Shown one piece after another: positions 1 through 64,000 of a DNA stretch of 64,000 nucleotides. The stretch spans positions 23,538 through 87,537 of the forward strand of contig CALJUR010000048.1 in the NCBI GenBank assembly GCA_937975765.1, in the 5' to 3' direction. The position numbers and the translations under genes are program-made. The notes under the pieces are model-generated. The model made no database searches. It was not told the origin of the DNA and worked only from the letters and a program-made list of their open reading frames with translations. Each line of letters opens with the position of its first letter. Position 1 is the first letter of the stretch. Origin of the DNA: an uncultured Myxococcales bacterium (GTDB lineage: Bacteria > Myxococcota_A > UBA9042 > DTJE01).

Positions 1-104
1 GCACCCCACTCGGCGAAGACCAGCGCCAGGTCCTTGCCGATCCCGGACGAGGCGCCCGTGATCACGACGTGCTTGCCGCGGTAGAACTCCTGCAGCGACG
101 ACAT
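1..104 (-). CDS. short-chain dehydrogenase/reductase (SDR), N-terminal fragment; gene runs off the window
   Basis: Reverse-complement translation from ATG (104-102) reads MSSLQEFYRGKHVVITGASSGIGKDLALVFAEWG. This contains the TGxxxGxG dinucleotide-binding motif of classical SDRs. Confidence 0.7.
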   Translation of the reverse strand, partial: MSSLQEFYRGKHVVITGASSGIGKDLALVFAEWG

Positions 105-256
105 GCCTACCCCCTTCTTGCGGACGGGCGAGTCCGTCCCGGTGTGATGCGAAAGGATAGAACGGGTCGGGGAATCGACGCAAGATGTCGCAACGCGTCA
201 AATGCCGGAATCCAGGCAACTTGATTCCGCCCCGGCGTGGGTTACACTGCCGGGCG

Positions 257-1240
257 ATGAAGCGGCTGAACCTCGCGTTCTTCGTCGTCGGCCTCGCCTG
301 CCTCGTCCTGACGCTGGTCAAGGTGGGCCTGTCCGCCCTGGTGGACGGGGCCATCCAACTGGGCGGGTGGTTCTGGCCGGTCGCCGCCATCAACCTCGTC
401 TGGTACGCCGCGGACGCGATGGGCTGGGGCCGGGTGCTGGGGCGGGCCGCGCGCTTCCCCGGCCGGACGCACCGCCTCGTCTGGGCGCAGGTCGCCGGCG
501 AGGCCATCAACAACGCCACCCCGCTGATGAACCTGGGCGGCGAGCCGATGAAGGGCCTGCTGCTGCAGGGACGCGTCGCGGGCGACACGATCGTGTCGTC
601 GCTGGTCGTCGACAACACGCTGAAGTACGTCGCCACCCTCGTCTTCCTGGCAGTGGGCCTGGGCCTGTCTCTGCTGGTGCTGGACCTGGCGTGGCAGGTG
701 CAGGTCGGGCTGGTCGTGGCGTTCGCGGCCATCGCCGTGCTGGTCGGGTTGGCCATCGTCGCGCAGAAGAGCGGGATCCTGGAGTGGGGCCTGAAGGCCG
801 CGCGCCGGCTGGGCCTTCCGCAGACGGCCGTCGACAAGAGGATGCCCGCGGCGCAGCGCATCGACGCCGAGATCGGGCGCTTCTGGGGGTCGCGGCGGCG
901 CGACTTCGGCGGCGCGCTGGGCTGGCACCTGGCGTCGCGGCTGATCGCGACGGCGGACGCGGCCGTGCTGCTGTACCTGCTGGGGTGCCCGGTCGGCGCG
1001 CTGCAGGCGCTGTTCATCCAGACCATCAGCGTGCTGCTGAACCTGGTCTTCGCGTTCATCCCGCTGCAGATCGGCGCGGCCGAGGGCGGCCACTACTTCC
1101 TGTTCCAGGCGATCGGGATGGACCCGGCGACGGGCGTCGTGTTCAGCCTCGTGCGGCGCGTCCGCGGGCTGCTGTGGATCGGCGTCGGCCTGCTGGTCGT
1201 GCTGGTGCTGTCGCGCCGGAGGACCGCCGATGCCGCGTGA
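257..1240 (+). CDS. polytopic membrane protein, flippase-like / lysyl-PG-synthase-TM-like (UPF0104) family
   Basis: ORF 185-1240, with the start moved to ATG 257 (MKRLNLAFFVVGLACLVL). Multiple hydrophobic helices and G/C-rich third codon positions. Its stop overlaps the start of the next gene. Family call is from overall resemblance only. Confidence 0.6.
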   Translation: MKRLNLAFFVVGLACLVLTLVKVGLSALVDGAIQLGGWFWPVAAINLVWYAADAMGWGRVLGRAARFPGRTHRLVWAQVAGEAINNATPLMNLGGEPMKGLLLQGRVAGDTIVSSLVVDNTLKYVATLVFLAVGLGLSLLVLDLAWQVQVGLVVAFAAIAVLVGLAIVAQKSGILEWGLKAARRLGLPQTAVDKRMPAAQRIDAEIGRFWGSRRRDFGGALGWHLASRLIATADAAVLLYLLGCPVGALQALFIQTISVLLNLVFAFIPLQIGAAEGGHYFLFQAIGMDPATGVVFSLVRRVRGLLWIGVGLLVVLVLSRRRTADAA

Positions 1241-3164
1241 GACCTCCCCCCGGAAGGCCCTCGTCAACGCGTGGGCGATCGTGCTGGTCCTGGTCGCGTC
1301 CGCGGCCACGGTGCAGTGGACGTCGCAGTCGCGCCTGGGCCCCGTCAACGACGAACTGGCGAACTTCCCGTCCGGCCTCGCGCTGGTGACCACCGGCGTG
1401 CAGGCCGACCCGACGCACCCCCCGCTGGCGCGGTACCTGATGGCCGCGCCGCTGCTGGCCGCCGGCGTCGATCCCAAGGCGTCGCACCCGGCGCTGGGCC
1501 GCGACTGGCACGCCTACGGCCGCGAGGTGGCGTTCCGCAACGTCCTGTCGTGGCGTACGGTCCTGGACCTGGCGCGGCTGCCCATCGTGCTGGCCTGCGC
1601 AGCGCTGGTGCTGCTGGCGGCGTTCGAGGCGCGACGGCGCTGGGGCGACGCGGCCGGGCTGGCGACGGCGGCGGTACTGGCCTTCGAGCCGTCGATCCTG
1701 GGCCACGGCGCGCTGGCGACGACCGACCTGGGCATCACGCTGGCGGTCTTCGGGGCGACGATGGCCTTCGACCGGTTCCTGCGGGCGCCGTCGGGGTGGC
1801 GGCTGCTGGGCGTGTCGGCGCTGGTCGCCATCGCCACGCTGACGAAGTTCGCGGGCATCGTGCTGGTGCCGATCTTCGGTGTCGCCTGGTTCATGCACCG
1901 ATGGGTCGTGCGGCGGCGGACGGCCGGGCCGCGGCCGGCGGGTCGCCCCCGGATCCGCGCCGGCTGGTGGGTCGCGGCGGTCCTACTGCCCGTCCTGATG
2001 ACCTGGGCGGCGTACGGATTCGAGGTGTCGTCGATCGGCGAGGACCCGCAGATCCGCGGCCTGCGCGAGGCGGCGGCGGTGCAGAAGGGGATCGCGGACG
2101 CGGCCGCCAAGGTGGGCATGACCGCGGACCAACTGACGAACCTGCCGATCCCGGGCTACTCCTTCCTGAAGGGCTTCGGCGCGCAGATGTTCCACGCCGC
2201 CCGGCAGGACGCCTGGGAGGACAAGGACTTCTACCAGTACCTGGACGGCCGGTACGACCGCAGCGGCTTCCGGACCTACTACCTGTTCACGTTCCTGTAC
2301 AAGTCCACCCTGCCCTCGCTGGCGCTGTGGCTGGCCGTCGCCGGGCTGGCGGCGTGGGACGCCGCGCGCAGGCGGCGGGGCGCGAAGGGTATTTCGGGTT
2401 CGGCCCTTCCGACGAGCGGAGCGGGCGGCGTGCTGGTCCCGGATCCCGACACGCCGGACGCCGACACCGGCAATGCCGACCCTCGGGATGCCGACGCCCT
2501 TGCCGCGGCCCGCGCCCCCTCCTGGCCCGTGCTGGCGGTCGTGCCCGCCCTGTGGTTCGTCGCGTGCTCGATCCAGACCATCAACATCGGCCACCGGTAC
2601 GTGCTGCCGGTGATCCCGTTCCTGTCGATGGGCGCCGGCTGGCTGGTCGCCCGCGCGGTGGGCCTCGCCAAGGAGGGCCTCGGCGTGCGGTCCGCCCCCC
2701 TGTCCTCCCGGCTGGTCCCTGCCCTGCCCGCCGTCGCCGCCATCGCCCTGGTCGTCGCGCACGCCGGCGTCTCGATCGCCGCCGCCCCCGACCACGTCGC
2801 CTGGTTCAACGCGCTGGCCGGCGGCATCGAGGGCGGCCACCGGCACCTCGCCGACAGCAACCTCGACTGGGGCCAGGACCTGCCCCTGCTGGACGCCGAC
2901 GCCCGCGCGACCTGCGTCCCCCCGCGCCGCTGCATCGCCGCCGTGTTCGGCACGGCCCGCCCGGAGGACTACGGCACCCCCGTGGAACCCTGGGTCGAGC
3001 CCGCGGACCCGACCGCCCTCCCCGGCCCGGTCACGTTCTACGTCAGCGAGAACCGGTACCTGCTGCGGTCGATCGCGCACCCCGACGGCCTGTTCCCGTT
3101 CCTGTCGGGCCGCGAACCGGCGCGCCGCGTGGGCGCCTCGATCCGCGTGTACGAGTTCCCGTGA
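1230..3164 (+). CDS. phospholipid-carrier-dependent glycosyltransferase, GT39/ArnT/PMT-like membrane protein
   Basis: 644-aa ORF with GGAGGA upstream of ATG 1230 and an 11-nt overlap with the upstream gene. Many TM helices plus a C-terminal soluble part. An internal acidic P/D/A insert lies near aa 395-430. Confidence 0.55.
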   Translation: MPRETSPRKALVNAWAIVLVLVASAATVQWTSQSRLGPVNDELANFPSGLALVTTGVQADPTHPPLARYLMAAPLLAAGVDPKASHPALGRDWHAYGREVAFRNVLSWRTVLDLARLPIVLACAALVLLAAFEARRRWGDAAGLATAAVLAFEPSILGHGALATTDLGITLAVFGATMAFDRFLRAPSGWRLLGVSALVAIATLTKFAGIVLVPIFGVAWFMHRWVVRRRTAGPRPAGRPRIRAGWWVAAVLLPVLMTWAAYGFEVSSIGEDPQIRGLREAAAVQKGIADAAAKVGMTADQLTNLPIPGYSFLKGFGAQMFHAARQDAWEDKDFYQYLDGRYDRSGFRTYYLFTFLYKSTLPSLALWLAVAGLAAWDAARRRRGAKGISGSALPTSGAGGVLVPDPDTPDADTGNADPRDADALAAARAPSWPVLAVVPALWFVACSIQTINIGHRYVLPVIPFLSMGAGWLVARAVGLAKEGLGVRSAPLSSRLVPALPAVAAIALVVAHAGVSIAAAPDHVAWFNALAGGIEGGHRHLADSNLDWGQDLPLLDADARATCVPPRRCIAAVFGTARPEDYGTPVEPWVEPADPTALPGPVTFYVSENRYLLRSIAHPDGLFPFLSGREPARRVGASIRVYEFP

Positions 3165-3207
3165 TTGCGTTCCGGGGGCCCGTCGTGGCCGCCCGGCCGG
3201 AGGTCGA

Positions 3208-4623
3208 ATGCCCGCCCCGTTCCGACGCGCGATCTTCATGCTGTTCGACGGCGCCCGGTGGGACGTCTTCCAGCAGCTTCTCGACGCCGGCGAACTGCCC
3301 CGCATCCGGCAGCACCTCGCCCCCGACGGCCGCGTCCACCGCGCGGTGGCCTGCTTCCCGACCGTGTCCGGCCCGGCGCACCTGCCCTTCATGACCGGCT
3401 GCTACCCCGGCACGCTGGGCGCCCCCGGCATCTACTGGTTCGACCGCCGCATCCAGGCCGCCACCGGGTCGGTGTTCCAGAGCGTCCGGTCCTACCTGAC
3501 CCTGGCCAAGGTCCGCAACTTCAACCGCGACCTGGCCCCGGGCACGCCCAACCTCGCCGCGGCCTGGCCGGACGTTCGGTACGTCTTCGGCTGGTACACG
3601 CGCGGCAGCCCCCACGGCGCGCTGATGACGCGCGTGACCAAGATCACGTCCTTCGTGCGCGGCTTCCTGACCAAGGACTGGCTGCGCTGCGACGACGACG
3701 CCGAGGCCGTCCAGAACCGCGCCATCGACCTGGGCGGGTCCTTCGTGTTCAGCGTCTTCCCGTCGCCCGACGAGCTGGGCCACCGCTTCGGGCCGACCAC
3801 CGACGAGACGCGCGCCGCGTACCTCAAGATGGACGGCATCATCGGGCGGCTGTTCGACCGGCTGGCCCGCCGCGGCGAGGCCGACTCCACGCTGGTCGTG
3901 CTGTCGTCCGACCACGGCCAGAGCCCGACGCACACGCACTTCCCGCTGGACCGCACGGTCGAGGCGCAGTTCGGCAAGACGCTGGCCTACAAGCGCTGGC
4001 CGACGCCGACCCGCGGCTTCGAGGCCGTCGTGCTGCCCAACGGCAACGGCATGGCGAACGTCTACTTCCGCGGCGACGGCTGGGACCAGGGCCGTCCGGA
4101 CGCGGCGCGATTCTCGGGATTCGCGCAGGGCCTGCTGGCGAACGAGGCCCTGGACCACGTGGCGTGGCGCGGCTCGGACGGCTGGCTGGTCGTGGCGGGG
4201 CACGGCGGCATCGCCCGGATGCGGGAGGTGGCGGGCGGCCTGGAGTACGTCGTGGACGGTCACGACCCCTTCGACTACGGCCCGCTGCCGGCGACGATGG
4301 ACCCGGAGACCGCGCTGCGCCTGACCGCGGACACGCCCTACCCCGACGCGCCGTGGGGCCTGCTGACCTGGGCCCGTTCCCCGCGCGCCGGCGACCTGCT
4401 GGTGACGTCCAAGGTCGGTTTCGACCTGCGCGACTGGTTCGAATACCAGGAACCCCACGGCACGCACGGCGGCCTGCACGCGGAACACTCCCGCGTCCCC
4501 GTCCTGTGCAACGCCCCCCTCGCCGACGGACCCATGCGCACCGTCGACGTCTACCCGACCATGGTCGCCCTGACCGGCCGCCCCCTCCCCCCCGGCGTCG
4601 AAGGCGTCTCCCGGGTTCCCTGA
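3208..4623 (+). CDS. type I phosphodiesterase / nucleotide pyrophosphatase (alkaline-phosphatase superfamily)
   Basis: Motifs FDGARWD, FPTVSGPAHLPFMTG, LSSDHGQS and HGTHGGLH match the metal and nucleophile signature of the family. GGAGGT precedes ATG 3208. Confidence 0.75.
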   Translation: MPAPFRRAIFMLFDGARWDVFQQLLDAGELPRIRQHLAPDGRVHRAVACFPTVSGPAHLPFMTGCYPGTLGAPGIYWFDRRIQAATGSVFQSVRSYLTLAKVRNFNRDLAPGTPNLAAAWPDVRYVFGWYTRGSPHGALMTRVTKITSFVRGFLTKDWLRCDDDAEAVQNRAIDLGGSFVFSVFPSPDELGHRFGPTTDETRAAYLKMDGIIGRLFDRLARRGEADSTLVVLSSDHGQSPTHTHFPLDRTVEAQFGKTLAYKRWPTPTRGFEAVVLPNGNGMANVYFRGDGWDQGRPDAARFSGFAQGLLANEALDHVAWRGSDGWLVVAGHGGIARMREVAGGLEYVVDGHDPFDYGPLPATMDPETALRLTADTPYPDAPWGLLTWARSPRAGDLLVTSKVGFDLRDWFEYQEPHGTHGGLHAEHSRVPVLCNAPLADGPMRTVDVYPTMVALTGRPLPPGVEGVSRVP

Positions 4624-4652
4624 TTTCGCAACGTACTTTCGAGGAGGTTCCA

Positions 4653-4847
4653 ATGTCCGATTACAGCAGTTGTCCCCGGTGCGGCAGGCGCGCGGAGAAG
4701 GCCCTGTCCTCCAACCACTTCCCCGTCATGAAGTGCCTCAAGTGCGGCGAGAAGTACTGCTACAAGTGCAGCGGCTCGGACGGCGGCCACCGCTGCCCCT
4801 CCTGCGGCTCCCACGACCGCATGGAGGTCGGCAAGGTCTACGCGTGA
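4653..4847 (+). CDS. small double zinc-ribbon protein (64 aa, four CxxC pairs)
   Basis: MSDYSSCPRCGRRAEKALSSNHFPVMKCLKCGEKYCYKCSGSDGGHRCPSCGSHDRMEVGKVYA. Strong GAGGAGG lies 5 nt upstream of ATG 4653. It is the last gene of the plus-strand operon. Confidence 0.65.
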   Translation: MSDYSSCPRCGRRAEKALSSNHFPVMKCLKCGEKYCYKCSGSDGGHRCPSCGSHDRMEVGKVYA

Positions 4848-5173
4848 TTCGCCTTCCCGGCCTTCCGCTTCGTGCCCGCGGTTCGACCCGGCTTGCCCCG
4901 GGGCTTCCCGACCCCCTTCCCTTCCGTCGTCGCCGCGTCCAGCGCCCGCAACGCAGCCTCGTCCCGTTCGGAGCGGAGCCATTCGCGGATCTCGCCTTCC
5001 TTCAGTCCGGCATCCACGCCGGGGACGTCCAGGGGGGACGCGACCTGTTTCGCCGGAAGCAGGATGAACAACTGCCCGTCGCGCCGCCGGATCTGGACGC
5101 ATCCGGAACGCCGGGCCTCGTCTAGGACCCCGGCGAACTGCTGGCGGGCCTCGGAATACGTGTACGTCTTCAT
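4838..5173 (-). CDS. Phd/YefM-family type II antitoxin with a long basic C-terminal tail
   Basis: MKTYTYSEARQQFAGVLDEARRSGCVQIRRRDGQLFILLP is a typical Phd/YefM N-terminus. The start lies 1 nt after the PIN gene stop. The tail is KGVGKPRGKPGRTAGTKRKAGK. Confidence 0.7.
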   Translation of the reverse strand: MKTYTYSEARQQFAGVLDEARRSGCVQIRRRDGQLFILLPAKQVASPLDVPGVDAGLKEGEIREWLRSERDEAALRALDAATTEGKGVGKPRGKPGRTAGTKRKAGKANHA

Positions 5174-5174
5174 C

Positions 5175-5582
5175 TCAGACCTCCAGGCTCTCGACACCGA
5201 CCTGCCGGGCCGCGTTCGACAGTTCCCGGTCCAGCGTCAGCAACGGGAGCCGACGGGACATCGCCGCCTCCAACAGGTACGCGTCGTAGGCGTACAGGCC
5301 ATGCTCCATGGCCAGCAGCAGCGCCCTGCGAACATCGACCTCGATCAGCCGCAACGGGATCCCCTGGAACGACGCCCAGGCCAGCTCGACCTGGTCCTTC
5401 GCCAGGCGCTTCCGTCGCCAGCCCGCCACCAGGGCATTGCCGATTTCCCAGGGCGTCGAGGCGGGCGACAGCAGGGAAGCACCCGCGGTCAAGGCGATCA
5501 ACGAGTCGCGTCTCGGTTCGCGCAGCAGCACCGCCAGGATGGCGGAAGCATCGATGACGACCGGCAACTGCCCCTCCATCAT
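5175..5582 (-). CDS. vapC: PIN-domain ribonuclease toxin (VapC-like)
   Basis: MMEGQLPVVIDASAILAVLL...AYDAYLLEAA...LLTLDREL carries the acidic PIN residues (D near the N-terminus, E, D, D). The start is set at the ATG pair 5582/5579; the upstream part of the 201-aa ORF looks non-coding. Confidence 0.75.
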   Translation of the reverse strand: MMEGQLPVVIDASAILAVLLREPRRDSLIALTAGASLLSPASTPWEIGNALVAGWRRKRLAKDQVELAWASFQGIPLRLIEVDVRRALLLAMEHGLYAYDAYLLEAAMSRRLPLLTLDRELSNAARQVGVESLEV

Positions 5583-5594
5583 TCGTACATTTGT

Positions 5595-5623
5595 ACAATA
5601 GCGATCGGGCGCACCCCAGTCAA
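5595..5623 (-). promoter_or_regulatory. sigma-70-like promoter of the PIN/Phd operon, giving a near-leaderless mRNA
   Basis: The minus strand reads TTGACT, 17 nt, TATTGT, 12 nt, ATG. The palindrome TTGTACAA (5591-5598) overlaps the -10 element. No SD sequence is present. Confidence 0.5.
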
Positions 5624-5839
5624 TCCGCTCGCCCCGACACCCCCCGTCCTCCCGCACCCGCGGGGGGTTTTCCGCTCCGCCACGGATAAAGGACATGGCC
5701 GGATCGGGCGATGTCTGGTACTCATCCCCCCTGGGATGATGGTGGGCCCCGCCTTTCCAGGCGACGGAGGTGGAATTCACCGAGTGCTACAGTTCATGGG
5801 ATTTCTTTGAAGACTTGATCCTGTTCCTGCCGCTGTCTC

Positions 5840-6610
5840 ATGAACTTTGGGAACCCCCTCTTTCGCCTGTCAGTCGCCTGCCGCCCACGACGATACGTGG
5901 ATGTGGTGGTGATCGAGCCGTTTCGGGGAGTACAACAGGGCCCACTCCGCGTCTTCACTTCCGCCGGATGCACCTGGAGTCCCGATCTCGGCGGGACCAA
6001 CGAGACGTGCACGAACGGCGCCTGCGTCTCGACCTGTGTCTCGAACGACCACACGGAATGCTACAGTGGCGACGTCTACTGGTACAACTCGTGTGGCGTC
6101 CGAGGAACGATCTCGGACTCCTGTGCGTCGGACGAGATCTGCGTGGAGGACGGTTCCTCGGCATCCTGCGAGTCATCCTGCACCGAGACCGACTACTGGA
6201 GCCCGACCTCGGATGTCGATATCGATTACACCGCCCAGGACACCGGTGGCGTGGAGTACACCCTCCCGCTCAGCGTCGAACTGGTGCAGGATGGCTCGGG
6301 GCTGGAATTCCGGGTGTGCAAGGAAGACGACAGCAATTTCTCGGAGAACATCTACATCAACATGTGGGATCTTTCTGGCGGACCCGCCTACCGGGAGATC
6401 GCCCTGTCCACGAAAGGGTACAACTGTTCCTCGTGGGTCGGGCTGCTAAGTGACACAGGCTATGCGGAAGGCGACTATTTCTACGGCGCCTACTACATCG
6501 TTTCTCCGTCCTCGTCAGCCTCCAGTTTCAAGAAGTACTGCGCCGCCAACGGCTCGACCGGGCTGTGCTGGTACGGGGCCTTGGACTCCTTCGATCGCAC
6601 CTGTCGGTAG
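5840..6610 (+). CDS. Cys-rich hypothetical protein, no signal peptide; possibly an N-terminally truncated secreted protein
   Basis: 256-aa ORF in a patch of about 55-62% GC. It has many Cys (CTNGACVSTCVSNDHTECYSGDVYWYNSCG...), unlike the cytoplasmic proteins here. The N-terminus MNFGNPLFRLSVACRPRRY is not a signal or lipobox sequence. Confidence 0.5.
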   Translation: MNFGNPLFRLSVACRPRRYVDVVVIEPFRGVQQGPLRVFTSAGCTWSPDLGGTNETCTNGACVSTCVSNDHTECYSGDVYWYNSCGVRGTISDSCASDEICVEDGSSASCESSCTETDYWSPTSDVDIDYTAQDTGGVEYTLPLSVELVQDGSGLEFRVCKEDDSNFSENIYINMWDLSGGPAYREIALSTKGYNCSSWVGLLSDTGYAEGDYFYGAYYIVSPSSSASSFKKYCAANGSTGLCWYGALDSFDRTCR

Positions 6611-6686
6611 TGCTGGCGCACGCGGCCCTCTGTGCCAGCACAGCGAGGACCCTGCACCCTGAATGCCGAGGGTTCTTCCGACCTGC

Positions 6687-8504
6687 CTACGGCATCGCAC
6701 ACCACGCGTACGGGTACGCTGGGGGGAGGAACGGCACGAGGTCCGGGGCCAGGGTGGCCTTGCCGGCGATCTGGTCGAGGCGGTACACCTTGGCGTCGGG
6801 ACCGCTGCCCAGCTGGAGTTCCTCGAAGGCGGTGACGGAGACGTAGCCGGTGTTGATGGAGCGGTCGGGGGAGACCCACTGGACGAAGAGGGTGCGCTGG
6901 CCCAAGGGGCCCTTGCCGCAGGTGACGCAGTACTTGGCATAGGGATCGACGGCGGACTGGGGGTCCCAGACGGGGTCGCAGGTCGTGCCGGGGTCGGTCA
7001 GGCAGGAACTGGCGTTCTCGCGCATCACCAGCACGAAGCCGCCCTGGTCCAGTTCCTGCGGGACGTCCACGACCGGCGTGTCGGGGGGCACGACCAGGAC
7101 GAGGCGGTCGGTGCCGGGGTCGCCCCAGATGGCGTCGCCGGAACCGCCCCCGCCGAAGAAGTCGCCGCCCATGTAGGGCGTGCTTTCGTTCATCTCCTGC
7201 AGGTACCAGGTCAGCACGTCGTCGCCCAGGCCGCCGAAGAAGCGCAGGTCCTTGATGTTGCCGCCGATGACGCCGAAGTCGTCGCCGTCCAGGGGGTCCA
7301 GCACGTCGGTCCGCCCGCCGTCGCCGTTGCCCGCGTCCAGCGCCGCGGACCGGATGTTGCGCCCGAACAGCCAGTCGCGGCCCGGCCCGGTGTGCACCGT
7401 CATCGAGTAGACCGGGTAGCCGGTCCCGGCGTCGGGCGTGCAGCCGGCCACGACCAGGTCATCGTCGTTCGCGGCGTTCACGTCGGCGGTCGCGCCCGTC
7501 CGGTACTCCAGGCTGTAGGCGACGCCGAACACCAGCACGTCCGGACCGCCGCCGGTGCCGCCGGTGATGCTGTGGATGGCGCCGTCCTGGCCCAGCAGCA
7601 GCAGGTCGGCGCCCGCGGAGCCCTGGAAGTACTCGGCGGCGGCCGCGAAGTCGATCGCGCCGGGGTTCTTCGCCACGAACCTCCATCCGAAGTGCCGGTC
7701 GCAGCCGTCCTTCAGGCGCCAGAATTCGCCCAGGTTGGTGGCGAAGTTGCGCCAGTTGGCCAGGTCGTCGTCCGCGTCGTTCCAGTCCCACCGGCCGGGG
7801 GGCAGGATCGGGGTCGCGTTGCCGCCCACGAGGTGCCCGTCGCCGTACTCGTCGTCGTACAGGCCGGGGATGGGGAAGGCGGCGGGGACCCAGGAGGAAT
7901 CCCAGGCGTAGGCGTTGGGGACGGGGCCGTTCGTCCAGGCGGGATCCTGGAAGCGCCCGGGGATCGCGGCGGCGCAGGGATTGGCGGCGTCGGGGCCGGG
8001 GTCGGAAGCCTCGAGTCCCGGGTCGAGCGGACCAGGGTCCTCCGCGTCGGCCTCCGCGCCGGGATCGGGGATGCCGGGGTCGCCCGGTTCCGCGCCGGGG
8101 TCGGACGGGCCGGGATCGTCGGGACCGGGATCGTCGGGACCGGGATCCTGCGGTGCGTCGGCGTCCGCGACAGCGTCCGGCTCGGCGTCCGCACCCTCGT
8201 CCGGGACCAGCGGGCCGTCCTCGTCCGACCCGAAATCCTCGACGACCGCGTGGTCGTCCAGGATCGCGCCGTCGTCCGGGACCGTGACGTCCTCGCGGCC
8301 CGCCACGTCCTCGCCTGCGGACACGTCCTCGCCAGACGCATCGACGCCCGGGTCCGACACCGCCTCGTCGCCGCCGAGGTCCGTGGTCGCGCCGCCCCCG
8401 CCGCCGCACCCGAAGGCGGCCAGGACCAGCGCCAGCAGGCACGCCGGCGCCAACATCCCCCCCGGGGCGGCCGCACGCGCGCACCTTCCTTCCATCCTTC
8501 GCAT
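6687..8504 (-). CDS. secreted lipoprotein with a long acidic P/D/G/E linker and a G/D-rich (possibly Ca-binding) C-terminal domain
   Basis: Lipobox LVLAAFGCGGGG, then about 140 aa of D/E/P/G/A linker (DPGPDDPGPDDPGPSDPG). The globular part carries GGxGxD-like strings (FFGGLGDDVL, GGGGSGDAIWGD). The start could be any of three in-frame Met codons. Confidence 0.7.
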   Translation of the reverse strand: MRRMEGRCARAAAPGGMLAPACLLALVLAAFGCGGGGGATTDLGGDEAVSDPGVDASGEDVSAGEDVAGREDVTVPDDGAILDDHAVVEDFGSDEDGPLVPDEGADAEPDAVADADAPQDPGPDDPGPDDPGPSDPGAEPGDPGIPDPGAEADAEDPGPLDPGLEASDPGPDAANPCAAAIPGRFQDPAWTNGPVPNAYAWDSSWVPAAFPIPGLYDDEYGDGHLVGGNATPILPPGRWDWNDADDDLANWRNFATNLGEFWRLKDGCDRHFGWRFVAKNPGAIDFAAAAEYFQGSAGADLLLLGQDGAIHSITGGTGGGPDVLVFGVAYSLEYRTGATADVNAANDDDLVVAGCTPDAGTGYPVYSMTVHTGPGRDWLFGRNIRSAALDAGNGDGGRTDVLDPLDGDDFGVIGGNIKDLRFFGGLGDDVLTWYLQEMNESTPYMGGDFFGGGGSGDAIWGDPGTDRLVLVVPPDTPVVDVPQELDQGGFVLVMRENASSCLTDPGTTCDPVWDPQSAVDPYAKYCVTCGKGPLGQRTLFVQWVSPDRSINTGYVSVTAFEELQLGSGPDAKVYRLDQIAGKATLAPDLVPFLPPAYPYAWCAMP

Positions 8505-8643
8505 CGCCCCCTCGTCTCCCGCTTGCCCCGATGATGCACGAAACCCGACCGTCCGGCTACCGGATCGATGCCTTCCCCTGGTAGGCCGGGTGTTCTATGC
8601 TTCGCGCGAAGTCCACCCCCGGGAAGAGAAGCCCAGGCGAGGA

Positions 8644-8730
8644 GGCGGGGGACGGGGCCCCTCACCTGCGTTGGCGGGGGACGGGGCCCCTCACCTGCGT
8701 TGGCGGGGGACGGGGCCCCCGCCCTACAGG
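8644..8730 (+). repeat. three tandem 29-nt REP-like units (two variant copies, one canonical)
   Basis: GGCGGGGGACGGGGCCCCTCACCTGCGTT occurs at 8644-8672 and 8673-8701, then GGCGGGGGACGGGGCCCCCGCCCTACAGG at 8702-8730. Intergenic, upstream of the OPT gene. Confidence 0.9.
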
Positions 8731-8802
8731 GGACAGCGCCCGGTAGCACGCGAACGCGAGGCGGGGGAAAGGTCCCCCGCGCGACGACAAGGAGGATTGC
8801 AG

Positions 8803-10938
8803 ATGCACGGAAACGCGCCGACGCCGACCTCGGGCCGCCTGCTGCCCGCCAACGCCTACCGGAAACTGGAACCCGGCGAGCGCTACGACCCGATCGTGCC
8901 GGCCTCGTCCCTGATGCCGGAAACCACGAAGTGGTCCATCGGCCTGGGCCTGCTGATGGTCGTCATCTTCAGCGCGGCCTGCGTCTACATCGCCCTGCGC
9001 GCCGGCAGCGGCATCGAGGCGGCCATCCCGATCGCCGTCGCCGCGATCTTCTTCGGCCGCATGCGCAAGGTCCGCAGCACGATCCTGGAAAACGTCATCG
9101 TGCAGTCGGTCGGCCAGGCCTCGGGGGTCGTCGCCGCGGGCGCCGCCTTCGTCATCCCGGCCCTGTACCTGAACCAGGTCACCCCGTCCTGGTGGCAGAT
9201 CTTCCTGGCGTGCTTCATCGGCGGCGCGCTGGGCGTCGTGCTGATCATCCCGCTGCGCAAGTACTTCGTCGCCGAACGCCACGGCGAGCTGCCCTTCCCC
9301 GAAGCCACCGCCATCAACGAGATCCTGGTCTCCGGCGAGTCCTCGGGCGGCGGCGCGGGCAAGGTCCTGCTGGCGTCGTTCGGCTTGGGCGCGGCCTACG
9401 ACTTCCTGGTCGAGGTCGTGCACGGCTGGAACCCGGCGCTGACCACCCGGACGCTGATGGGCGACGCCGGCGAGTGGCTGTACAACTTCCGCATCGAGCT
9501 GAAGATGAACGCCATCGCCGCGCTGTTCGGCCTGGGCTACATCATCGGAGTGAAGTACGCGGCCATCATCATGGCCGGGTCCGTGCTGGCCTACATGGTC
9601 ATGGTCCCGCTGGTCTTCCTGATCGGCGGCCAGGCCGGGTCCATCACGTACGCGGGCCATTCCTACGCGATCGGCACGATGTCCGCGCAGGCGATCTTCA
9701 CCGCCTTCATCAAGCCGATCGCCATCGGCGCCATCGCCACCGCGGGCGTCATCGGCCTGATCCGCATGGGCCGCATCATCGCCGGGTCCGTCGCGCTGGG
9801 ATTCAAGGGCCTGGCCCACAAGGGCGCGGACGGCGCGGAACGCACGAACCGCGACCTGCCGCCGGCCCAGGTGCTGCTGATCGAACTGGGTGCCACGCTG
9901 GCCATGGGCGCGCTGTTCTTCGCGGTCTGCATCGGCGCGGGCGGCTACGACGTCGGGTCGTCGCTGACCTACTCCATCATCGGCATGCTGATCTCCTTCC
10001 TGCTGTGCTTCCTGTTCACGCCGGTCGCCGCCGAGGCCATCGCCATCGTCGGCACCAACCCCGTGTCGGGCATGACCCTGGTCACCGTCGTGCTGGCGTC
10101 GCTGGTGATGACGGCCGTCGGCCTGTCGGGCAAGGCCGGCATCTTCGTCGCGCTGGTCATCGGCACCGCGGTCTGCACGGCGCTGTCCGTCGCGGGCGCG
10201 CTGATTTCCGACTTCAAGGTCGGGTACTGGATCGGCGCCACCCCGCGCCGCCAGCAGGCGTGGAAGTTCCTGGGCCTGGCCATCGCGGCGCTGGTCTGCG
10301 CGTTCGTCATCCCGGTCATGGACCAGGGCTACCACTTCCTGATCGAGAAGGGCGGCGTGATGGTCAGCAACGAGGACGTCCTGCCCGCCCCGCAGGCGAA
10401 CATGATCGCGGCGGTCGTCAACGGCCTGATGACCGGCGGCGAGCAGCCCTACCTGCTGTACGGCCTGGGCGCCATCATCAGCCTCCTGGTCACGATGGCC
10501 GGCATGCCCACGCTGGCCTTCGCGCTGGGCATGTACCTGCCCATCAGCATCAACGCGGCCGTGCTGGCCGGCGGATTCGTGTCGTGGCTGGTGTCGAAGT
10601 CGGGGAAGACGCCCGAAGAGCGCGAGGCCCGCAACAACCAGGGCATGCTGATCGCGTCGGGCATGATGGCCGGCGCGGCGATCATCGGCATCGTGTCGGC
10701 CGTGCTGCGACTGGACTGGACGTCGTACGCGATCCGCTTCCTGTCGATCGGCGTGGACTACGAGGTGGCGGAAGCGGCAGGCGGCGCGACGACGCTGAAG
10801 GAGACGGCCCAGGGCTGGTACGAGGGCTTCGGCGGCCAGATCCTGTCGCTGGGGATGTTCGTGGCGCTGATCGTCATCACCTTCCTGCTGGCCCGCTGGG
10901 GTGCGAAGATGCAGGAGCGCGAGGCCGGGTCGAAGTAG
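8803..10938 (+). CDS. OPT-family oligopeptide transporter
   Basis: 711 aa starting MHGNAPTPTSGRLLPANAYRKLEPGERYDP, with AAGGAGG 8 nt upstream. About 16 TM helices and the general look of bacterial OPT proteins (IALRAGSGIEAAIPIAV...). Confidence 0.8.
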   Translation: MHGNAPTPTSGRLLPANAYRKLEPGERYDPIVPASSLMPETTKWSIGLGLLMVVIFSAACVYIALRAGSGIEAAIPIAVAAIFFGRMRKVRSTILENVIVQSVGQASGVVAAGAAFVIPALYLNQVTPSWWQIFLACFIGGALGVVLIIPLRKYFVAERHGELPFPEATAINEILVSGESSGGGAGKVLLASFGLGAAYDFLVEVVHGWNPALTTRTLMGDAGEWLYNFRIELKMNAIAALFGLGYIIGVKYAAIIMAGSVLAYMVMVPLVFLIGGQAGSITYAGHSYAIGTMSAQAIFTAFIKPIAIGAIATAGVIGLIRMGRIIAGSVALGFKGLAHKGADGAERTNRDLPPAQVLLIELGATLAMGALFFAVCIGAGGYDVGSSLTYSIIGMLISFLLCFLFTPVAAEAIAIVGTNPVSGMTLVTVVLASLVMTAVGLSGKAGIFVALVIGTAVCTALSVAGALISDFKVGYWIGATPRRQQAWKFLGLAIAALVCAFVIPVMDQGYHFLIEKGGVMVSNEDVLPAPQANMIAAVVNGLMTGGEQPYLLYGLGAIISLLVTMAGMPTLAFALGMYLPISINAAVLAGGFVSWLVSKSGKTPEEREARNNQGMLIASGMMAGAAIIGIVSAVLRLDWTSYAIRFLSIGVDYEVAEAAGGATTLKETAQGWYEGFGGQILSLGMFVALIVITFLLARWGAKMQEREAGSK

Positions 10939-10982
10939 CGGCCGGTTTCGGTATCGTATCGCGCCCGGGACGGGAGGACGGA

Positions 10983-13541
10983 ATGAGGACGTTCGTTGGC
11001 GGGTCTGCAGGGACCCTCTTCGCGGCGATGGCTTCCCTGGCGCTGGCGACGGCGGTCGCCTGCGGGGGATCGAACGGCAAGGACACCGGCGCGCCGGACG
11101 CGGTCGACGTCGCGGACGTGCCGCAGGCCGACGTGCCGGACGAGCCCGCCGACGCCGAGGGGGACGCGCCCGCGGACCTGCCGGGCGACGTTCCCGCCGA
11201 CGAGGCCGCCGACGCCGCAGGGGACGCGCCCGCGGACGCCGACGACGTCCCCGACGCGGCCGACGTCCCCGCGGAAACCGGCCCGGGCCTGGACGACCCG
11301 CCCTACACGCGCTGGGTGGACCCGTTCATCGGCACCGGCGGGCAGGCGTTCAACATCGGGTCGTCGCTGCCCGGCGCCACCGCCCCCTGGGGCATGGTCA
11401 AGGCCAGCCCGGACACGCACGGGCCCTACGGCGGCCCGCCCCCCGGCTTCCAGCACTGCGCGGGTTACTGGTACGACGACACGCGGTCCTACGGGATCAC
11501 GCACACCCACATGCACGGGACCGGCGGCACCCACTACGGCAACCTGTCCGTCTTCCCGGCGACCGGCATGACCGACGCGATGATCCCGAAGGACCAGCGC
11601 CTGATGCCCTTCACGCACCTGGACGAGGTGGCGCGGCCCGGGTACTACGCGATGTCGCTGGGGCGCCCCGGCGAGTACGAAGGCACGGGCTTCGCGCGCC
11701 ACGAGGTGACGGCGACGACCCGCTGCGCGCACCACCGCATCCGGTTCACGAGCGGGGACGCGAGCGGCGCGGTCGTGCTGGACGCGGCGATGGGGCTGCT
11801 GGACGGGCGCTGCGGCGGCGGGGAGATCGTCGTGGATGCCGCGAACCGCACCTTCGAGGGGCGCAGCAACAACGCGTCGGACGGCTTCGACCTGTTCTTC
11901 ACGGGCCGGTTCGACCGCGAGATCGCGTCGTTCGGGACGTGGGTGGACGGGGCCGTGCAGGCGGGCCGCGCGCAGGTCACGGCGACGACCAACCCGTCGG
12001 AGTTCGGCGCGTGGGCGACGTTCGACACCGCCGCTGACCCGGTCGTGGAATTCCAGTTGTGCATCTCGTTCGTTTCGATCGAAAGCGCCCGCGGGAACCG
12101 GGACGCCGAGATGCCCGCCTTCGACTTCGACGGCACCGCGGCGGCGACGCTGGCGCAGTGGGAGGACGAGCTGGCGATCGTCGAGGTGCAGGGCGGAACG
12201 CAGGCGTCCAAGCGGAACTTCTACACCGCGCTGTACCACGTGATGCAGATGCCCACGATCTACAGCGACGTGGACGGGGCCTACCGGGGCTTCGACCAGC
12301 AGGTGCACCAGGCCGACGGCTGGACCTACTACTCGGACATGTCGCTGTGGGACACGTTCCGGACGCAGGTGCCGCTGATCACGCTGTTCTGGCCCGAGGT
12401 CCAGCGCGACCAGATGCGGTCGCTGGCCGCGATGACGGCGCAGGGGGGGTACGTGCCGAAGTGGCCGATGGCGACGCACGACACGGGCAGCATGCTGGGC
12501 GAGCACGCGGCGTCGGCGATGGGCGACGCGTACGTGAAGGGCATCACGGACCTGGACACGCCCGACTTCGGCCTGGATTCGTTCTACGAGGGCCTGAAGC
12601 GGACCGCGGACGGGCCGCTGCCGGGCGGGTCGTACGGCCGGCGCGACTGCATCGAGCAGTACCTGGAACTGGGGTACTGCCCGGCCGACGAGTCGGACGA
12701 GTCGGTGTCCTACACGATCGAGTACGCGTTCAACGACTTCTGCCTGGCGCGGATGGCGACCGGGATGGGGCGGGCCGACGACGCGGCGCGGTGGACGGAA
12801 CGGGCCGGCTACTGGAAGAACCTGTGGAACGGGGAGTCGAACTTCCTGATGCCGCGCAACCGGGACGGGACCTTCGTCGCCGCCGATCCGGACCTGTGGG
12901 ACCTGGACAACCGCTACTACACGGAGGGGTCGGCGAGGCAGTGGTCCTGGTTCGTGCCGCACGACGAGGACGGGTTGCGCCGGGCGTTCGACCCGGAAGA
13001 CGAGGCCGCGGCGAACGCAGCCTTCATCGCGAAACTGGACGAGTTCTTCGTCAAGGCCGACGAGAACTTCGTGTTCGACCTGCCGTCGCAGTGGTTCTAC
13101 CAGGGCAACGAGCCGGACATCCACGCGCCGCTCCTGTTCATCCGGGCGGGCCGGCCGGACCTGGCGCACCGGTGGGCGCGCTGGTCGCTGCAGATGAACT
13201 GGAAGGACACGTACGACGGCCTGTCGGGCAACGACGACGCCGGCACGATGGCGGCATGGTACGTGTTCGTGGCAATCGGGCTGTACCCTTGGCCGTGCTT
13301 CCCGGGGTACTACGTGACGGCGCCGTCGTTCGACCGGGCCGTCGTGCACCTGCCGGGCGGGAAGACGCTGACGGTCGTGTCGGACGGCGCGGGCGGGGAC
13401 GCCGGGTACGCCGGTTCGCCGACGTTCGCGGGACGGCCGGTGGATGGCTGGTGGATCCCGCACGACGACCTGGTCGAGGGCGGCACGCTGCAGATGACGA
13501 TGTCGAAGGACCCGCCGCCGGCTGCTCGCGGCGCGCGGTAG
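10983..13541 (+). CDS. GH92-family alpha-mannosidase, lipoprotein with acidic linker
   Basis: Lipobox LATAVACGG, an acidic linker, then VDPFIGTGGQAFNIGSSLPGATAPWGMVKASPDT and GITHTHMHGTGG, which are typical GH92 N-terminal signatures. Confidence 0.85.
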   Translation: MRTFVGGSAGTLFAAMASLALATAVACGGSNGKDTGAPDAVDVADVPQADVPDEPADAEGDAPADLPGDVPADEAADAAGDAPADADDVPDAADVPAETGPGLDDPPYTRWVDPFIGTGGQAFNIGSSLPGATAPWGMVKASPDTHGPYGGPPPGFQHCAGYWYDDTRSYGITHTHMHGTGGTHYGNLSVFPATGMTDAMIPKDQRLMPFTHLDEVARPGYYAMSLGRPGEYEGTGFARHEVTATTRCAHHRIRFTSGDASGAVVLDAAMGLLDGRCGGGEIVVDAANRTFEGRSNNASDGFDLFFTGRFDREIASFGTWVDGAVQAGRAQVTATTNPSEFGAWATFDTAADPVVEFQLCISFVSIESARGNRDAEMPAFDFDGTAAATLAQWEDELAIVEVQGGTQASKRNFYTALYHVMQMPTIYSDVDGAYRGFDQQVHQADGWTYYSDMSLWDTFRTQVPLITLFWPEVQRDQMRSLAAMTAQGGYVPKWPMATHDTGSMLGEHAASAMGDAYVKGITDLDTPDFGLDSFYEGLKRTADGPLPGGSYGRRDCIEQYLELGYCPADESDESVSYTIEYAFNDFCLARMATGMGRADDAARWTERAGYWKNLWNGESNFLMPRNRDGTFVAADPDLWDLDNRYYTEGSARQWSWFVPHDEDGLRRAFDPEDEAAANAAFIAKLDEFFVKADENFVFDLPSQWFYQGNEPDIHAPLLFIRAGRPDLAHRWARWSLQMNWKDTYDGLSGNDDAGTMAAWYVFVAIGLYPWPCFPGYYVTAPSFDRAVVHLPGGKTLTVVSDGAGGDAGYAGSPTFAGRPVDGWWIPHDDLVEGGTLQMTMSKDPPPAARGAR

Positions 13542-13626
13542 GCCCCCCGCCCGCGCCGGATCCCGGCCACCCCCGGATCGCCCCGCCCGTGGTACCCTCG
13601 CCGCGTCCCCTGCCGGGAGCCGGTCG

Positions 13627-15021
13627 ATGAAGACGCTCGCCTCGTTCGCACCCGTCGCTGCCGCGGTGGCGGTCCTTGCCTTCCTGCCGATCACGGCCTG
13701 CGGGGGTTCGTCGTCGAACGACGACGCCGTGACCGACACCGATGTCGCGGCGGAGGTGCCCGCGGACGCTGTCGAGGAGGCCGTGGCCGACGTGCCGGGC
13801 GACCTTCCGGGGGAACTGCCCGCCGACCTGCCGCACGAGGCCGCTTCGGACGCCGCGGATCTGCCTGCCGATTTCCCGGTCGACGTGGCGCAGGAGACCA
13901 CCGACGCGATCGACTACGACTACCGGCCGCCGCTGCTGACCCCGGCGCAGATCGGGTACCGGTCGGTGACGGGACCGTGGCTTGGTTCCGTCATCTACTT
14001 CAACACCTGGAGCATGGACGGCGTGAAGCCCGACGACATCCGGATGGTGACCCCCGACGGCGCCGCCAGGGCGATCCGGCTGCAGGCAGACCGCGTGTGG
14101 ACCTTCGGGGTCGCGCCCGACGGACGCATCGCCTTCGCGTCCGCCGACCCGCTGAAGGCGACGAACTACCCGGACCTGGAGTACCTGGGCGACGCCATCC
14201 AGTACACGTTCCTGGTACGGCCCGGCGAGGATCCGGTGCAGGTGTCCAACGGGCGCGTCAACGATGAGTGCCACGCCTTCCTGCCCGACGGCAGGACGCT
14301 GGTGATGTGCCGGCGCGGTCACCTGCGGCGCGTGGGCGACGACTACCTGAACGACCCGTACCGCGTGGTCAAGGTGGACCTGGACAGCGGGGACGAGACG
14401 TTCCTGTCGCCGCTGGTCGACCTGCAGCACGACCTGAACCCGAACTGGCGGCAGGACGGCCGGCTGGTGTTCATGCGGCAGTGGGCGGACACGCTGGACA
14501 CCGCGCTGTACACGATGGACGTGGACGGCGGGGTCCCCGCGATGCTGCTGGAGGGGGCGTTCCGGCCGTCGATCTCGGAGGACGGCAAGGTGATGTGGTT
14601 CCGGAAGAGCGGCGTCACGGGCTGGTGGAAGTCGCCGGCGGACCAGCCCGGAGCGGGCGCGGTCGTCGAATTGCTGCAGGGCAACCTGGTGGCGGGCGTC
14701 ACCCCTTCTCCCGACGGCTCGCAGGTCGTGTACGAGGTGTCCGACAACCCGAACAACTGCACCGACCTGTGGGTCGCGGACGCGGCCGACGGCTTCCAGA
14801 ACCCCCGCCAGTTGGTCGATTGCGACGCCGCGCACGACCACGTCTTCATCAGCAACGTCCGCTGGGTGAACTCGACGGTGGGCGACGTTCCGCAGCCGAC
14901 GCCCGAGGCGGTCGAGGCGGCCGACGAGCCGGTGGCGGAGGCGACCGACGAGCCGGCGGTGGAGGCCGCGGAGATCGAGGACGCCGCCGAGCCGTCGCCC
15001 GAGGTCGCGCCCGGAACCTGA
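13627..15021 (+). CDS. lipoprotein with PD40/TolB-like beta-propeller repeats
   Basis: Lipobox FLPITACGG and an acidic linker. Repeated PDG motifs (PDGRIAFAS, PDGRTLVM, PDGSQVVYE). Acidic A/E/P C-terminal tail. Confidence 0.6.
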   Translation: MKTLASFAPVAAAVAVLAFLPITACGGSSSNDDAVTDTDVAAEVPADAVEEAVADVPGDLPGELPADLPHEAASDAADLPADFPVDVAQETTDAIDYDYRPPLLTPAQIGYRSVTGPWLGSVIYFNTWSMDGVKPDDIRMVTPDGAARAIRLQADRVWTFGVAPDGRIAFASADPLKATNYPDLEYLGDAIQYTFLVRPGEDPVQVSNGRVNDECHAFLPDGRTLVMCRRGHLRRVGDDYLNDPYRVVKVDLDSGDETFLSPLVDLQHDLNPNWRQDGRLVFMRQWADTLDTALYTMDVDGGVPAMLLEGAFRPSISEDGKVMWFRKSGVTGWWKSPADQPGAGAVVELLQGNLVAGVTPSPDGSQVVYEVSDNPNNCTDLWVADAADGFQNPRQLVDCDAAHDHVFISNVRWVNSTVGDVPQPTPEAVEAADEPVAEATDEPAVEAAEIEDAAEPSPEVAPGT

Positions 15022-15078
15022 AGCACGCGCCCTGCCCTTGACGGGCCGTCCGAGGCCTGCCTGCACCGGAGGTCCTTC

Positions 15079-15450
15079 ATGCCCCGCCTGATCGAGTCCC
15101 CGGTGGTCATCCAGGCCGCCGGCAACCCGCCCAAGACCATCCGGGAGTTCGTGGGCGGGCCCAGCACGGGCACCCGCGAGGTCAGCGTTGCCCGCATGGT
15201 GTCGCCGTCCGGCTGGAGCGAGCCCGGCCAGCGCCCGGAGTTCGCCGAGGTCAGCGTCGTGCTGCGCGGCATGCTTCGGGTGGAGTTCGAGGGGGGCGCG
15301 ATGGACGTGCACGCCGGCCAGGCCGTGATGACGGCCCCCGGCGAGTGGATCCGGTACGGCACCCCCGGCCCCGAGGGCGCCGAGTACGTCGCAGTCTGCC
15401 TGCCCGCCTTCAGCCCCGAGACCGTGCACCGGGACGCGACGGCCCTCTGA
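15079..15450 (+). CDS. cupin-domain protein
   Basis: 123 aa with beta-rich cupin-like segments (EVSVVLRGMLRVEFEGGAMDVHAGQAVMTAPGEWIRY). Confidence 0.6.
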   Translation: MPRLIESPVVIQAAGNPPKTIREFVGGPSTGTREVSVARMVSPSGWSEPGQRPEFAEVSVVLRGMLRVEFEGGAMDVHAGQAVMTAPGEWIRYGTPGPEGAEYVAVCLPAFSPETVHRDATAL

Positions 15451-15489
15451 CGGGGTGCACGGGGTCCGCCGCCGGTCGTCGCGCCGGGT

Positions 15490-15843
15490 TCAGAACACCA
15501 GGACGCGGTCCGCCGCCAGCGTGGCCTCGGACAGTTCGTCCAGCGAGCTGCGCCGGCAACCTTCCTGCAGTTCGGCTTCCGTCATCCCGCGGGCGTCCAT
15601 GCAGGTCCCGCACAGCAGCACCCGGCCTTTGCGGCCCAGCAGCCCCTTCAGCATCCTTTCGAGGTTGTAGTACCCGTTCGGCGTCTTCTGGCCGGTCCTG
15701 GCTGTGGCCACGGCATCCCCCATCAGGAACACCGTCACCTCCTCTGCCGCCTGCAGTTTCAGCAGGTTCGCCGCCAGCCGGATGCCGTTGTAGGTCCGCT
15801 CGGTCCCGTAGGGCGGGTCGTTCAAGATGAACAAGGTCTTCAC
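15490..15843 (-). CDS. DsrE/DsrF-like sulfur-relay family protein
   Basis: GTG start preceded by GGGAGG. VKTLFILNDPPYGTERTYNGIRLAANL...VTVFLMGDAV...CGTCMDARG matches the DsrE/YchN-like pattern. Confidence 0.7.
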   Translation of the reverse strand: MKTLFILNDPPYGTERTYNGIRLAANLLKLQAAEEVTVFLMGDAVATARTGQKTPNGYYNLERMLKGLLGRKGRVLLCGTCMDARGMTEAELQEGCRRSSLDELSEATLAADRVLVF

Positions 15844-15976
15844 GCGGTCCTCCCTGTCAGGTCTGCGAATCGTGCCCGGCGACGCCCGCCGGTCCGTCCC
15901 TGGATCCACCTTTCACCTGTGCCTGTCAAGCGGCCGGCAGGGGGGGCGTTTCGCCGGAAGCCTCCCGGTTGCATGG

Positions 15977-16010
15977 CCTGCATGATGCCGGTACAACGTG
16001 ACCATGCAGG
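15977..16010. promoter_or_regulatory. 8-bp perfect inverted repeat in the DsrE-like / ModE-like divergent region
   Basis: CCTGCATG (15977-15984), 18 nt, CATGCAGG (16003-16010), 67 nt upstream of the ModE-like start codon. Confidence 0.3.
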
Positions 16011-16076
16011 ATGGGCGTTTGCCTTCCGGCACACGACGGGTCCCTTCGGGCACTCCTTCGACGGGGAAGGTGGGGA

Positions 16077-16457
16077 ATGGAAGCGAGGAAGGAGCGACGG
16101 GCCGCAGCGGGCATCGGGCCGCAGGTCCGCGCGAGGGCGTGGATCGAGTGGGAGGGCCAGGCGTTCATCGGACCGGGGCGCGCCGCGCTGCTGGATGGCG
16201 TGCGCCAGCATGGGTCGATCGCGAAGGCCGCACAGGACGTGGGGGTGTCGTACCGCACGGCGTGGAAGTGGATCGGCATCATGAACCGGGCGGCGCGGCA
16301 TCCCCTGGTACAGGCGGCCCCGGGCGGGCGCGGGGGAGGACACGCCAGCCTGACGCCGACGGGCGTGGCGGCGCTGGAGGCGCAACACCGGCTGGCAAGG
16401 GACCTGGACGCATTCGTGGAACGGATGAACCGGGAACTGGCGAAGCTGCAATTGTAG
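16077..16457 (+). CDS. ModE-N-terminal-like winged-helix transcriptional regulator
   Basis: GPGRAALLDGVRQHGSIAKAAQDVGVSYRTAWKWIGIMN is the ModE-type HTH. There is no Mop/molybdate-binding domain. The TAG stop lies inside a REP copy. Confidence 0.65.
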   Translation: MEARKERRAAAGIGPQVRARAWIEWEGQAFIGPGRAALLDGVRQHGSIAKAAQDVGVSYRTAWKWIGIMNRAARHPLVQAAPGGRGGGHASLTPTGVAALEAQHRLARDLDAFVERMNRELAKLQL

Positions 16458-16479
16458 GGTGGGACCCCCGTGCCCCGCC
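16453..16479 (-). repeat. REP-like copy (degenerate, reverse orientation)
   Basis: TGTAGGGTGGGACCCCCGTGCCCCGCC versus the reverse consensus TGTAGGGCGGGGGCCCCGTCCCCCGCC. It contains the TAG stop of the ModE-like gene. Confidence 0.75.
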
Positions 16480-16502
16480 ATTCTGGCGTACCGGTCGAGA
16501 AA

Positions 16503-16529
16503 GGCGGGGGACGGGGCCCCCGCCCTACA
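16503..16529 (+). repeat. REP-like copy (canonical)
   Basis: GGCGGGGGACGGGGCCCCCGCCCTACA. Its CTA (16525-16527) is the stop codon of the minus-strand TrmO-like gene. Confidence 0.9.
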
Positions 16530-17343
16530 GCCGAACGAAGCCGTCGGCGATCCAGCGGGACGGGTCGCCCGCGAAGACGGCGTCGCAGCCGTCGCGCAGG
16601 TCCAGCGCCAGGGTGCGGCCCTCGAACGAGAACAGGAACCGCGGCGCGCCCGGCGCCGTCGCGATCGCCACGCGCCCCGACGCGAACGTCCCCCCCATCA
16701 GCCCGATCACCGCGTCCAGCGAGGCGTCACAGGCGACCACGCAGGCCGACAGGCGCGGGTCACGCGCGTCCGCGTCGAACTCCCGGATCGCCGCGAAGAC
16801 CGCCGCCAGCCCGGCCATCGCCCCCGGCGGCACCGGCACCGGACCCAGGTGGTTGTCCAGGTCGCGCCGCAGGAACGACGCCAGCAGCGCGTCCGGGATC
16901 GCCGACTGCCGCACCCTCTTCACCGTCCGCGCGCCAAAGACGCCGTCCCACCCGGGGTTGTAGGTCTTCAGGTCCACCAGCGGCGTGCCGTCCACCAGGT
17001 CCAGGTGGTCCACGAACAGCCGCAACCCCTCGCGGCGCAGCAGCGGCACCACGCTGACGGACACGGGATTGGGCCGGTCCGGCGACCGCGTCGCGAACAC
17101 CCCCTGCAGCGGGGCGTCCGGGTCGATCCGCCGAGGGCGCGCCACCCGCACGGAACGGTCGGCCCGGTGCAGCCACGCCAGCACGACGATGTGCGACGAC
17201 CGCTCGATGCCGTCCAGCGCGGTCCCGCAGTCCGGGAAGACCTCCAGCACCGCCGGTCCGCCACCCAGGGGAATCGCCTCGCGGCTCGAATGGGGGCCGT
17301 GCACGATGCCGATCGGTTCCAGCACCAGGTCCGGGGCGCTCAT
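16525..17343 (-). CDS. TrmO/TsaA (YaeB)-like domain fused to an FmdE-like C-terminal domain
   Basis: GVFATRSPDRPNPVSVSVVPLL...LDLVDGTPLVDLKTYNP is the TrmO signature. The C-terminal about 120 aa (HLGPVPVPPGAMAGLAAV...) resembles FmdE-type domains (weak call). ATGA overlap with the TonB receptor gene. Confidence 0.7.
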   Translation of the reverse strand: MSAPDLVLEPIGIVHGPHSSREAIPLGGGPAVLEVFPDCGTALDGIERSSHIVVLAWLHRADRSVRVARPRRIDPDAPLQGVFATRSPDRPNPVSVSVVPLLRREGLRLFVDHLDLVDGTPLVDLKTYNPGWDGVFGARTVKRVRQSAIPDALLASFLRRDLDNHLGPVPVPPGAMAGLAAVFAAIREFDADARDPRLSACVVACDASLDAVIGLMGGTFASGRVAIATAPGAPRFLFSFEGRTLALDLRDGCDAVFAGDPSRWIADGFVRL

Positions 17344-19331
17344 TCCTTCTCCCCGCCGGGCGGGGCCGGCTGCGCCGACGCGATGCGAAAGCGCGCGCCC
17401 AGCCACACCTGGCGTCCGGGGTCGGGAAAACCGTACTCGCTCTGCACGTCCGAGTCCAGCAGGTTGGTCACGCGCGCCCACAGTTCCAGCCAGGCGGCGG
17501 GACGGAGGTCCAGGCGTGCATCCCAGGTCGCGGCGGTCGGCAGGCGCGACCACGCGCGCGTCTCGGGGTCCTGGTAGTCGCGCGGCCCGACCACGCGGAC
17601 CTGGGAGGACAGTTCCAGCCACGCCGCCGGGATCCAGGCGATTTGCGCCGTCGCCTTGTGCGCCGGGCGGTACGGCAGCGTGGCATGCTGCACGCCGGAA
17701 TCGGTGCGGCGCGCGTGCAGGAACGAGTAAGCGGCGCGAGCCTCCAGCCACCGCCACGGCCGCAGTTCCACCCCGGCCTCGCAGCCGGCCATCCGGGCGT
17801 GCCCGACGTTCTGCAACTGGTCGATCCCCTGCCCCAGCGCGACCCGGTCGATCAGGTCCGCGACCTCGGCGTCGTATCCCCCGGCCGTCAGCGTCAGCCA
17901 ACGCCAGGGCCGCGCCGACACGTCCAGGCCGACGTGCCAGGCCGACTCCGGCGACAGCGCGGGGTTCGGCTTGCGGAAGCTCTGCGCCTCCGAGAAGCGC
18001 TCCTTCAGCGACGCGAACCGCGTGCGCCGCGCGGCGGTGACCTTCACGGCCAGCCCGCCGACCGGCGACCACCGCACCGAGGCCAGCGGGCCCCAGCCCA
18101 CGCGGGTGGCGGCGTCGTTGGTCGGAAGGTCGCCGGGGACCTCCACGTCGACCTGCATCCCGGTCAGCGCCTGCCAGTGGCGCCCGAAGGCGGCCTCGAC
18201 CTCGGGCGCGGCCGTGACCAGCGTGCGCGAATACGTGCGCGTGTCCATGCCCGGCCCGGGGTCGTCCCGGTGGCGCTCGTGCTGGGCGCCCGCCCACAAC
18301 CGCACGTCGATCGTGACGTCCCGCGCGGCATCGATGCCGTACCGCAGCCGGGCCCGCCCCCCGAACTGCTGGTCGCGGTACCTCGAATGGAAGGCCCGGG
18401 CGCTGGCCTGCGTCGCGTACGTCCCGTCGTCGTAGCCGTCCAGCAGGTTCTCGTAGAGGCGCGCGTAGACCATCTCGTCCATGCCCAGGCGGCCCGCGGT
18501 CCCCTCGTGCGCCAGCGACACGCCGAAGACACGCCAGTCCGTGAAGCGCCAGTAGCGCGGCAGGAGGTCCCGGGTGGACGGCGGCACCCCGCGCTCGCCG
18601 TCCAGCACCAGCAGGCCCACCCGGACGTCGTGGCCGTTCGCGACCCGCACGCGCAGGCCGCCGCCGCCGTGCACGCGCCGGGCGTCGCTGTTCAGGCGGT
18701 TGCCGCCGGGCTGGTTCCCGGTGGGGGTGTACGCCTGCGACAGGGGCCAGGGCGAGGCCTGGTCCAGCCCGCCGAACACCTGCCAGGCCACGCGCCCCGC
18801 CTGCATCGAGTGGTAGCCGGCCAGCCGGTAGGTGGAGTCGTTGCGGGACTCGGTGACGATCTCCAGCAGCGGCCCCTCGCCGGGCAGGCGCGTGACCAGG
18901 TTGACCGCGCCGCCCAGGCCGTTCGGGCCGTAGACGACCGACCCCGGTCCCTTCACGACGGTGACGTGGTCGACCAGTTCGGCGGGCACCATGCCCAGGT
19001 CCAGTTGGCCGTCGTAGGGGATGTAGGCAGGCGCCCCGTCGATCAGCACGGCGGTCTGCCGCTGGTCGAAACCGCGCAGGCTGAAGATGCGCTCGCCGCG
19101 GGAACCGGTCGTCGCGTGGACGGAGGTCTGCGACTCCAGGACCTCGGCCGCGGTGCGGGCGCCCTCGCGCTCGATCCGGGCGCGCGGGATGCGGTCGATG
19201 TCCGGGTCGGGCGGCAGCGACGGGTCGGCGACCACGACGGTCTCGCTGGCGGACTCGGGGGTCGCGCCCATCGCGCAGACCGCCAGGACGCAGAACGCCC
19301 CGCGGACCGCCGCTCGCCGCCCCCCGCTCAT
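17340..19331 (-). CDS. TonB-dependent outer-membrane receptor
   Basis: Signal peptide, plug motifs (RIFSLRGFDQRQTAVLIDG, VVKGPGSVVYGPNGLGGAVNLVTR) and a long beta-barrel with alternating aromatic residues. Confidence 0.85.
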   Translation of the reverse strand: MSGGRRAAVRGAFCVLAVCAMGATPESASETVVVADPSLPPDPDIDRIPRARIEREGARTAAEVLESQTSVHATTGSRGERIFSLRGFDQRQTAVLIDGAPAYIPYDGQLDLGMVPAELVDHVTVVKGPGSVVYGPNGLGGAVNLVTRLPGEGPLLEIVTESRNDSTYRLAGYHSMQAGRVAWQVFGGLDQASPWPLSQAYTPTGNQPGGNRLNSDARRVHGGGGLRVRVANGHDVRVGLLVLDGERGVPPSTRDLLPRYWRFTDWRVFGVSLAHEGTAGRLGMDEMVYARLYENLLDGYDDGTYATQASARAFHSRYRDQQFGGRARLRYGIDAARDVTIDVRLWAGAQHERHRDDPGPGMDTRTYSRTLVTAAPEVEAAFGRHWQALTGMQVDVEVPGDLPTNDAATRVGWGPLASVRWSPVGGLAVKVTAARRTRFASLKERFSEAQSFRKPNPALSPESAWHVGLDVSARPWRWLTLTAGGYDAEVADLIDRVALGQGIDQLQNVGHARMAGCEAGVELRPWRWLEARAAYSFLHARRTDSGVQHATLPYRPAHKATAQIAWIPAAWLELSSQVRVVGPRDYQDPETRAWSRLPTAATWDARLDLRPAAWLELWARVTNLLDSDVQSEYGFPDPGRQVWLGARFRIASAQPAPPGGEKE

Positions 19332-19347
19332 ACGGTGCCGTCCCCCC

Positions 19348-19374
19348 TGTAGAGCGGGGGCCCCGTCCCCCGCC
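19348..19374 (-). repeat. REP-like copy (1 mismatch)
   Basis: TGTAGAGCGGGGGCCCCGTCCCCCGCC, between the lipoprotein gene stop and the TonB receptor start. Confidence 0.9.
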
Positions 19375-19452
19375 TCCCCGAACCCGCGATCCCCGGATGT
19401 GCGCCGGACGCCCTGGGCGGGACGCGGGGGCCCCGCCCTTCCGGACCCCGGC

Positions 19453-19920
19453 CTACCTGTCGGCCAGCAGGATGCGAGCCGTGTCGCTGACCCGCAGGCA
19501 CCCCGGATACTGCAGGGCCTCGTCCCAGGCCAGGTTGCGGGTGGCCGGGCTGATGTATCCCTGGACCAGCAGTCCTCCCTGTACCGGGACCAGGCCGGTG
19601 CAGTTCGACTTCGACCCGGGCATGAAGCCGTCGGAAGCGGCGAAGTCGGCCGTGACCGTGCCCAGGTCCAGGTCCGGGAAGGCTTCCTTCACGACGTCGG
19701 ACAACCGCACGAAGTCCAGCCCGCCAACCTGCACGACCGCCAGGTCCGAGAGGTCGGCGTCCACCGCCTGGCCGCCGTGCTCGACCGCCACCGTCACGGC
19801 AGACGTCCCCTCGCCCGTCGCGTCGCCGGTGTCGGACGACGATGCGTCGCACCCCGTCGCCAGGAATGCCAGCGCCAGCATCGCCAGCGCGCCGAAGGAC
19901 CCGTTCCGGATCGTCCTCAT
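19453..19920 (-). CDS. small lipoprotein, unknown function
   Basis: MRTIRNGSFGALAMLALAFLATGCDASS lipobox, 155 aa. 4-nt overlap with the upstream gene. Confidence 0.55.
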   Translation of the reverse strand: MRTIRNGSFGALAMLALAFLATGCDASSSDTGDATGEGTSAVTVAVEHGGQAVDADLSDLAVVQVGGLDFVRLSDVVKEAFPDLDLGTVTADFAASDGFMPGSKSNCTGLVPVQGGLLVQGYISPATRNLAWDEALQYPGCLRVSDTARILLADR

Positions 19921-21062
19921 CCTTCGTCCTCCACGTCTTCTGCCGCACCCCGTTCCAGGATCCCGGCCGCCAGGTCGCCCTGGACGGGACCCGTTCCGCC
20001 CCGCCCGCCGGCAAGATCCTCGCGCAGGTCGAACCCGCCGACCCACTGCTGTATCGCGGCCGCGCCATCGCGCCGCACCGACAGCAGCCACCACCGTTCG
20101 CGCCCCCCCGGCACCGCCTCGCGCAGCGCCTCCAGGTGCCCGCCGCCCGACGCCTCCAGCCGCCCGATCTCGTCCACCACCACGACGTCCGCATCCTGCC
20201 GCGCCTGGCGGATCCGTTCCGAAGCCCAGGCCCATCCCGCCTTGTCGAACGCGAACCTCGGGCCGCCGGGCCTCGTCGCCTCCGCCACCCGCGCGAACGG
20301 GACGCGATCCCCGGTTGCCACGTCCAGCAGGTCGTAACCGGTGCGCTTCCCGTCCACGTGCACCGCGGGCTGGACCACGCCGCAGACCTTCAGGCCCGCC
20401 TCGCGCAGGCGTGCCGCGATCGCCAGGATCCGGGTCGTCTTGCCCTCGCCCGGCGCTCCCTGCAACGCCGCCACGCGCACCCGCGCCGGCCGGGCCGCCG
20501 TCCTCGACAGGTCCTCGGCCAGCCGCACCGTCTCGCAGAAGGCGGACACCGCCCGGGCATGCAGGCGCCCGATGCGCCCTGCCCGCCCCTGGGGCCTTTC
20601 CGCCGCCCGCAGCCGGGCCTGCAGTTCCGGCAGCAGCCCCAGCGCCACCGCCGCCGACGCGCCCAGCCGTTCCAGCCCGACGTGCCTCAGCAGCCCGGGC
20701 AGCCGCCTCCCGGCCACCGCGGGCCCCGCCCAGGTCGCCAGCCCGAAGATCAGCGCGCCGCGCACCACCATCAGAGCACCCGCCGCGAATCCTTCCGACG
20801 ACAGCGGCACGCCCCACGCCTGGAAGTCCTTGCGCCCCAGCACGACGCCGGTGGCCAGCGCCAGCACCACCGTGATCGCCCAGAACCGCGGCATCCACAT
20901 CCGCCGCAACGCCGGCCGGTCCAGCCAGGCGAGGACCGCCAGCCACACCGCCAGCGCCGTCGCCGAAAGGGCCAGGGTCCCCGGGAACTGCAGCGCCACG
21001 CACGCGACGGCCAGGATGCCCAGCACGCGATCCGCGGCACGCCCGCCCGCGACGATGTTCAT
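19917..21062 (-). CDS. fusion of an EcfT/CbiQ-like membrane domain and a DUF2478/THEP1-like P-loop NTPase
   Basis: The N-terminal about 150 aa are hydrophobic (MNIVAGGRAADRVLGILAVACVAL...ALMVVRGALIFGLA). The C-terminal part carries Walker A GAPGEGKTT and Walker B DVVVVDEIG. Confidence 0.6.
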   Translation of the reverse strand: MNIVAGGRAADRVLGILAVACVALQFPGTLALSATALAVWLAVLAWLDRPALRRMWMPRFWAITVVLALATGVVLGRKDFQAWGVPLSSEGFAAGALMVVRGALIFGLATWAGPAVAGRRLPGLLRHVGLERLGASAAVALGLLPELQARLRAAERPQGRAGRIGRLHARAVSAFCETVRLAEDLSRTAARPARVRVAALQGAPGEGKTTRILAIAARLREAGLKVCGVVQPAVHVDGKRTGYDLLDVATGDRVPFARVAEATRPGGPRFAFDKAGWAWASERIRQARQDADVVVVDEIGRLEASGGGHLEALREAVPGGRERWWLLSVRRDGAAAIQQWVGGFDLREDLAGGRGGTGPVQGDLAAGILERGAAEDVEDEG

Positions 21063-21715
21063 CGCCGCACCTCGCCTGCACGTGCATCGCCCGTCCGCGC
21101 CGCCAGGACCCGCAAGCCCTCTCGCCCGATCCGCCAGCCCAGCAGCCCGCCCGCCGCGCCGACCGCCGCGATGGCGGCCAGCACGCCCGCCAGCACCGGC
21201 CAGCCCGCGGACTCCGGGATGCCCAGGAACGACGCCGCCTGCCCCAGCAGCGACAGGTACAGGTCCAGCACGGTCCCGCCGTACAGCAGGTACTGCACGA
21301 ACAGTTTCTGGAAGGCGGCCCACGACGCGGCCAGCATCCCGGCCAGCATCGCGGTCCCGGCGAAGCGTGGCGCGGGCAGCAGCGCGGCCTCGACCAGCGC
21401 GGCCTCGGCCAGGATCCCCAGCATCGGCCCCAGGATCACCCCGCCCGGCGACATCGACTTGCACAGCGCCGCGACGAACCCCGTGGCCAGCGAGGCGCCG
21501 CGACGCGGCAGCACCTGTCTTTGCGACACCAGCAGCCCGGCGCCGGCCGAGGCCAGCAGCATCCCGGTGAACGGCACGTGCAGCGTGTGCAGGAACGAAC
21601 CCAGCGTGATCTCCAGCACGCCCCACAACGCACCGAACGCGGTCACGCACGGCCAGAAGCGGTCGGTGCACGGACCGGCGGTCTCCCCGTCCGTGCCCCG
21701 CCTTTCCCGGCCCAT
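21059..21715 (-). CDS. polytopic membrane protein (ECF S-component-like?), unknown function
   Basis: 218 aa with 5-6 hydrophobic helices (FGALWGVLEITLGSFLHTLHVPFTGMLLA). 4-nt overlap with the downstream fusion gene. Confidence 0.5.
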   Translation of the reverse strand: MGRERRGTDGETAGPCTDRFWPCVTAFGALWGVLEITLGSFLHTLHVPFTGMLLASAGAGLLVSQRQVLPRRGASLATGFVAALCKSMSPGGVILGPMLGILAEAALVEAALLPAPRFAGTAMLAGMLAASWAAFQKLFVQYLLYGGTVLDLYLSLLGQAASFLGIPESAGWPVLAGVLAAIAAVGAAGGLLGWRIGREGLRVLAARTGDARAGEVRR

Positions 21716-21861
21716 GCCGTGCCTCCCCGCGTCCCTGCGTGCGGCTCGTTATGTAGCAGCGTGCATATCGACCGTCAAGCAAGGGGCTTGGCGAACACCG
21801 GCATCCTCCACGGACCCGGCAAGTGAAACGCGGGGCCGTCGCACCAGGATCCCGCGGTCCT

Positions 21862-22449
21862 TCAGCGGTCCATGAAGTTCGGGCAGGTGTGGGTCTCCGG
21901 GGTCTCGACGAAGTACTTGCGGTTGTCGCAGAAAGCCTGCCGGTCCCGGGTGCCCAGGAAAACGCAGTCCACGCAGTAGCGAATCACCGCCGGCTCGACG
22001 ACCTGGGCCGCTGCCCTCGGGGGAGCCGCCTCCTCCCTGCCGGACACCGGAGCCACCTCCGGCGCGGGCGGCTGCGGTTCGTCCTGCGGCCCGGACGCGA
22101 AACGCTGAGGTTCGCCTGCCTGGCTGGACGCGACGGGGGGACGGGGCGCCTGGGAGATCCTGATGGCGGTCTCGCGGGTGTTCTCGGCGATCTTGAACAG
22201 CACGATCACCAGTTCCGCCCACAGCCGGGACAGGATCACGCCGACCAGGAAGACCGGCACGGCCAGGAGAAGCCCCAGGAAGAAGAAGCCTCCCTTGTGG
22301 AAGGACTTCACCATCATCAGCGGGATCGCCAGGGAAGCGAGGGCCCATCCCGCCACGGACAGGCCGAACAGCACCGGGACGATCTTCGAAGTGAGGAACT
22401 TCTTGAAACCGAAGTCGAACAGCGTGCTGAAGAACCCGTCCTCCTCCAT
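21862..22449 (-). CDS. DUF4282-like membrane protein with a Cys-rich C-terminal domain
   Basis: MEEDGFFSTLFDFGFKKFLTSKIVPVLFGL is a typical DUF4282 N-terminus. A P/A-rich linker follows, then CVDCVFLGTRDRQAFCDNRKYFVETPETHTCPNF. Confidence 0.65.
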   Translation of the reverse strand: MEEDGFFSTLFDFGFKKFLTSKIVPVLFGLSVAGWALASLAIPLMMVKSFHKGGFFFLGLLLAVPVFLVGVILSRLWAELVIVLFKIAENTRETAIRISQAPRPPVASSQAGEPQRFASGPQDEPQPPAPEVAPVSGREEAAPPRAAAQVVEPAVIRYCVDCVFLGTRDRQAFCDNRKYFVETPETHTCPNFMDR

Positions 22450-22607
22450 GGTCGTCACCTCGATTGGGGATGCCGATCCGTGATTACCAGAACCCGCCCC
22501 CACCTGCAATCCCGACCCTGTGCAGGGATCCCGATCCCGGACTCACCGGATCCCAGGCCAGGACTCCTGGGTGTACCATTCCCGTGTTCCCCAGGCCGGA
22601 GCCGGAC

Positions 22608-24851
22608 ATGCAGTGCCACCGACCCTTCATCGCATCGCGTCCTTCCCTCGACCTCCCGCTGCTCGTCGCCACCCTTGCGGCCGCGTCGTGCAGCGGTCCG
22701 TCGAACGGAACGCTCCCCTGCAGCGCGCTGCTGCCGTGCCCGGGCGACTACCAGTGCGACATCGCCCAGAACACCTGCTGGAAACCGGAATCACCGGACG
22801 GTTCGCAGGTCCCGAGGACTTTCTCGCAGATCGAGGTCGATCCCGCGGCGCCCGAGATCGAGGTGGGGATCGGGAGCATGGAGCCGGGCGAAACGACGAC
22901 CTTCGTCCTGAAGGTTTTCAACACCGGGTCGAAGAGGGACCTTACGATCCAGGAGATCACCCTTCAATACACGCCTCCGGCCGGCGCCCAGGGCGAGGAC
23001 CCGCCGGCCTTCAGGATCCTCATGATTTCGCCCCAGGCCATCCCGATGGTGCTGGCGCCCCTGGGGGAAGGGACCGGGGACGACGTGGAGCAGATGGAGA
23101 TGGCCGTCGTCTTCCAGCGGCCAGCGGACGAACTGCCACGCGAGGCCGTGCTGACGATCCGGAACGATTCGTCCCGGATGACGCACCGGCAGGCCTACAC
23201 GGTCCGATTCAAGACCGCCGCGTGCGCGCCCACCCTGGCCGTGCCTGCGACGCTGGACCTGGGCTTCGCCAGGATGGGCGAGCCTGCCGAGAAGGTTCTG
23301 CAGGTGATGAATACCGGCAACTGCGACCTGGAAATCGATCGGGTGCGATTCGAAGGCACCTCCGGTTTCCAGGTGACGATCGGGGAGGCCGTCCTGGACG
23401 CGACCGACTCGGCGGAGGACTTCCCGCAACTCCCTCCGTTGCGGATCGCGGCGAACGCGTCGGAGGCATGGCCGGTCCGGTACACGGCGGCATCCGGCGA
23501 ACCGGCCGAGGCCCGCCTGACCCTGTTCTCGAACGACGCGTCTGCGCCTGCGGGAACGGTCGTCGAGATGACGGCCAACCGCCAGGTGTCGGCGCTCTCC
23601 GTCGTACCGAACCCGATCGAGTTCGGCGCGAAAATGGTCGGCCAGTCGGCCTCGATCGCGGTCGAGATCCGTTCCGTTGGAAGCAGTGATTCGCAGGTCC
23701 GGGCGATCCGGCTGCAGGAGGGGGCATCCGCCGACTTCTCGCTGGATTTCTCGACCCTGTCCACCGGGCAGGCACCCCAACCGGACGTCTCCTCCGGCTG
23801 GCTGACGATGGCTCCCGGCACCACGGAGTCGTTCGCTGTCCGCTTCGTACCGGACACCCGCAACCCGTTGAACGGCCGGAACCAACCGATCCCGGACACC
23901 GCGACGATCGTCCTGGAGAGCGATTCGCCCTTGTCCCCGCTGGAGATCCAGGTTTCGGGATTCGGCGTCGAGGCCGCCTGCCCGACTCCCGTGATCGTGG
24001 TCGAGGAAGGCGAGGAGGTTGACCTGCCGTCCACGTTGCACCTGCATGGGGAGCAGAGCGACCCGACCCTGGGCGCGATCGCGTCCTACGCCTGGTCCGT
24101 GCATCAACCGGTGGACAACCTCTTCGGCTTCTCCCCGTCGTCGGCGGCCGCCTCCCCGACCCACCAGGTGAACGTCGCCGGCCAGTACACCTACTGCCTG
24201 GACGTGTGCGATGCCGGCGCCTGCTCGTCCGATGCGTCCTGCGGAACGACCGCCTGCCGGGAGGTCTTGGCCATCCACAGCACGATCCTGGCGTGCGAAC
24301 TGACGTGGCGCACGCCGGACGACCCGGACGAATTCGACGAAGGCCTCGATGCGGGCTCGGACCTGGACCTGCACCTCGCCCATCCGGATGCCGGCGGCCC
24401 GGACCTGGACGGCGACGGCAGGCCCGACGGCTGGTTCGATATCCCCCACGACGTGTTCTTCTACAACCCGAACCCCGAGTGGGGCAGCACGAACCCGAAC
24501 ATGAAGGACAACCCGGACCTGGTCCGGGACGACACCGACGGCGCAGGCCCGGAAATCGTGCACCTGGACCTGCCGGAGAGCGGCCGCGTGTACCGGCTGG
24601 GCGTACACTACTGGGACGACCACGGCTTCGACATCGCCTACCCGCGGGTGAAATGCTACGTCTGCGGCGAGTTGGTCTTCGACCAGGATCTGGAAAACCT
24701 CGGGACCAGCCTGCGGATGTGCGACCTGTGGGAGGTCGCGACCTTCGAGTGGCCCTCGGGCAAGGTGACCGCCGTCACGAACGCCACTGGCGACCTGAAG
24801 ATCACGAATCGGTACCAGAATCCTGACTTTCCGGGGATGCCCTGTCCGTAA
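22608..24851 (+). CDS. large secreted protein with repeated choice-of-anchor-D/ASH-like Ig-fold domains
   Basis: Repeated units of the type LDLGFARMGEPAEKVLQVMNTGNCDLEIDRVRFEG. The Cys-rich C-terminal domain ends with YWDDHGF...KCYVCGELVF. The start at ATG 22608 is tentative. Confidence 0.7.
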   Translation: MQCHRPFIASRPSLDLPLLVATLAAASCSGPSNGTLPCSALLPCPGDYQCDIAQNTCWKPESPDGSQVPRTFSQIEVDPAAPEIEVGIGSMEPGETTTFVLKVFNTGSKRDLTIQEITLQYTPPAGAQGEDPPAFRILMISPQAIPMVLAPLGEGTGDDVEQMEMAVVFQRPADELPREAVLTIRNDSSRMTHRQAYTVRFKTAACAPTLAVPATLDLGFARMGEPAEKVLQVMNTGNCDLEIDRVRFEGTSGFQVTIGEAVLDATDSAEDFPQLPPLRIAANASEAWPVRYTAASGEPAEARLTLFSNDASAPAGTVVEMTANRQVSALSVVPNPIEFGAKMVGQSASIAVEIRSVGSSDSQVRAIRLQEGASADFSLDFSTLSTGQAPQPDVSSGWLTMAPGTTESFAVRFVPDTRNPLNGRNQPIPDTATIVLESDSPLSPLEIQVSGFGVEAACPTPVIVVEEGEEVDLPSTLHLHGEQSDPTLGAIASYAWSVHQPVDNLFGFSPSSAAASPTHQVNVAGQYTYCLDVCDAGACSSDASCGTTACREVLAIHSTILACELTWRTPDDPDEFDEGLDAGSDLDLHLAHPDAGGPDLDGDGRPDGWFDIPHDVFFYNPNPEWGSTNPNMKDNPDLVRDDTDGAGPEIVHLDLPESGRVYRLGVHYWDDHGFDIAYPRVKCYVCGELVFDQDLENLGTSLRMCDLWEVATFEWPSGKVTAVTNATGDLKITNRYQNPDFPGMPCP

Positions 24852-24907
24852 GGGGGCCGGTCGCCCCGCGCGATTCGGACGTCGATATACAACCCCGGTT
24901 CCAGCCC

Positions 24908-25654
24908 TCAGAACACCCACGTGAGGCCGGCGTGCGGGGTGAAGACCGCGGCGAGGTCGTAGTCGTCGTCCGCGGGGTGCAGCACCACGTCGGCGCCCAG
25001 TCGCAGGCGCAGGTCGGCCTTCGGACCGTGCACCAGGTCGAACTCCAGCGCCAGGCCCGCGGACGGCAGGCACAGGATGCCGGACCATCCCTTGGGTTCG
25101 GCGGCCAGGAAGGCCGGGCCCAGCGACACGTCCAGCAGGATGTCGGGGGACAGGCGGGACTCGATGCTCCAGTACAAGCCGGACAGCAGCGATGCATGCC
25201 ACTTCGTGTCGTGGCCCGGCCGGGTGCCGACGATGGCGTTGCCCTCGGAGGCGTCCTCGTCATCCCCGTCGTAGGTGTCCACGTTGTCCCAGGGCAGCGC
25301 GACCAGGTGCCAGGTGTTGCGCAGGCCCATGCGGACCTTGCTGCCGACGTACCAGCGTGCACCCCACTCGAAGCCCGCGCCGCCGCCCGCCACGAAGCCG
25401 GGGGTGTTGGCGCCGGCCGCCCCGATGCCCAGCATGGAGACCTGGAACTGGGCGCGGTGCACCCCGGGGGGCAGGCCGTGCCTGGCCTTCTTCTGCGGGG
25501 ATTCGCCGACCGTGGCATCGGGTGCCTTCTCGGGGGCCGGAGCGGGCAGCAGCGCCTCGTCGTCCTGCGGCACGGATTCCTGCGCCCGGGCCGGGAGGGA
25601 CCCCGCCGTCGCAGCGCCCAGCATCGCCACGATCGCCATCCACCGTCGCGTCAT
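24908..25654 (-). CDS. outer-membrane beta-barrel protein
   Basis: Signal peptide MTRRWMAIVAMLGAATAGSLPARAQE, alternating-hydrophobic strands, and a C-terminal HAGLTWVF. GGGGAGGG RBS. Confidence 0.65.
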   Translation of the reverse strand: MTRRWMAIVAMLGAATAGSLPARAQESVPQDDEALLPAPAPEKAPDATVGESPQKKARHGLPPGVHRAQFQVSMLGIGAAGANTPGFVAGGGAGFEWGARWYVGSKVRMGLRNTWHLVALPWDNVDTYDGDDEDASEGNAIVGTRPGHDTKWHASLLSGLYWSIESRLSPDILLDVSLGPAFLAAEPKGWSGILCLPSAGLALEFDLVHGPKADLRLRLGADVVLHPADDDYDLAAVFTPHAGLTWVF

Positions 25655-25843
25655 GCATCCCTCCCCGGTCCGTGCGAGAAGGATCTGAAGCATCGTCTGT
25701 GCCATTCGTATAACTTCCCGACACTTCAATATTTTCGACCGTCGGCCCGCCCGCCGGATCCGGGCTCCTGGATGAGGCTTCGTCCAATCCCGGGGGGAAG
25801 GGATGCCATGCGGCAGGTCGCGGGAAGGAACGCGGCCTCCGGG

Positions 25844-26971
25844 TCAGTCCCAGCGCTCCTTGCCGCCCAGCCAGCCCTGGCGGCGGAACAGCCACAGCAT
25901 GCCGGCGACGGAAGCGAGGCAGATGGCCCAGAAGAACAGGTACCCGTACCTCCAGGACAGCTCGGGCATGTTGAACGGCGAGTCCTCGTCGTGGAAGTTC
26001 ATGCCGTAGACGCCGGCCAGGAACGCCAGGGGCATGAAGACGGTCGCGATGATGGTCAATACCTTCATCACGGCGTTCATCCGGTTGCCGACCGACGACT
26101 GGTAGGCCTCCATGAGGCCCGCGACGATCTCTCGGTAGGTTTCGATCATGTCCAGCACCTGCACGGAGTGGTCCAGGCAGTCGCGCAGGAAGACGCGCGT
26201 CTCCGCGGAGATCAGCGACGTGTCCTCGCGCAGCAGCGATGCCAGCGCGTCCCTCAGGGGGAAGGCGGCCCGGCGCAGCGCCAGCAGGTCGCGCTTGACC
26301 TGGTGGATCCGCGGGATGCAGGCGGTGGTGGGACGCTCGATGATGTCGTCCTCGATACCGTCCAGGCGCTCGCCGAAGGTCTCGAGGATCGGGAAGTACC
26401 CGTCCACGACGGCGTCCAGCAGGGCCCACGCCAGGAAATCCGGGCCCGATCGCCGCAGGCGCCCCTCGCCCTTGCGCAGCCGCGCCCGGACGCCCTCGAG
26501 ACAGTCGCCCGGCCGCTCCTGCTGGAAGGACAGCACGAAGCCCGGGCCAAGGAACAGCGACAACTGCTCGGACGCCAGGACGCCCTCCCCGTGGGACAGC
26601 ATGCGCGACACGACGAACAACTGGTCGCCGTAGTGTTCGACCTTGGGGCGCTGGACCGGGTTCAGCACGTCCTCCTGCGCCAGGCCGTGCAGTTCGAACA
26701 CGTCGGCGATGCGGCGGACGGTGTCGGCGTCGAACACGCCGTCCACGTCGACCCAGGTGACCGGGCGCAGGCCCTTGAACGACGAGAGATCCTCGGGACG
26801 GAGGACGACGCTTTCGTCCAGTTCGTCGGGGCCGTAGGAGAAGACGCGGATCACCGGCGGCGTCGGCGCGGGTGCGCCGGGCGGCGGCGGGGGATGCGGA
26901 AGGCCGGGCTCGGGGGCAGACGGGCGGCGCCTGGGCAGGGCGAACCAGCGGCGATACAGCGGGATGTCCAT
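25844..26971 (-). CDS. corA: CorA magnesium/cobalt transporter
   Basis: GVYGMNF (GMN motif) followed by two C-terminal TM helices. Confidence 0.9.
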   Translation of the reverse strand: MDIPLYRRWFALPRRRPSAPEPGLPHPPPPPGAPAPTPPVIRVFSYGPDELDESVVLRPEDLSSFKGLRPVTWVDVDGVFDADTVRRIADVFELHGLAQEDVLNPVQRPKVEHYGDQLFVVSRMLSHGEGVLASEQLSLFLGPGFVLSFQQERPGDCLEGVRARLRKGEGRLRRSGPDFLAWALLDAVVDGYFPILETFGERLDGIEDDIIERPTTACIPRIHQVKRDLLALRRAAFPLRDALASLLREDTSLISAETRVFLRDCLDHSVQVLDMIETYREIVAGLMEAYQSSVGNRMNAVMKVLTIIATVFMPLAFLAGVYGMNFHDEDSPFNMPELSWRYGYLFFWAICLASVAGMLWLFRRQGWLGGKERWD

Positions 26972-27000
26972 GGCTGGCCTCCGGGGTTCCTGACGGACAT

Positions 27001-27027
27001 TGTAGGGCGGGGGCCCCGTCCCCCGCC
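27001..27027 (-). repeat. REP-like copy (perfect)
   Basis: TGTAGGGCGGGGGCCCCGTCCCCCGCC, between the receiver-kinase stop and the corA start. Confidence 0.9.
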
Positions 27028-27047
27028 AACGTATCTTGGAGGCTCCG

Positions 27048-28172
27048 TCACGCCGCGCCGGGCAGCGTCACGGTGAAGGTGGTGCCGACGTCGGGGGTGC
27101 TGGCGACGGTCGCCTCGCCGCCATAGAGGTGGGCCAGGCGCTGGACGATGGACAGGCCCAGGCCGCTGCCCTCGATCATGCGGGTCTTGTCGTTCTTGAT
27201 GCGGACGAACTCGCCGAACAGGCGGCCGCACTCCTCGGCGGTCATGCCGATGCCCGTGTCGGCGATCGTCAGCACGACGGCGCCGTCCCGCCTGGCGACG
27301 CCCACGTCCACGCGGCCGTGATCGCGGTTGTACTTGACCGCGTTGGACAGCAGGTTGTTCAGGATCAGTTCGATCTCGCCGCGATCCGCCTGCATCGGGG
27401 CCGCCTCGCCGGGGGCCAGGTCGATGGTGATGCCGCGGTCCATCCCCAGTTCGCGGGCGTTCTCGACGCAGCCGGCCGCCACCTCGCGCACGTCCAGGCC
27501 CACGACCGTGCGCGTCTTGCGGCCCGACTCGATGCGGGTCAGGTCCAGCAGGTCGGACACCAACTTGCGCATCCCCTCCAGCCGCACGATGGCACGCTGG
27601 ATGGGGTGGTCGTAGGCCGAAAGTTCCTCGCCCAGCACGCGGTCCTGCATCATGCGCAGGTAGTTCTCGATGGCCGCGGTCGGCGCCTTCATCTCGTGGG
27701 CGACCACGGACAGCAGTTCGAACCGGACGCGCTTGCGTTCCTCGGCCAGCCGCCGCGCCTCGCGCTGCACGACCAGGTGCTTGGCGGCCTTGAACAGGAC
27801 CGACTTCAATTCGTCCGGGGAGAACGGCTTGGCCAGGAAGTCGAAGCCGCCGCGCTTGGTCGCCGCAACCGCCGTCTCCAGCGACGCGTATGCCGTGATG
27901 ACGATCGTCAGGATCTCGACGCCGTCGGCGTGCAACCGGTCCATCAGGTCCAGGCCCGAGATCCCGGGCATCTTGTAGTCCAGCAGCAGGATGTCGGGCG
28001 CGGACGTGCGGATGGCCTCCAGGGCCTCCTCGCCGGAGGCGGCCTGCTCGAACGCCAGCCCGAACTCCCGACCCACGTCGGGCAGCCGGACCGTGAACGT
28101 CCGCAGGGCGCGCTCGACGGCCATGCGGATCCCGGCCTCGTCGTCGACGACCAGCACGCGCAACGTGTCCAT
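27048..28172 (-). CDS. hybrid receiver-histidine kinase (REC-HisKA-HATPase)
   Basis: MDTLRVLVVDDE...LLLDYKMPG...KPF receiver; H-box LLSVVAHEMKAPTAAI; N/G boxes LLSNAVKYN, DTGIGM, GSGLGLSIV. Confidence 0.85.
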   Translation of the reverse strand: MDTLRVLVVDDEAGIRMAVERALRTFTVRLPDVGREFGLAFEQAASGEEALEAIRTSAPDILLLDYKMPGISGLDLMDRLHADGVEILTIVITAYASLETAVAATKRGGFDFLAKPFSPDELKSVLFKAAKHLVVQREARRLAEERKRVRFELLSVVAHEMKAPTAAIENYLRMMQDRVLGEELSAYDHPIQRAIVRLEGMRKLVSDLLDLTRIESGRKTRTVVGLDVREVAAGCVENARELGMDRGITIDLAPGEAAPMQADRGEIELILNNLLSNAVKYNRDHGRVDVGVARRDGAVVLTIADTGIGMTAEECGRLFGEFVRIKNDKTRMIEGSGLGLSIVQRLAHLYGGEATVASTPDVGTTFTVTLPGAA

Positions 28173-28189
28173 GCCGCGCCTCCCGGAAT

Positions 28190-28294
28190 GAGGGCCAGCC
28201 TCCAATTTCCGCCAGGGTGCTTCCAAGCATCCAAACGCCGATACATGGCGGTTATCGCAAGGTTTTCAAGCCTTGAAAATGGAGGCTGTCCCTG
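28190..28294. repeat. diverged GGGACAG-arm pair (CCTCC variant) with a 65-bp core
   Basis: GAGGGCCAGCCTCCAATTTC (28190-28209) versus the reverse complement of 28275-28294, CAGGGACAGCCTCCATTTTC (17/20). Lies between the receiver gene and the receiver-kinase gene. Confidence 0.55.
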
Positions 28295-28299
28295 TTTTT

Positions 28300-28692
28300 C
28301 TACCTCGCCAGCAGGCGATCCACCTCGGACTTCAACTGCTCGTACCGGACGGGCTTGGGCAGCACGGCGTCGGCCGGCACCCAGCGGCGCTCCTCGGTGG
28401 TGGCCGCGTCGAACTCCAGGCCGGTCTCGCCCGTCACGCCCGTCACCAGCAGCACCGGCGTCCCGGGCCGCGCCCGCCGCACGCGGTGCCCCAGCACGAA
28501 GCCCGAGTCGGGGTTCTCCATCATCAGGTCCAGGATCGCCAGGTCGAACGCCGTCCCGGCCGCCAGCAGCGCCTCGCCGCGGGCCTGGCCCTCGGCCGTG
28601 ACCACCTCGAAACCGTCCGCCTTCAGCCGGATGGCGGTCTGCTCCAGGAAGTCGGGGTCGTCGTCCACCAGCAGGATCGTCTTCGCAGGCAT
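28300..28692 (-). CDS. stand-alone response-regulator receiver protein
   Basis: MPAKTILLVDDDPDF...LAILDLMM...LPKPV. 130 aa with no output domain. GGAGG RBS. Confidence 0.85.
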   Translation of the reverse strand: MPAKTILLVDDDPDFLEQTAIRLKADGFEVVTAEGQARGEALLAAGTAFDLAILDLMMENPDSGFVLGHRVRRARPGTPVLLVTGVTGETGLEFDAATTEERRWVPADAVLPKPVRYEQLKSEVDRLLAR

Positions 28693-28711
28693 CGCAGAGC
28701 CTCCGCATCCT

Positions 28712-28771
28712 GGCGGGGGACAGGGCCCCCGCCCTACACATCCTGGCGGGGGACGGGGCCCCCGCCCTACA
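28712..28771 (+). repeat. two tandem REP-like copies (33-nt period)
   Basis: CATCCTGGCGGGGGAC(A/G)GGGCCCCCGCCCTACA twice (cores at 28712-28738 and 28745-28771), between the sensor kinase and receiver genes. Confidence 0.9.
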
Positions 28772-28852
28772 CACCGCCAGACCGACGCTTCGCGCGTCCT
28801 GGCGAGCCTCGCGTGCTGCCGACCCTGGCGGCAGACGCTCGCAATTGGCAAC

Positions 28853-28879
28853 GGCGGAGGACAGGGCCCCCGCCCCACG
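28853..28879 (+). repeat. REP-like copy (degenerate)
   Basis: GGCGGAGGACAGGGCCCCCGCCCCACG, immediately 3' of the sensor-kinase stop at 28881. Confidence 0.7.
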
Positions 28880-28880
28880 G

Positions 28881-30881
28881 TCACTCGGCGCGTCCGCGCC
28901 TGGGCATCCGGATCGTGAACGTCGTCCCGGTCGGGCCCGCCGCCGGGTCCGCGTTCGACGTCGCCAGGATCTCGCCGCGGTGCATCTTCACGATGCCGTA
29001 GGACACCGCCAGGCCCAGGCCCGTCCCGCGCCCCATCGGCTTGGTCGTGAAGAACGGCGTGAAGATCTTCCCCATGTGCTCGGGACGGATGCCCGTGCCC
29101 GTGTCCGCCACCTCGAACACCACGTGGTCGTCGTCGCCGCCCGTCCGCGCCGTCAGGGTGCCGCCGTTCGGCATCGCCTCGATGGCGTTCACCATCACGT
29201 TCGTCAGCACCTGCAGCATCTGGTCGCGGTCCAGTTCCGCCACCGGCTCGACCGACGCGTGCTCGACCCGCACCTTCACGCCGTCGGTCCGCCGGATGCC
29301 CCGCAGCGCCGCGTCCACCAGGTCCCGCACGTTCACCGGCTGCAGGTTCACCTGGTTCTGCCGCGCGAAGTTCAACAGGCCCGACACGATCCGCTTGCAC
29401 CGCTCGGCCTGCTCGGCGATCAGCTTCAGGTCCGCCTGCAACTGCGAGTCCTTGGCCGCCTCGTCCGCCAGCAGGTGCGCGTACATCAGCACCACGCCCA
29501 GCGGGTTGTTCACCTCGTGCGCGATGCCCGCCGCCAACTGCCCCATGCTGGCCAGTTTCTCGGCGTGCACCAGCGCGTCCTGCGTGCTGGCCAGCTGCCG
29601 GTGCGACTCGTGCAGTTCGCCCACCGTGGTCCGCAGCCGGTCGATCGTCCAGGGCAGGCACATCTCGCTCTCGGCCAGCCCCTGGTGGATCGCGATCGCG
29701 TGCTCGATGCAGGTCGCGTAGCCGCAGGCCCCGCAGTTCAGTTCATCCTCGGGCCGGTCCTTGCCCATCCGCGCCAGGATGGCCTGGATCTCCTCGCGCG
29801 TCGGCCCGGGCAGCCGCCGGTCGTCCGGCGCGAACCCGCGCGACAGGTCCAGTTCGTCGAACCGGCGCATCGCGGCGCGCCACGCCTTGTCGTCCAGCAG
29901 TTCCGCGCGGTCCCGCACGTACCGCGCCACCATCGCCTGCCGCGTGAACCGGGGCGCCCTCGTCATCATGCCGGGCCCCATCACGCATCCCTGGCAGGCC
30001 AGCACCTCCAGCAGCGCCGACGGGATCGCCCCCGCCTCGAACTCCTTCACCGCCTCAACGAACCGCTGGTGCCCGTCCGCCGTCACGCCCTCGGCGTCCA
30101 TCAGGTCGCTGTCCACCTCGGCCGCCTTCAGCAGCCCGCCGCTGATCGAGAACAGCCCGCCGACCCCGCCGTGCGGCGGGTCGAAGTCCGAATCCGCCAC
30201 GTCCTCCGGCCGCACGCCGCGCCGCCGGAACAGGTCGCGAAGTTCCGCGAAGGTCAGCGCCGCGGCGACCTCGCGGGGGAACTTCTCGGTCTCGGCCTTC
30301 TTCGCGATGCACGGTCCCGCGAACACGGACGGCACGCTCTCCCCGTGCAGCCGCCTCGCCACCCGCGCGATCGCGACCATCGGCGACACGATCGGCGCCA
30401 GCGACCCGACCAGGTGCGGGTGGTAGCGCTCGACGTACTCGACCAGGGCCGGGCACGTCGTCGCCACGTACTTGCGCCCCGCGGCCCCGTCCAGCAGCCG
30501 CCGGTAGCGGTCCGACACCAGGTCCGCGCCGAACGCCACCTCGTGCACGTAGGTGAAGCCGACCGCCCGCAGCATCCCCGCCAGCCGCCGCCACGGGATG
30601 TCGCCGAATTCCGCCGGGAAGGAGGGGGCCACCAGGATCGAGACCGGGCCGCCGCCGTCCAGCAACGCCTCGACCTCGGGCAGGCTGTCGCGGACCTGCT
30701 TGGCCTTCTGGCTGCATACCTGCACGCAGTTCCCGCAGCCGATGCAGCGCTCGGGCATGACCTCGGCCTGGCCGCCGGTGATCCGGATCGCCTTCGCCGG
30801 GCACTCGCGGACGCACCCGTAACAGACCCGGCACTTCTCCCGGATCGTCGTGACCAGCGGTTTCGACAGCGAGCCCGTCAC
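28881..30881 (-). CDS. sensory [FeFe]-hydrogenase-like (HydS-type) Fe-S domain fused to a histidine kinase
   Basis: GTG start after GGGAGGGG. Two ferredoxin motifs (CRVCYGCVRECP, CIGCGNCVQVC). H-cluster-like motifs VATTCPAL, AGPCIAKKAE and EVLACQGCVMGPG. CGACGYATC Fe-S motif. H-box AAGIAHEVNNPL and an HATPase domain (DTGTGI, GTGLGLAVS). Confidence 0.85.
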   Translation of the reverse strand: MTGSLSKPLVTTIREKCRVCYGCVRECPAKAIRITGGQAEVMPERCIGCGNCVQVCSQKAKQVRDSLPEVEALLDGGGPVSILVAPSFPAEFGDIPWRRLAGMLRAVGFTYVHEVAFGADLVSDRYRRLLDGAAGRKYVATTCPALVEYVERYHPHLVGSLAPIVSPMVAIARVARRLHGESVPSVFAGPCIAKKAETEKFPREVAAALTFAELRDLFRRRGVRPEDVADSDFDPPHGGVGGLFSISGGLLKAAEVDSDLMDAEGVTADGHQRFVEAVKEFEAGAIPSALLEVLACQGCVMGPGMMTRAPRFTRQAMVARYVRDRAELLDDKAWRAAMRRFDELDLSRGFAPDDRRLPGPTREEIQAILARMGKDRPEDELNCGACGYATCIEHAIAIHQGLAESEMCLPWTIDRLRTTVGELHESHRQLASTQDALVHAEKLASMGQLAAGIAHEVNNPLGVVLMYAHLLADEAAKDSQLQADLKLIAEQAERCKRIVSGLLNFARQNQVNLQPVNVRDLVDAALRGIRRTDGVKVRVEHASVEPVAELDRDQMLQVLTNVMVNAIEAMPNGGTLTARTGGDDDHVVFEVADTGTGIRPEHMGKIFTPFFTTKPMGRGTGLGLAVSYGIVKMHRGEILATSNADPAAGPTGTTFTIRMPRRGRAE

Positions 30882-30936
30882 GTCGCCCCTCCCGGCCGGA
30901 TGCCGGACCCAGTATCGATGACCGGGCCGATCCGGG

Positions 30937-32655
30937 TCAAACCTCCGCCTGCCGCGGCGCGTACGCGGTGTGCAGCAGGTGGTGCGCCTTCTCGCTGCCC
31001 GGCGCGCCCAGGTTCTCGTCGTACAGCCTCTTCACCAGTTCGTTCGCGTGCGACGTCCGCAGGTCCGAGTCCCGGTCGATGTCGTACAGCGCCTTCATGC
31101 GCGCCCGCACCGCGTCCAGGTCCGCGCCGATCGGCTGGCCGCCGCCGTTCACGCAGCCGCCCGGGCACGCCATCACCTCGATGACCGCCAGGTCGCGCCG
31201 GCCGGCCCGCACCTCCTGCATCAGCCGCCGCGCGTTCGCCAGTCCCGACACGGCCGCCACGCCCAGTTCGGCGCCGCCGATCTTCACCCTCGCCTCCTTG
31301 ACGCCCTGCAGACCGCGGATCTCCTTCACCTTGGCCGCGTCCAGTTCCTTCCCCGTCAGCATGTGGTGCGCGGTCCGCAGCGCCGCCTCCAGCACGCCGC
31401 CCGACGCGCCGAACAGCTTGCCGGCCGACGACCTTTCCCCGAACGGGGTGTCCGGCAGCTCGGCGACCATGTCCCGCAGGTCCAGGCCCCGCATCCGGAT
31501 GATGCGCGCCAGTTCGCGGGTGGTCAGGACCGCGTCCACGTCCGGCTGGCCCTCGTTCCGCCGCTCGGGCGAGGACGCCTCGAACTTCTTCGCGGTGCAC
31601 GGCATCACCGACACCACGAACACGTCCCCGGGCGCCACGCCCAGCCGGTTCGCGAAGTGCGACTTCAGCACCGCGCCCAGCATCTGCTGGGGGCTCTTGC
31701 ACGAGGACAGGTGCGGCAGCAGGTCCGGGAACTCCTGCTCGGCGAAGTCCACCCACGCCGGGCAGCACGAGGTCATCAGCGGCAGCACGCCGCCGTTCTT
31801 CACGCGATCGACCAGTTCGTTCGCCTCCTCCATGATGGTCAGGTCGGCCGCGAACGAGGTGTCGAACACGTAGTCGAAGCCCAGCCGCCGCAGCGCCGCG
31901 TTCAGCACGCCCGCGACGTCCACGCCGGGCCGCGCCCCGAACATCTCGCCGATGGTCACGGACACGGCCGGCGCGTGCTGCACCACCACGACCTTCTTCG
32001 GGTTCCGGATGGCGTCGAACACGTCCTTGAAGTGGCTGCGTTCCGTCAGCGCGCCGGTCGGGCACGCCAGGATGCACTGGCCGCAGTCCACGCACGACGA
32101 CACGTTCAGGCCGGCGTTGAAGGCCGGCGCCACCCGCGTCTTCGAGCCTCGCCCGACGAAGTCGATCGCCGCGACGGACTGCACCTCCTCGCACACGCGC
32201 ACGCACTTGCCGCACAGGATGCACTTCTCGGGGTCGCGCACGATGGACGGCGAGGACATGTCCAGCCGCATCGGGTTGCGCGCGCCCTGGTAACGGCGCT
32301 GGCGCACCCCCAGTTCGGCGGCCAGTTCCTGCAACTGGCAGTTCCCGTTGCGGCTGCAGTACAGGCAGTCGTCGGGGTGGTTCGCCAGCAGCAGTTCGAC
32401 GATGGTCTTGCGAGCCCGGACCGCCCGCTGGGAGTGGGTCTGGACCTTCATGCCCTCGCGCACCGGGAAGGCGCACGACGGCACCAGGCCGCGCATCCCC
32501 TCGACCTCGACCACGCACATCCGGCATGCGCCGGTGGGCAGCAGGCCCTCCATCGCGCACAGGGTGGGGACCCGGATGCCGGCGCGCCGCAGCGCGGTCA
32601 GCAGCATCTCGCCGGGCTTCGCCTCGATCGCCTTGTCGTTGACGGTGATGGTCAT
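30937..32655 (-). CDS. hydA: [FeFe] hydrogenase catalytic subunit (HydA/HndD type)
   Basis: 2Fe-2S and 4Fe-4S N-terminal modules. H-cluster motifs MTSCCPAW, VMPCTAKKFE and EVMACPGGCVNGGGQP. Start at ATG 32655 (GGAGGAG upstream); an alternative ATGA-overlap start lies at 32670. Confidence 0.9.
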   Translation of the reverse strand: MTITVNDKAIEAKPGEMLLTALRRAGIRVPTLCAMEGLLPTGACRMCVVEVEGMRGLVPSCAFPVREGMKVQTHSQRAVRARKTIVELLLANHPDDCLYCSRNGNCQLQELAAELGVRQRRYQGARNPMRLDMSSPSIVRDPEKCILCGKCVRVCEEVQSVAAIDFVGRGSKTRVAPAFNAGLNVSSCVDCGQCILACPTGALTERSHFKDVFDAIRNPKKVVVVQHAPAVSVTIGEMFGARPGVDVAGVLNAALRRLGFDYVFDTSFAADLTIMEEANELVDRVKNGGVLPLMTSCCPAWVDFAEQEFPDLLPHLSSCKSPQQMLGAVLKSHFANRLGVAPGDVFVVSVMPCTAKKFEASSPERRNEGQPDVDAVLTTRELARIIRMRGLDLRDMVAELPDTPFGERSSAGKLFGASGGVLEAALRTAHHMLTGKELDAAKVKEIRGLQGVKEARVKIGGAELGVAAVSGLANARRLMQEVRAGRRDLAVIEVMACPGGCVNGGGQPIGADLDAVRARMKALYDIDRDSDLRTSHANELVKRLYDENLGAPGSEKAHHLLHTAYAPRQAEV

Positions 32656-32669
32656 CGATTTCTCCTCCA

Positions 32670-34643
32670 TCAGGCCACCTTCACCGCGTGGTGCCGGCAC
32701 TCGACCCGGCACTGCCCGCAGGCGATGCACTTGTCCGGCACGATGTAGTGCGGCGACCGCGGGGCGCCCAGGATCGCCCCCGACGGGCAGGACCGCGCGC
32801 ACAGGCCGCAGCCGTTGCACATCTCGGGGTCGATCGAGAAGGTCAGCAGTTCGGTGCACGCCCCGGCGCGGCACTTCCGCTCGAAGACGTGCTCCTCGTA
32901 CTCCTCGCGGAACCACCGCAGCGTGGACAGCACCGGGTTCGGCGCCGACTGGCCCAGCCCGCACAGCGACGTGTCCTGGATGACGCCCGCCAGCCGCTCC
33001 AGGTACATCACGCCCTGGAAGCGGGCCAGCGCGTCGTTCTCCTTCTCGTTGCGCCGGCTGCGCGTGATCCGCTGCAGGATTTCCAGCATGCGCCGCGTGC
33101 CCTCGCGGCACGGGATGCACTTGCCGCACGACTCGCGCTGGATGAAGTCCATGAAGAACTTGGCCAGGTCCACCATGCAGGTGGTCTCGTCCATGACGAC
33201 CAGGCCGCCGGACCCCATCATCGCGCCGACCTTCTTCAGCGACTCGTAGTCGACCAGTGTGTCCATCTGCGAGTCGGGGATGCACCCGCCGGACGGCCCG
33301 CCGATCTGCACCGCCTTGAACGCCTTCCCGTCCGGGATGCCGCCGCCCACGTCGAACACGATCTGCCGCAGCGTCGTGCCCATCGGGACCTCGACCAGGC
33401 CGGTGCGGACGACCTTGCCGGACAGAGCGAACACCTTGGTGCCCTTGCTGCCCTCGGTGCCGATCGCCGCGAACCCTTCCGCCCCCAGGTCCAGCAGGCC
33501 GGGCAGGTTCGCCAGCGTCTCGACGTTGTTGATGACGGTCGGCTTGCCCCACAGGCCCGACACGGCCGGGTAAGGAGGCCTTGGCCGGGGCATGCCGCGC
33601 CGGCCCTCGATGCTGTTCAGCAGCGCGGTCTCCTCGCCGCAGACGAACGCGCCGGCGCCCTGCTTGACGGCAATCTCCAGGTCCACGCCGCTGCCCAGGA
33701 TGTCCTTCCCCAGGAAGCCCCAGGACTTCGCCTGCTCGATCGCCTCGTGCAGCCGCGCCACGGCCAGCGGGTACTCGGCCCGGATGTAGACGTACGCCTT
33801 GGACGCGCCGATGGCATAGGCCGCGATCGCCATGCCTTCCAGCAGCCGGTGCGGGTCGCCTTCCACCACGGCGCGGTCCATGAACGCGCCCGGGTCGCCC
33901 TCGTCGGCGTTGCACACCAGGTACTTCCGGTCGCCGGGGGCCTGCAGCGCCGCCTTCCACTTGGTGCCGGTGGGGAAGCCGCCGCCGCCGCGGCCACGCA
34001 GGCCGGACTTCTCGACCAGGTCGCAGACCTCGGGAGGGGTCAGGCTGCGGACCGTGCGCGCGTACGCCTCGTAGCCGCCGCGCGCCAGGTACTCGTCGAT
34101 GCGGGACGGGTCGATGACGCCGCAGTTCTTCAGGACCCACCGCTTCTGCGGGGCGAAGAACGGATGCTGTTCCTGGTACTGGATGCCGTCCCAGGGGGTC
34201 CGGCCCTCGCCGTGGAACTGGTACAGCACGTGGTCCGCAGCGACCTTCCCGTCCAGCGTGCCACCGACCACCACCTCGACGTCCTTCGCGGCGACCTTGC
34301 CGAACGACAGCCGCGTCCGGCCCGGCAGCTGGACGTCCACCATCGGCTCGAAGGCGCACAGGCCGATGCAGCCGACCTCCACCACGTCGCCTTCCACGCC
34401 GCGGGCGGCCAGCAGTTCCCGGATCGAGGCCAGCGTCTTGCCCGCCCCCGCGCCCAGCCCGCAGGTGCCGGTCCCCACGAAGATCGTCGGCCGATCCACG
34501 TCCTCGCGGCGCAGCCGGCGCATCGCCTCCTCCAGTTTCCGCAGCCGGGCTTCCTCGGTCCTGCGGCCGCTGCCCGTCAGCCGGGCCTGCAGTTCGGCCC
34601 GCGGCAGTTCGGCATCCCGGTACGAATCTCGCTTGGCGTTCAT
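32670..34643 (-). CDS. hydB: NuoF-like NADH/FMN-binding hydrogenase subunit (HydB/HndC type)
   Basis: GLRGRGGGGFPTGTKW, ESCGKCIPCREG, and C-terminal 2x[4Fe-4S] motifs (CNGCGLCARSCP, CIACGQCRVEC). ATGA overlap with hydC. Confidence 0.9.
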   Translation of the reverse strand: MNAKRDSYRDAELPRAELQARLTGSGRRTEEARLRKLEEAMRRLRREDVDRPTIFVGTGTCGLGAGAGKTLASIRELLAARGVEGDVVEVGCIGLCAFEPMVDVQLPGRTRLSFGKVAAKDVEVVVGGTLDGKVAADHVLYQFHGEGRTPWDGIQYQEQHPFFAPQKRWVLKNCGVIDPSRIDEYLARGGYEAYARTVRSLTPPEVCDLVEKSGLRGRGGGGFPTGTKWKAALQAPGDRKYLVCNADEGDPGAFMDRAVVEGDPHRLLEGMAIAAYAIGASKAYVYIRAEYPLAVARLHEAIEQAKSWGFLGKDILGSGVDLEIAVKQGAGAFVCGEETALLNSIEGRRGMPRPRPPYPAVSGLWGKPTVINNVETLANLPGLLDLGAEGFAAIGTEGSKGTKVFALSGKVVRTGLVEVPMGTTLRQIVFDVGGGIPDGKAFKAVQIGGPSGGCIPDSQMDTLVDYESLKKVGAMMGSGGLVVMDETTCMVDLAKFFMDFIQRESCGKCIPCREGTRRMLEILQRITRSRRNEKENDALARFQGVMYLERLAGVIQDTSLCGLGQSAPNPVLSTLRWFREEYEEHVFERKCRAGACTELLTFSIDPEMCNGCGLCARSCPSGAILGAPRSPHYIVPDKCIACGQCRVECRHHAVKVA

Positions 34644-35110
34644 GCGGCGGACCTCCGCTTGCAGGAATTCAGGATGGCGTTGACCTTGTCCGGGGTGACG
34701 CCGGCGTGGAACTCGCCGTTGATCGCGATGACGGGGGCCAGCCCGCAGGCGCCGATGCAGGCGACGACCTCCAGGCTGAACATCCCGTCCCGGGTCGTCT
34801 CGCCGGGTTCGATCTTCAGCGCGCGGCGGATCGAGTCCAGCACGGCGGCCGACCCGCGCACGTGGCAGGCGGTCCCGCGGCACACCTGGACGTGGTAGGT
34901 GCCGCGCCCCTGGAACCGGAACTGGTTGTAGAACGTCGCCACCCCGAACACCTTGCTGGGCGGCAGCGACAGGTGGTCGGCAACCCGCACGATGGCCTCG
35001 CGCGACAGGTAGCCTTCCGCCTCCTGGACCTCCTGCAGGATCGGGATCAGCGCGTCCCGTCCGGCACCCGGGTGACGCTCCAGGACCTCGTCGATTCGGC
35101 TTTCCACCAT
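34640..35110 (-). CDS. hydC: NuoE-like 2Fe-2S hydrogenase subunit (HydC/HndA type)
   Basis: CRGTACHVRG...CIGACGLAP thioredoxin-like 2Fe-2S motif. ATG 35110 is preferred over GTG 35149 because the GTG lies inside a Rex operator. Confidence 0.85.
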   Translation of the reverse strand: MVESRIDEVLERHPGAGRDALIPILQEVQEAEGYLSREAIVRVADHLSLPPSKVFGVATFYNQFRFQGRGTYHVQVCRGTACHVRGSAAVLDSIRRALKIEPGETTRDGMFSLEVVACIGACGLAPVIAINGEFHAGVTPDKVNAILNSCKRRSAA

Positions 35111-35134
35111 GGCCCCCTTCGCTTCACTTCCGTC

Positions 35135-35150
35135 TGTGAATTTCTTCACA
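35135..35150. promoter_or_regulatory. Rex operator 1 (hydCBA leader)
   Basis: TGTGAATTTCTTCACA matches the Rex consensus TGTGAA-N4-TTCACA, 25 nt upstream of the hydC ATG. A possible -35 TTGACA (35189-35184, minus strand) lies upstream. Confidence 0.75.
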
Positions 35151-35237
35151 GGCCATGCGGAGTGTGCATGCGCAGCCGTCTTCTGTCAAGCAGGAAGTTT
35201 TTCCATGACGAATTTTCCGACTTGACACCTCGCCATC

Positions 35238-35253
35238 TGTGAATGTATTTACA
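35238..35253. promoter_or_regulatory. Rex operator 2 (rex promoter)
   Basis: TGTGAATGTATTTACA (one mismatch) overlaps a candidate -10 TATTTA (35246-35251), 18 nt after TTGACA (35222-35227). Confidence 0.65.
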
Positions 35254-35293
35254 GCATGGTTGGACCCGGGGAATCCCGGGACCGGAGGACAGG

Positions 35294-35947
35294 ATGGATC
35301 CCCGCCCCGAAGAGGACGGTTCCACGACCCGCGTACCGACGCAGACGATCCAGCGCCTGACGGTGTACCGCAAGGTGCTGGCCGAACTGCACGCGGAGGG
35401 CGTGGAGAACGTCTTCTCGCACCGGCTGGCCGAACTGGCGGGCGTGCACCCGGCCCAGCTTCGCCGCGACCTGTCGATCTTCGGGTCGTTCGGGTCCATC
35501 AGCCGCGGCTACGAGGTGCACGACCTGTCCCTGACCATCGGCCACCTGCTGGGCACCGACCGGCCGCAGACGGTGGCACTGGTCGGGCTGGGCAACCTGG
35601 GCCGCACCCTGCTGACCTACCGTGGATTCGAGGAGCGCGGCTTCCGGATCGGCGTGGTGTTCGACAACGACCCCGAGAAGGTGGGCCGCGTCTACGCCGG
35701 GCGCAGGTGCCACGCGGTGGAGGAGATCGAGGCGGTACTGCCCGCGTACGGCGCGCGCATCGCCGTGCTGGCCTGCGGCCCCGTCGGGGTCGAGGACGTC
35801 GTGGACCGCCTGGCGGGTGCCGGAGTACGGTCCATCCTGAACTTCGTCCCCCGCCGCGTGCCGGCACCGGACGGGGTCCACGTCGAGGACGTCGACATCT
35901 CGGCCAAGCTGGAGATGCTGTCGTTCCTCAGCCGGGAGGGCGAATGA
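35294..35947 (+). CDS. rex: redox-sensing transcriptional repressor Rex
   Basis: IQRLTVYRKVLAEL winged helix, GLGNLGRTLL Rossmann motif, typical length. GGAGGA RBS. Three TGTGAA-N4-TTCACA sites lie nearby. Confidence 0.9.
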   Translation: MDPRPEEDGSTTRVPTQTIQRLTVYRKVLAELHAEGVENVFSHRLAELAGVHPAQLRRDLSIFGSFGSISRGYEVHDLSLTIGHLLGTDRPQTVALVGLGNLGRTLLTYRGFEERGFRIGVVFDNDPEKVGRVYAGRRCHAVEEIEAVLPAYGARIAVLACGPVGVEDVVDRLAGAGVRSILNFVPRRVPAPDGVHVEDVDISAKLEMLSFLSREGE

Positions 35948-35979
35948 CCTTCCTGGCGGACTTTTTTGTTGTCCGTGAC

Positions 35980-35995
35980 TGTGAAGTTTTTCACA
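35980..35995. promoter_or_regulatory. Rex operator 3 (upstream of the receiver gene at 36070)
   Basis: TGTGAAGTTTTTCACA is a perfect half-site pair, in the rex-receiver intergenic region. Confidence 0.75.
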
Positions 35996-36069
35996 GACAA
36001 GGAAGCGTCGGCCGCGGGCGCGGACGACGGGGATCGGCGACACGGGCGATGCCCGACGAGGAGGCGAAG

Positions 36070-36495
36070 ATGGCCGAGGCGAAGCGGATCCTGGTGATCG
36101 ACGACGACGAGGACCTGGTGCAGTCCACGACCGCGCTGCTGCGGGCTCGCGGCTTCGACGCCGACGGGGCGCGCAACGGGACCGAGGGCCTGGCGAAAAT
36201 CCGGGCCCGGCGGCCCGACCTGCTGGTGCTGGACATCATGATGGACCACGACACCGAGGGCTTCCAACTGGCGTACAAACTGAAGGCGGACGCCGAGTTG
36301 AAGGGCCTGCCGGTGATCATCGTGTCGTCCTTCCAGGAGCACCTGGCCCAGAAGATGGACAGTTTCCAGTTCGTTCTGGGCAACGACTGGCCGGCCGAGG
36401 CGCTGCTGGAGAAGCCGGTGAAGCCCGACCTGCTGGCGGAAACCATCGGCAAGGTGCTGGCGGACGTCGAGGCGCGCAAGGCCGCCGTGGCGTGA
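36070..36495 (+). CDS. stand-alone response-regulator receiver protein
   Basis: MAEAKRILVIDDDEDL...LLVLDIMM...EKPV. GAGGAGG upstream of ATG 36070 (alternative ATG at 36049). A Rex operator lies 75 nt upstream. Confidence 0.8.
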   Translation: MAEAKRILVIDDDEDLVQSTTALLRARGFDADGARNGTEGLAKIRARRPDLLVLDIMMDHDTEGFQLAYKLKADAELKGLPVIIVSSFQEHLAQKMDSFQFVLGNDWPAEALLEKPVKPDLLAETIGKVLADVEARKAAVA

Positions 36496-36506
36496 TGTAT
36501 CTGCAG

Positions 36507-36666
36507 CCCGCCCGGGCACGCAGGCGGAGTCCACGGGTTTCCGCAGGAAACTCCGGACGCAGCCGGAGTCGCCTCGGGCGCACTGGAACCCGCCCGAGCA
36601 CGCAGGCGGAGTCCACGGGTTTCCGCAGGAAACTCCGGACGCAGCCGAAGTCGCCTCGGGCGCACT
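36507..36666 (+). repeat. 2 x 78-nt direct repeat (period 82 nt, 76/78 identical)
   Basis: CCCGCCCG(G/A)GCACGCAGGCGGAGTCCACGGGTTTCCGCAGGAAACTCCGGACGCAGCCG(G/A)AGTCGCCTCGGGCGCACT at 36507-36584 and 36589-36666. Each unit contains a GTTTCC-GCA-GGAAAC hairpin. Confidence 0.9.
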
Positions 36667-36669
36667 CAA

Positions 36670-36696
36670 TGCAGGGCGGGGGCCCCGTCCCCCGCC
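36670..36696 (-). repeat. REP-like copy (TGCAGGG variant)
   Basis: TGCAGGGCGGGGGCCCCGTCCCCCGCC, 2 nt from the crotonase stop codon. Confidence 0.9.
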
Positions 36697-36698
36697 TG

Positions 36699-37481
36699 CT
36701 ACCGCCCGTGGAACTCCGGCGCGCGGCGCGCCAGGAAGGCCTGCATCCCCTCCTTCTGGTCCCCGCTGCTGAACAGGTCCCCGAAGGCGTCGGCCTCGGC
36801 GACCAGGGCGGCGTCCAGCGTCCGATCGGTCGCGGCGCGTACCAGGTGCTTCGCCACCTTCACGGCCAGCGGCCCGCGCGACGCGATGGCCCGCGCCAGT
36901 TCCATCGCCGCCGGCACCACGTCCGCCGCGGGCAGCACCTTCTGGACCAGGCCGACGCGGTGGGCCTCGACCGCCGGGTAGGTATTGCCGGACAGGATCC
37001 ACTCCAGCGCCGCGTTGCGCCCGATCACCCGTGCCAGGCGCGCCGTGCCACCGAACCCCGGGATGACACCCAGATTCACCTCGGGCTGGCCGAACACGGC
37101 ATTCTCGGATGCGTAGACGACGTCGCACGCCAGCGCCAGTTCGCACCCTCCGCCCAGTGCGAAGCCGTTGACCGCGGCGATCACCGGGATGGGCAGATCC
37201 TCGAGGGCCCGGAAGACGCCCTGGCCGTACCGGGAGAAGGCGTCGGCGTCGGCCGGGGACATGCCCGCCATCTGGGCGATGTCGGCGCCGGCCACGAACG
37301 CCTTGGGACCCGCGCCGGTGATCACCAGGACGCGGCAGCCCGGGCTCTCGGCCACCCGGACCGTCGCCTCCTCCAGTTCGGCCAGGACCTGCCGGTTCAG
37401 CGCGTTCAGGACCTGCGGCCGGTCCAGCGTCAGCACCGCGACGGGACCGTCGAATTCCAGGCGCAGGGCGGGTTCCGACAT
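36699..37481 (-). CDS. enoyl-CoA hydratase/isomerase (crotonase) family protein
   Basis: VLVITGAGPKAFVAGADI...AAVNGFALGGGCELALACD...GQPEVNLGVIPGFGGT are crotonase oxyanion-hole motifs. Confidence 0.85.
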   Translation of the reverse strand: MSEPALRLEFDGPVAVLTLDRPQVLNALNRQVLAELEEATVRVAESPGCRVLVITGAGPKAFVAGADIAQMAGMSPADADAFSRYGQGVFRALEDLPIPVIAAVNGFALGGGCELALACDVVYASENAVFGQPEVNLGVIPGFGGTARLARVIGRNAALEWILSGNTYPAVEAHRVGLVQKVLPAADVVPAAMELARAIASRGPLAVKVAKHLVRAATDRTLDAALVAEADAFGDLFSSGDQKEGMQAFLARRAPEFHGR

Positions 37482-37546
37482 GACGACATCCTCCGATGGC
37501 TGGAGTCGAAAGCGTATCGCGACGCGGGCTTCCAGGAAAGGGGCGA

Positions 37547-38077
37547 TCAGCCTCGCCGGGTGAACCAGGTCTGCACGGCGGTCTCGTCGGAGGCGTCCGT
37601 CCACGCCTCGAAGCCCTTCGCCTGGGCCTGCCCGACCAGCGGCGACGGCACGAACGGCGTCACCAGCAGGAAGACCCCGCCCGGCGGCAGCGCGGCCAGC
37701 CCCTGCATCACCTGCGGCAGCGGGTGCCCGCCCGCCTCGATCATGGCGCGCGCATCCAGTGTCCGCGCGGGCTCCTTTGCCCAGCTCGGCCTTGGCACGG
37801 CCCCCTCCCCTTCCGTCGTCCCCTCCGCGATGCAATGCGTCCCCTCGACGCCCGCGGCCCGCCGCAGGGTGGTCACGATCGTCCCGATCGGCACCCCGCC
37901 CACCTGCGCCACCTGCCGCAGCGTGGCCAGTTTCGCGACCGTGGCCCGCAGCACGGGGTTCTTCAGGCGCCGGAACTCCGGCGACAGCGCGATCAGGGAC
38001 TCCTCCAGTTCCGGGTAGTGCCGCAGCAGCGCGCCCACCTTCAGGTCGGGCGTGATGTCCGGACGCATCTCAGCCAT
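37547..38077 (-). CDS. DUF1858 + DUF2249 two-domain protein
   Basis: N-terminus ITPDLKVGALLRHYPELEESL...NPVLRATVAKLATL (DUF1858-like). C-terminus LDARAMIEAGGHPLPQVMQGL...FLLVTPFVP (DUF2249/TusA-like). 8-nt overlap with the upstream gene. Confidence 0.65.
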   Translation of the reverse strand: MAEMRPDITPDLKVGALLRHYPELEESLIALSPEFRRLKNPVLRATVAKLATLRQVAQVGGVPIGTIVTTLRRAAGVEGTHCIAEGTTEGEGAVPRPSWAKEPARTLDARAMIEAGGHPLPQVMQGLAALPPGGVFLLVTPFVPSPLVGQAQAKGFEAWTDASDETAVQTWFTRRG

Positions 38078-39344
38078 GGGGCGCCTCCTTCGCGACGGGC
38101 CCGTCCTCGTCGCCCCACTCCAGCAGCCGCCGGTCGCCCTGCAGCGCGCGCTTGGCGGTCAGGTCCTGGCTGACCTCCAGCGTGCCCAGGTAGGCCCCGG
38201 CCTCGTCCCGCAACGCGAAGTATTCGATGTGGATGAACTTCCCCTTCAGGTTCAGCCAGAAGGCCGCCTGGTCCTTCGCCCCCGACCGGAAGGACTGCAG
38301 GATGCGCTCGACGACGTGCACGCTGTGCGGAGGGTGGCAGAACTGGACCTTCCGTCCCAGGATGGCCCGGTTGCGGTCGAAGATGCGCTCGCGGCCCTGC
38401 GTGAAGTAGCGCACGGTGTCGTCGCGGTCCACGAAGGTCAGGTCGAACGGGATCGTGTTCAGGATCGCCTGCAGTTCGGTCGGGGTGAACGACCCGGAGG
38501 GCAACTGGACGCGCCCCTCCCCGGCCAAAGGCGCCGCGGGCGCGGCCTCGGTAACCGCGGGCTTCCACGCGACCTTCGGGTCGTACAGGCAGTACCCGAT
38601 CTCGTTCTCCTGCCGGACGATCTCCCCCCACTCCGCCTCGGCCAGCGTGTCCATGCACATCGGCAGCAGGATCTGCTCCTCCTTGTCCACCATCGCCGCC
38701 ACCGCGTCGGAAGCCGGCTTCAGCACCAGATCCCTCAGGGACCGGGCCTCCTCGGCCGTGGCGCCAGCCTCCGCCGCCTGCAGCGCCTCGATGGCCCCCT
38801 TCAGCAGCGCCCGCGCCTCGTCGTGCTTGCCCCACATGACCGTCGGCGGACCGCTGACGCCGTGCTTCTCCAGGTGCGGGAACAGCAGGTACTCCTTGCG
38901 CCGGTAGTGCTTGTCCACGTCCATCAGCGCGTTGAACCGGGCACGCGCCTCCGCCAGCAGGCCGGCCGTTTCGTCCCCTGCCGGCATCGCGTCCAGCCGG
39001 GCGTACAGGTCGGCCAACTGGTCCGTCCCCCAGGACAGCGCCAGGTTCTCCTGCTGGAAGGTGTGCACCGGGTGGCCCTCGGGCGCCGTCCTCGCCCCTT
39101 CCTGGCTGATCGCGCCCTGCAGCGCCGCGGTGTGCACGTCGCACAGTTTCAGGACCTCGGCGACCGGCAGCCCCTCCGCGATCAACTCCTGCTCGACCTC
39201 GACCACCTCGCGGTAAGGCACCGACCCCAGCAACCGGATCAGCCGGGGCCGCACCGCGTCCGGGGCCACCCCTTCGTGCAACTGCAGGATCATGTGCTTC
39301 ATCAGCTCCTTGCGCCGGCGCGCGTTGTTGATCAGTTCGCTCAT
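38070..39344 (-). CDS. DUF438-type hemerythrin-like + PAS domain protein
   Basis: DVDKHYRRKEYLLFPHLEKHG...MWGKHDEAR (hemerythrin-like HHE), followed by a C-terminal PAS-like region FDLTFVDRDDTVRYFTQG...FCHPPHSVHVVERIL. Confidence 0.7.
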   Translation of the reverse strand: MSELINNARRRKELMKHMILQLHEGVAPDAVRPRLIRLLGSVPYREVVEVEQELIAEGLPVAEVLKLCDVHTAALQGAISQEGARTAPEGHPVHTFQQENLALSWGTDQLADLYARLDAMPAGDETAGLLAEARARFNALMDVDKHYRRKEYLLFPHLEKHGVSGPPTVMWGKHDEARALLKGAIEALQAAEAGATAEEARSLRDLVLKPASDAVAAMVDKEEQILLPMCMDTLAEAEWGEIVRQENEIGYCLYDPKVAWKPAVTEAAPAAPLAGEGRVQLPSGSFTPTELQAILNTIPFDLTFVDRDDTVRYFTQGRERIFDRNRAILGRKVQFCHPPHSVHVVERILQSFRSGAKDQAAFWLNLKGKFIHIEYFALRDEAGAYLGTLEVSQDLTAKRALQGDRRLLEWGDEDGPVAKEAPHG

Positions 39345-39527
39345 GGTCTCCTCCGGGTTCGTGGATGGCGGGGGACGATCCCCCGGATCCTGTCCGCGGA
39401 TCCATGCAGGGACCGTGCCATTTCGGATATCACTTGTCCGATTTCGCGGATTCTGGGCGGGACGGCGGGATCGGGCCTCGCGACCCGCGGCCACAGGCGC
39501 TACACTCCGCCCCGGGGGAGGTGGCCG

Positions 39528-40583
39528 ATGAGGGCGGGCAGGATCGCGACGCTGCTGGCGGGGATGGTCGCCGGGCTCCTGGCGTGCGGCGGGACGGGGA
39601 GCGCGCGGGACGACGATGGGAACCGGCCGGATGCGGTGGCGGACGAGGCCGTCGCGGACCTTCCGGCGGAAACCGCCCACGACCTCCCTGCGGAAGCCGG
39701 CCTCCCCGCGGGTCCGGCACGCATCGCCGTCGTCACCGACACGCACCTCTGGATGGACGACACCTTCGCGAACAACGTCCACTGGATCGAGGCCATCCGC
39801 ACGCTGGCGTCGCAGGACCCGGCGTGGGACCGGATCGTGTCCACGGGCGACAACATCGACGACCTGTTCACGGCGCCGTTCGCACTGCAGGAGTGGCTGG
39901 ACGGGACGGGCGATCCGGTGGAGATCCTGGTCCACTACCGGGGCCTGGTCGACGCCCACGCGCCCTCGATCTTCCGCATCCTGCTGGGGAACCACGACGT
40001 CCGATACTTCGACACGTTCGAAGGAAACGGCCCTCCTCTGGCCGCCTGGGCCAAGGCCTTCCAGGGCAGCCCGGCCTACCCCGGGCCTTGGTGGTCCGAG
40101 GAGGTGCGCGGCTGCCGGCTGGTCGCGCTGCAGTCCAACGATCTGGCCACGAACCACGCGGACAACGACCTGGCGACGTTCGGGGCCGCCCAACTGGCCT
40201 GGCTGGAGCAGCAACTGACGTCGGACCGGCCCACGATCGTGTTCTGGCACGTCTTCATCGAGCCCCCGGCGGACGGGGAAACGCCGCCCGAGGTGATGCA
40301 GGTGCTGGCGCGCCACCCGGGGCCCGGCGACCGCGTCGTCTTCACCGGGCATGAGCACGAGTTCCGCCGCTACCAATGGCAGGGTGTCCGCTTCTACCAG
40401 GGCGGTTCGCTGGCAGCCTCGGCCGCCTGGGTGCACCAGGTGGAGTGCGACGGCGAGACCGGGGCCATCACGATCCTCAACGAGGCCGACCTGCCCTACT
40501 CCGACCCGCCCCTGCCCCGCCAGGTTCAATTCAGGGTTCAATTCAGGGACAGTCACCATAATTGGCGACCCAACCCCATGTGA
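39528..40583 (+). CDS. calcineurin-like metallophosphoesterase lipoprotein; the C-terminal about 20 aa are encoded by a repeat element
   Basis: Lipobox GLLACGG and an acidic linker. Motifs VVTDTHL, TGDNID, LGNHD, TGHEHE. The reading frame continues into the 12-nt tandem and the left arm of the 40540 element, with stop TGA at 40581. Confidence 0.75.
   Translation: MRAGRIATLLAGMVAGLLACGGTGSARDDDGNRPDAVADEAVADLPAETAHDLPAEAGLPAGPARIAVVTDTHLWMDDTFANNVHWIEAIRTLASQDPAWDRIVSTGDNIDDLFTAPFALQEWLDGTGDPVEILVHYRGLVDAHAPSIFRILLGNHDVRYFDTFEGNGPPLAAWAKAFQGSPAYPGPWWSEEVRGCRLVALQSNDLATNHADNDLATFGAAQLAWLEQQLTSDRPTIVFWHVFIEPPADGETPPEVMQVLARHPGPGDRVVFTGHEHEFRRYQWQGVRFYQGGSLAASAAWVHQVECDGETGAITILNEADLPYSDPPLPRQVQFRVQFRDSHHNWRPNPM
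40525..40548 (+). repeat. 12-nt tandem duplication at the left edge of element copy 1
   Basis: TTCAATTCAGGG x2 (40525-40536 and 40537-40548), translated as QFRV QFRD in the phosphoesterase tail. Confidence 0.85.
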
Positions 40584-40655
40584 TTGTTCCTTATTTCATT
40601 TTCTGCAAGTATTTCCGTCAGTTCGATGCCGAATAATGGTGACTGTCCCTGAATT
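40540..40655. mobile_element. GGGACAG-arm inverted-repeat element, copy 1 (116 bp, MITE-like)
   Basis: Arms AATTCAGGGACAGTCACCATAATT (40540-40563) and AATAATGGTGACTGTCCCTGAATT (40632-40655) are 23/24 complementary. The 68-bp core is about 47% GC. Confidence 0.7.
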
Positions 40656-40662
40656 CAAAAAT

Positions 40663-40682
40663 GGGGACAGCCTCCATTTTCC
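40663..40682 (+). repeat. solo arm of the CCTCC variant of the GGGACAG family
   Basis: GGGGACAGCCTCCATTTTCC, 7 nt after the right arm of copy 1 and inverted relative to it. It matches the arm at 28275-28294. Confidence 0.6.
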
Positions 40683-40690
40683 TGACGACA

Positions 40691-42283
40691 CTAGACTCGG
40701 TACCGTTTCAGTTTTCCCTGCAGGGTCGTGGGTTTGAGGTCCAGGCGGGCCGCGGCGCCGTCCGCCCCGTAGACGTGCCCGCCGGACGCCTCCATCGCAC
40801 GCCGCAACAGGTTCCGCACCTCGTCGTCCCAGCGGCCCGGAGCCATGCCGGACGCGGCAGGCGTCTTCCCCTCACCGATTCCACGCCCGTTTCCGGCGGC
40901 GGCGGCAGGCAGGCCCGGGGAAAGGGAGGCTGGCCCTCTTTTCGTGGCGTCGGGCAGGACCAGGTCCGGCCCGGGGTGCAGGATCAGCGCCCGTTCCAGG
41001 AAGTTCTCCAGTTCCCGGATGTTGCCGGGCCACTCGGAGGACTCCAGCACCTGCAACGCCTCCTCGGACACCTGCGGCGGCTTCCGGCTCATCGCCGCCG
41101 CGTGCCGTGCCAGGAAGTGCGTCACCAGGGGCCGGATGTCCTCGCGGTGCTCGCGCAGCGGCGGCAGCACGATGGGCACGGTGTTCAGGCGGTAGTAGAG
41201 GTCCGACCGGAACGTCCCCCCGGCCACCAGTTCCTCCAGAGGCCGGTTCGTCGCCGCCACCACCCGCACGTCCACCTTCACCGGGGCCGTCCCCCCCACC
41301 CGCTGGATCGCGCGGTCCTGCAGGGCCCGCAGCAACTTGACCTGCACCGCCGGCGGGGCATCCCCGATCTCGTCCAGGAACAGCGTGCCCCCGTCCGCCT
41401 GCTCGAAGCGTCCCGCCCGCCGCGCCGTCGCCCCCGTGAACGCCCCCTTCTCGTGGCCGAACAGTTCGCTCTCGATCAGCGTCTCGGGGATGGCGCCCAC
41501 GTTGACCGTCACGAACGGCCCGCCGAACCGGGGGCTGTAATCATGGATCAGGCGCGCGAGACCCTCCTTGCCCGTGCCGGTCTCGCCCCGGATCAGCACG
41601 GTCGCGCTGGACGCCGCCACCCGCCGGGCCTGCTCCAGCACCTGCTGCATCAGCGGGCTCTCGGCGACATACCGCGCCTCGCTGCGCGCCTGCCGGATCT
41701 GGTCCCTCAGCATCGTGTTCTCGCGGTCCAGCAGGCGGTTCAACCGGCGCACCTCCTCCACCATCAGGCTGTTGTGCAGCGCGATCGCAACCAGCCCCGC
41801 GACCCGCTGGGCGCTGTCCATGCAGCAGTCCAGCAGGCCGTGTCCCGGCTGGTGCGCCACGTCCAGCGTCCCCAGCACCTGGCCCTCGAACTCCAGCGGG
41901 ATGGACACCAGCGCCCCGTACCCGTCCAGCGCCAGCGCCCTCTCCTCGCGGCATCTCGGCTTGGCGGAGTCCAGTGCCAGGAGGACATGCCGCTTCCGCG
42001 TCCGGATCGCCGGCCCGCACGCCGACTGGTCCAGCGGCACCCGCGTACCGACCTCCGCCGCCAGCAGGGTCTTCGGATCGTCCACCAGCAGGACCTCGAC
42101 CTCGTCCGGTCGCTCCGCCACCCACCGGTGGATGGACAGCCGAGTCAGGCCGAAGAACTTCCTCATCAGCGTCGCCGTGCGCTGCAGCACCACCTGCAGG
42201 TCCACCGACGACAGGATGGCGTGCAGGGCCTCGTCGATCAGCCTCTCGCGGTGCAGGTGCCCCGGGCAGTGGACTTCACCCAT
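40691..42283 (-). CDS. norR: sigma-54-dependent activator with N-terminal GAF domain (NorR-like)
   Basis: GAF region, an AAA+ domain ([27 protein letters not shown] with GAFTGA) and a C-terminal HTH. Divergent from a sigma-54 promoter that drives a hemerythrin gene and norB. Confidence 0.8.
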
Positions 42284-42307
42284 ATTTCAGTTCTCCACCG
42301 ATATCTC

Positions 42308-42320
42308 GGTTCATGATACC
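42308..42320. promoter_or_regulatory. candidate NorR-type upstream activator site
   Basis: GGTTCATGATACC fits GGT-N7-ACC (GT-N7-AC core reported for NorR sites, recalled from the literature), about 75 nt upstream of the -24 element. Confidence 0.45.
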
Positions 42321-42383
42321 CATATTTCGTTCCAGACGCTGCGACGACCCCGTTTTCGCAATGATTTCCGAGTTCCGCCGCGT

Positions 42384-42399
42384 TGGCACGCCTCCTGCT
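42384..42399 (+). promoter_or_regulatory. sigma-54 (-24/-12) promoter of the hemerythrin-norB operon
   Basis: TGGCACGCCTCCTGCT versus the consensus TGGCAC-N5-TTGCW, with correct GG/GC spacing. It lies 35 nt upstream of ATG 42434 and is divergent from the GAF-AAA+ activator gene. Confidence 0.8.
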
Positions 42400-42433
42400 A
42401 AGACGCAAGGTCATACGGGATTGGAGAGACACC

Positions 42434-43024
42434 ATGGATGCCTTCGAGATGGATCCGATCGAACAGTTGATGGCCGAGCACCGGGTCATCGAGGACGTGC
42501 TGGACGCGCTGGAGTCGTACGTCGCCCGGCTGGACGACGGCGCGGACCCCGCGGACCTGGCGCGGTTCGTCACCTTCCTGCGGGCCTTCGCGGACGGCTG
42601 CCACCACGGGAAGGAGGAGGACATCCTCTTCGTCACGCTGGTGCAGCAGGGCTTCCCGCGCGATTCCGGCCCCGTCGCGATGATGCTGTGGGAACACGAG
42701 GAGGGACGCCGCCACGTCGGTGCCCTGCTGGACCTGGCCGAACGCCGGGGCCGGTCGCAGCCCTGGACCGCCGAGGACCGCCTGGCGCTGGCCTCGCACT
42801 CGCGCGCCTATGCTGCCCTGCTGCGCGCCCACATCCTGAAGGAGGACCAGATCCTGTACCCGATGGCCCGGCGGCACCTGGCCTCCGAGACGATCGCGGA
42901 CATGGCCCGGCGCTTCGGGGAATTCGAAGCCCGGCCGGACCCGGAGAACGGGGGACACGAGGGGCTCCACGCGCTGGCGGAGGACCTCATCGCCAGACAC
43001 GGCACGCGGAAGGAGGAAGCATGA
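42434..43024 (+). CDS. hemerythrin-domain di-iron protein (NorA-like)
   Basis: HHE motifs EHRVIEDVL, CHHGKEEDILF, WEHEEGRRH and HILKEDQILYP. ATGA overlap with norB. Confidence 0.8.
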   Translation: MDAFEMDPIEQLMAEHRVIEDVLDALESYVARLDDGADPADLARFVTFLRAFADGCHHGKEEDILFVTLVQQGFPRDSGPVAMMLWEHEEGRRHVGALLDLAERRGRSQPWTAEDRLALASHSRAYAALLRAHILKEDQILYPMARRHLASETIADMARRFGEFEARPDPENGGHEGLHALAEDLIARHGTRKEEA

Positions 43025-45264
43025 GCGGCCATCGGAACCGGGCGATCCTGCTGTTCGTCATCGTGGCGGCGTTCTCGGTGCTGATCTTCGGTGGCACCCG
43101 CATCGCCGCGAACAAGCCCCCCATCCCGGGGAAGGTCGTCACGCCCGACGGCCAGACGGTGCTGAACGGGGACCAGATCGTGCAGGGCCAGCGACTGTAC
43201 CTGACCCGAGGCGGCCAGCACATGGGCTCGATCTGGGGCCACGGGGCCTACCTGGCGCCCGACTGGTCGGCCGACGCCCTGCACCGCATCGCGATGATCA
43301 CCGCCGCGCTGCAAGTGGGGAAGGACCCCGACGCGGCCGCCGCCTTCACCCAGGCCGACCTGGACGCCCTGCCCGCCCCCGAGAAGGCCCGCGTGCAGGC
43401 GCTGGTCGCCCAGGAACTGCGCGCCAACCGGTACGACGCCGCCACCGACACACTGACGCTGTCCCGCGGCCAGGCGGTGGCGCTGCCCCACCTGGTCGCG
43501 CACTACGGCACGCTGTTCCGGGACGGCGCCCCCGACATCGGGGTGCACCCCGGCATCGTGGAATCCGATCGCGACGCGAGGATGCTGTCCGGCTTCTTCC
43601 TGTGGACCGCCTGGGCCGCCGGCACGAACCGCCCGGGCGAGGACTTCACCTACACCGCCAACTGGCCCTACGACCCGCTGGCCGGCAACGGGCCCCTGCC
43701 CAGCGCCCTGATCTGGTCGATCGTCAGCGTGGTGCTGCTGATCGCGGGCATCGGCGGCGGCATCTACCTCTACATGCGCAACCAGGGGTACGACGAGGGC
43801 CGCCCGGCCTTCGCCCCCTTCACGGAGCCCCGTCCCACGGGCAGCCAGCGCGTCACCCTGGCCTACTTCGTCGCGGTCGTCGCGCTGTTCGGCATCCAGG
43901 TCGTGCTGGGGTCCATCACCGGCCACTACGCGGTCGAGGGGAACGCGCTGTTCGGCATCGACCTGGCGAAGATCCTGCCCTACCCGTTGACCCGCACCTG
44001 GCACGTCCAGTTGTCGGTCTTCTGGATCGCGACGGCCTGGCTGGCGACCGGCCTGTTCATCGGGCCGTTCATCGCGCGCCGCGAACCGAAGGGCCAGGCG
44101 GCGTGGGCCTGGATCCTGCTGGGCGCTCTGGTCGTCGTCGTGATCGGGGCGCTGTCCGGCACCGCGATGGGCATCCTGGGCACGTTCGGCGGCGACGGCT
44201 TCTGGCTGGGCAACCAGGGCTACGAGTACGTGGAACTGGGCCGCGTCTGGCAGGTGCTGCTGCTGGCCGGGATGGTCATCTGGCTGGTCCTGGTCTACCG
44301 CGCCATCGCCCCGTCGCTGAAGGCGGAAGGCGATCGCGGCGGCCTGACCCACCTGCTGCTGTACGCATCGGTGTCGATCCCGCTGTTCTACTCGGTGGGC
44401 CTGTTCTACACCCCCGGCACGCACATGTCCGTCGCGGACTACTGGCGCTGGTGGGTCGTGCACCTGTGGGTCGAGAACTTCTTCGAGGTGTTCGCGACGG
44501 TGGCCATCGCCTTCGTGCTGACCCGGCTGGGGGCCGTGCGCGACAAGTCGGCCCTGGACGCGGTCTACTACAGCATCCTGCTGTACCTGGGCAGCGGCAT
44601 CATCGGCACGTTCCATCACCTGTACTTCTCCGGCACGCCGCTGTTCATCACCGCGCTGGGCGCGACGTTCAGCGCGCTGGAGGTCGTGCCGCTGACGCTG
44701 CTGGGCTTCGAGGTCTTCCAGCACCTGCGCATGGCCCGCGAGGGCGAGGGCGCCGGGCCGTACCGCTGGCCGCTGTACTTCTTCGTCGCGGTCGCCTTCT
44801 GGAACCTGGTCGGCGCGGGGGTGTTCGGGTTCCTGATCAACCCGCCGATCGTGCTCTACTACGCGCAGGGCCTGAACACGACGCCCATCCACAGCCACGG
44901 CGCGCTGTTCGGCGTCTACGGCTTCCTGGCCATCGCGCTGATGCTGTTCAGCATGCGGCACGTGATCGCCGCGAAGGCGTGGTCCGACCGGCTGCTGAAG
45001 TGGGCCTTCTGGGGACTGAACATCGGCCTGGCGTCGATGATGGCGTTCAGCCTGGTCCCGGCGGGCTTCTACCAGTTCCTGGAGTCGATCCGGCACGGTA
45101 CGTGGTACGCCCGGTCGCCGGCCGTGACGGGTTCCGATTTCATGCACACCGTGACGTGGCTGCGCCTGGTGCCGGACCTGGTGTTCGATGTCGGCGTGCT
45201 GGCCCTGGTGGCGTTCGTGGTGCGGGCGGTCGTCGTGGACTGGAAGGTCCGGCGCGGCGCGTGA
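43021..45264 (+). CDS. norB: quinol-type nitric oxide reductase large subunit (qNOR, NorB/NorZ)
   Basis: 747 aa with an N-terminal extension plus a 12-TM heme-copper-oxidase-like core. His-containing helices (FWIATAW, GTFHHLYFSG, HSHGALFG). Confidence 0.85.
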   Translation: MSGHRNRAILLFVIVAAFSVLIFGGTRIAANKPPIPGKVVTPDGQTVLNGDQIVQGQRLYLTRGGQHMGSIWGHGAYLAPDWSADALHRIAMITAALQVGKDPDAAAAFTQADLDALPAPEKARVQALVAQELRANRYDAATDTLTLSRGQAVALPHLVAHYGTLFRDGAPDIGVHPGIVESDRDARMLSGFFLWTAWAAGTNRPGEDFTYTANWPYDPLAGNGPLPSALIWSIVSVVLLIAGIGGGIYLYMRNQGYDEGRPAFAPFTEPRPTGSQRVTLAYFVAVVALFGIQVVLGSITGHYAVEGNALFGIDLAKILPYPLTRTWHVQLSVFWIATAWLATGLFIGPFIARREPKGQAAWAWILLGALVVVVIGALSGTAMGILGTFGGDGFWLGNQGYEYVELGRVWQVLLLAGMVIWLVLVYRAIAPSLKAEGDRGGLTHLLLYASVSIPLFYSVGLFYTPGTHMSVADYWRWWVVHLWVENFFEVFATVAIAFVLTRLGAVRDKSALDAVYYSILLYLGSGIIGTFHHLYFSGTPLFITALGATFSALEVVPLTLLGFEVFQHLRMAREGEGAGPYRWPLYFFVAVAFWNLVGAGVFGFLINPPIVLYYAQGLNTTPIHSHGALFGVYGFLAIALMLFSMRHVIAAKAWSDRLLKWAFWGLNIGLASMMAFSLVPAGFYQFLESIRHGTWYARSPAVTGSDFMHTVTWLRLVPDLVFDVGVLALVAFVVRAVVVDWKVRRGA

Positions 45265-45281
45265 CAAGAGGAGGAAGGACG

Positions 45282-45623
45282 ATGGCGATGCAGAAGCAGA
45301 GCGGCGGGATCGAGGCGGCGAAGGCGGTGCGACTGGAGGACCTGGTGGAGTACCAGCCGGGATCGATCGTCAGCCGGACGATCAAGAACGCCCCGGTGGG
45401 CACGCTGACCCTGTTCGCGTTCGACGAAGGCCAGGCCCTGTCCGAGCACTCGGCGCCGTACGACGCCTACGTCACGGTGCAGGACGGCGAGGGCGAACTG
45501 GTGATCGGCGGCACGCCGGTCGCGGCGCGGGCCGGCGAGACGGTGCTGATGCCCGCGAACATCCCGCACGCGGTCAACGCGCGGCAGCGATTCAAGATGC
45601 TGCTGACGATGATCCGCGGGTAG
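45282..45623 (+). CDS. cupin-domain protein
   Basis: 113 aa; SEHSAPYDAYVTVQDGEGELVIGG...VLMPANIPHAV is a cupin motif pair. GAGGAGGAAGG RBS. Confidence 0.7.
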   Translation: MAMQKQSGGIEAAKAVRLEDLVEYQPGSIVSRTIKNAPVGTLTLFAFDEGQALSEHSAPYDAYVTVQDGEGELVIGGTPVAARAGETVLMPANIPHAVNARQRFKMLLTMIRG

Positions 45624-45721
45624 GCCGCCCTCCCTTCCCCTCCTTCCCCTTCCCGCGACGATGTCTGGCGTGTTCGAACCCGGACGGGTAGAATCCGGGC
45701 GAAGGCCAACGCGAGGTCGCC

Positions 45722-48019
45722 ATGACGAAGAACAGCGGGTTCCTCTGCATCCTGGCGGTCGCGGCCCTGGCGGCCTGCGATTCCGGCAACGATCCCGGGG
45801 TCTCGCAGATGGACGTGACGCCTCCCGGCGACGCGCACGACACGGCCGAGGGGGTGTCGCCGGACCTCGCCGACGCGGACCTCGTCAACCCGGACGTGCC
45901 CCCCGACGCCGTCGCGGAGATCCCGGCGGACGGCATCGACGCGAACGGCGACGCGAACGGCGGCCCCCGGATCCAGGTGGTCCCGGAAGCGCTGGACCTG
46001 GGGTTCGCCCCGCAGGGCCTGGCCGTCCGGCGCACCGTCACCGTGTCGAACGCCGGGGACGCGCCCCTGACCGTCACCACCGTGTCGCTGCCCCAGGACT
46101 CGGGGGGCGAAATCACCGTGGACGCCGGGACGCTGACGACCTCGCCGCTGGCGGCCGGTGCGAACCGCGAGGTCGTCGTCACCACGACCAATGCCGGGGC
46201 GGCGACCGGCGCGATCGAGGGCCTGCTGCGCATCGAGTCGAACGACCCCGAGCGCCCGACCGTGGACGTGTCCCTGACCGGCCAGCGTTCCGGCCCGCCG
46301 ACCTGCACCTTCGCGTTCACCCCCGATTCCGACGGCGCCTGGGACCTGGGCACCGTCGCGGCCGGTACGACGGCCGAGCGCACCGTGACCCTGACGAACA
46401 CCGGGACCGGCGGCCTGGCCATCGAGCGCCTGGACGTCTACGGGTGCGCCGCCGGCGACGGCGGGACGACCTGCGGCCCCGCCAGGGCCTCCGCGTCGTC
46501 CTGGCAGGTGGAACTGGACGAAGGCCAGCCCTCCGAGGTGCCGTCCGGTGGTTCCACCCGGCTGAAGATCCGCCTCTCCCTGCCCTCCGGCACCAAGGAC
46601 GCCACGTCGACGCTGGCCGCGCTGCTGGCGATGACCTGGACCTGCCCGCTGGGGGCGCGGCAACCGGAAATGCGCACGTGGCCGGAAGGCTGCGTGCCGG
46701 ACTCGACCTGCGCCCCGAACCTGGTGGCGAATGCAGTGCCCGCGCTGCTGGACGTCCAGCCGCCGTCGCTGGCCTTCCCGGACACCCAGGCGGGCTGCGG
46801 GTCCGAGGCCAGGAGCATCCACCTGGCCAACACGTCCGGACAGGCCGTGACGGTGACCTCGATCCAGGTGGACCCGGCCTGCGCCCACGCCGGCGAGTTC
46901 GTCCTCGTGAACCCGCCGGGACTGCCCGCCGTGCTGCACGACGGGGAGGCGCTGGACGTGCAGGTGGTCTTCCAGCCCGACGATGCCTGGCCGGTGGCCT
47001 GCGACCTCCAGGTCACCCTGGACGGCACCCCGCCGATCGTGATGTCCGTCCCGATGTCCGGGAAGTCGTCGGACGGGCGGGTGCAGGATCGGTGGTGGCA
47101 GGTGGCGAACAAGTCCGACGTGCTGTTCGTGATCGATACGTCGGGATCGATGCTGGACGGGGCGCTGGACCGGTTGGTCGCGTCGGTGCCGGCCCTGATG
47201 GACGCGCTGGCCAAGGCCGGGATGGACCCGCACGTGGGCGTCATCGGGGTCGGCGTGGATGCGGCGTGTCCGGCCAGCGCGAACCTTCGGGGTACGCCGC
47301 GCGTGATGGACTCGACCACGATCGACGCGTTCAGCTCCGCGGTGGCAGCGATGGTGGCCGACACCTCGTGCGATGGCTCGACGCAGGAAGCGGGCCTGGA
47401 GGCAATGCGGCTGGCACTGTCCCAGCCGCGGGTCGGGGACGAGGGGATCTCGTGCGCCACGGACCTGGCCTGCACGCCGCCCTACGGCTGCGTCGACGGC
47501 ACCTGCGGCGGGAAGAACCGGGGGTTCCTGCGGGCGGACGCGACGCTGGACGTGATCGTGCTGGCGGACGAGGACGATCAGTCGCCCGACGACCTGATGA
47601 CGTACCGGTTCTTCCTGGACTTCCTGAAGGGGCTGGGCGGGGCGGCGATGACCCGGCTGCACGCGATCGCCGGCGACTCGCCGGGAGGCTGCGCCAACAC
47701 CTGGGACACGGCCGACGAGTGCCCGCGGTACGTCCAGGCCGCCGCCGACACCGGCGGCACCTTCGCCTCGATCTGCCAGGGGTCCTTCGATCCCGCGATG
47801 GAGACGATCGGCAGCCCGCCCCCGTTCGCCCGCACGGTGTTCCCGCTGTCGACCACCCCGATCCGGGATACCGTGACCGTGACCGTGGACGGCCAGCCCT
47901 GCACCGAGGGCTGGAGCCTGTCCTTCGATGACACGCACGTGGATTTCACGAACGAAAGCCCCTGCTTCCCGCAGCCGGGGGTCGAGGTGGTGGTGGAATA
48001 CGTGATGGCCTGCCCGTAG
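45722..48019 (+). CDS. lipoprotein with choice-of-anchor-D/ASH-like domains and a von Willebrand factor A domain
   Basis: Lipobox LAACDSG, acidic linker, and repeated LDLGF...VTVSNAGDAPLTVT units. MIDAS motif VLFVIDTSGSM. Confidence 0.75.
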   Translation: MTKNSGFLCILAVAALAACDSGNDPGVSQMDVTPPGDAHDTAEGVSPDLADADLVNPDVPPDAVAEIPADGIDANGDANGGPRIQVVPEALDLGFAPQGLAVRRTVTVSNAGDAPLTVTTVSLPQDSGGEITVDAGTLTTSPLAAGANREVVVTTTNAGAATGAIEGLLRIESNDPERPTVDVSLTGQRSGPPTCTFAFTPDSDGAWDLGTVAAGTTAERTVTLTNTGTGGLAIERLDVYGCAAGDGGTTCGPARASASSWQVELDEGQPSEVPSGGSTRLKIRLSLPSGTKDATSTLAALLAMTWTCPLGARQPEMRTWPEGCVPDSTCAPNLVANAVPALLDVQPPSLAFPDTQAGCGSEARSIHLANTSGQAVTVTSIQVDPACAHAGEFVLVNPPGLPAVLHDGEALDVQVVFQPDDAWPVACDLQVTLDGTPPIVMSVPMSGKSSDGRVQDRWWQVANKSDVLFVIDTSGSMLDGALDRLVASVPALMDALAKAGMDPHVGVIGVGVDAACPASANLRGTPRVMDSTTIDAFSSAVAAMVADTSCDGSTQEAGLEAMRLALSQPRVGDEGISCATDLACTPPYGCVDGTCGGKNRGFLRADATLDVIVLADEDDQSPDDLMTYRFFLDFLKGLGGAAMTRLHAIAGDSPGGCANTWDTADECPRYVQAAADTGGTFASICQGSFDPAMETIGSPPPFARTVFPLSTTPIRDTVTVTVDGQPCTEGWSLSFDDTHVDFTNESPCFPQPGVEVVVEYVMACP

Positions 48020-48040
48020 GACCCGCCGGGCCCCGGGGGC

Positions 48041-48946
48041 CTACCAGAACCAGTCGGACTCGCGGGACAGCATCGTGGCGGCCTCGCGCTGGTACAGGAA
48101 GTTCCAGCCATGGGACCCGGGCGCGGCCTTCGCGTCCCGGCCGGCCACCCACTGCAGGTCCGCGCGGAAGGCCTCGCGGTCCTTCTTCTCCACGGCCAGG
48201 TAGCGGGCACGCCCCCAGCGGTTGCGCAGCGTTTCCGGGGACGCGTCGATCGCCTCCTGGAACAGCGCCCCGGCCTTCTCGATGTCCCCGCCGGCCCGCG
48301 CCGGCATCGCGGCCGCGGTCACCGCCCGATCGTAGGCGGCCAGCCCGCCGTTCCAGCCGGGCGCCAGGGACTGCAGGTGCGCAAGGACCGCCTCGTCCCG
48401 CCGAATCCACTCCTTGCGCGTCTCCTGCACGACGCCGGACAGGCAGTCGTGGTACATCCGCATCATCGCGGTGGCCCACCACCCGATGGCGTCCGCGTAC
48501 ACGGCGCCCAGCACCGGGATCGCGTCCCAGGTCTCGGTTCCGCCCTCGACCTTCTCGCGGAAGCCCGCGTCCAACGTCATCGCCCGCTCGGCGTACTGCA
48601 GCGCCTTCCGGTACATCTCGCCCTGCTCGCCGACCGTCCGGGCGTAGCCCTGGCCCAGCAGCGTCCAGGTCGAGGCCAGGTTCACCAGCGCCTCGTAGTC
48701 GTCCGGGACCGCGCGAAGCACCTGGACCCACGCCTTCGCCATCGCCTCGACCGAGGCGCGATTCTCGGCCCGGACATCCGCGTCGCGCGCCGCCTGCCGC
48801 AGCACCTCGACGTCCGGGGAGCCCTTCATCGGCTTCTCCCGGTCCATCTCCCAGCCGGACTTCCAGCCCATGCTGCACGCCGTCAGCGCGCAGGCGGCCA
48901 GGGCAGCGATCCACCGAACCGATCGGGCAGGAACGACGCGTCGCAT
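48041..48946 (-). CDS. TatT-like helical (TPR-like) lipoprotein
   Basis: Lipobox ACALTACS. All-helical, with a C-terminal region (PGWNGGLAAYDRAV...GGDIEKAGALFQEAI...RWGRARYLAV) that resembles the TRAP-T TatT family (recalled, not searched). Confidence 0.5.
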   Translation of the reverse strand: MRRVVPARSVRWIAALAACALTACSMGWKSGWEMDREKPMKGSPDVEVLRQAARDADVRAENRASVEAMAKAWVQVLRAVPDDYEALVNLASTWTLLGQGYARTVGEQGEMYRKALQYAERAMTLDAGFREKVEGGTETWDAIPVLGAVYADAIGWWATAMMRMYHDCLSGVVQETRKEWIRRDEAVLAHLQSLAPGWNGGLAAYDRAVTAAAMPARAGGDIEKAGALFQEAIDASPETLRNRWGRARYLAVEKKDREAFRADLQWVAGRDAKAAPGSHGWNFLYQREAATMLSRESDWFW

Positions 48947-49052
48947 GGGCCCCCCAGAGGTTTGCCGGGCGGAATGATACTCCAGCCTCGCGCCGTCGCA
49001 CATCCGCATCTGCCAGGATCCCGAAGGTTCCTGATCGGACGGGGGCCGGCCG

Positions 49053-49706
49053 TCAGCCGTTCCTCCCGGCCAGGATCGTCGGCAGCAGTTCCTGGATGCC
49101 CTGCGCCACGAACTGGATCGCGACGGCCGCCAGCAGCAGGCCCATCAGTTTCATCAGGATGCGGGTGCCGGTGTCGCCCAGCAACTTCTGGAACCGCTGC
49201 GCGCCGATCATCAGCAGCCACGAGGCGGCACACGTCACGACGATCGACGCCAGCACCGGGATGACCTTCCAGGACAGTTCGCCGGGGTTCGCCAGGAGGC
49301 TGACCGTCGCCAGGGAGCCGGGGCCGGCCAACTGGGGCACCGCCAGGGGCGTGATCGCGACGTCCTCGCGGGAGGACGCCTCGGCCCGGTCCTCGACCGT
49401 CGACTTCGTGCGGGACGTCTGCCCGTGCAGCATGTCCAGCGCAACGCGCAGCAGCAGGATGCCGCCGGCCACGCGGAAGGCGCCGATGGTGATGCCGAAC
49501 AGCTTGAAGATCAGCATGCCGGCCAGCGCGAACGCGATCAGCACGCCGCCGGCCACCAGCGAGGCACGCATGGCGGTGCGGCGGCGCTCGACGGGCGTCT
49601 GGCCGGAGGTCAGGGCCAGGAAGACCGGGACGATCGCGATGGGGTCCACGATGAAGAAGATCGACGTGAACGCCAGCAGGGAGAAGGATGCGATCTCGCC
49701 CAGCAC
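49053..49706 (-). CDS. MarC-family (UPF0056) integral membrane protein
   Basis: GTG start after GGAGAA. FTSIFFIVDPIAIVPVFLALT is the family N-terminal signature. Six TM helices. Confidence 0.8.
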   Translation of the reverse strand: MLGEIASFSLLAFTSIFFIVDPIAIVPVFLALTSGQTPVERRRTAMRASLVAGGVLIAFALAGMLIFKLFGITIGAFRVAGGILLLRVALDMLHGQTSRTKSTVEDRAEASSREDVAITPLAVPQLAGPGSLATVSLLANPGELSWKVIPVLASIVVTCAASWLLMIGAQRFQKLLGDTGTRILMKLMGLLLAAVAIQFVAQGIQELLPTILAGRNG

Positions 49707-49815
49707 GGGGGGTTCTCCGGAACCAAGCCGGGCGGAGGATAGTCGATTTCGGACCAGTTTCCGACACGTATTCGCGAATGCGCTATCCTTTCGCGGCCTG
49801 GAGGGGGAGGTCCCG

Positions 49816-51483
49816 ATGCGACGGGAATGGCTGGCGGCGGCGCTGGTGGCGGTGGCGATGGCGGCGTGCGGGGGATCGGGCGGCGGGGACGACGCCGGCG
49901 TGCCGGACGCGACCGACCCGGGGACGGGAGACGTGCCGGCCGAGGCCGCCGGCGACGCGGTGACGGAGGTCCCGGAGGAGGCGCACGAGGCGGTCGAGGA
50001 GACGGCCGGCGAGGTGCCGCCCGGGGACGCCGCGGAGGATCCAGGAGACGTCGCGGACGAGGCCGGGCAGGACGCGTCCGACGTGACGGAAGTGCCGTGG
50101 ACCCGGCCCGAGAAGGGCGACCCGGTCGGCGCCGAGGAGACCTCGGAGGTCACCGACCTGTACCTGGACCTGCTGGCGAGGATGCGCTACTTCGACCTGC
50201 TGGACGAGCGCGTGCACGGCTGGCCCGAGGACGACCCCGAACAGCGCTACTGGTACGGCACCTGGTGGAGCGGCGTGCGGATCCTGAAGCAGGACGGCAA
50301 GGTCACCTACCTGCACTCGAAGGACGGGGCGGACAACAACGGCATGCGGACGGCCCCGATGCTGGTCGGGACGGCCTTCGCGCACCGGCTGTGGGGCGAC
50401 GCGAGCCACCTGCACCTGCTGCGGCGCATCGTTCGCGGGTTCAACTCCTGGATCCTGGCGATGCAGCGCACGTCGCAGCCCGACGGCATCCCGATGATGA
50501 CGCGCGCCTCGTACCCGCCATCCACGACCTGGACGTGGAACGGCCGCGAGGTCGCGATCGACTACTCTCAGAACCACCCCGGCGAGGACAACGGCGCGTG
50601 CCAGTACGTCCGCATCCCGGACAACCCCTACTGGGGCGACTTCTGGGTCAAGAACAAGCGGTCCAAGGACGACATCGGCCACATGCTGCTGGCGATCGCG
50701 CTGGTGGACGGCGCCGTGAAGGCCGCGGGCGACGCGGACCTGGACGCCGAGTGGGCGCAGTTGCAGGACCTGTACGCGCGGTGGAGCCGGCAGGTGGAGG
50801 ACGACGGCTGGCGCATCGCCACGTACGACAAGGACCTGGACAAGTGGCTGCCCGACGACGACCTGGCGTACTACATGATGGACATCAACGGGTTCGACCC
50901 CGAGTGCGACATCGCGCTGGCGACGCGCCTGATGGGCCGCGGGGACGCCGGCACGCTGGACTGCGGCAACGGCATCAGCATCGTGGACGACGTGGTCAGC
51001 ATGAAGCCCGACAACGGCCAGCAACTGCGGTCGTACCACGAGGCGGCCATCGCGCAGGCGCGGGTGAAGGGGCAGCAGGGGGTCATCGACACGCTGCTGC
51101 CGGGCCTGGCCCTGCGCATCGACAAGATCCTGGACGCCGACCCGAACGCCGGCGGCCCGCCCCGGCCGGGCGACGAGGACCTGGGCGAACTGATGATCAT
51201 GGCGGACGCGGTCGGCGTGCCGCTGACGTGGCGCGAGGTGCGGTTCGCGCAGGATCGCATCCGGGACGCGCACGCGGCGTACCTGTCCGAGGGCGCGATG
51301 CCCGGCTACCACGTGTTCGACGCGGCCACCCCGGACGGCGAGTACGGGTTCGACCCGGGCGGCGGGGGGTACGCGTTCCGGTACGTCGGCGCGGTGCTGT
51401 CGTTCTGCACGTCGCCCTTCCGGCACCCCGATTCCCACCCGGTGCTGGACTGCGACAAGGTGCGCGCCTTCCTGTCCCGCTGA
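49816..51483 (+). CDS. lipoprotein with acidic linker, unknown function
   Basis: MRREWLAAALVAVAMAACGG lipobox, about 90 aa of D/E/A/P linker, then a W/Y-rich globular domain with no motif I recognise. Confidence 0.6.
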   Translation: MRREWLAAALVAVAMAACGGSGGGDDAGVPDATDPGTGDVPAEAAGDAVTEVPEEAHEAVEETAGEVPPGDAAEDPGDVADEAGQDASDVTEVPWTRPEKGDPVGAEETSEVTDLYLDLLARMRYFDLLDERVHGWPEDDPEQRYWYGTWWSGVRILKQDGKVTYLHSKDGADNNGMRTAPMLVGTAFAHRLWGDASHLHLLRRIVRGFNSWILAMQRTSQPDGIPMMTRASYPPSTTWTWNGREVAIDYSQNHPGEDNGACQYVRIPDNPYWGDFWVKNKRSKDDIGHMLLAIALVDGAVKAAGDADLDAEWAQLQDLYARWSRQVEDDGWRIATYDKDLDKWLPDDDLAYYMMDINGFDPECDIALATRLMGRGDAGTLDCGNGISIVDDVVSMKPDNGQQLRSYHEAAIAQARVKGQQGVIDTLLPGLALRIDKILDADPNAGGPPRPGDEDLGELMIMADAVGVPLTWREVRFAQDRIRDAHAAYLSEGAMPGYHVFDAATPDGEYGFDPGGGGYAFRYVGAVLSFCTSPFRHPDSHPVLDCDKVRAFLSR

Positions 51484-51563
51484 CCCCCTCCGGCCTGCCG
51501 GAACTTCGCGAAACCGCAGGCGCGGGAGTATGATCCCGCCAGTCGCATTTCCAGGGGGCTCCC

Positions 51564-52859
51564 GTGACCCGAACCCGCCTGTCCCATGCCCTCGGGCTGT
51601 GCCTCGTGCTGGTCGCCGGCTGCGGAGGAGGGTCCACGAAGGGGAACCTCGGCGATGTCCTGGAGGTCCCGGCCACCGACGTCGGGCAGGACAGCGGCGG
51701 GGAGGACCTGTGGGAGGAAGGGGTTCGCGACGTGCCCGACGGGTTCGAGGAGACCCTGCCCGGCGACCTGCCGGCAGGCGACGCGGATGTCGTGCTGCCG
51801 GACGCGGAACCGGACGCTGAACCGGACGCGCCCCCCGTGGACGTGGCGACCGACACGCCCCCGCCCGACTCGGTCGAGGACGTTTCCGCGGACGCGGACG
51901 GCGTCGAACCGGAAGTGATCGAGGCGAGCGGTTCCTGCGCAACCCCGATCGAGGTCTGGGGCGGCAAGGCCGTCGGCCCGGAACTCCCCCCCGGCGGCCT
52001 GGACTACGAGACGCGCACCGGCGCGGTGACGTCCGGCTCGGACCCCTGGTGCGGCCCCTCCGGAGCGCAGGGCGAGGTGGTCTTCCGGCTGGTCCTCGGC
52101 GCGCCCCTGTATGTGATCCTGACGGCCCTGGCGCAGGTCCCCGACTACACCCCCGTCGTGACCTTCCTGAAGGAGTCGTGCTCGGGCAGCCTGATGGAGT
52201 GCACCGCCGCAGAGGCGAACGGGGGCACCACGGAGATGGCGACCGCGCTGCCTCCCGGAACCTGGATCGCGATCGTGCGCCTGGTCCCGCTGCAGGAGGG
52301 CCTGCCGACCGAGGGCGTCGCGGTGGACGCGTCCTTCGAGTTCGAGGCCGGCGAGATCTGCGACAACGGCGAGGACGACAACGCGGACTGGGACGTGGAC
52401 TGCGACGACCCGACGTGCTTCTGGGACCCCTACTGCACCGGCGGCCACTCCGGCGAGACCTGCGCCGACCCGTTCCTGATCAACAACGGCGCCCCCGTTG
52501 CGCCGAGCCAGGAGTTCTTCGAGGTCGGCACGCTGGGCGGCCGGATCGACGACTACCAGCCCGGCGCCGCGTGCTGGCCCAGCGTGGCGGGCAGCAGCGA
52601 CGCGGTCTGGAGGATCGTCCTTCCCGCGGAACTGACGCTGGAGGTCGCCGCGGCGTTCTACGACGGCACCAACGGCCAGGTCTACGTGATGGACCCGGCG
52701 TGCTCCGCGGTCGTGTCGTGCCTGTCGCCGGACGTGGCCGGCGACCCGAACCTGCTGGTCACGCTGCCCGCGGGCACCTACCACCTGGTCGTGGACCGGG
52801 GCCCGGACACCCCGCAGAGCCTGGCCTTCGACCTGTACGTTTTCGTCGACGAGCCGTGA
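51564..52859 (+). CDS. lipoprotein with acidic linker and two similar Cys-containing beta-rich domains
   Basis: GTG start, lipobox LVLVAGCGGG and linker. Two domains each start near a C-(A)-x-P motif (SCATPIEV / TCADPFLI), separated by EICDNGEDDNADWDVDCDDPTCFWDPYC. Confidence 0.6.
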   Translation: MTRTRLSHALGLCLVLVAGCGGGSTKGNLGDVLEVPATDVGQDSGGEDLWEEGVRDVPDGFEETLPGDLPAGDADVVLPDAEPDAEPDAPPVDVATDTPPPDSVEDVSADADGVEPEVIEASGSCATPIEVWGGKAVGPELPPGGLDYETRTGAVTSGSDPWCGPSGAQGEVVFRLVLGAPLYVILTALAQVPDYTPVVTFLKESCSGSLMECTAAEANGGTTEMATALPPGTWIAIVRLVPLQEGLPTEGVAVDASFEFEAGEICDNGEDDNADWDVDCDDPTCFWDPYCTGGHSGETCADPFLINNGAPVAPSQEFFEVGTLGGRIDDYQPGAACWPSVAGSSDAVWRIVLPAELTLEVAAAFYDGTNGQVYVMDPACSAVVSCLSPDVAGDPNLLVTLPAGTYHLVVDRGPDTPQSLAFDLYVFVDEP

Positions 52860-52869
52860 CGGGGCCGGG

Positions 52870-54219
52870 ATGGTACGGATCCCACGCGCAGTCCTGCCCC
52901 TCCTCTGCCTGCTGGCCTTCTCCCCTCCGGCCCAGGCCCACCGGCGCCCGCGTCTTCCCTCGCCACCGCTGCATCCGCGAGTCGTGCAGGTTCCCGTCGA
53001 GGACCCGACCGGCCACTCCCTGGACGCCTTCGGGGCGGCCCTGGAACGCGCCCGCACCCGCCGGGGCCAGGCGCGCATCGCGGTCTGGGGCGCCTCGCAC
53101 ACGGCCGGCGATCTGTATACCGGGCTGCTGCGGCGCGAACTGCAGGCGCGATACGGCGACGCGGGGCACGGGTTCATCCAGGCAGGACACCCCTGGAGGT
53201 ACTTCCGGCACTCCGACGTGAACGTCGCGTCATCGAACGGCTGGGTCAAGGATCGCGTGGAGGCGCACGACGAGCCGTGCGCGGTGCCGGCGGTCCCGGC
53301 GTCCCGCGCCAACGGCCCTGCTTCCCCCGCCAACGGCCGAGCGCCCCCCTGCCCGGATCGATCCCCGGTCCGGCGCGACGGCCTCTACGGCCTGGCCGGG
53401 GTGTCGGTGCGGTCCTCGTCCCCGGACGACTGGACCCGGTTCTCCACCACGCGGGACAACGCCGTCGGGCGCCGGGCCTCGACCATCGAGGCGTGGTTCC
53501 TGCGCCAGCCGGGAGGCGGGTCGTTCGACGTGCGGATCGACGGGCGCCTGGCGCGGACCGTGGCCACGGCGGGCGATGCGCACGCGCCGGGCTGCACCGC
53601 GTTCCGGCTGGCGGACCGGGGGCACACCGTCGAACTGCGGCCCCGCGGCGACGGCGAGGTGCGGCTGTTCGGCATCGTGATGGAGCGCGCGGTTCCGGGC
53701 GTGATCCTGGACACGCTGGGCATCCCGGGCTCGCGGGCCGAATTCCTGCTGAAGTGGGACCCCGCCCTGTTCCTGCACCAGGTCCAGGGACGACGCCCGG
53801 ACCTGGTCGTTCTGGCCTACGGGACCAACGAGGCGGGCGACGACCACGTGCCGATCGACGAGTACGAGCGCTGGCTGCACGAGGTCGTGACCCGCGTCCG
53901 GCATGCCGCCCCGCAGGCCTCCTGCCTGCTGATCGGGCCGACCGACCGTCCCCTGGAGTCCCCCGACGGGACCTGGCTGCCCCGCCCGCGACGGGCCGAG
54001 GTGACCGCCGTGCAGCGCCGCGTGGCGTTCGACCGGGGCTGCGCCTTCTTCGACGCGGCGGCGATGATGGGCGGCGAGGGAGGGATGGACGGCTGGGTCG
54101 GCGCGCAACCCCCGCTGGCGTCCCGGGACCACGTGCACCTGACGCGCGAAGGCTACGAGATCATGGGGCGGATGCTGCTGCGGGAGCTGCTGCTGCGGAC
54201 CGGGCAAGCCACCCCGTGA
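52870..54219 (+). CDS. secreted SGNH-hydrolase-like protein (AlgX/AlgJ-style O-acetyltransferase/esterase candidate)
   Basis: Signal peptide. Block I IAVWGASHTAGD, GDAGHGF, block III LAYGTNEAGD, block V SRDHVHLT. Paralogue of 54161-55867. Confidence 0.7.
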   Translation: MVRIPRAVLPLLCLLAFSPPAQAHRRPRLPSPPLHPRVVQVPVEDPTGHSLDAFGAALERARTRRGQARIAVWGASHTAGDLYTGLLRRELQARYGDAGHGFIQAGHPWRYFRHSDVNVASSNGWVKDRVEAHDEPCAVPAVPASRANGPASPANGRAPPCPDRSPVRRDGLYGLAGVSVRSSSPDDWTRFSTTRDNAVGRRASTIEAWFLRQPGGGSFDVRIDGRLARTVATAGDAHAPGCTAFRLADRGHTVELRPRGDGEVRLFGIVMERAVPGVILDTLGIPGSRAEFLLKWDPALFLHQVQGRRPDLVVLAYGTNEAGDDHVPIDEYERWLHEVVTRVRHAAPQASCLLIGPTDRPLESPDGTWLPRPRRAEVTAVQRRVAFDRGCAFFDAAAMMGGEGGMDGWVGAQPPLASRDHVHLTREGYEIMGRMLLRELLLRTGQATP

Positions 54220-55867
54220 AACCTTTGAGCAGGGCCTTGTAGAACAGGTTGCCGATCACCTCGTACCCGGCCGGGGAGGCGTGCCGGTAGTCGCCCCAGC
54301 CCAGCCGCGGCCTGGACTTGTACCAGCGCCCCATCGCGCCGTTCCCGCCCATCGCCTTCCACGTGTCGAAGAACGCGCACCCTTCCTCGGCGGCCACCTG
54401 CCGCTGGGACTCGACGATCTTCGGGATCGTCGGCATCGTGCGCACGCCGCCGCGCGGACCCACCTCGCCCTGGTCCAGCGGCGCCATCAGCAGGCACGAC
54501 GCCTCGGGCCGGCCGGCACGCACCGCGCGGACCACCTTCGCCAGCCCCTCGCGGTACTTCTCCATGTTCATGCGCTCGTCGCCGGCCTCGTTGCCGCCGA
54601 AGGCGATCACCAGCAGGTCCGGCGACCGGTACCTGACCTGTTCACCCAGGTGCGCGGGGTCCAGGTTCAGCAGCCGGTTCGCCCGCGCGCCCACGATGCC
54701 CAGCGAGTCGTACACCACGCCCGGCCCGCCGCGCTCCATCGACACGCCGTACACCCGGGCATCACCGCCGCCCGCCACCTTCAGCGTCACCTGGTGCGGC
54801 CCGTCCGGCAGGTCCACCTTGAACCAGCGGTCCTCGGTCGCCTGGGCCTTCGTCGGTACCGCCTGCGGCGCACCCCCGTCCACGGTCACGTCGATCGTCC
54901 CGCCGTCGGGATGCGCCTGGTACCACAGTTCGAACCGCGACATCGCCAGGCCGATCGGCCCCTTGTCCACGGTACCCATCGTCGCCTTCGCCCCGCTGCC
55001 GCCGCGCTGCAGGATGCCGCCGTACCCGTACCGGCCGTCCTTCCGTTCGTCCGAGATGCACGACTGGACGTTCCAGGTCTTCGGCTGGTCCCATTCCACG
55101 TCCTTGTGCCGGTAGGGCAGCGTCCCCTTCCCGACCAGCAGGAAGCCGTGCCCCGCGTCCCCGAAGCGTTTCTGGAAGCGCCGCCGCAGCGTCCCGGTCA
55201 CGTCGTCCGCAGCGATCGTCGAATCGCCCCAGTGCGCGATGCGCGTGATCGCCCCCTCCCGCCCCTGCGCCGTTCGCGCCAGCGCCGCGTAGAACGCGTC
55301 CAGCGCGCGCCCCGACGGGTCCTCGATCTCCCGGACCAGGCCCTCGATCTCCTCGGGCGAGATCGTGATGCCGGCATGCGGCTCGGGTACGTCCGCCAGT
55401 TCGCCGTCCTCCCCTGCCGCCAGAACCTCCTTCGTCAGGTTCTTGGCCAGGTCCTTGCCCAGCGTGCCCTCTGCCGCCGCCTGCGCCTGCTCGGGCGACA
55501 TCGGCCCCTCGCCCGGTCCCCCGACCGCGTCGCCCGTCTTCAGGAACAGCAGCTTCGCCATCGGCGCCGGTTCGCCCGGCACCCACGGCCGGAAATTCTC
55601 CATCCCCGGCACCACGTAGGCCAGCAGGGCCAGGCCCACGAAGGTCCCGGCCGCGACCAGCAGGCTCTTCAGGGCCGGCCAGCGCGATCGCCAGTCGCCG
55701 TCTCCCAGGCCGGGCGCGGGCACCGGCTGGTGCAGTTCGCCCTTCGGCAGCGTGGCCTGGGCGTACTGCGCCCCGAACCCCGCCTCGCCCTGCGCTGCAT
55801 CGCGCGCCGCCTCGGTGCGGATCGTCCCGCCCTCGACCGGCACCTCCGTCCCTTCCCCGTCGCCCAT
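54161..55867 (-). CDS. membrane-anchored SGNH-hydrolase-like protein, paralogue of 52870-54219, co-oriented with the MBOAT gene
   Basis: Single TM helix (LLVAAGTFVGLALLAYVV). IAHWGDSTIAAD, GDAGHGF, IAFGGNEAGD, GDYRHAS. Starts 14 nt after the MBOAT stop. Confidence 0.7.
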   Translation of the reverse strand: MGDGEGTEVPVEGGTIRTEAARDAAQGEAGFGAQYAQATLPKGELHQPVPAPGLGDGDWRSRWPALKSLLVAAGTFVGLALLAYVVPGMENFRPWVPGEPAPMAKLLFLKTGDAVGGPGEGPMSPEQAQAAAEGTLGKDLAKNLTKEVLAAGEDGELADVPEPHAGITISPEEIEGLVREIEDPSGRALDAFYAALARTAQGREGAITRIAHWGDSTIAADDVTGTLRRRFQKRFGDAGHGFLLVGKGTLPYRHKDVEWDQPKTWNVQSCISDERKDGRYGYGGILQRGGSGAKATMGTVDKGPIGLAMSRFELWYQAHPDGGTIDVTVDGGAPQAVPTKAQATEDRWFKVDLPDGPHQVTLKVAGGGDARVYGVSMERGGPGVVYDSLGIVGARANRLLNLDPAHLGEQVRYRSPDLLVIAFGGNEAGDERMNMEKYREGLAKVVRAVRAGRPEASCLLMAPLDQGEVGPRGGVRTMPTIPKIVESQRQVAAEEGCAFFDTWKAMGGNGAMGRWYKSRPRLGWGDYRHASPAGYEVIGNLFYKALLKGFTGWLARSAAAAPAAASAP

Positions 55868-55880
55868 CGAACCGCCCCGC

Positions 55881-57302
55881 CTAGAACTGGAAGTAGATGT
55901 ACGGCACCACCTGGCTGGACGACATCTTCATCATCGCCACGCCGGCCGCCGCCAGTACCACGCCTTGCGCCGGCGCCGGCAACCCCACGAAGAAGTCGCG
56001 CGCCGTGCCCACGAACCGCTTCGGCGTCCAGTGGATCGCGAACGACACGATCAGCACCGCCCACACCATCCAGGACACCTGCGCCATCGACGTCGTCCCC
56101 TTGAACAACTGGGCGGTCACCGCCCCCGCCGCCGGCAGCGTCGGCGCCCGGAACAGGATCCTCGACAGCACCACGAAGTGGAACGTGCCGAAGATCTTCA
56201 GCACCGTCATCCACGGAGCGTCGCGGGTCTGCGCCGTCCGCCCCGACCGCTTGTAGAAGAACCGGTGCACGACCATCGCGCCGCCGTGCAGCGCCCCGTA
56301 GATCACGAAATTCCAGGACGCGCCGTGCCAGATGCCGATCAGGAACAGCGTCAGCCACAGGTTGAAGTAGGTCCGGGCCGGCGAGCACTTCGACCCGCCC
56401 AGCGGGAAGTAGACGTAGTCGCGCAGCCACGACGACAGGGTCATGTGCCAGCGCCGCCAGAAGGCCGCTGGGCTGGTGGACAGGTACGGCCGGTCGAAGT
56501 TCTCGGGCAGCGTGTAGCCCATCAGCATCGCCGAGCCGCGCGCGACGTCGGTGTATCCCGAGAAGTCGCAGTAGACCTGCATCGTGTAGGCGTACAGCGC
56601 GACCAGGACCTCCAGCGACGTGTAGGCGCCCGGGTTGTCGAACATCCGGTCGACGAGGTTCACGGACAGGAAGTCCGCGACCACGACCTTCTTCAGCAGG
56701 CCCTTCAGGATCAGGAACAGCCCCTGGCCCACCATCTCGGCGGTCAGCGCCGGCCGCGTCAGCAGTTGCGGCAGCAGCAGGTGCCCGCGCACGATCGGCC
56801 CGGCGACCAGGTGCGGGAAGTACAGCAGGTACGTCGCGTAGTGCAGCAGCGACTGCGGAGGCGGCGCACGGCGCCGGTAGACGTCGATGACGCACGATAT
56901 CGTCTGGAACGTGTAGAACGAGATGCCGACCGGCAGCAGCACGTCCAGGTACGGACGCGGCACCGACAGGCCCAGCAGTCCCAGCGTGTCCGCCGCGGCG
57001 CCGACGAAGAAGTTGAAGTACTTGAACAGGCCCAGCGCGCCCAGGTTCCACGCCAGCGACAGGCCCACCCACGCCTTGCGGCGGCGCGGGTTCTCGGTCC
57101 CGGCGATCCCCTTCTGGGCGAAGTAGTCGATGACGATGTTCGACAGCACCAGGGCGACGTAGTACGGGTTCCACACCATGTAGAACCGGCACGACATCAG
57201 GAACAGGAACAGCAGGCGCCAGCGGTCGTGACGGATCAGCGCCCAGAATCCCGCCACCGCCACGGCGAGGAAGAGGACGTAGTCGAGGCTGTGGAACAGC
57301 AT
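55881..57302 (-). CDS. MBOAT-family membrane O-acyltransferase (AlgI/DltB/PatA-like)
   Basis: MLFHSLDYVLFLAV start, FYTFQTISCVIDVYRR, and the conserved His in LIGIWHGASWNF. Confidence 0.85.
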   Translation of the reverse strand: MLFHSLDYVLFLAVAVAGFWALIRHDRWRLLFLFLMSCRFYMVWNPYYVALVLSNIVIDYFAQKGIAGTENPRRRKAWVGLSLAWNLGALGLFKYFNFFVGAAADTLGLLGLSVPRPYLDVLLPVGISFYTFQTISCVIDVYRRRAPPPQSLLHYATYLLYFPHLVAGPIVRGHLLLPQLLTRPALTAEMVGQGLFLILKGLLKKVVVADFLSVNLVDRMFDNPGAYTSLEVLVALYAYTMQVYCDFSGYTDVARGSAMLMGYTLPENFDRPYLSTSPAAFWRRWHMTLSSWLRDYVYFPLGGSKCSPARTYFNLWLTLFLIGIWHGASWNFVIYGALHGGAMVVHRFFYKRSGRTAQTRDAPWMTVLKIFGTFHFVVLSRILFRAPTLPAAGAVTAQLFKGTTSMAQVSWMVWAVLIVSFAIHWTPKRFVGTARDFFVGLPAPAQGVVLAAAGVAMMKMSSSQVVPYIYFQF

Positions 57303-57539
57303 GGTCTCGTGCCTGGAATCTGCGGTAGGGAGAACGCCCTGCCGGCGTCGCCCGGCCCGACGCGTCCCCACCCCGAGGCGCGCGGACAGGCGCCCGATTG
57401 TAGTCGCGACTGCACGACTTTCGGCAAGAAGACGTCAACTCCTTTGTATCATTTGGCGAATCCGGGATGCGCGGGCCCGGATTCGGCGTCGCCGGCCCGG
57501 TTCGGATATCCTTCGGCGCGGGACCTGCAGGAGGCCGGG

Positions 57540-58493
57540 ATGCGGCGGACGTTCTGGATGGCGACGGCAATGGCGATGGCAGCGGCGGGGATCGGGACGG
57601 CCGGGTCCGCGGCGGCGAAGCCCGGGGACGACGAGAGGCAGGGCAACTGGTCCTTCGCGACCGACCGGCCCGTCAAGGCGGTGCTGGTCGGCGGGTCCGT
57701 GGCCGAGTTCCCGGGCGGCTTCGCCGAGCAGTTGCAGAAGGCGTGCGGCAAGGTCGAGATCGTCAACCTGGCCAAGGCGCGCCTGGGCGCGGCGGCCATC
57801 AAGAAGCGCTTCGAGATGCAGGTGCTGCAGAACCCGGCCCTGGCGAACGGCTGGGGCGGCAACGGCGAGCGATGGACGCTGGTGCTGGGCGGCCTGAACA
57901 GCGTCGGCAACCCGGAACAGACGAATGCGGACGTGCTGGGCATCTACCGGGCGGCGCACGCGGCGGGCCTGAAGGTGCTGGGCCTGACGCTGGGGCCGTG
58001 GGGCGACGAGTCCGACAAGCGCTGGGCGGGGTTCGCGGGCGTGCGGCGCCAGAACAACACGCGGCGGGCGTGCGACTTCGTGATGGGGCGGCTGGCGCCG
58101 GCGGCGGCGCTGGGGAGGAAGGCGGACGGGCAGTCGGCGTGGCGCGACGGCGACCTTCCGGACGTGTCCGTGGACCTGTACGACAGCGACCTGCGCGACC
58201 GGGGCGCCGACCTGCGGCCGGAGGGCCCTCTGGCCGCGGCCATCGACCGCGATCCCGAGGCGAAGACGGTGCTGGAGGGCGTGCCCGCGGACCGGCTGGC
58301 GGGAGAGAAGGCCCGGCTGCTGAAGCAGGCGCGCGAGATCCCGCAGTGGTACCTGCGGAAGAACCTGCGGTCGTTCGACCACATCCACCCGAACAAGGAA
58401 GGCCACCGAATCATGGCCGCGCGGATCTGCGCGAAGGCCCCGGCGTCCTGGGGTTGCGACTGCGGGCTGCTGTCCGCGACCGCGAAGCGCTGA
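57540..58493 (+). CDS. secreted SGNH/GDSL-like hydrolase
   Basis: Signal peptide MRRTFWMATAMAMAAAGIGTAGSAAA. VLVGGSVAEF (block I variant), LGGLNSV, FDHIHPNKEGH (DxxH). Confidence 0.65.
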   Translation: MRRTFWMATAMAMAAAGIGTAGSAAAKPGDDERQGNWSFATDRPVKAVLVGGSVAEFPGGFAEQLQKACGKVEIVNLAKARLGAAAIKKRFEMQVLQNPALANGWGGNGERWTLVLGGLNSVGNPEQTNADVLGIYRAAHAAGLKVLGLTLGPWGDESDKRWAGFAGVRRQNNTRRACDFVMGRLAPAAALGRKADGQSAWRDGDLPDVSVDLYDSDLRDRGADLRPEGPLAAAIDRDPEAKTVLEGVPADRLAGEKARLLKQAREIPQWYLRKNLRSFDHIHPNKEGHRIMAARICAKAPASWGCDCGLLSATAKR

Positions 58494-58499
58494 CCCGGC

Positions 58500-58526
58500 G
58501 GCGGGGGACGGGGCCCCCGCCCTACA
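58500..58526 (+). repeat. REP-like copy (perfect)
   Basis: GGCGGGGGACGGGGCCCCCGCCCTACA, 7 nt after the SGNH gene stop. Confidence 0.9.
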
Positions 58527-58611
58527 TTGCAGCCGCGTTCAGCCACGAACATGGCGCAGTGACATCACTCGCAACCTTGCCTGGGCGACCCGCATTGGCA
58601 CTGCCCGGAAC

Positions 58612-58638
58612 TGTAGGGAGGGGGACCCGTCCCCCGCC
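58612..58638 (-). repeat. REP-like copy (diverged stem)
   Basis: TGTAGGGAGGGGGACCCGTCCCCCGCC followed by TCCTCCACCCG. Confidence 0.8.
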
Positions 58639-58683
58639 TCCTCCACCCGGACACGCAACCCCGGTCGCCACCGGCTCACCCGA

Positions 58684-58710
58684 TGCAGGGCGGGGGCCCC
58701 GTCCCCCGCC
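58684..58710 (-). repeat. REP-like copy (TGCAGGG variant)
   Basis: TGCAGGGCGGGGGCCCCGTCCCCCGCC followed by TCCTCCGCCCG, the same 3' extension as the 58612 copy. Confidence 0.9.
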
Positions 58711-58826
58711 TCCTCCGCCCGATCGCCGCCTCGTGGCAAATGGACGGTCCGGATCCACCCTCCCCTACCCCTCGCCGGGATGCCACGCTATCCTTGCTGC
58801 CGTCTCCCTCCCGACCGGAGGTCCCC

Positions 58827-59963
58827 GTGGTCCTGCGCCGTCGGCTCCCCGGACCGGTCCCCGGCCTGTTCGCATGCGCGCTGGTCGCCTGCGCCCTCGC
58901 CTCGTGCGGCGGCGACGACGGCAAGGGCGGCGACGACACGGCGCCCGACGTGCAGGAGGTCGCACCCCTCGACGAGGAGGCGGCGGCGATCGACGAGGTG
59001 GTTGACGAGGTCGCGCGCGACGCCGAGCCCGCCGAGACGACCGCCGACGCCCCCGAGGACGCCGCGGCCGACACCGCGACCGAGACCGCGCCGGTGATCT
59101 CGCTCGAGTGCCAGGCCGTCACGCCCAGCCTGACCGAACCGAACACCCTGACCGTGAACGGCACCGCGCGCAAGTTCCTGCTGCTGGCCCCGGACGGCGC
59201 GACGGGTCCCGGGGGGAAGTGGCCTCTGGTCTTCCTCTGGCACGGCTTCATGGGCGCTTCCATGGGGTACGCCGCCCAGGAGGTCGCGCACGCGAAGGAC
59301 TTCCACAAGGCCGTCGGCGGGGCCGTCAACGATACCCGCATGCCGTTCCTGCTGGTCACCCCGCTGGCCGACCAGCAGGCCATGCTGGACTGGACCATCC
59401 TGGACACCTACGACGACGTCCCGAATCCCGACATCGACCTGTTCGACACCGTGCGGGCCTGCCTGGACGCGAAGTACGGCGTGGATCCGGACCACGTCCA
59501 CAGCGTCGGCTTCTCGGCGGGCGCCATCATGACGGACCTGCTGGGCGTGATGCGGGGCGACGTGCTGGCGTCCACGCTGACCTGGTCTGGCGGCTACCTG
59601 GTCAACCCGGCGAACGCCATCGAGTCGTTCCCGGTCATCTGGCCGGACCCCGTGGCTTCCGGCTATCCGCAGGTCTTCTTCCACGGCGGCGCCACCGACC
59701 AGTGGGAGGCTGGCCTCCTGTTCACCGCGCACTTCAACGAGTGGACCGAAGCCGACGTGCCCTGGCTGAACGGCCTGGGCCACGACGCGATCCTGTGCCC
59801 GCACACGCAGGGCCACACGCCGCCCTCGTCCAGGCCCATCAACGGGTACCTGCTGGACTTCTTCGCGGCGCACCCGCGCGGCACGACCACGTCGCCGTTC
59901 GCGTCGGGGCTGCCGACCTCGTTCCCGTCCACGTGCGTGTACCGCGCGAAGACCCCGAACTGA
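58827..59963 (+). CDS. alpha/beta-hydrolase esterase lipoprotein (CE1 / PHB-depolymerase-like)
   Basis: GTG start after GGAGG. Lipobox CALASCGG and an acidic linker. LVFLWHGF and the nucleophile elbow VGFSAGA. Confidence 0.6.
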
Positions 59964-59997
59964 CGGCCCCGCCGGGCCGGTTGCAAGGAGGCGTTCC

Positions 59998-61017
59998 ATG
60001 AAGGTCCTGGTCACCGGAGGCGCGGGCTACATCGGCAGCCACGCGTGCGTCTGCCTGCTGCAGGCCGGCCACGACGTGACGGTCGTCGACAACCTGTGCA
60101 ACAGCAAGCCCGAGGCCCTGCGGCGCGTCCAGCAGATCGCCGGCCGCCCTCTGACCTTCCACCGCGTGGACCTGTGCGACCGGCCCGCGCTGGCCGGGGT
60201 CTTCGAGGGCGAGTCGTTCGACGCCGTCATCCACTTCGCGGGGCTGAAGGCGGTCGGCGAGTCCGTCGCCCAGCCTCTGAAGTACTTCCACAACAACCTG
60301 TCCGGCACGATCTCGCTGCTGCAGGCGATGGCCGACGCGGGCGTGAAGGACCTCGTGTTCAGTTCGTCGGCCACGGTGTACGGCGACCCGGCGACCGTGC
60401 CGATCCCGGAAACGGCCCCGCTGTCCGCGGTCAATCCCTACGGGCGCACCAAGCTGGTCATCGAGGACATGCTGCGCGACCTGCACCGCGCCGACCCGTC
60501 CTGGAACCTGCTGCTGCTGCGGTACTTCAACCCCGTCGGCGCGCACGAAAGCGGCCGCATCGGCGAGGACCCGCGCGGCATCCCGAACAACCTGCTGCCC
60601 TACGTGGCGCAGGTCGCCGTGGGACGCCTGGCCGAACTGAAGGTCTTCGGCGGCGACTACCCGACGCCCGACGGGACCGGCGTGCGCGACTACATCCACG
60701 TCGTGGACCTGGCGGAAGGGCACCTGGCCGCGCTGAACGCCCTGGCCCGCCGGCCCGGCCTGGTCGCCTACAACCTGGGCACCGGCAACGGCTGCAGCGT
60801 GCTGGAGGTCGTGAAGGCCTTCGGGACCGCCTGCGGGCGCCCGATCCCGTACCGGATCGTCGACCGCCGCCCCGGCGACGCCGCCGTCTGCTACGCCGAC
60901 TCGTCGAAGGCGAACGCCGAACTGGGCTGGCGCGCCACCCGCGGCCTGGACCTCATGTGCGCCGACGCCTGGCGCTGGCAGTCCGCCAACCCCGACGGCT
61001 ACCCCGACGACCTGTAG
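59998..61017 (+). CDS. galE: UDP-glucose 4-epimerase
   Basis: [33 protein letters not shown] (YxxxK), typical 339-aa length. Confidence 0.9.
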
Positions 61018-61049
61018 GACGGGCTCCCTGTCCCCCCCGTCGTACCCGT

Positions 61050-61177
61050 AATTCAGGGACAGTCACCATTATTCAACAGATAACCCTTCGATTTTCCAAT
61101 ACATCGTTCATGCGTGATCTCATTACGCTGGAATATCCATGAGTTGTGCCACCAATAATGGTGACTGTCCCTGAATT
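61050..61177. mobile_element. GGGACAG-arm inverted-repeat element, copy 2 (128 bp, MITE-like)
   Basis: AATTCAGGGACAGTCACCATTATT (61050-61073) and its perfect reverse complement (61154-61177) flank an 80-bp core of about 44% GC. Confidence 0.75.
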
Positions 61178-61255
61178 GACCCTTGACCGCCCCTCCTGGG
61201 ATGCAAAGCATCCGGGCTGGCCGGGGAAACGCCCCCGGACATCAAGGAGGGAATC

Positions 61256-61888
61256 ATGACCCGTGCATCCGCTTTCACCGCCGTCGTCGTCGCCGGCGTC
61301 CTGGTCGCCGCCTGCTCCGATCCCGCGAAGGACAAGCCCAAGGCCCAGGTCGGCGCGCCCGTCGCGCAGGCCCCGGCACCCGCCGTCGATGCCATGGTCA
61401 CCTACAACGTCCTGCCCGCCACCTCGAAGATCGAGTGGACCGGGTCGAAGGTCACCGGCAAGCACGACGGCGGCTTCACGCAGTTCAAGGGCACCGTGCA
61501 GGTCCCGGCCGGCAAGGTCCAGGGCGCGCGCATCGCCGTCGAGATCCAGACCGACTCGCTGGTGTCCGAGCCCGACAAGCTGGTGACCCACCTGAAGTCG
61601 CCGGACTTCTTCGACGTCCAGAAGTTCCCGACCGCGACCTTCGAGTCCACCACCATCGACGCGGGCGACTCGCCGACCGCATTCACCATCACCGGCAACC
61701 TGACCCTGCACGGCGTGACGAAGTCGATCCAGTTCCCCGCGAAGGTGACGGCCACCGACGCGGCCCTGCAGGCCACCGCCGAGTTCGTCATCAACCGCAA
61801 GGACTTCGGGCTGGTCTATCCCGGCATGCCCGACGACCTGATCCGCGACGACGTGGTGATCCGCCTGAACCTGAACGCGCCGAAGTGA
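61256..61888 (+). CDS. yceI: YceI-family periplasmic lipoprotein
   Basis: Lipobox LVAACSD. KIEWTGSKVTGKHDGGFTQFKGTV...ATFESTTI...GNLTLHGVTKSIQFPAKV is the YceI pattern. AAGGAGGG RBS. Confidence 0.85.
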   Translation: MTRASAFTAVVVAGVLVAACSDPAKDKPKAQVGAPVAQAPAPAVDAMVTYNVLPATSKIEWTGSKVTGKHDGGFTQFKGTVQVPAGKVQGARIAVEIQTDSLVSEPDKLVTHLKSPDFFDVQKFPTATFESTTIDAGDSPTAFTITGNLTLHGVTKSIQFPAKVTATDAALQATAEFVINRKDFGLVYPGMPDDLIRDDVVIRLNLNAPK

Positions 61889-61900
61889 CCCCTTCCAAAA

Positions 61901-61941
61901 CAGGGACAGTCACCATTATTGATGTCTGAAGTCCCTGAATT
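61901..61941. repeat. collapsed GGGACAG-arm element (left arm plus 11 nt of the right arm)
   Basis: CAGGGACAGTCACCATTATT, then GATGTCTGAA, then GTCCCTGAATT, 13 nt after the yceI stop. Confidence 0.7.
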
Positions 61942-62060
61942 CCCGACCTTCCGTCCTTGCCTTCCCGCGCCCGGACGCCTATCCTTCCGTCGCGAGGGTC
62001 CCGCGAGGATCCCCAGGCGCGGGGCACGCCCCGCATGACGAACTTCCTTTGGCGGACGCC

Positions 62061-62696
62061 ATGGACGAAGGCCCGGTAACCGGTCGCAAGCATCAAGGTC
62101 ACGAAGGAACGATTCCCACTCCCGCCCGGCACGACACCCCGCTGCCTGTAACCGTCCGCGAGATGGAACTGGAGGACCTGGCCAAGGTCTACCAGCTGGG
62201 CGAACGGCTGTTCACGGCGGAACGCTGGCCGAACCTCTACCGCACGTGGGACGAGTACGAGGTCATCGAGCTGTTCGCGACGGACGGCGAGACCTGCCTG
62301 GTCGCGGAACTGGACGGCAAGGTCGTCGGGTTCGCACTGGGGACGCTGATCGAGAAGCGGCGCAGCGCCTGGACCTACGGGTACCTGCTTTGGCTGGGCG
62401 TGGACCCCGACGTCGGCCATCGCGGCGTCGCCGGCCGGCTGGTCGACCGCCTGCGCGAACTGTTCATCGAGCAGGGCGCGCGGATGATCCTGGTCGATAC
62501 CGCCGCCGAGAACCACGACGCGATCTCGTTCTTCCAGGGCCAGGGGTTCGGCAATGAAACCGCCCACGTGTACCTGGAACAGAACCTGACGTCGCACCCC
62601 GCGTACGTCCGGAAACGGTCCAAGCGCCGCCTGGGCACGAACCGGTCGCACCCCAAGCCGAAGCCGGCCGCGGTGGGGCCGCACGGGGAGGACTGA
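62061..62696 (+). CDS. GNAT-family N-acetyltransferase
   Basis: VGFALGT...LWLGVDPDVGHRGVAGRLVDRL (acetyl-CoA Q/RxxGxG/A motif). The start is uncertain (ATG 62061 or 62163). Basic C-terminal tail. Confidence 0.65.
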   Translation: MDEGPVTGRKHQGHEGTIPTPARHDTPLPVTVREMELEDLAKVYQLGERLFTAERWPNLYRTWDEYEVIELFATDGETCLVAELDGKVVGFALGTLIEKRRSAWTYGYLLWLGVDPDVGHRGVAGRLVDRLRELFIEQGARMILVDTAAENHDAISFFQGQGFGNETAHVYLEQNLTSHPAYVRKRSKRRLGTNRSHPKPKPAAVGPHGED

Positions 62697-63833
62697 ATGG
62701 ACGGGCTGGCCGCGATCCTCCGGCACATCGACGCCGCGCGCGTGCTGGACCTGCTGAAGGACGCGGTCGATGCGTACAGCCCGTCCTGGGCCGAGGACCC
62801 GGCCACGCGCGTCTTCGCCGCCGCCCTGGCCCGCGCCGGCATCCCCTGCCGGCTGGAGCCCGTCCCCGGCAATCCCGGCAATCCCCGTGCGAACCTCGTC
62901 GTCGAGATGGGGCCGCGGCCCGCGTCGCTGCTGTGGGTCGGGCACGTCGACACCGTGACGATGCCGGACGACACGCCCGACCACGGCGCGCGCCAGGACG
63001 GCGACGTCCTGCACGGGCTCGGCACCGCGGACATGAAGTCGGGGTGCGCCGCGATGGTCGAGGCGCTGGCCGCCGTGGCCGCCTCCGGGGTGCCGCTGCG
63101 CCGCGGGCTGGTCGCCGCCTTCGTCGTCGGCGAGGAGGAGTTCGGGGACGGCTCCCGTGCGCTGCTGCAACGCGACCCGCCGCCGCTGACCGTCGTCGGC
63201 GAGCCCACCGGCCTGGTGCCCTGCACGACGCACTACGGCTACCTGGAATGCCTGCTGTCGGCGGCGGGGACCGGCGCGCACGCCGCACTGCCCGAGATCG
63301 GGCGCAACGCGATCCAGGCCATGCTGGAGTGGCTGTCGGCGGGGCTGCGGGCGCTGCCCACGCTGCCCGACGCCGAAACGCTGGCCATCAACCTGCGGCA
63401 CATCCGCGGCGGCGGCGAGAAGTTCGTGGTGCCCGACCGCTGCGAGGCCCTGCTGGACGTGCACCTGCCCCCCGACGGGGACGCGGACGCCGTGATGGCC
63501 CTGCTGCGGCGCGCCGGGGAGGGATTGCGCCTCGCCGACGTGCAACTGGGGCTGCGGCCGACCTTCCTGGCCACCGGCTACCGGCTGGACCCTTCCGACC
63601 CGGTGCTGGCCCCGGTGCGGCAGGCGTTTTCCGCGGTCGGCCGCCCCTTCGCCCCCGGCGTCTTCCGGTCCCACTCCGACGCCGCCATGTTCCGGGAGGC
63701 CGGTTCGTCGCCCGTCATCTGCGGTCCCGGCCGCCTGGAAACCGCCCACACCGCCGACGAACACGTCTCGATCGCCGAGGTCGTCGACGCCGCCCGCCTG
63801 TATGCCGCCATGATCCACGCCGCCTGCGGGTGA
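62697..63833 (+). CDS. M20-family metallopeptidase / deacylase (ArgE/DapE-like)
   Basis: WVGHVDTV, GTADMKSG and VVGEEEFGDG are metal-ligand motifs. The start abuts the GNAT stop. Confidence 0.8.
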   Translation: MDGLAAILRHIDAARVLDLLKDAVDAYSPSWAEDPATRVFAAALARAGIPCRLEPVPGNPGNPRANLVVEMGPRPASLLWVGHVDTVTMPDDTPDHGARQDGDVLHGLGTADMKSGCAAMVEALAAVAASGVPLRRGLVAAFVVGEEEFGDGSRALLQRDPPPLTVVGEPTGLVPCTTHYGYLECLLSAAGTGAHAALPEIGRNAIQAMLEWLSAGLRALPTLPDAETLAINLRHIRGGGEKFVVPDRCEALLDVHLPPDGDADAVMALLRRAGEGLRLADVQLGLRPTFLATGYRLDPSDPVLAPVRQAFSAVGRPFAPGVFRSHSDAAMFREAGSSPVICGPGRLETAHTADEHVSIAEVVDAARLYAAMIHAACG

Positions 63834-63914
63834 CTCCGGCCAGTTCCATGCTATATAAGACCGGCGCCGTCCGGGCAGCCGCCCGGCTGGTCCACTGACA
63901 ACGCGGAGGCGACC

Positions 63915-64000
63915 GTGCACCGGACCCTTCTGCTGGCCCTTTCCCTGGCCGTGCCCCTGCTGGCGGCATGCCCGCTTCTGGACTCGGGCGACGACCCCGT
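63915..64000 (+). CDS. lipoprotein, N-terminal fragment running off the window
   Basis: GTG 63915 after GGAGG. VHRTLLLALSLAVPLLAACPLLDSGDDP is a signal peptide with a lipobox. Confidence 0.4.
   Translation, partial: MHRTLLLALSLAVPLLAACPLLDSGDDP

Follow-up and report, generated by a model that had tools for sequence, protein, structure and literature searches.

An uncultured Myxococcales bacterium carries, directly behind a hydCBA operon, a gene (hydS/HK) whose product joins a hydrogenase-like domain to a histidine kinase. The question raised by this locus is what the kinase senses and to which proteins its signal is passed. The 64-kb stretch of DNA that was analyzed is referred to as the window; all coordinates and sequence strings given for it in a preliminary description, made from the sequence alone, were found to hold (Table 1). 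The hydS/HK product is best read as a cytoplasmic sensor kinase in which a sensory, non-catalytic-type [FeFe]-hydrogenase would serve as the input module; for the whole scheme, including the relay proposed below, we estimate a probability of roughly 0.6.

Table 1. Features of the locus (positions and strands within the window).
Feature	Position	Strand	Description and basis
RRHK	27048..28172	-	374 aa; REC+HisKA+HATPase; Pfam, PDB, NCBIfam
RR1	28300..28692	-	130-aa stand-alone receiver; D10/D11, D55, T84, K112; Pfam
REP-like GC-rich hairpin, three copies	28712..28875	-	genome-wide repeat
hydS/HK	28881..30881	-	GTG start, 666 aa, soluble sensor kinase; translation, Pfam
Linker and kinase	28899..29660	-	AF2 secondary structure; PDB; NCBIfam
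C-terminal [4Fe-4S] motif, Cx2Cx4Cx16C	29661..29738	-	C382, C385, C390, C407; PF04060
Sensory-type H-domain	29973..30644	-	aa 80-303; PF02906; alignment to HydA; column counts
N-terminal ferredoxin-like domain	30696..30857	-	aa 9-62; Pfam Fer4_10/Fer4/Fer4_7
hydA	30937..32670	-	577 aa; catalytic subunit, trimeric (bifurcating-type) [FeFe] hydrogenase
hydB	32670..34643	-	NuoF-like flavoprotein subunit
hydC	34640..35110	-	NuoE-like [2Fe-2S] subunit
Predicted Rex operator TGTGAATTTCTTCACA	35135..35150		perfect; 25-40 nt upstream of hydC ATG
Predicted Rex operator TGTGAATGTATTTACA	35238..35253		1 mismatch; ~41-56 nt upstream of rex ATG
rex	35294..35947	+	redox-sensing (NADH/NAD+) transcriptional repressor; divergent from hydC; Pfam; start refined
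Predicted Rex operator TGTGAAGTTTTTCACA	35980..35995		perfect; 75 nt upstream of RR3
RR3	36070..36495	+	141-aa stand-alone receiver, downstream of rex; paralogue of RR1

From the N to the C terminus, hydS/HK comprises two [4Fe-4S] motifs, the sensory H-domain, the Cx2Cx4Cx16C cluster, a helical linker, and the DHp and CA domains. The modules claimed earlier (two ferredoxin motifs, an H-domain, a CGACGYATC Fe-S motif and HisKA/HATPase domains) were recovered by Pfam: Fer4 family, residues 14-60; Fe_hyd_lg_C (PF02906), 80-303; FeS (PF04060), 381-410; HisKA, 446-509; HATPase_c, 551-661. The ferredoxin-like domain holds two CxxCxxCxxxC motifs (C16/19/22/26 and C45/48/51/55), whose eight Cys were invariant or almost so in the orthologue alignment. 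CGACGYATC is the start of an exact Cx2Cx4Cx16C motif, described for TmHydS and TamHydS (PMC8163306). HMM classification of the hydrogenase domain and structure prediction of the sensor had been proposed as checks. The former gave 136 bits for Fe_hyd_lg_C (Pfam cut-off, 22 bits), with no NCBIfam hydrogenase model at its cut-off; the latter gave an AF2 model of pLDDT 86, whose top Foldseek matches were [FeFe] hydrogenases and ZraS. In the model, the chain passes from C407, the last cluster Cys, through the linker helix (aa 408-431) and, after a brief stretch of low confidence, enters the phospho-accepting helix of the kinase (DHp helices 437-473, with H454, and 479-506; CA 513-661). A PAS domain between the cluster motif and the kinase was absent from both the Pfam results and the model. 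The closest match to the kinase was ZraS (PDB 9jfj, 3.5e-34) and the best NCBIfam model AtoS/ZraS; by sequence, the kinase is NtrB/AtoS/ZraS-like, and an HExxN phosphatase motif is present. GGAGG-like ribosome-binding sites precede all starts in the cluster. Because domain E-values across the cluster proteins ranged from 1e-8 to 1e-39 and conservation extends across thousands of homologues, chance is excluded for the domain assignments.

The three H-domain signatures, VATTCPAL (138-145), AGPCIAKKAE (187-196) and EVLACQGCVMGPG (291-303), are present and altered, as quoted earlier, relative to those of the catalytic HydA (MTSCCPAW, VMPCTAKKFE and EVMACPGGCVNGGGQP). Conservation was assessed in 120 hydS/HK orthologues (58-90% identity). 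The four H-cluster Cys ligands, whose absence had been named as a refuting observation, are all retained, as are the [2Fe]-contact residues: L1 is ATTCP (C142), L2 GPCIAKKAE (C190, K193, E196) and L3 LACQGC (C295, C298). Invariant in all 120 sequences were C142, P143, G188, P189, C190, K193, E196, L293, C295, C298, G301, A84-P85-S86, the Cx2Cx4Cx16C cysteines, H454 and all kinase catalytic boxes; judged from this alignment, the ligand, cluster and H454 positions are under purifying selection. Position 141, the equivalent of CpI C299, is Thr here and T/S/N/P/A among the orthologues, with the proton-relay Cys found in 0/120; as read from these columns, the catalytic proton relay is lost. The preliminary description had called this loss the hallmark of sensory enzymes. 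This loss does match the published hallmarks of putative sensory [FeFe] hydrogenases, as do the Gly in the place of M353 and the C-terminal cluster of HydS type (PMC8163306, PMC10055695), but 17% of sensory enzymes keep the Cys, so that its loss is frequent, not universal (PMC10055695). The residue at the M497 position is not Met. L3 is Cx2C in all 120 orthologues, as opposed to the Cx3C of all characterized [FeFe] hydrogenases, so that the di-iron subcluster is only predicted to be incorporated.

Immediately upstream, the ATG of hydB and the stop codon of hydC share nucleotides (ATGA), and 55 nt lie between the end of hydA and the start of hydS/HK. Co-transcription of hydS/HK with hydCBA is suggested by this spacing; three REP-like hairpins (14 copies in the window vs 0.06 expected) fill the 188-nt gap that separates it from RR1. 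The adjacent DNA-binding redox repressor Rex (NCBIfam NF003995, 199.7 bits vs a cut-off of 126) and its three predicted operators had been overlooked. These operators are the only ones predicted in the window and flank hydC, rex and RR3 (3 observed vs 0.42 expected; 3 reached in 0/100 shuffles), and a terminator-like hairpin (35931-35957) stands just ahead of the last. In related loci (1.3 Mb), 28/33 predicted Rex operators lie upstream of rex or hydC.

The 130-aa receiver and the receiver-kinase hybrid that follow hydS/HK in the same orientation were borne out by Pfam. The β4-α4 segment of RR1 is atypical and highly conserved, and DDDPDFLEQ, in the N-terminal half of its α1 helix, is very conserved. 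RRHK is an NtrC-like receiver (best receiver-only PDB match NtrC, 1dc7, 1e-16) fused to a PhoR/PnpS-like HisKA-HATPase kinase; its motif is HELKA, not HExxT/N, so RRHK is probably kinase-only. The third gene, at 36070, does encode a receiver only, but the earlier account left unstated that it lies on the plus strand, downstream of rex; it is divergent, stands behind its own predicted Rex box, and is 32% identical to RR1. The rex-RR3 arrangement with a Rex box was seen again in one related locus (L002). As had been stated, no DNA-binding or enzymatic output domain was found by Pfam in any of the three receiver genes or directly behind them. Mean conservation is alike for hydS/HK, RR1 and RRHK (0.62-0.67).

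Co-occurrence of the genes across genomes had also been proposed as a check, and their order proved strongly conserved: (rex)-hydC-hydB-hydA-hydS/HK-REC-REC/HK. RRHK lies directly downstream of hydS/HK in 68/69 loci. An RR1 orthologue adjoins hydS/HK in 56/70 loci, and roughly a fifth of loci have none; in a separate count by side, RR1 lay next to hydS/HK downstream in 51 loci and upstream in 12. RR1 often overlaps RRHK in a manner suggestive of translational coupling. The full triad occurs in 50/65 loci, and independent gene calls in one locus (L081) back the partner arrangement. hydA adjoins hydS/HK in at least 52/69 loci. More than 7,700 hydS/HK homologues were found, the best 80 of which all come from MAGs, and a relative is encoded in at least 575 species-level genomes of many phyla. 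One related locus (L070) holds a PAS-type paralogue that keeps Cx3C.

A mechanism may be proposed as follows. At high NADH/NAD+, Rex would leave the DNA and the sensor would be made together with the hydrogenase; this co-production is proposed because hydS/HK lies so close behind hydCBA and the operon is preceded by predicted Rex operators. Binding or oxidation of H2 at the H-cluster would bring about a change of conformation, of the cluster redox state, or both, and thereby shift the kinase/phosphatase balance of the hydS/HK dimer. A simple redox switch at the C-terminal cluster seems unlikely, by analogy, because that of TamHydS is not reduced by H2 (PMC13104023). The phosphoryl group would pass from hydS/HK to the NtrC-like receiver of RRHK, whose kinase would phosphorylate RR1 and possibly its Rex-controlled paralogue RR3. 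As single-domain receivers, these would act by protein contact on a target outside the cluster, for which an unlinked regulator, Rex or the HydABC enzyme are candidates. The order hydS/HK to RRHK to RR1 is suggested by adjacency and family resemblance.

The input might instead be redox state in general, iron-sulfur status or O2. As in Nar1, a [4Fe-4S] cluster would then be all that the H-domain binds, and the kinase would read the reduction state of four cubanes, e.g. that of the ferredoxin pool or an electron leak from HydABC. The Cx2C of L3 is normal ferredoxin spacing, the NCBIfam hydrogenase models all fell below cut-off, the hydEFG maturase genes are absent from the window, and the HATPase-carrying C1 proteins of Hydrogenedentota yielded no P1-P3 motifs of the published kind, so that H2 sensing by them was doubted (PMC11406978). 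This reading is nevertheless improbable: residues needed only for a di-iron site (counterparts of K358, E361 and A230-P231-S232, together with the SPM and F..SGG segments) are invariant in the 120 orthologues, the fold matches true hydrogenases, hydG/E and hydF follow the module in about 20-27/65 related loci, and relatives of the PAS type whose pockets are altered in a similar way do bind a functional H-cluster (PMC10055695, PMC8163306).

For the route of the signal, a branched network is conceivable if doubtful, in which hydS/HK phosphorylates RR1 directly as the true output, and RRHK serves as a phosphate sink or as another input under regulation of its own. RR1 stands immediately beside hydS/HK, its α1 motif is very conserved, and extra kinases (PilS-like TM-GAF-HK, with RR3-like receivers) lie beside related clusters; against this, RRHK is the more constant partner, its NtrC-like receiver fits an NtrB-like kinase, and RR1 appears coupled to RRHK. 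Very little speaks for a third possibility, that the protein serves the bifurcating hydrogenase as an accessory subunit, in metabolism or electron transfer, its kinase domain being secondary. It constantly adjoins hydCBA, has been named the T subunit ("BfuT"; PMC11406978), and a metabolic role was raised for a C1 enzyme beside bifurcation subunits (PMC8542988). However, the phospho-His and all kinase boxes are invariant, dedicated receivers come after it, the proton relay is absent, and 17/69 loci have no adjacent hydA. The same Cx2C module is moreover fused directly to sigma54 activators (16/25 long representatives) or GGDEF (1/25), which argues by homology for a regulatory role.

The preferred reading, an H2-responsive kinase, was compared with known systems. 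TmHydS of Thermotoga maritima and other group C (M2f) putative sensory enzymes share the two N-terminal [4Fe-4S] motifs, the compact H-domain with four Cys ligands, the replaced proton-relay Cys, the altered M353 (Gly) and M497 (non-Met) positions, the C-terminal cluster, and a gene beside a trimeric group A hydrogenase. Unlike these, hydS/HK has no PAS domain, a helix joining the cluster domain to a complete HisKA-HATPase kinase; L3 is Cx2C rather than Cx3C, and Thr replaces Ala at the C299 position. TamHydS (group D, M2e) has the same three-domain Fe-S layout without PAS and a histidine-kinase-like gene nearby (PMC8163306), but there the kinase-like ATPase is encoded on its own, next to an AraC regulator, and the M353 position is occupied by Ser. 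In the [NiFe] systems HoxBC-HoxJ-HoxA and HupUV-HupT-HupR, a low-activity hydrogenase senses H2 and acts through a kinase on hydrogenase expression, the logic that is proposed for hydS/HK; neither the metal centre nor the proteins are related, the sensor and its kinase are two distinct polypeptides, and HoxA/HupR is a DNA-binding sigma54 activator, whereas the receivers here lack such an output. The HydS of Ruminococcus albus (HydDB C3; PP2C phosphatase/Ser-Thr kinase partners) also ties a sensory H-domain to protein phosphorylation beside catalytic hydrogenase genes, but with Ser/Thr chemistry and a PAS domain instead of a His-Asp relay. Sigma54 enhancer-binding proteins of Clostridiales (Fer4, Fe_hyd_lg_C and FeS; PMC6615313) carry the same sensor module, with Cx2C in the representatives examined; they are one-component regulators with direct DNA-binding output, whereas the hydS/HK module would feed a multi-step phosphorelay.

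The hydS/HK system is real and an ordinary representative of a known kind, widespread in uncultured bacteria. The earlier statement that its signalling route is not worked out agrees with the literature: for kinase-linked sensory [FeFe] hydrogenases, HydDB gives a "putative, undetermined role" (PMC5037454), and in a 2026 paper the interaction partners are unknown (PMC13104023). Kinase-fused group C hydrogenases near Rex have been noted in HydDB, in Elusimicrobia (bioRxiv 10.1101/765248) and in Hydrogenedentota (PMC11406978, as "C1 with HATPase_C" and "BfuT with His_kinase_dom", Caldithrix abyssi type), in the latter two phyla as the same fusion beside hydCBA; these phyla are also the source of several related loci. 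Those papers mention the kinase fusion merely in passing, and the two conserved receivers, the Cx2C signature and the Rex operators are not described in them.

The window is about 70% G+C, which made raw lists of open reading frames noisy; the series of minus-strand genes was defined from codon-position G+C, Pfam matches and ribosome-binding sites (see table). The gene hydS/HK encodes a 666-aa protein in which a sensory [FeFe]-hydrogenase-like sensor is joined to a histidine kinase. It adjoins the genes of a catalytic (group A) hydrogenase, in the window the trimeric enzyme encoded by hydCBA, and regulatory genes, and the same neighborhood was found in related loci. All of the motif strings quoted in the preliminary description were located in the translations of the sensor kinase and HydA, and its central finding, a HydS-type sensor kinase with receivers directly behind hydCBA, was real and correctly interpreted. 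The third receiver that it listed, RR3, is a genuine gene for 141 aa, located on the plus strand, a detail that it omitted. An Rfam search of 24000-38000 and an ARAGORN tRNA search of the whole window returned no matches. Elsewhere, the products of two large plus-strand genes (22464-24851 and 45692-48019) contain HYDIN/VesB-like Ig and PKD-like domains; they are probably secreted or surface-located and have no relation to hydS/HK.

Genes and predicted Rex operators of the window (nucleotide positions) and domains of HydS/HK (residue positions)
Feature	Position	Strand	Remarks
hydC	34640-35110	-	codon-position G+C, Pfam, ribosome-binding site
hydB	32670-34643	-	ATGA overlap with hydC stop
hydA	30937-32670	-	
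hydS/HK, sensor kinase	28881-30881	-	GTG start, 55 nt after hydA
RR1, 130-aa receiver	28300-28692	-	
RRHK, 374-aa REC-HisKA-HATPase protein	27048-28172	-	
corA	25844-26971	-	next after RRHK
RR3, 141-aa receiver	36070-36495	+	
Rex operator	35135-35150		25-40 nt upstream of hydC ATG; perfect match
Rex operator	35238-35253		~41-56 nt upstream of rex ATG; one mismatch
Rex operator	35980-35995		75 nt upstream of RR3; perfect match; just after terminator-like hairpin ending rex
Fer4 motifs	aa 14-60		Pfam
Fe_hyd_lg_C (PF02906)	aa 80-303		Pfam, 136 bits (cut-off 22.1)
FeS (PF04060)	aa 381-410		Pfam
HisKA	aa 446-509		Pfam, 54 bits
HATPase_c	aa 551-661		Pfam, 82 bits

The sensor half has the layout of a HydS protein, with two N-terminal [4Fe-4S] motifs and a C-terminal cluster site that matches Cx2Cx4Cx16C exactly and of which CGACGYATC is the first part. 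Between them lies an H-domain that scored above the gathering threshold of PF02906 and was predicted to have the hydrogenase fold. The AlphaFold2 model (mean pLDDT 86, and above 90 over most of the H-domain) gave CbA5H, DdH, TmHydA and CpI as the best Foldseek matches (E 1e-18 to 1e-22) and also matched the ZraS kinase core. BLASTP aligned the H-domain over its whole length with that of the neighboring HydA at 29% identity, with the three H-cluster signatures in register; canonically these read TSCCP (L1), MPCxxKxxE (L2) and ExMxCxxGCxxG (L3). The possibility that the domain is Nar1-like was weighed and deemed unlikely. Sequence and fold searches of the PDB matched no sensory HydS.

Conservation was scored as column counts in an alignment of 120 orthologues at 58-90% identity. 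The equivalents of the H-cluster ligands (C142, C190, C295 and C298) and of K193 and E196 were invariant in 120/120, as were P143, G188, P189, L293, G301, A84-P85-S86 and S165-P166-M167. Apart from the ligands, these are residues whose counterparts in CpI surround the di-iron subcluster. The proton-transfer pathway of the catalytic enzymes has been lost. At the position of the proton-relay Cys (CpI C299) stands T141, and the orthologues have Thr (69 of 120), Ser (37), Asn (8), Pro (3) or Ala (2) but never Cys, confirming the loss proposed earlier from the single sequence. Alignment to HydA placed Arg at the proton-path Glu positions (E279/E282); the M353 position is always occupied by a small residue, Gly (G188), and the M497 position always by Leu. 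Such hallmarks have been published for putative sensory [FeFe] hydrogenases (PMC8163306, PMC10055695). A non-standard feature is the third signature (L3), which in all orthologues reads CxGC; this Cx2C spacing has one residue fewer than the canonical Cx3C of group A enzymes. The residue before the first L3 Cys (294) is itself Cys in 77/120 orthologues (LCCxGC), in which the Cx3C spacing could be restored; it is Ala in the window protein, and therefore Cx2C alone is available there.

In the kinase half, HisKA and HATPase_c both scored above cut-off and the H, N, G1, F and G2 boxes are present, with H454, N560/N564, D592-G594-G596, F609 and G618-G622 invariant among the 120 orthologues. Among PDB structures the kinase core most resembles ZraS (9jfj, 3.5e-34), and among NCBIfam models those of AtoS and ZraS. 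AtoS and ZraS are NtrB-family kinases, and the usual partners of such kinases are NtrC-type regulators. An HExxN motif (H454-E-V-N-N) is also invariant and, in light of work on HisKA phosphatase motifs, suggests a bifunctional kinase/phosphatase. Pfam gave no hit in HydS/HK to the PAS domain that follows the C-terminal cluster in the M2f subclass (TmHydS type). Only about 45 residues, helical in the AlphaFold2 model, separate C407 from H454: a helix (408-431) is followed by a short low-confidence break, the DHp helices (437-473, which contains H454, and 479-506) and the CA domain. Very little thus separates the C-terminal cluster domain from the phospho-accepting helix.

More than 7,700 homologues of HydS/HK were present in the protein database. 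The best 120 all have the same architecture (650-695 aa, 58-90% identity) and are distributed over Myxococcota, Planctomycetota, Verrucomicrobia, Latescibacteria and Hydrogenedentes. Relatives are encoded by at least 575 stretches of one-genome-per-species contigs; the top 80 of these are all from MAGs and span well over ten phyla. The nearest relatives (72% and 69% identity) are from Deltaproteobacteria/Myxococcota MAGs, and the window is therefore probably of that origin. Six-frame ORFs of these 80 loci were searched with the window proteins, and the resulting counts are lower bounds. A receiver-kinase lies directly downstream of hydS/HK in 68/69 evaluable loci, an RR1 orthologue is adjacent to it in 56/70, and the full triad (HydS/HK, RR1 and RRHK) was found in 50/65. 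RR1 was placed between HydS/HK and RRHK 51 times and between HydA and HydS/HK 12 times. HydA is immediately upstream of hydS/HK in 52/69 loci; HydCBA is present in 38/52, accompanied by Rex in 31 of those 38. A 2-Mb contig with independent gene calls and precomputed Pfam annotation has the order Rex, HydC, HydB, HydA, HydS/HK, REC (131 aa) and REC-HisKA-HATPase (376 aa), followed by unrelated genes. The gene order is highly conserved; lack of such conservation had been named in the preliminary description as grounds for refutation. HydS/HK, RR1 and RRHK are equally conserved (mean column conservation 0.62-0.67), which fits a co-evolving module.

Behind the signaling module, hydG/E-type radical-SAM and hydF genes were found in about 20-27 of 65 loci and an aspartase-like lyase gene in 12 of 65. 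Such maturase and lyase genes lie 0.4-4 kb downstream of RRHK (e.g., L025 9289-11394, L045 15886-18321 and L051 8759-10393). The window contains no maturase genes; corA occupies the place after RRHK. In an Elusimicrobia locus (L070), a second, PAS-type HydS (457-2229, plus strand), with the signatures TACP, GPCVAKK and FCKDGC and hence Cx3C retained, is encoded upstream of hydC and a kinase-fused HydS downstream of hydA, so that two different sensory hydrogenases surround one operon. PilS-like TM-GAF-HisKA-HATPase membrane kinases are encoded near second hydrogenase clusters (L020 3575-6037, L059 5729-8089, L060 3059-5488, L031 3837-5939 and L076 12911-14968), preceded in L020, L059 and L060 by an RR3-like stand-alone receiver; this suggests multi-kinase networks around H2 metabolism.

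The sensor module also occurs with other outputs. A full HMMER scan with residues 1-420 of HydS/HK yielded 925 clusters with E values of at most 1e-30. In the top 150 representatives the spacing is Cx2C in 73, 38 of these with an NtrB-like kinase, and Cx3C in 65; 59 of the latter lack a kinase and are for the most part 555-595 aa long, of the PAS/TmHydS type. Fused outputs were read from Pfam on 25 long representatives (Cx2C or no-kinase): a sigma54-interaction AAA+ domain is present in 16, accompanied by HTH_8 in 12 of these, and GGDEF in one. Such direct fusions of the Cx2C-type module to sigma54 enhancer-binding domains or GGDEF (proteins P0157, P0159, P0164, P0178 and others) would be one-component H2/redox-responsive regulators. 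The presence of one input module on several signaling outputs argues for a regulatory and against a metabolic role and sets the kinase fusion in an NtrB/NtrC context. Enhancer-binding proteins with Fer4, Fe_hyd_lg_C and FeS domains have already been listed in Clostridiales (PMC6615313).

The preliminary description overlooked a Rex repressor gene (rex, 35294-35947, plus strand; Pfam, and NCBIfam above cut-off), divergent from hydC, and three Rex operators. With up to two mismatches allowed, the operator TGTGAA-N4-TTCACA has just three matches in all 64 kb of the window (0.42 expected; 0/100 shuffles reached three), and all three sites fall inside 860 bp, ahead of the genes that Rex would regulate. 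In 1.3 Mb of related loci, 28 of 33 sites with at most one mismatch are just upstream of rex or hydC; in one locus (L002) a Rex box likewise precedes the RR3 gene. Because of this placement in the window and related loci, the hydrogenase operon, hydS/HK behind it and RR3 probably belong to an NADH/NAD+-responsive Rex regulon. Operator and promoter scans found no Rex box or convincing promoter ahead of hydS, RR1 or RRHK. A sigma70 promoter and terminator scan of 26800-36600 did not rise above shuffles, save for the hairpin after rex. A sigma54 promoter was also rejected: TGGCAC-N5-TTGC had five matches (4.1 expected), none near the hydS module. The hydS-RR1 gap (28712-28875) is filled by three copies of a genome-wide REP-like hairpin. 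This GC-rich palindrome, GGGCGGGGGCCC(C/T)GTCCCCCGCC, has 14 copies in the window (0.06 expected), at 8644-8782, 16503, 19352, 27005, 28712-28875, 36674 and 58500-58710, apparently always intergenic; one copy lies between RRHK and corA.

The paralogues RR1 and RR3 share 32% identity. Each retains the canonical phospho-acceptor residues and has an atypical, strongly conserved beta4-alpha4 segment, which in RR1 orthologues reads VT.ETGLEFDAAT.EER.W. Pfam detected no output domain in either, as had been described. The receiver of RRHK has NtrC (1dc7, 1e-16) as its best receiver-only PDB match, followed by NtrC1, LuxO and DctD, which fits the NtrB-like kinase of HydS/HK. The kinase core of RRHK is PhoR/PnpS-like (NCBIfam), and its H-box, HE(L/M)KAP, lacks the T/N of the phosphatase motif; RRHK may be a kinase only. 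Phosphate would pass from HydS/HK to the RRHK receiver, then to the RRHK kinase and on to RR1, perhaps also RR3, an order that we infer from gene adjacency and family resemblance. Conservation of the alpha1 helix, used as a guide to the wiring, gave a weak trend.

As to where such a relay would end, the sole sigma54 activator of the window (40691-42286) was considered as a target and rejected: it has a GAF input and no receiver, and sits with hemerythrin, PAS and DUF438 genes. The cluster to which it belongs (37547-43024: DUF1858+DUF2249, DUF438+hemerythrin+PAS_10, the GAF-sigma54 activator and a stand-alone hemerythrin) resembles a sensing unit of the O2/NO type and shows that sigma54 is in use in the organism. 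A different end point, to which we give odds of roughly one in eight, is that the triad is a non-transcriptional relay in which a phosphorylated single-domain receiver would bind Rex or HydABC. A single control point of electron-confurcating H2 production would in that case integrate H2 partial pressure with the NADH/NAD+ ratio, and the Rex-controlled RR3 would serve as a feedback link. The responsiveness of HydS/HK to H2 is, like the wiring and the final target, something that we infer. The known HoxJ/HoxA systems comprise a [NiFe] sensor dimer, a separate PAS kinase and an NtrC-type DNA-binding regulator; the present cluster has neither [NiFe] subunits nor a REC-AAA+-HTH regulator, and the likeness is functional only.

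HydS/HK belongs to a large family that has already been catalogued. A study of Hydrogenedentota described C1 proteins with HATPase_C and C3 "BfuT" proteins with a histidine-kinase domain downstream of bfuA; kinase-bearing forms are labeled both C1 and C3 in published surveys, and the standard P1-P3 motifs could not be located by that study in the C1 proteins (PMC11406978). If these C1 proteins belong to the HydS/HK clade, the invariant Cx2C may explain the missing motifs. The sensory HydS proteins characterized so far are the PAS-type TmHydS and the group D TamHydS, the C-terminal cluster of which is not reduced by H2, and a 2026 study called identification of interaction partners of sensory [FeFe] hydrogenases critical (PMC13104023). 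No paper joining an H-cluster protein with kinase assays was found in the literature.

The locus itself adds little beyond one more example. What is new emerged from comparison with its relatives, and specialists may find use in the triad, the Cx2C signature, the NtrB-NtrC-like pairing, the Rex operators and the probable Rex control of RR3. In the kinase-fused form the output is direct and simple to assay, as autophosphorylation with and without H2; two conserved candidate partners are encoded by adjacent genes; and PAS- and sigma54-fused relatives with a shared sensor module provide a built-in comparison. Because the family is abundant among uncultured anaerobes that produce or consume H2, in many phyla, its logic is relevant to the throttling of fermentative H2 production in sediments, groundwater and digesters.

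Follow-up and report, generated by a model that had tools for sequence, protein, structure and literature searches.

A 128-bp AT-rich palindrome of an uncultured Myxococcota-like bacterium is very probably a gene-less miniature of a TIRtron

[quoted passage not shown] In the same paper, REP-type repeats are reported to lie mainly 3' of genes (PMC3733652). Most TIRYTs were assigned by Quentin et al. (2018) to TnpA-Y1 subclass 2.1, which equals Bertels' Group 1; proteins of that subclass have a median length of 238 aa, carry NHVH/NH[YF]H, W[EQ], Y[IV]ELNP and SS motifs and end in an HTH-like tail, and REP-like hairpins were reported as not found beside its genes (PMC6006769). For Group 1 genes, Bertels et al. 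(2017) gave a modest genome frequency for the flanking 16-mers, with ∼12 occurrences (PMC5581495). TIRYT, RAYT Group 1 and TnpA-Y1 subclass 2.1 are thus three names for one enzyme. No assay of any TIRYT or subclass 2.1 enzyme was found in our literature search, and a full-text search with 12-mers and 8-mers of the arms described below returned unrelated primers only.

We analyzed 64,000 nucleotides (the window) of contig DAIUFA010000015.1, which belongs to the MAG GCA_036844845.1 from an anaerobic digester. Homologs of its YceI protein bear names that suggest Myxococcota (Polyangiaceae, Labilithrix), the nearest of them being only ∼60% identical. An earlier, sequence-only reading had drawn attention to a 128-bp element at 61050–61177, with perfect inverted arms around a short AT-rich core, and had offered recombinase-flipped promoter switches, protein-bound palindromes and structured RNAs as its possible nature. 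We find that the same arms are the TIRs of a system around a single-copy Y1 gene elsewhere in the genome, and the element is therefore very probably a gene-less miniature of a TIRtron, its left end joined to its right end, and not an invertible switch. As such it is an addition to a known, sparsely studied repeat system and not a new mechanism.

Copies of the repeat in the window and in the source metagenomes

The arms of the 61050 element form the longest inverted repeat in the window at spans of ≤400 bp. Its 80-bp core has a GC content of 43.8% (41% for the entire 128 bp) in a window of 70.7% GC, which confirms the perfect 24-bp arms and the values of about 44% and 70% that had been given for core and genome. 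The second copy proposed at the time (40540–40655) also stands, with arms that match at 23 of 24 positions; its 68-bp core shows no significant alignment to that of the 61050 copy, the scores in the two orientations being −5 and −8 as compared to −10.6±3.9 for shuffles. The third, diverged pair is real as well, with arms better placed at 28185–28210 and 28275–28300 than at 28190–28294, and its left arm matches an arm, GGAATGAGGGCCAGCCTCGATTTTCC, of a second type (B) found at locus L185 (see below). Two further copies had escaped notice, namely a truncated A-type copy and a solo B-type arm (Table 1). Overall, the shared motif GGGACAGYCWCCATT, allowing ≤2 mismatches, occurs nine times in the window as compared to 0.36 expected.

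All window copies are intergenic or at most overlap the 3' end of a gene. The 61050 element lies 3' of a GalE-like epimerase gene and 5' of yceI; the truncated copy, which begins 9 bp past the YceI stop codon, lies 3' of yceI and 5' of a GNAT gene; the 40540 copy and the solo B arm lie between convergent Metallophos and sigma-54 activator genes; and the B-type doublet lies between two minus-strand response-regulator-type genes. The Metallophos ORF (38052..40583, +) enters the 40540 element, so that its last ∼15 codons (…QFRDSHHNWRPNPM) and stop codon are repeat-derived. In the linker of the sigma-54 activator ORF, a degenerate B-type core, GGGCCAGCCTC, followed by CCTTTCC (40926–40936, −), faces the solo B arm, and judging from the sequence it could either have arisen by chance or be an intragenic repeat that is in frame. 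Tandem duplications of arm ends like the one at the left terminus of the 40540 copy (Table 1) were also seen at L183 (4697–4740, a 20-bp repeat of the arm downstream of the transposase gene) and at L143 (386–467, three tandem arms). Past the end of the window, a few kb downstream, the same contig (L117, 13314–15968) encodes a nucleotidyltransferase/HEPN pair, a D12-class DNA methyltransferase and a MazE/PemK toxin-antitoxin pair.

Table 1. Repeat features of the window (positions count from its first nucleotide).
Feature	Position	Strand	Detail
Left A-type TIR arm	61050..61073	+	AATTCAGGGACAGTCACCATTATT; 24/24 complementary to 61154-61177; contigs diverge exactly at 61050
61050 element interior	61074..61153	.	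Two decayed subterminal segments, from the alignment of 42 halves
Left-end-like half, 61050 element	N8 61074-61081; AAC 61082-61084; N5 61085-61089; G 61090	+	
Right-end-like half, 61050 element	N8 61146-61153; GTT (=AAC) 61143-61145; N5 61138-61142; C (=G) 61137	-	
Right A-type TIR arm	61154..61177	-	24/24 complementarity; contigs diverge at 61177/61178
Truncated A-type copy	61897..61941	+	Arm AAAACAGGGACAGTCACCATTATT at 61897-61920; 11-bp opposite-arm remnant GTCCCTGAATT at 61931-61941
Second A-type doublet	40540..40655	.	Arms 40540-40563 (+) and 40632-40655 (-); 68-bp interior
12-bp tandem duplication	40524..40547	+	GTTCAATTCAGG twice; spans left terminus of 40540 copy; read from the sequence
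Solo B-type TIR arm	40657..40682	+	AAAAATGGGGACAGCCTCCATTTTCC; directly adjoins A-type doublet 40540-40655
B-type doublet	28185..28300	.	Arms 28185-28210 (GGAATGAGGGCCAGCCTCCAATTTCC, +) and 28275-28300 (-)
GTAG-tagged REP copies	8702-8727; 16503-16528; 19349-19374; 27002-27027; 28712-28878 (3 copies); 36671-36696; 58500-58710 (3 copies)		GTAGGGCGGGGGCCCCGTCCCCCGCC

To compare these copies with others, assembled contigs of the source metagenomes were placed on the 61050 and 40540 loci. Contig depth over the arms was ∼26 times the baseline, and many contigs with the same arms and other interiors diverged exactly at 61050, 61177/61178, 40538–40540 and 40655/40656. About 25 arm-equivalents with unrelated interiors were present in one metagenome. 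A metagenome scan with AATTCAGGGACAGTCACCAT as the query yielded 26 loci, none overlapping the window, and 25 of the 26 carry family copies, the exception (L122, 46% GC) resembling a chance match; the arms are thus multi-copy. Many scan loci carry solo arms. Among the 12 doublets available (from the scan loci, plus two from the window), 11 measure 115–135 bp and one, with tandem arms, measures 185 bp. No two of the 12 share an interior, and there is thus no sign that whole doublets have transposed recently. No empty site, excision junction or recent identical copy was seen among the assembled contigs, the related-strain contigs (X4) ending before the elements or breaking inside them. In viral contigs, 35 matches to a 15-mer were found, all single and none AT-flanked, which indicates that the element is not phage-borne.

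A check for target-site duplications, which the sequence-only reading had recommended, revealed no direct repeat flanking the copies beyond the terminal AATT, which borders 8 of 14 copies on both sides. Being palindromic, this AATT can be assigned neither to the repeat nor to the target, and it could be a 4-bp target duplication instead of part of the repeat. Separately, in 9 of 10 doublets that are informative for the arm variants ATTATT and ATTACT, both arms carry the same variant (L121, L125, L126, L130, L135, L137, L139, L143 and L145; 61050 in the window), as could arise if doublets are copied as units, if stem pairing is maintained, or if two related genomes are present in the metagenome.

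The anatomy of the repeat became apparent when 42 TIR halves were aligned, all oriented from the outer end toward the interior. Columns 1–24 are nearly invariant, and the mean pairwise identity is 93% for the arms and 39% for the interiors. Inward of the 24-nt arm follow a variable N8, a conserved AAC (columns 33–35), a variable N5 and a conserved G (column 41), then a weakly conserved A/T-rich stretch with one conserved T, past which conservation ceases. In our reading of the alignment there are two types of halves, one resembling the upstream end of the gene-bearing locus, with an N8 that begins CA, and one resembling its downstream end, with an N8 that begins G and that often makes a small GGTG hairpin with the CACC of the arm. 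Several doublets consist of one half of each type, which suggests that a doublet is a left end plus a right end without the gene. From this conservation pattern we conclude that the “unrelated cores” are decayed subterminal sequence, left end plus right end. The contrast between conserved arms and unrelated cores therefore survives in part: the interiors are indeed unconserved, but AAC (33–35) and G (41) are retained, the halves show left/right-end polarity, and most doublets fall within 115–135 bp. Similarly, the suggestion that alignment of many copies might reveal a plain decayed MITE is partly borne out, the 42 halves describing a miniature element with a decayed interior.

Single halves folded no better than shuffles (z = 0.16) or weakly so (z = −2.05), whereas the 61050 doublet folded as single-stranded DNA at −30.6 kcal/mol (z = −8.2) and another doublet at −22.9 kcal/mol (z = −5.3), the strong folding running through the arms. 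Interior similarity/complementarity was no higher between the halves of a doublet (0.35) than across doublets (0.39), which argues against selection for pairing in the interior.

A Y1 transposase gene between the same arms

At locus L142, one of the scan loci and from a close relative, A-type arms at 31–54 (+) and 847–870 (−), inverted and 816 bp apart, enclose an ORF of 229 aa that matches Pfam Y1_Tnp (34.8 bits; cut-off 23) and NCBIfam NF047646, REP-associated tyrosine transposase (81.1 bits; cut-off 80). A homolog with 85% BLASTP identity, P0122 (229 aa), is encoded in the assembly of the window itself, GCA_036844845.1, on another contig (DAIUFA010000008.1; locus L183), where it has AATTGGGGGACAGTCACCATTATT upstream and inverted arms, tandemly duplicated, downstream. 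Because L142 and L183 share 90% nucleotide identity across 2.8 kb and have their neighboring genes in common, the gene has been inherited in place together with its repeats. Each assembly in which the RAYT-family gene was found has it at a single locus. A second Y1_Tnp gene (P0127, 53% identical) is flanked by B-type arms at L185 and occurs in the same four samples as the first, and from the shared samples and a similar GC content we infer that it too resides in the genome of the window. Within the window, no Y1 transposase gene of this family was detected by tblastn and no recombinase lies beside the copies; the earlier remark that no transposase is visible there holds for this family, but the cognate gene exists on the other contig.

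P0122 contains the motifs NHSH (59–62), WQ (99–100), YVELNP (119–124) and WSS (138–140), whose residues vary little or not at all among 53 homologs; P0122 and the other 52 share NHxH (HuH), WQ, Y-[IV]-E-[LR]-N-P with the catalytic tyrosine, WSS and a conserved C-terminal region. These motifs fit TnpA-Y1 subclass 2.1, i.e., RAYT Group 1. Among PDB entries, the AlphaFold model of P0122 (mean pLDDT 93.9) matches best to 4ER8, the complex of TnpA-REP with a REP hairpin (E 7e-10), and next to the IS608 and ISDra2 transposases; the match to 4ER8 is also found at the sequence level (E 1e-6). Past the HUH core, the model predicts three extra C-terminal helices at 163–205 that the PDB matches do not cover; no named domain was found in this tail by Pfam at E ≤10, and there was no DnaA_C or HTH match.

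Related gene-repeat pairs occur well outside this lineage. Homologous genes in Methylomirabilales and Planctomycetota MAGs are flanked by AT-bracketed repeats with the core GGGGACAGCGCCC, those in Acidobacteriota MAGs by AT-bracketed repeats with the core GGGGACAGTCCCC, and a Bryobacteraceae homolog by inverted repeats whose core is more diverged. A scan of genome contigs with the 14-mer GGGACAGTCACCAT returned mostly chance or coding matches (e.g., a conserved Streptomyces coding site), the AT-flanked inverted pairs being the useful subset. The exact 14-mer was found as such pairs in MAGs labelled Nitrospiraceae, Gemmatimonadota, Planctomycetota, Acidobacteriota and Saccharibacteria, and paired matches are far above chance.

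Proposed origin of the gene-less elements

We propose that the 128-bp element derives from a TIRtron, which comprises a single-copy IS200-like Y1/HUH tyrosine transposase gene between TIRs of roughly 45–50 nt. Conservation in the repeat covers the 24-nt arm (core GGGGACAG), an AAC that stands eight variable positions further in, and a G after five more variable positions; the transposase may read the arm and the AAC and G positions. In single-stranded DNA both arms could pair into a 24-bp stem, the presumed substrate for HUH/tyrosine cleavage and rejoining. TnpA-REP of E. coli cleaves and rejoins at REP hairpins, and it is on this enzyme and IS608 that the proposed mechanism is modeled. Repeated action would, over evolutionary time, spread arms through intergenic DNA as doublets, solos and tandems. 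Only the positions read by the protein would be kept while the interior drifts, and unconstrained, drifting interiors of this kind would produce conserved arms with unrelated cores. The B-type arms belong to the second, paralogous transposase gene, which has its own repeat family. What was observed directly is that gene and repeat are associated, how conservation is distributed along the repeat, which family and fold the protein has, and in which phyla the system occurs, whereas binding, cleavage and mobility are attributed to the system by analogy. The possibility of protein-bound palindromes, raised at the outset, comes closest among the earlier proposals, since the arms flank a Y1 gene and carry GGGGWSAS, with binding by that enzyme being likewise presumed from its relatives.

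The earlier suggestion of an invertible promoter switch, in which a site-specific recombinase flips the AT-rich core and so toggles the downstream gene, fits the perfect inverted arms around a short AT-rich segment upstream of yceI. We nevertheless consider it exceedingly improbable. A simple scan limited to sigma-70-like sites found none in 60900–62100, and no recombinase was found among the genes flanking the four window copies (GalE-like, YceI, GNAT, Metallophos, sigma-54 activator and two response-regulator-type genes were checked). Moreover, the ∼25 arm occurrences in one metagenome have unrelated interiors and are accompanied by solo and truncated copies; three of the four window copies lie 3' of a same-strand gene and the fourth between convergent genes, with none in a divergent promoter region; and the arms flank a Y1/HUH transposase gene. 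Y1/HUH enzymes are not known to invert DNA. Terminal inverted repeats, a short non-coding interior and the paired AATT of 8 of 14 copies, possibly a palindromic 4-bp duplication, would equally be expected of a miniature of a DDE transposon (e.g., IS630/Tc1-like or IS5-like) with AATT as its duplicated target, in which case the link to the Y1 gene would be coincidental. This explanation is very improbable when one considers that no duplication extends past AATT, that no DDE transposase lies between these arms at any locus, and that the arms flank the Y1 gene in two orthologous loci while related arms flank homologs in four other lineages. The arm motif, furthermore, matches the motif published for TIRYTs as described in the TIRYT report (PMC3733652).

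More can be said for a structured RNA or terminator family, whose hairpin would be selected in RNA for transcription end or for stability of the upstream mRNA, because all four window copies lie 3' of a gene and the hairpin is very stable. In addition, the arms in other phyla are bracketed by an A-run and a T-run, as in a bidirectional terminator, and the location mainly 3' of genes reported for REP-type repeats (PMC3733652) is shared. Yet the whole window gave no Rfam match at gathering thresholds. Near the element, at E ≤10, the sole overlapping match was to a plant miRNA precursor (27 bits against a cut-off of 120 bits), which we rejected as a generic hairpin match. A simple scan found no terminator-like site, the arms in this genome are followed by GAATTG and not by a T-run, the complementarity values given above (0.35 within and 0.39 between doublets) show no compensatory pairing inside doublets, and solo arms do not fold. 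We thus regard an origin as RNA or terminator as improbable. Given the 3' position of all window copies relative to genes, termination or RNA stabilization could be a secondary effect of the element instead of an alternative origin.

Returning to the gene-less miniature of a TIRtron, the discrepancy between arms that are 93% identical and interiors saturated at 39% leads us to propose, as a rather unlikely extension, that the arms are kept at each locus by purifying selection as sites of a domesticated Group 1 RAYT with a cross-phylum code (GGGGACAG plus spaced AAC and G), serving a host-level task; if true, this task could be the processing of single-stranded DNA at replication forks, transcription termination or genome structuring. 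Either the arms are held by selection at each locus, or copies with intact arms alone persist. The miniature itself accounts for an odd repeat, with perfect arms, unrelated cores and an AT-rich composition in 71% GC, without a new mechanism, and ties it to a specific gene in the MAG. It also supplies a natural example for the least-studied RAYT branch (Group 1/subclass 2.1/TIRYT), and two paralogous genes with their own repeat families, conservation over the first ∼45 nt and a cross-phylum arm core are inputs for assay design. For annotation, AT-rich palindromes of this kind should be masked as repeats and not called small ORFs, sRNAs or phase switches.

Comparison with described repeat systems

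Invertons of the fimS and hin type resemble the 61050 element in that a short segment upstream of a gene lies between inverted repeats, but here no recombinase is adjacent, no sigma-70-like promoter was found in the segment, the copies number in the dozens and differ in their interiors, and solo arms are frequent. With IS200/IS605 elements (IS608, ISDra2) the system shares the HUH/Y1 catalytic fold and the lack of long target duplications; in contrast, IS608 and ISDra2 are multi-copy and autonomous, their subterminal hairpins are directly oriented, and they lack terminal inverted repeats. Other candidates, namely integron attC sites, IS200/IS605 ends, DNA uptake sequences and transcription-factor operators, were dropped because GTTRRRY ends and unit hairpins are absent and because the repeats accompany a Y1 gene.

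The REP/REPIN-RAYT systems of Groups 2 and 3, including E. coli TnpA-REP, are more similar: a single-copy Y1 gene lies between its own inverted repeats, the dispersed unit is an inverted-repeat doublet with a less conserved spacer, the location is intergenic and mainly 3' of genes, and 4ER8 is the best structural match of the P0122 model. However, neither A- nor B-type arms carry a 5' GT[AG]G tag, single units here are non-palindromic and do not fold, the spacer is long (∼70–80 nt), and P0122 represents another RAYT group with a C-terminal extension. A canonical GTAG-tagged REP family, GTAGGGCGGGGGCCCCGTCCCCCGCC, was observed separately in the window, with 11 copies as compared to 0 expected, often clustered or in inverted pairs (Table 1); this genome probably harbors a classical REP-RAYT system alongside the two TIR families. 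We also observed that solo A arms in L123, L124, L128, L129, L131/L138, L133 and L141 are followed ∼50–60 nt inward by a GC-rich repeat (...GGGGCCCCGTCCCCCGCC...) resembling the stem of the GTAG REP of the window; in L128 and L141 an additional hairpin, CCGT[AT]TGCCACCC...GGGGGGCA[TA]ACTG, comes after the GC-rich repeat, and these solo-arm composites are mosaic and BIME-like.

The closest likeness is to TIRtrons/TIRYTs. In both, a Y1/HUH gene lies between long terminal inverted repeats and not REP hairpins, the units being plain inverted repeats and not self-complementary GTAG-tagged hairpins; the TIR families are moderately abundant, occur as singles, dimers and groups, and are specific to each gene; the gene is present once per assembly and syntenic between relatives; and the protein, of ∼230 aa, has NHxH, WQ, Y[IV]E[LR]NP and SS motifs and ends in a helical tail. 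The gene-adjacent A arms and the solo B arm at 40657–40682 carry GGGGACAG, which fits GGGGWSAS, whereas the dispersed A arms of the window carry AGGGACAG, which agrees at 7 of 8 motif positions. The host, an uncultured Myxococcota-like MAG from an anaerobic digester, is new. The available text of the TIRYT papers mentions neither the bipartite pattern (24-nt arm, N8, AAC, N5, G) and the left/right-end polarity of doublets nor the near-identity of a 12–14-nt arm core across several phyla. As far as its sequence goes, the element has every feature that defines the TIRYT repeats and lacks both canonical REP hallmarks, the GT[AG]G tag and the unit palindromes. In its workings the element resembles a REPIN, being an inverted doublet tied to a Y1 gene that is single-copy, but its affiliation is with the TIRYT branch.
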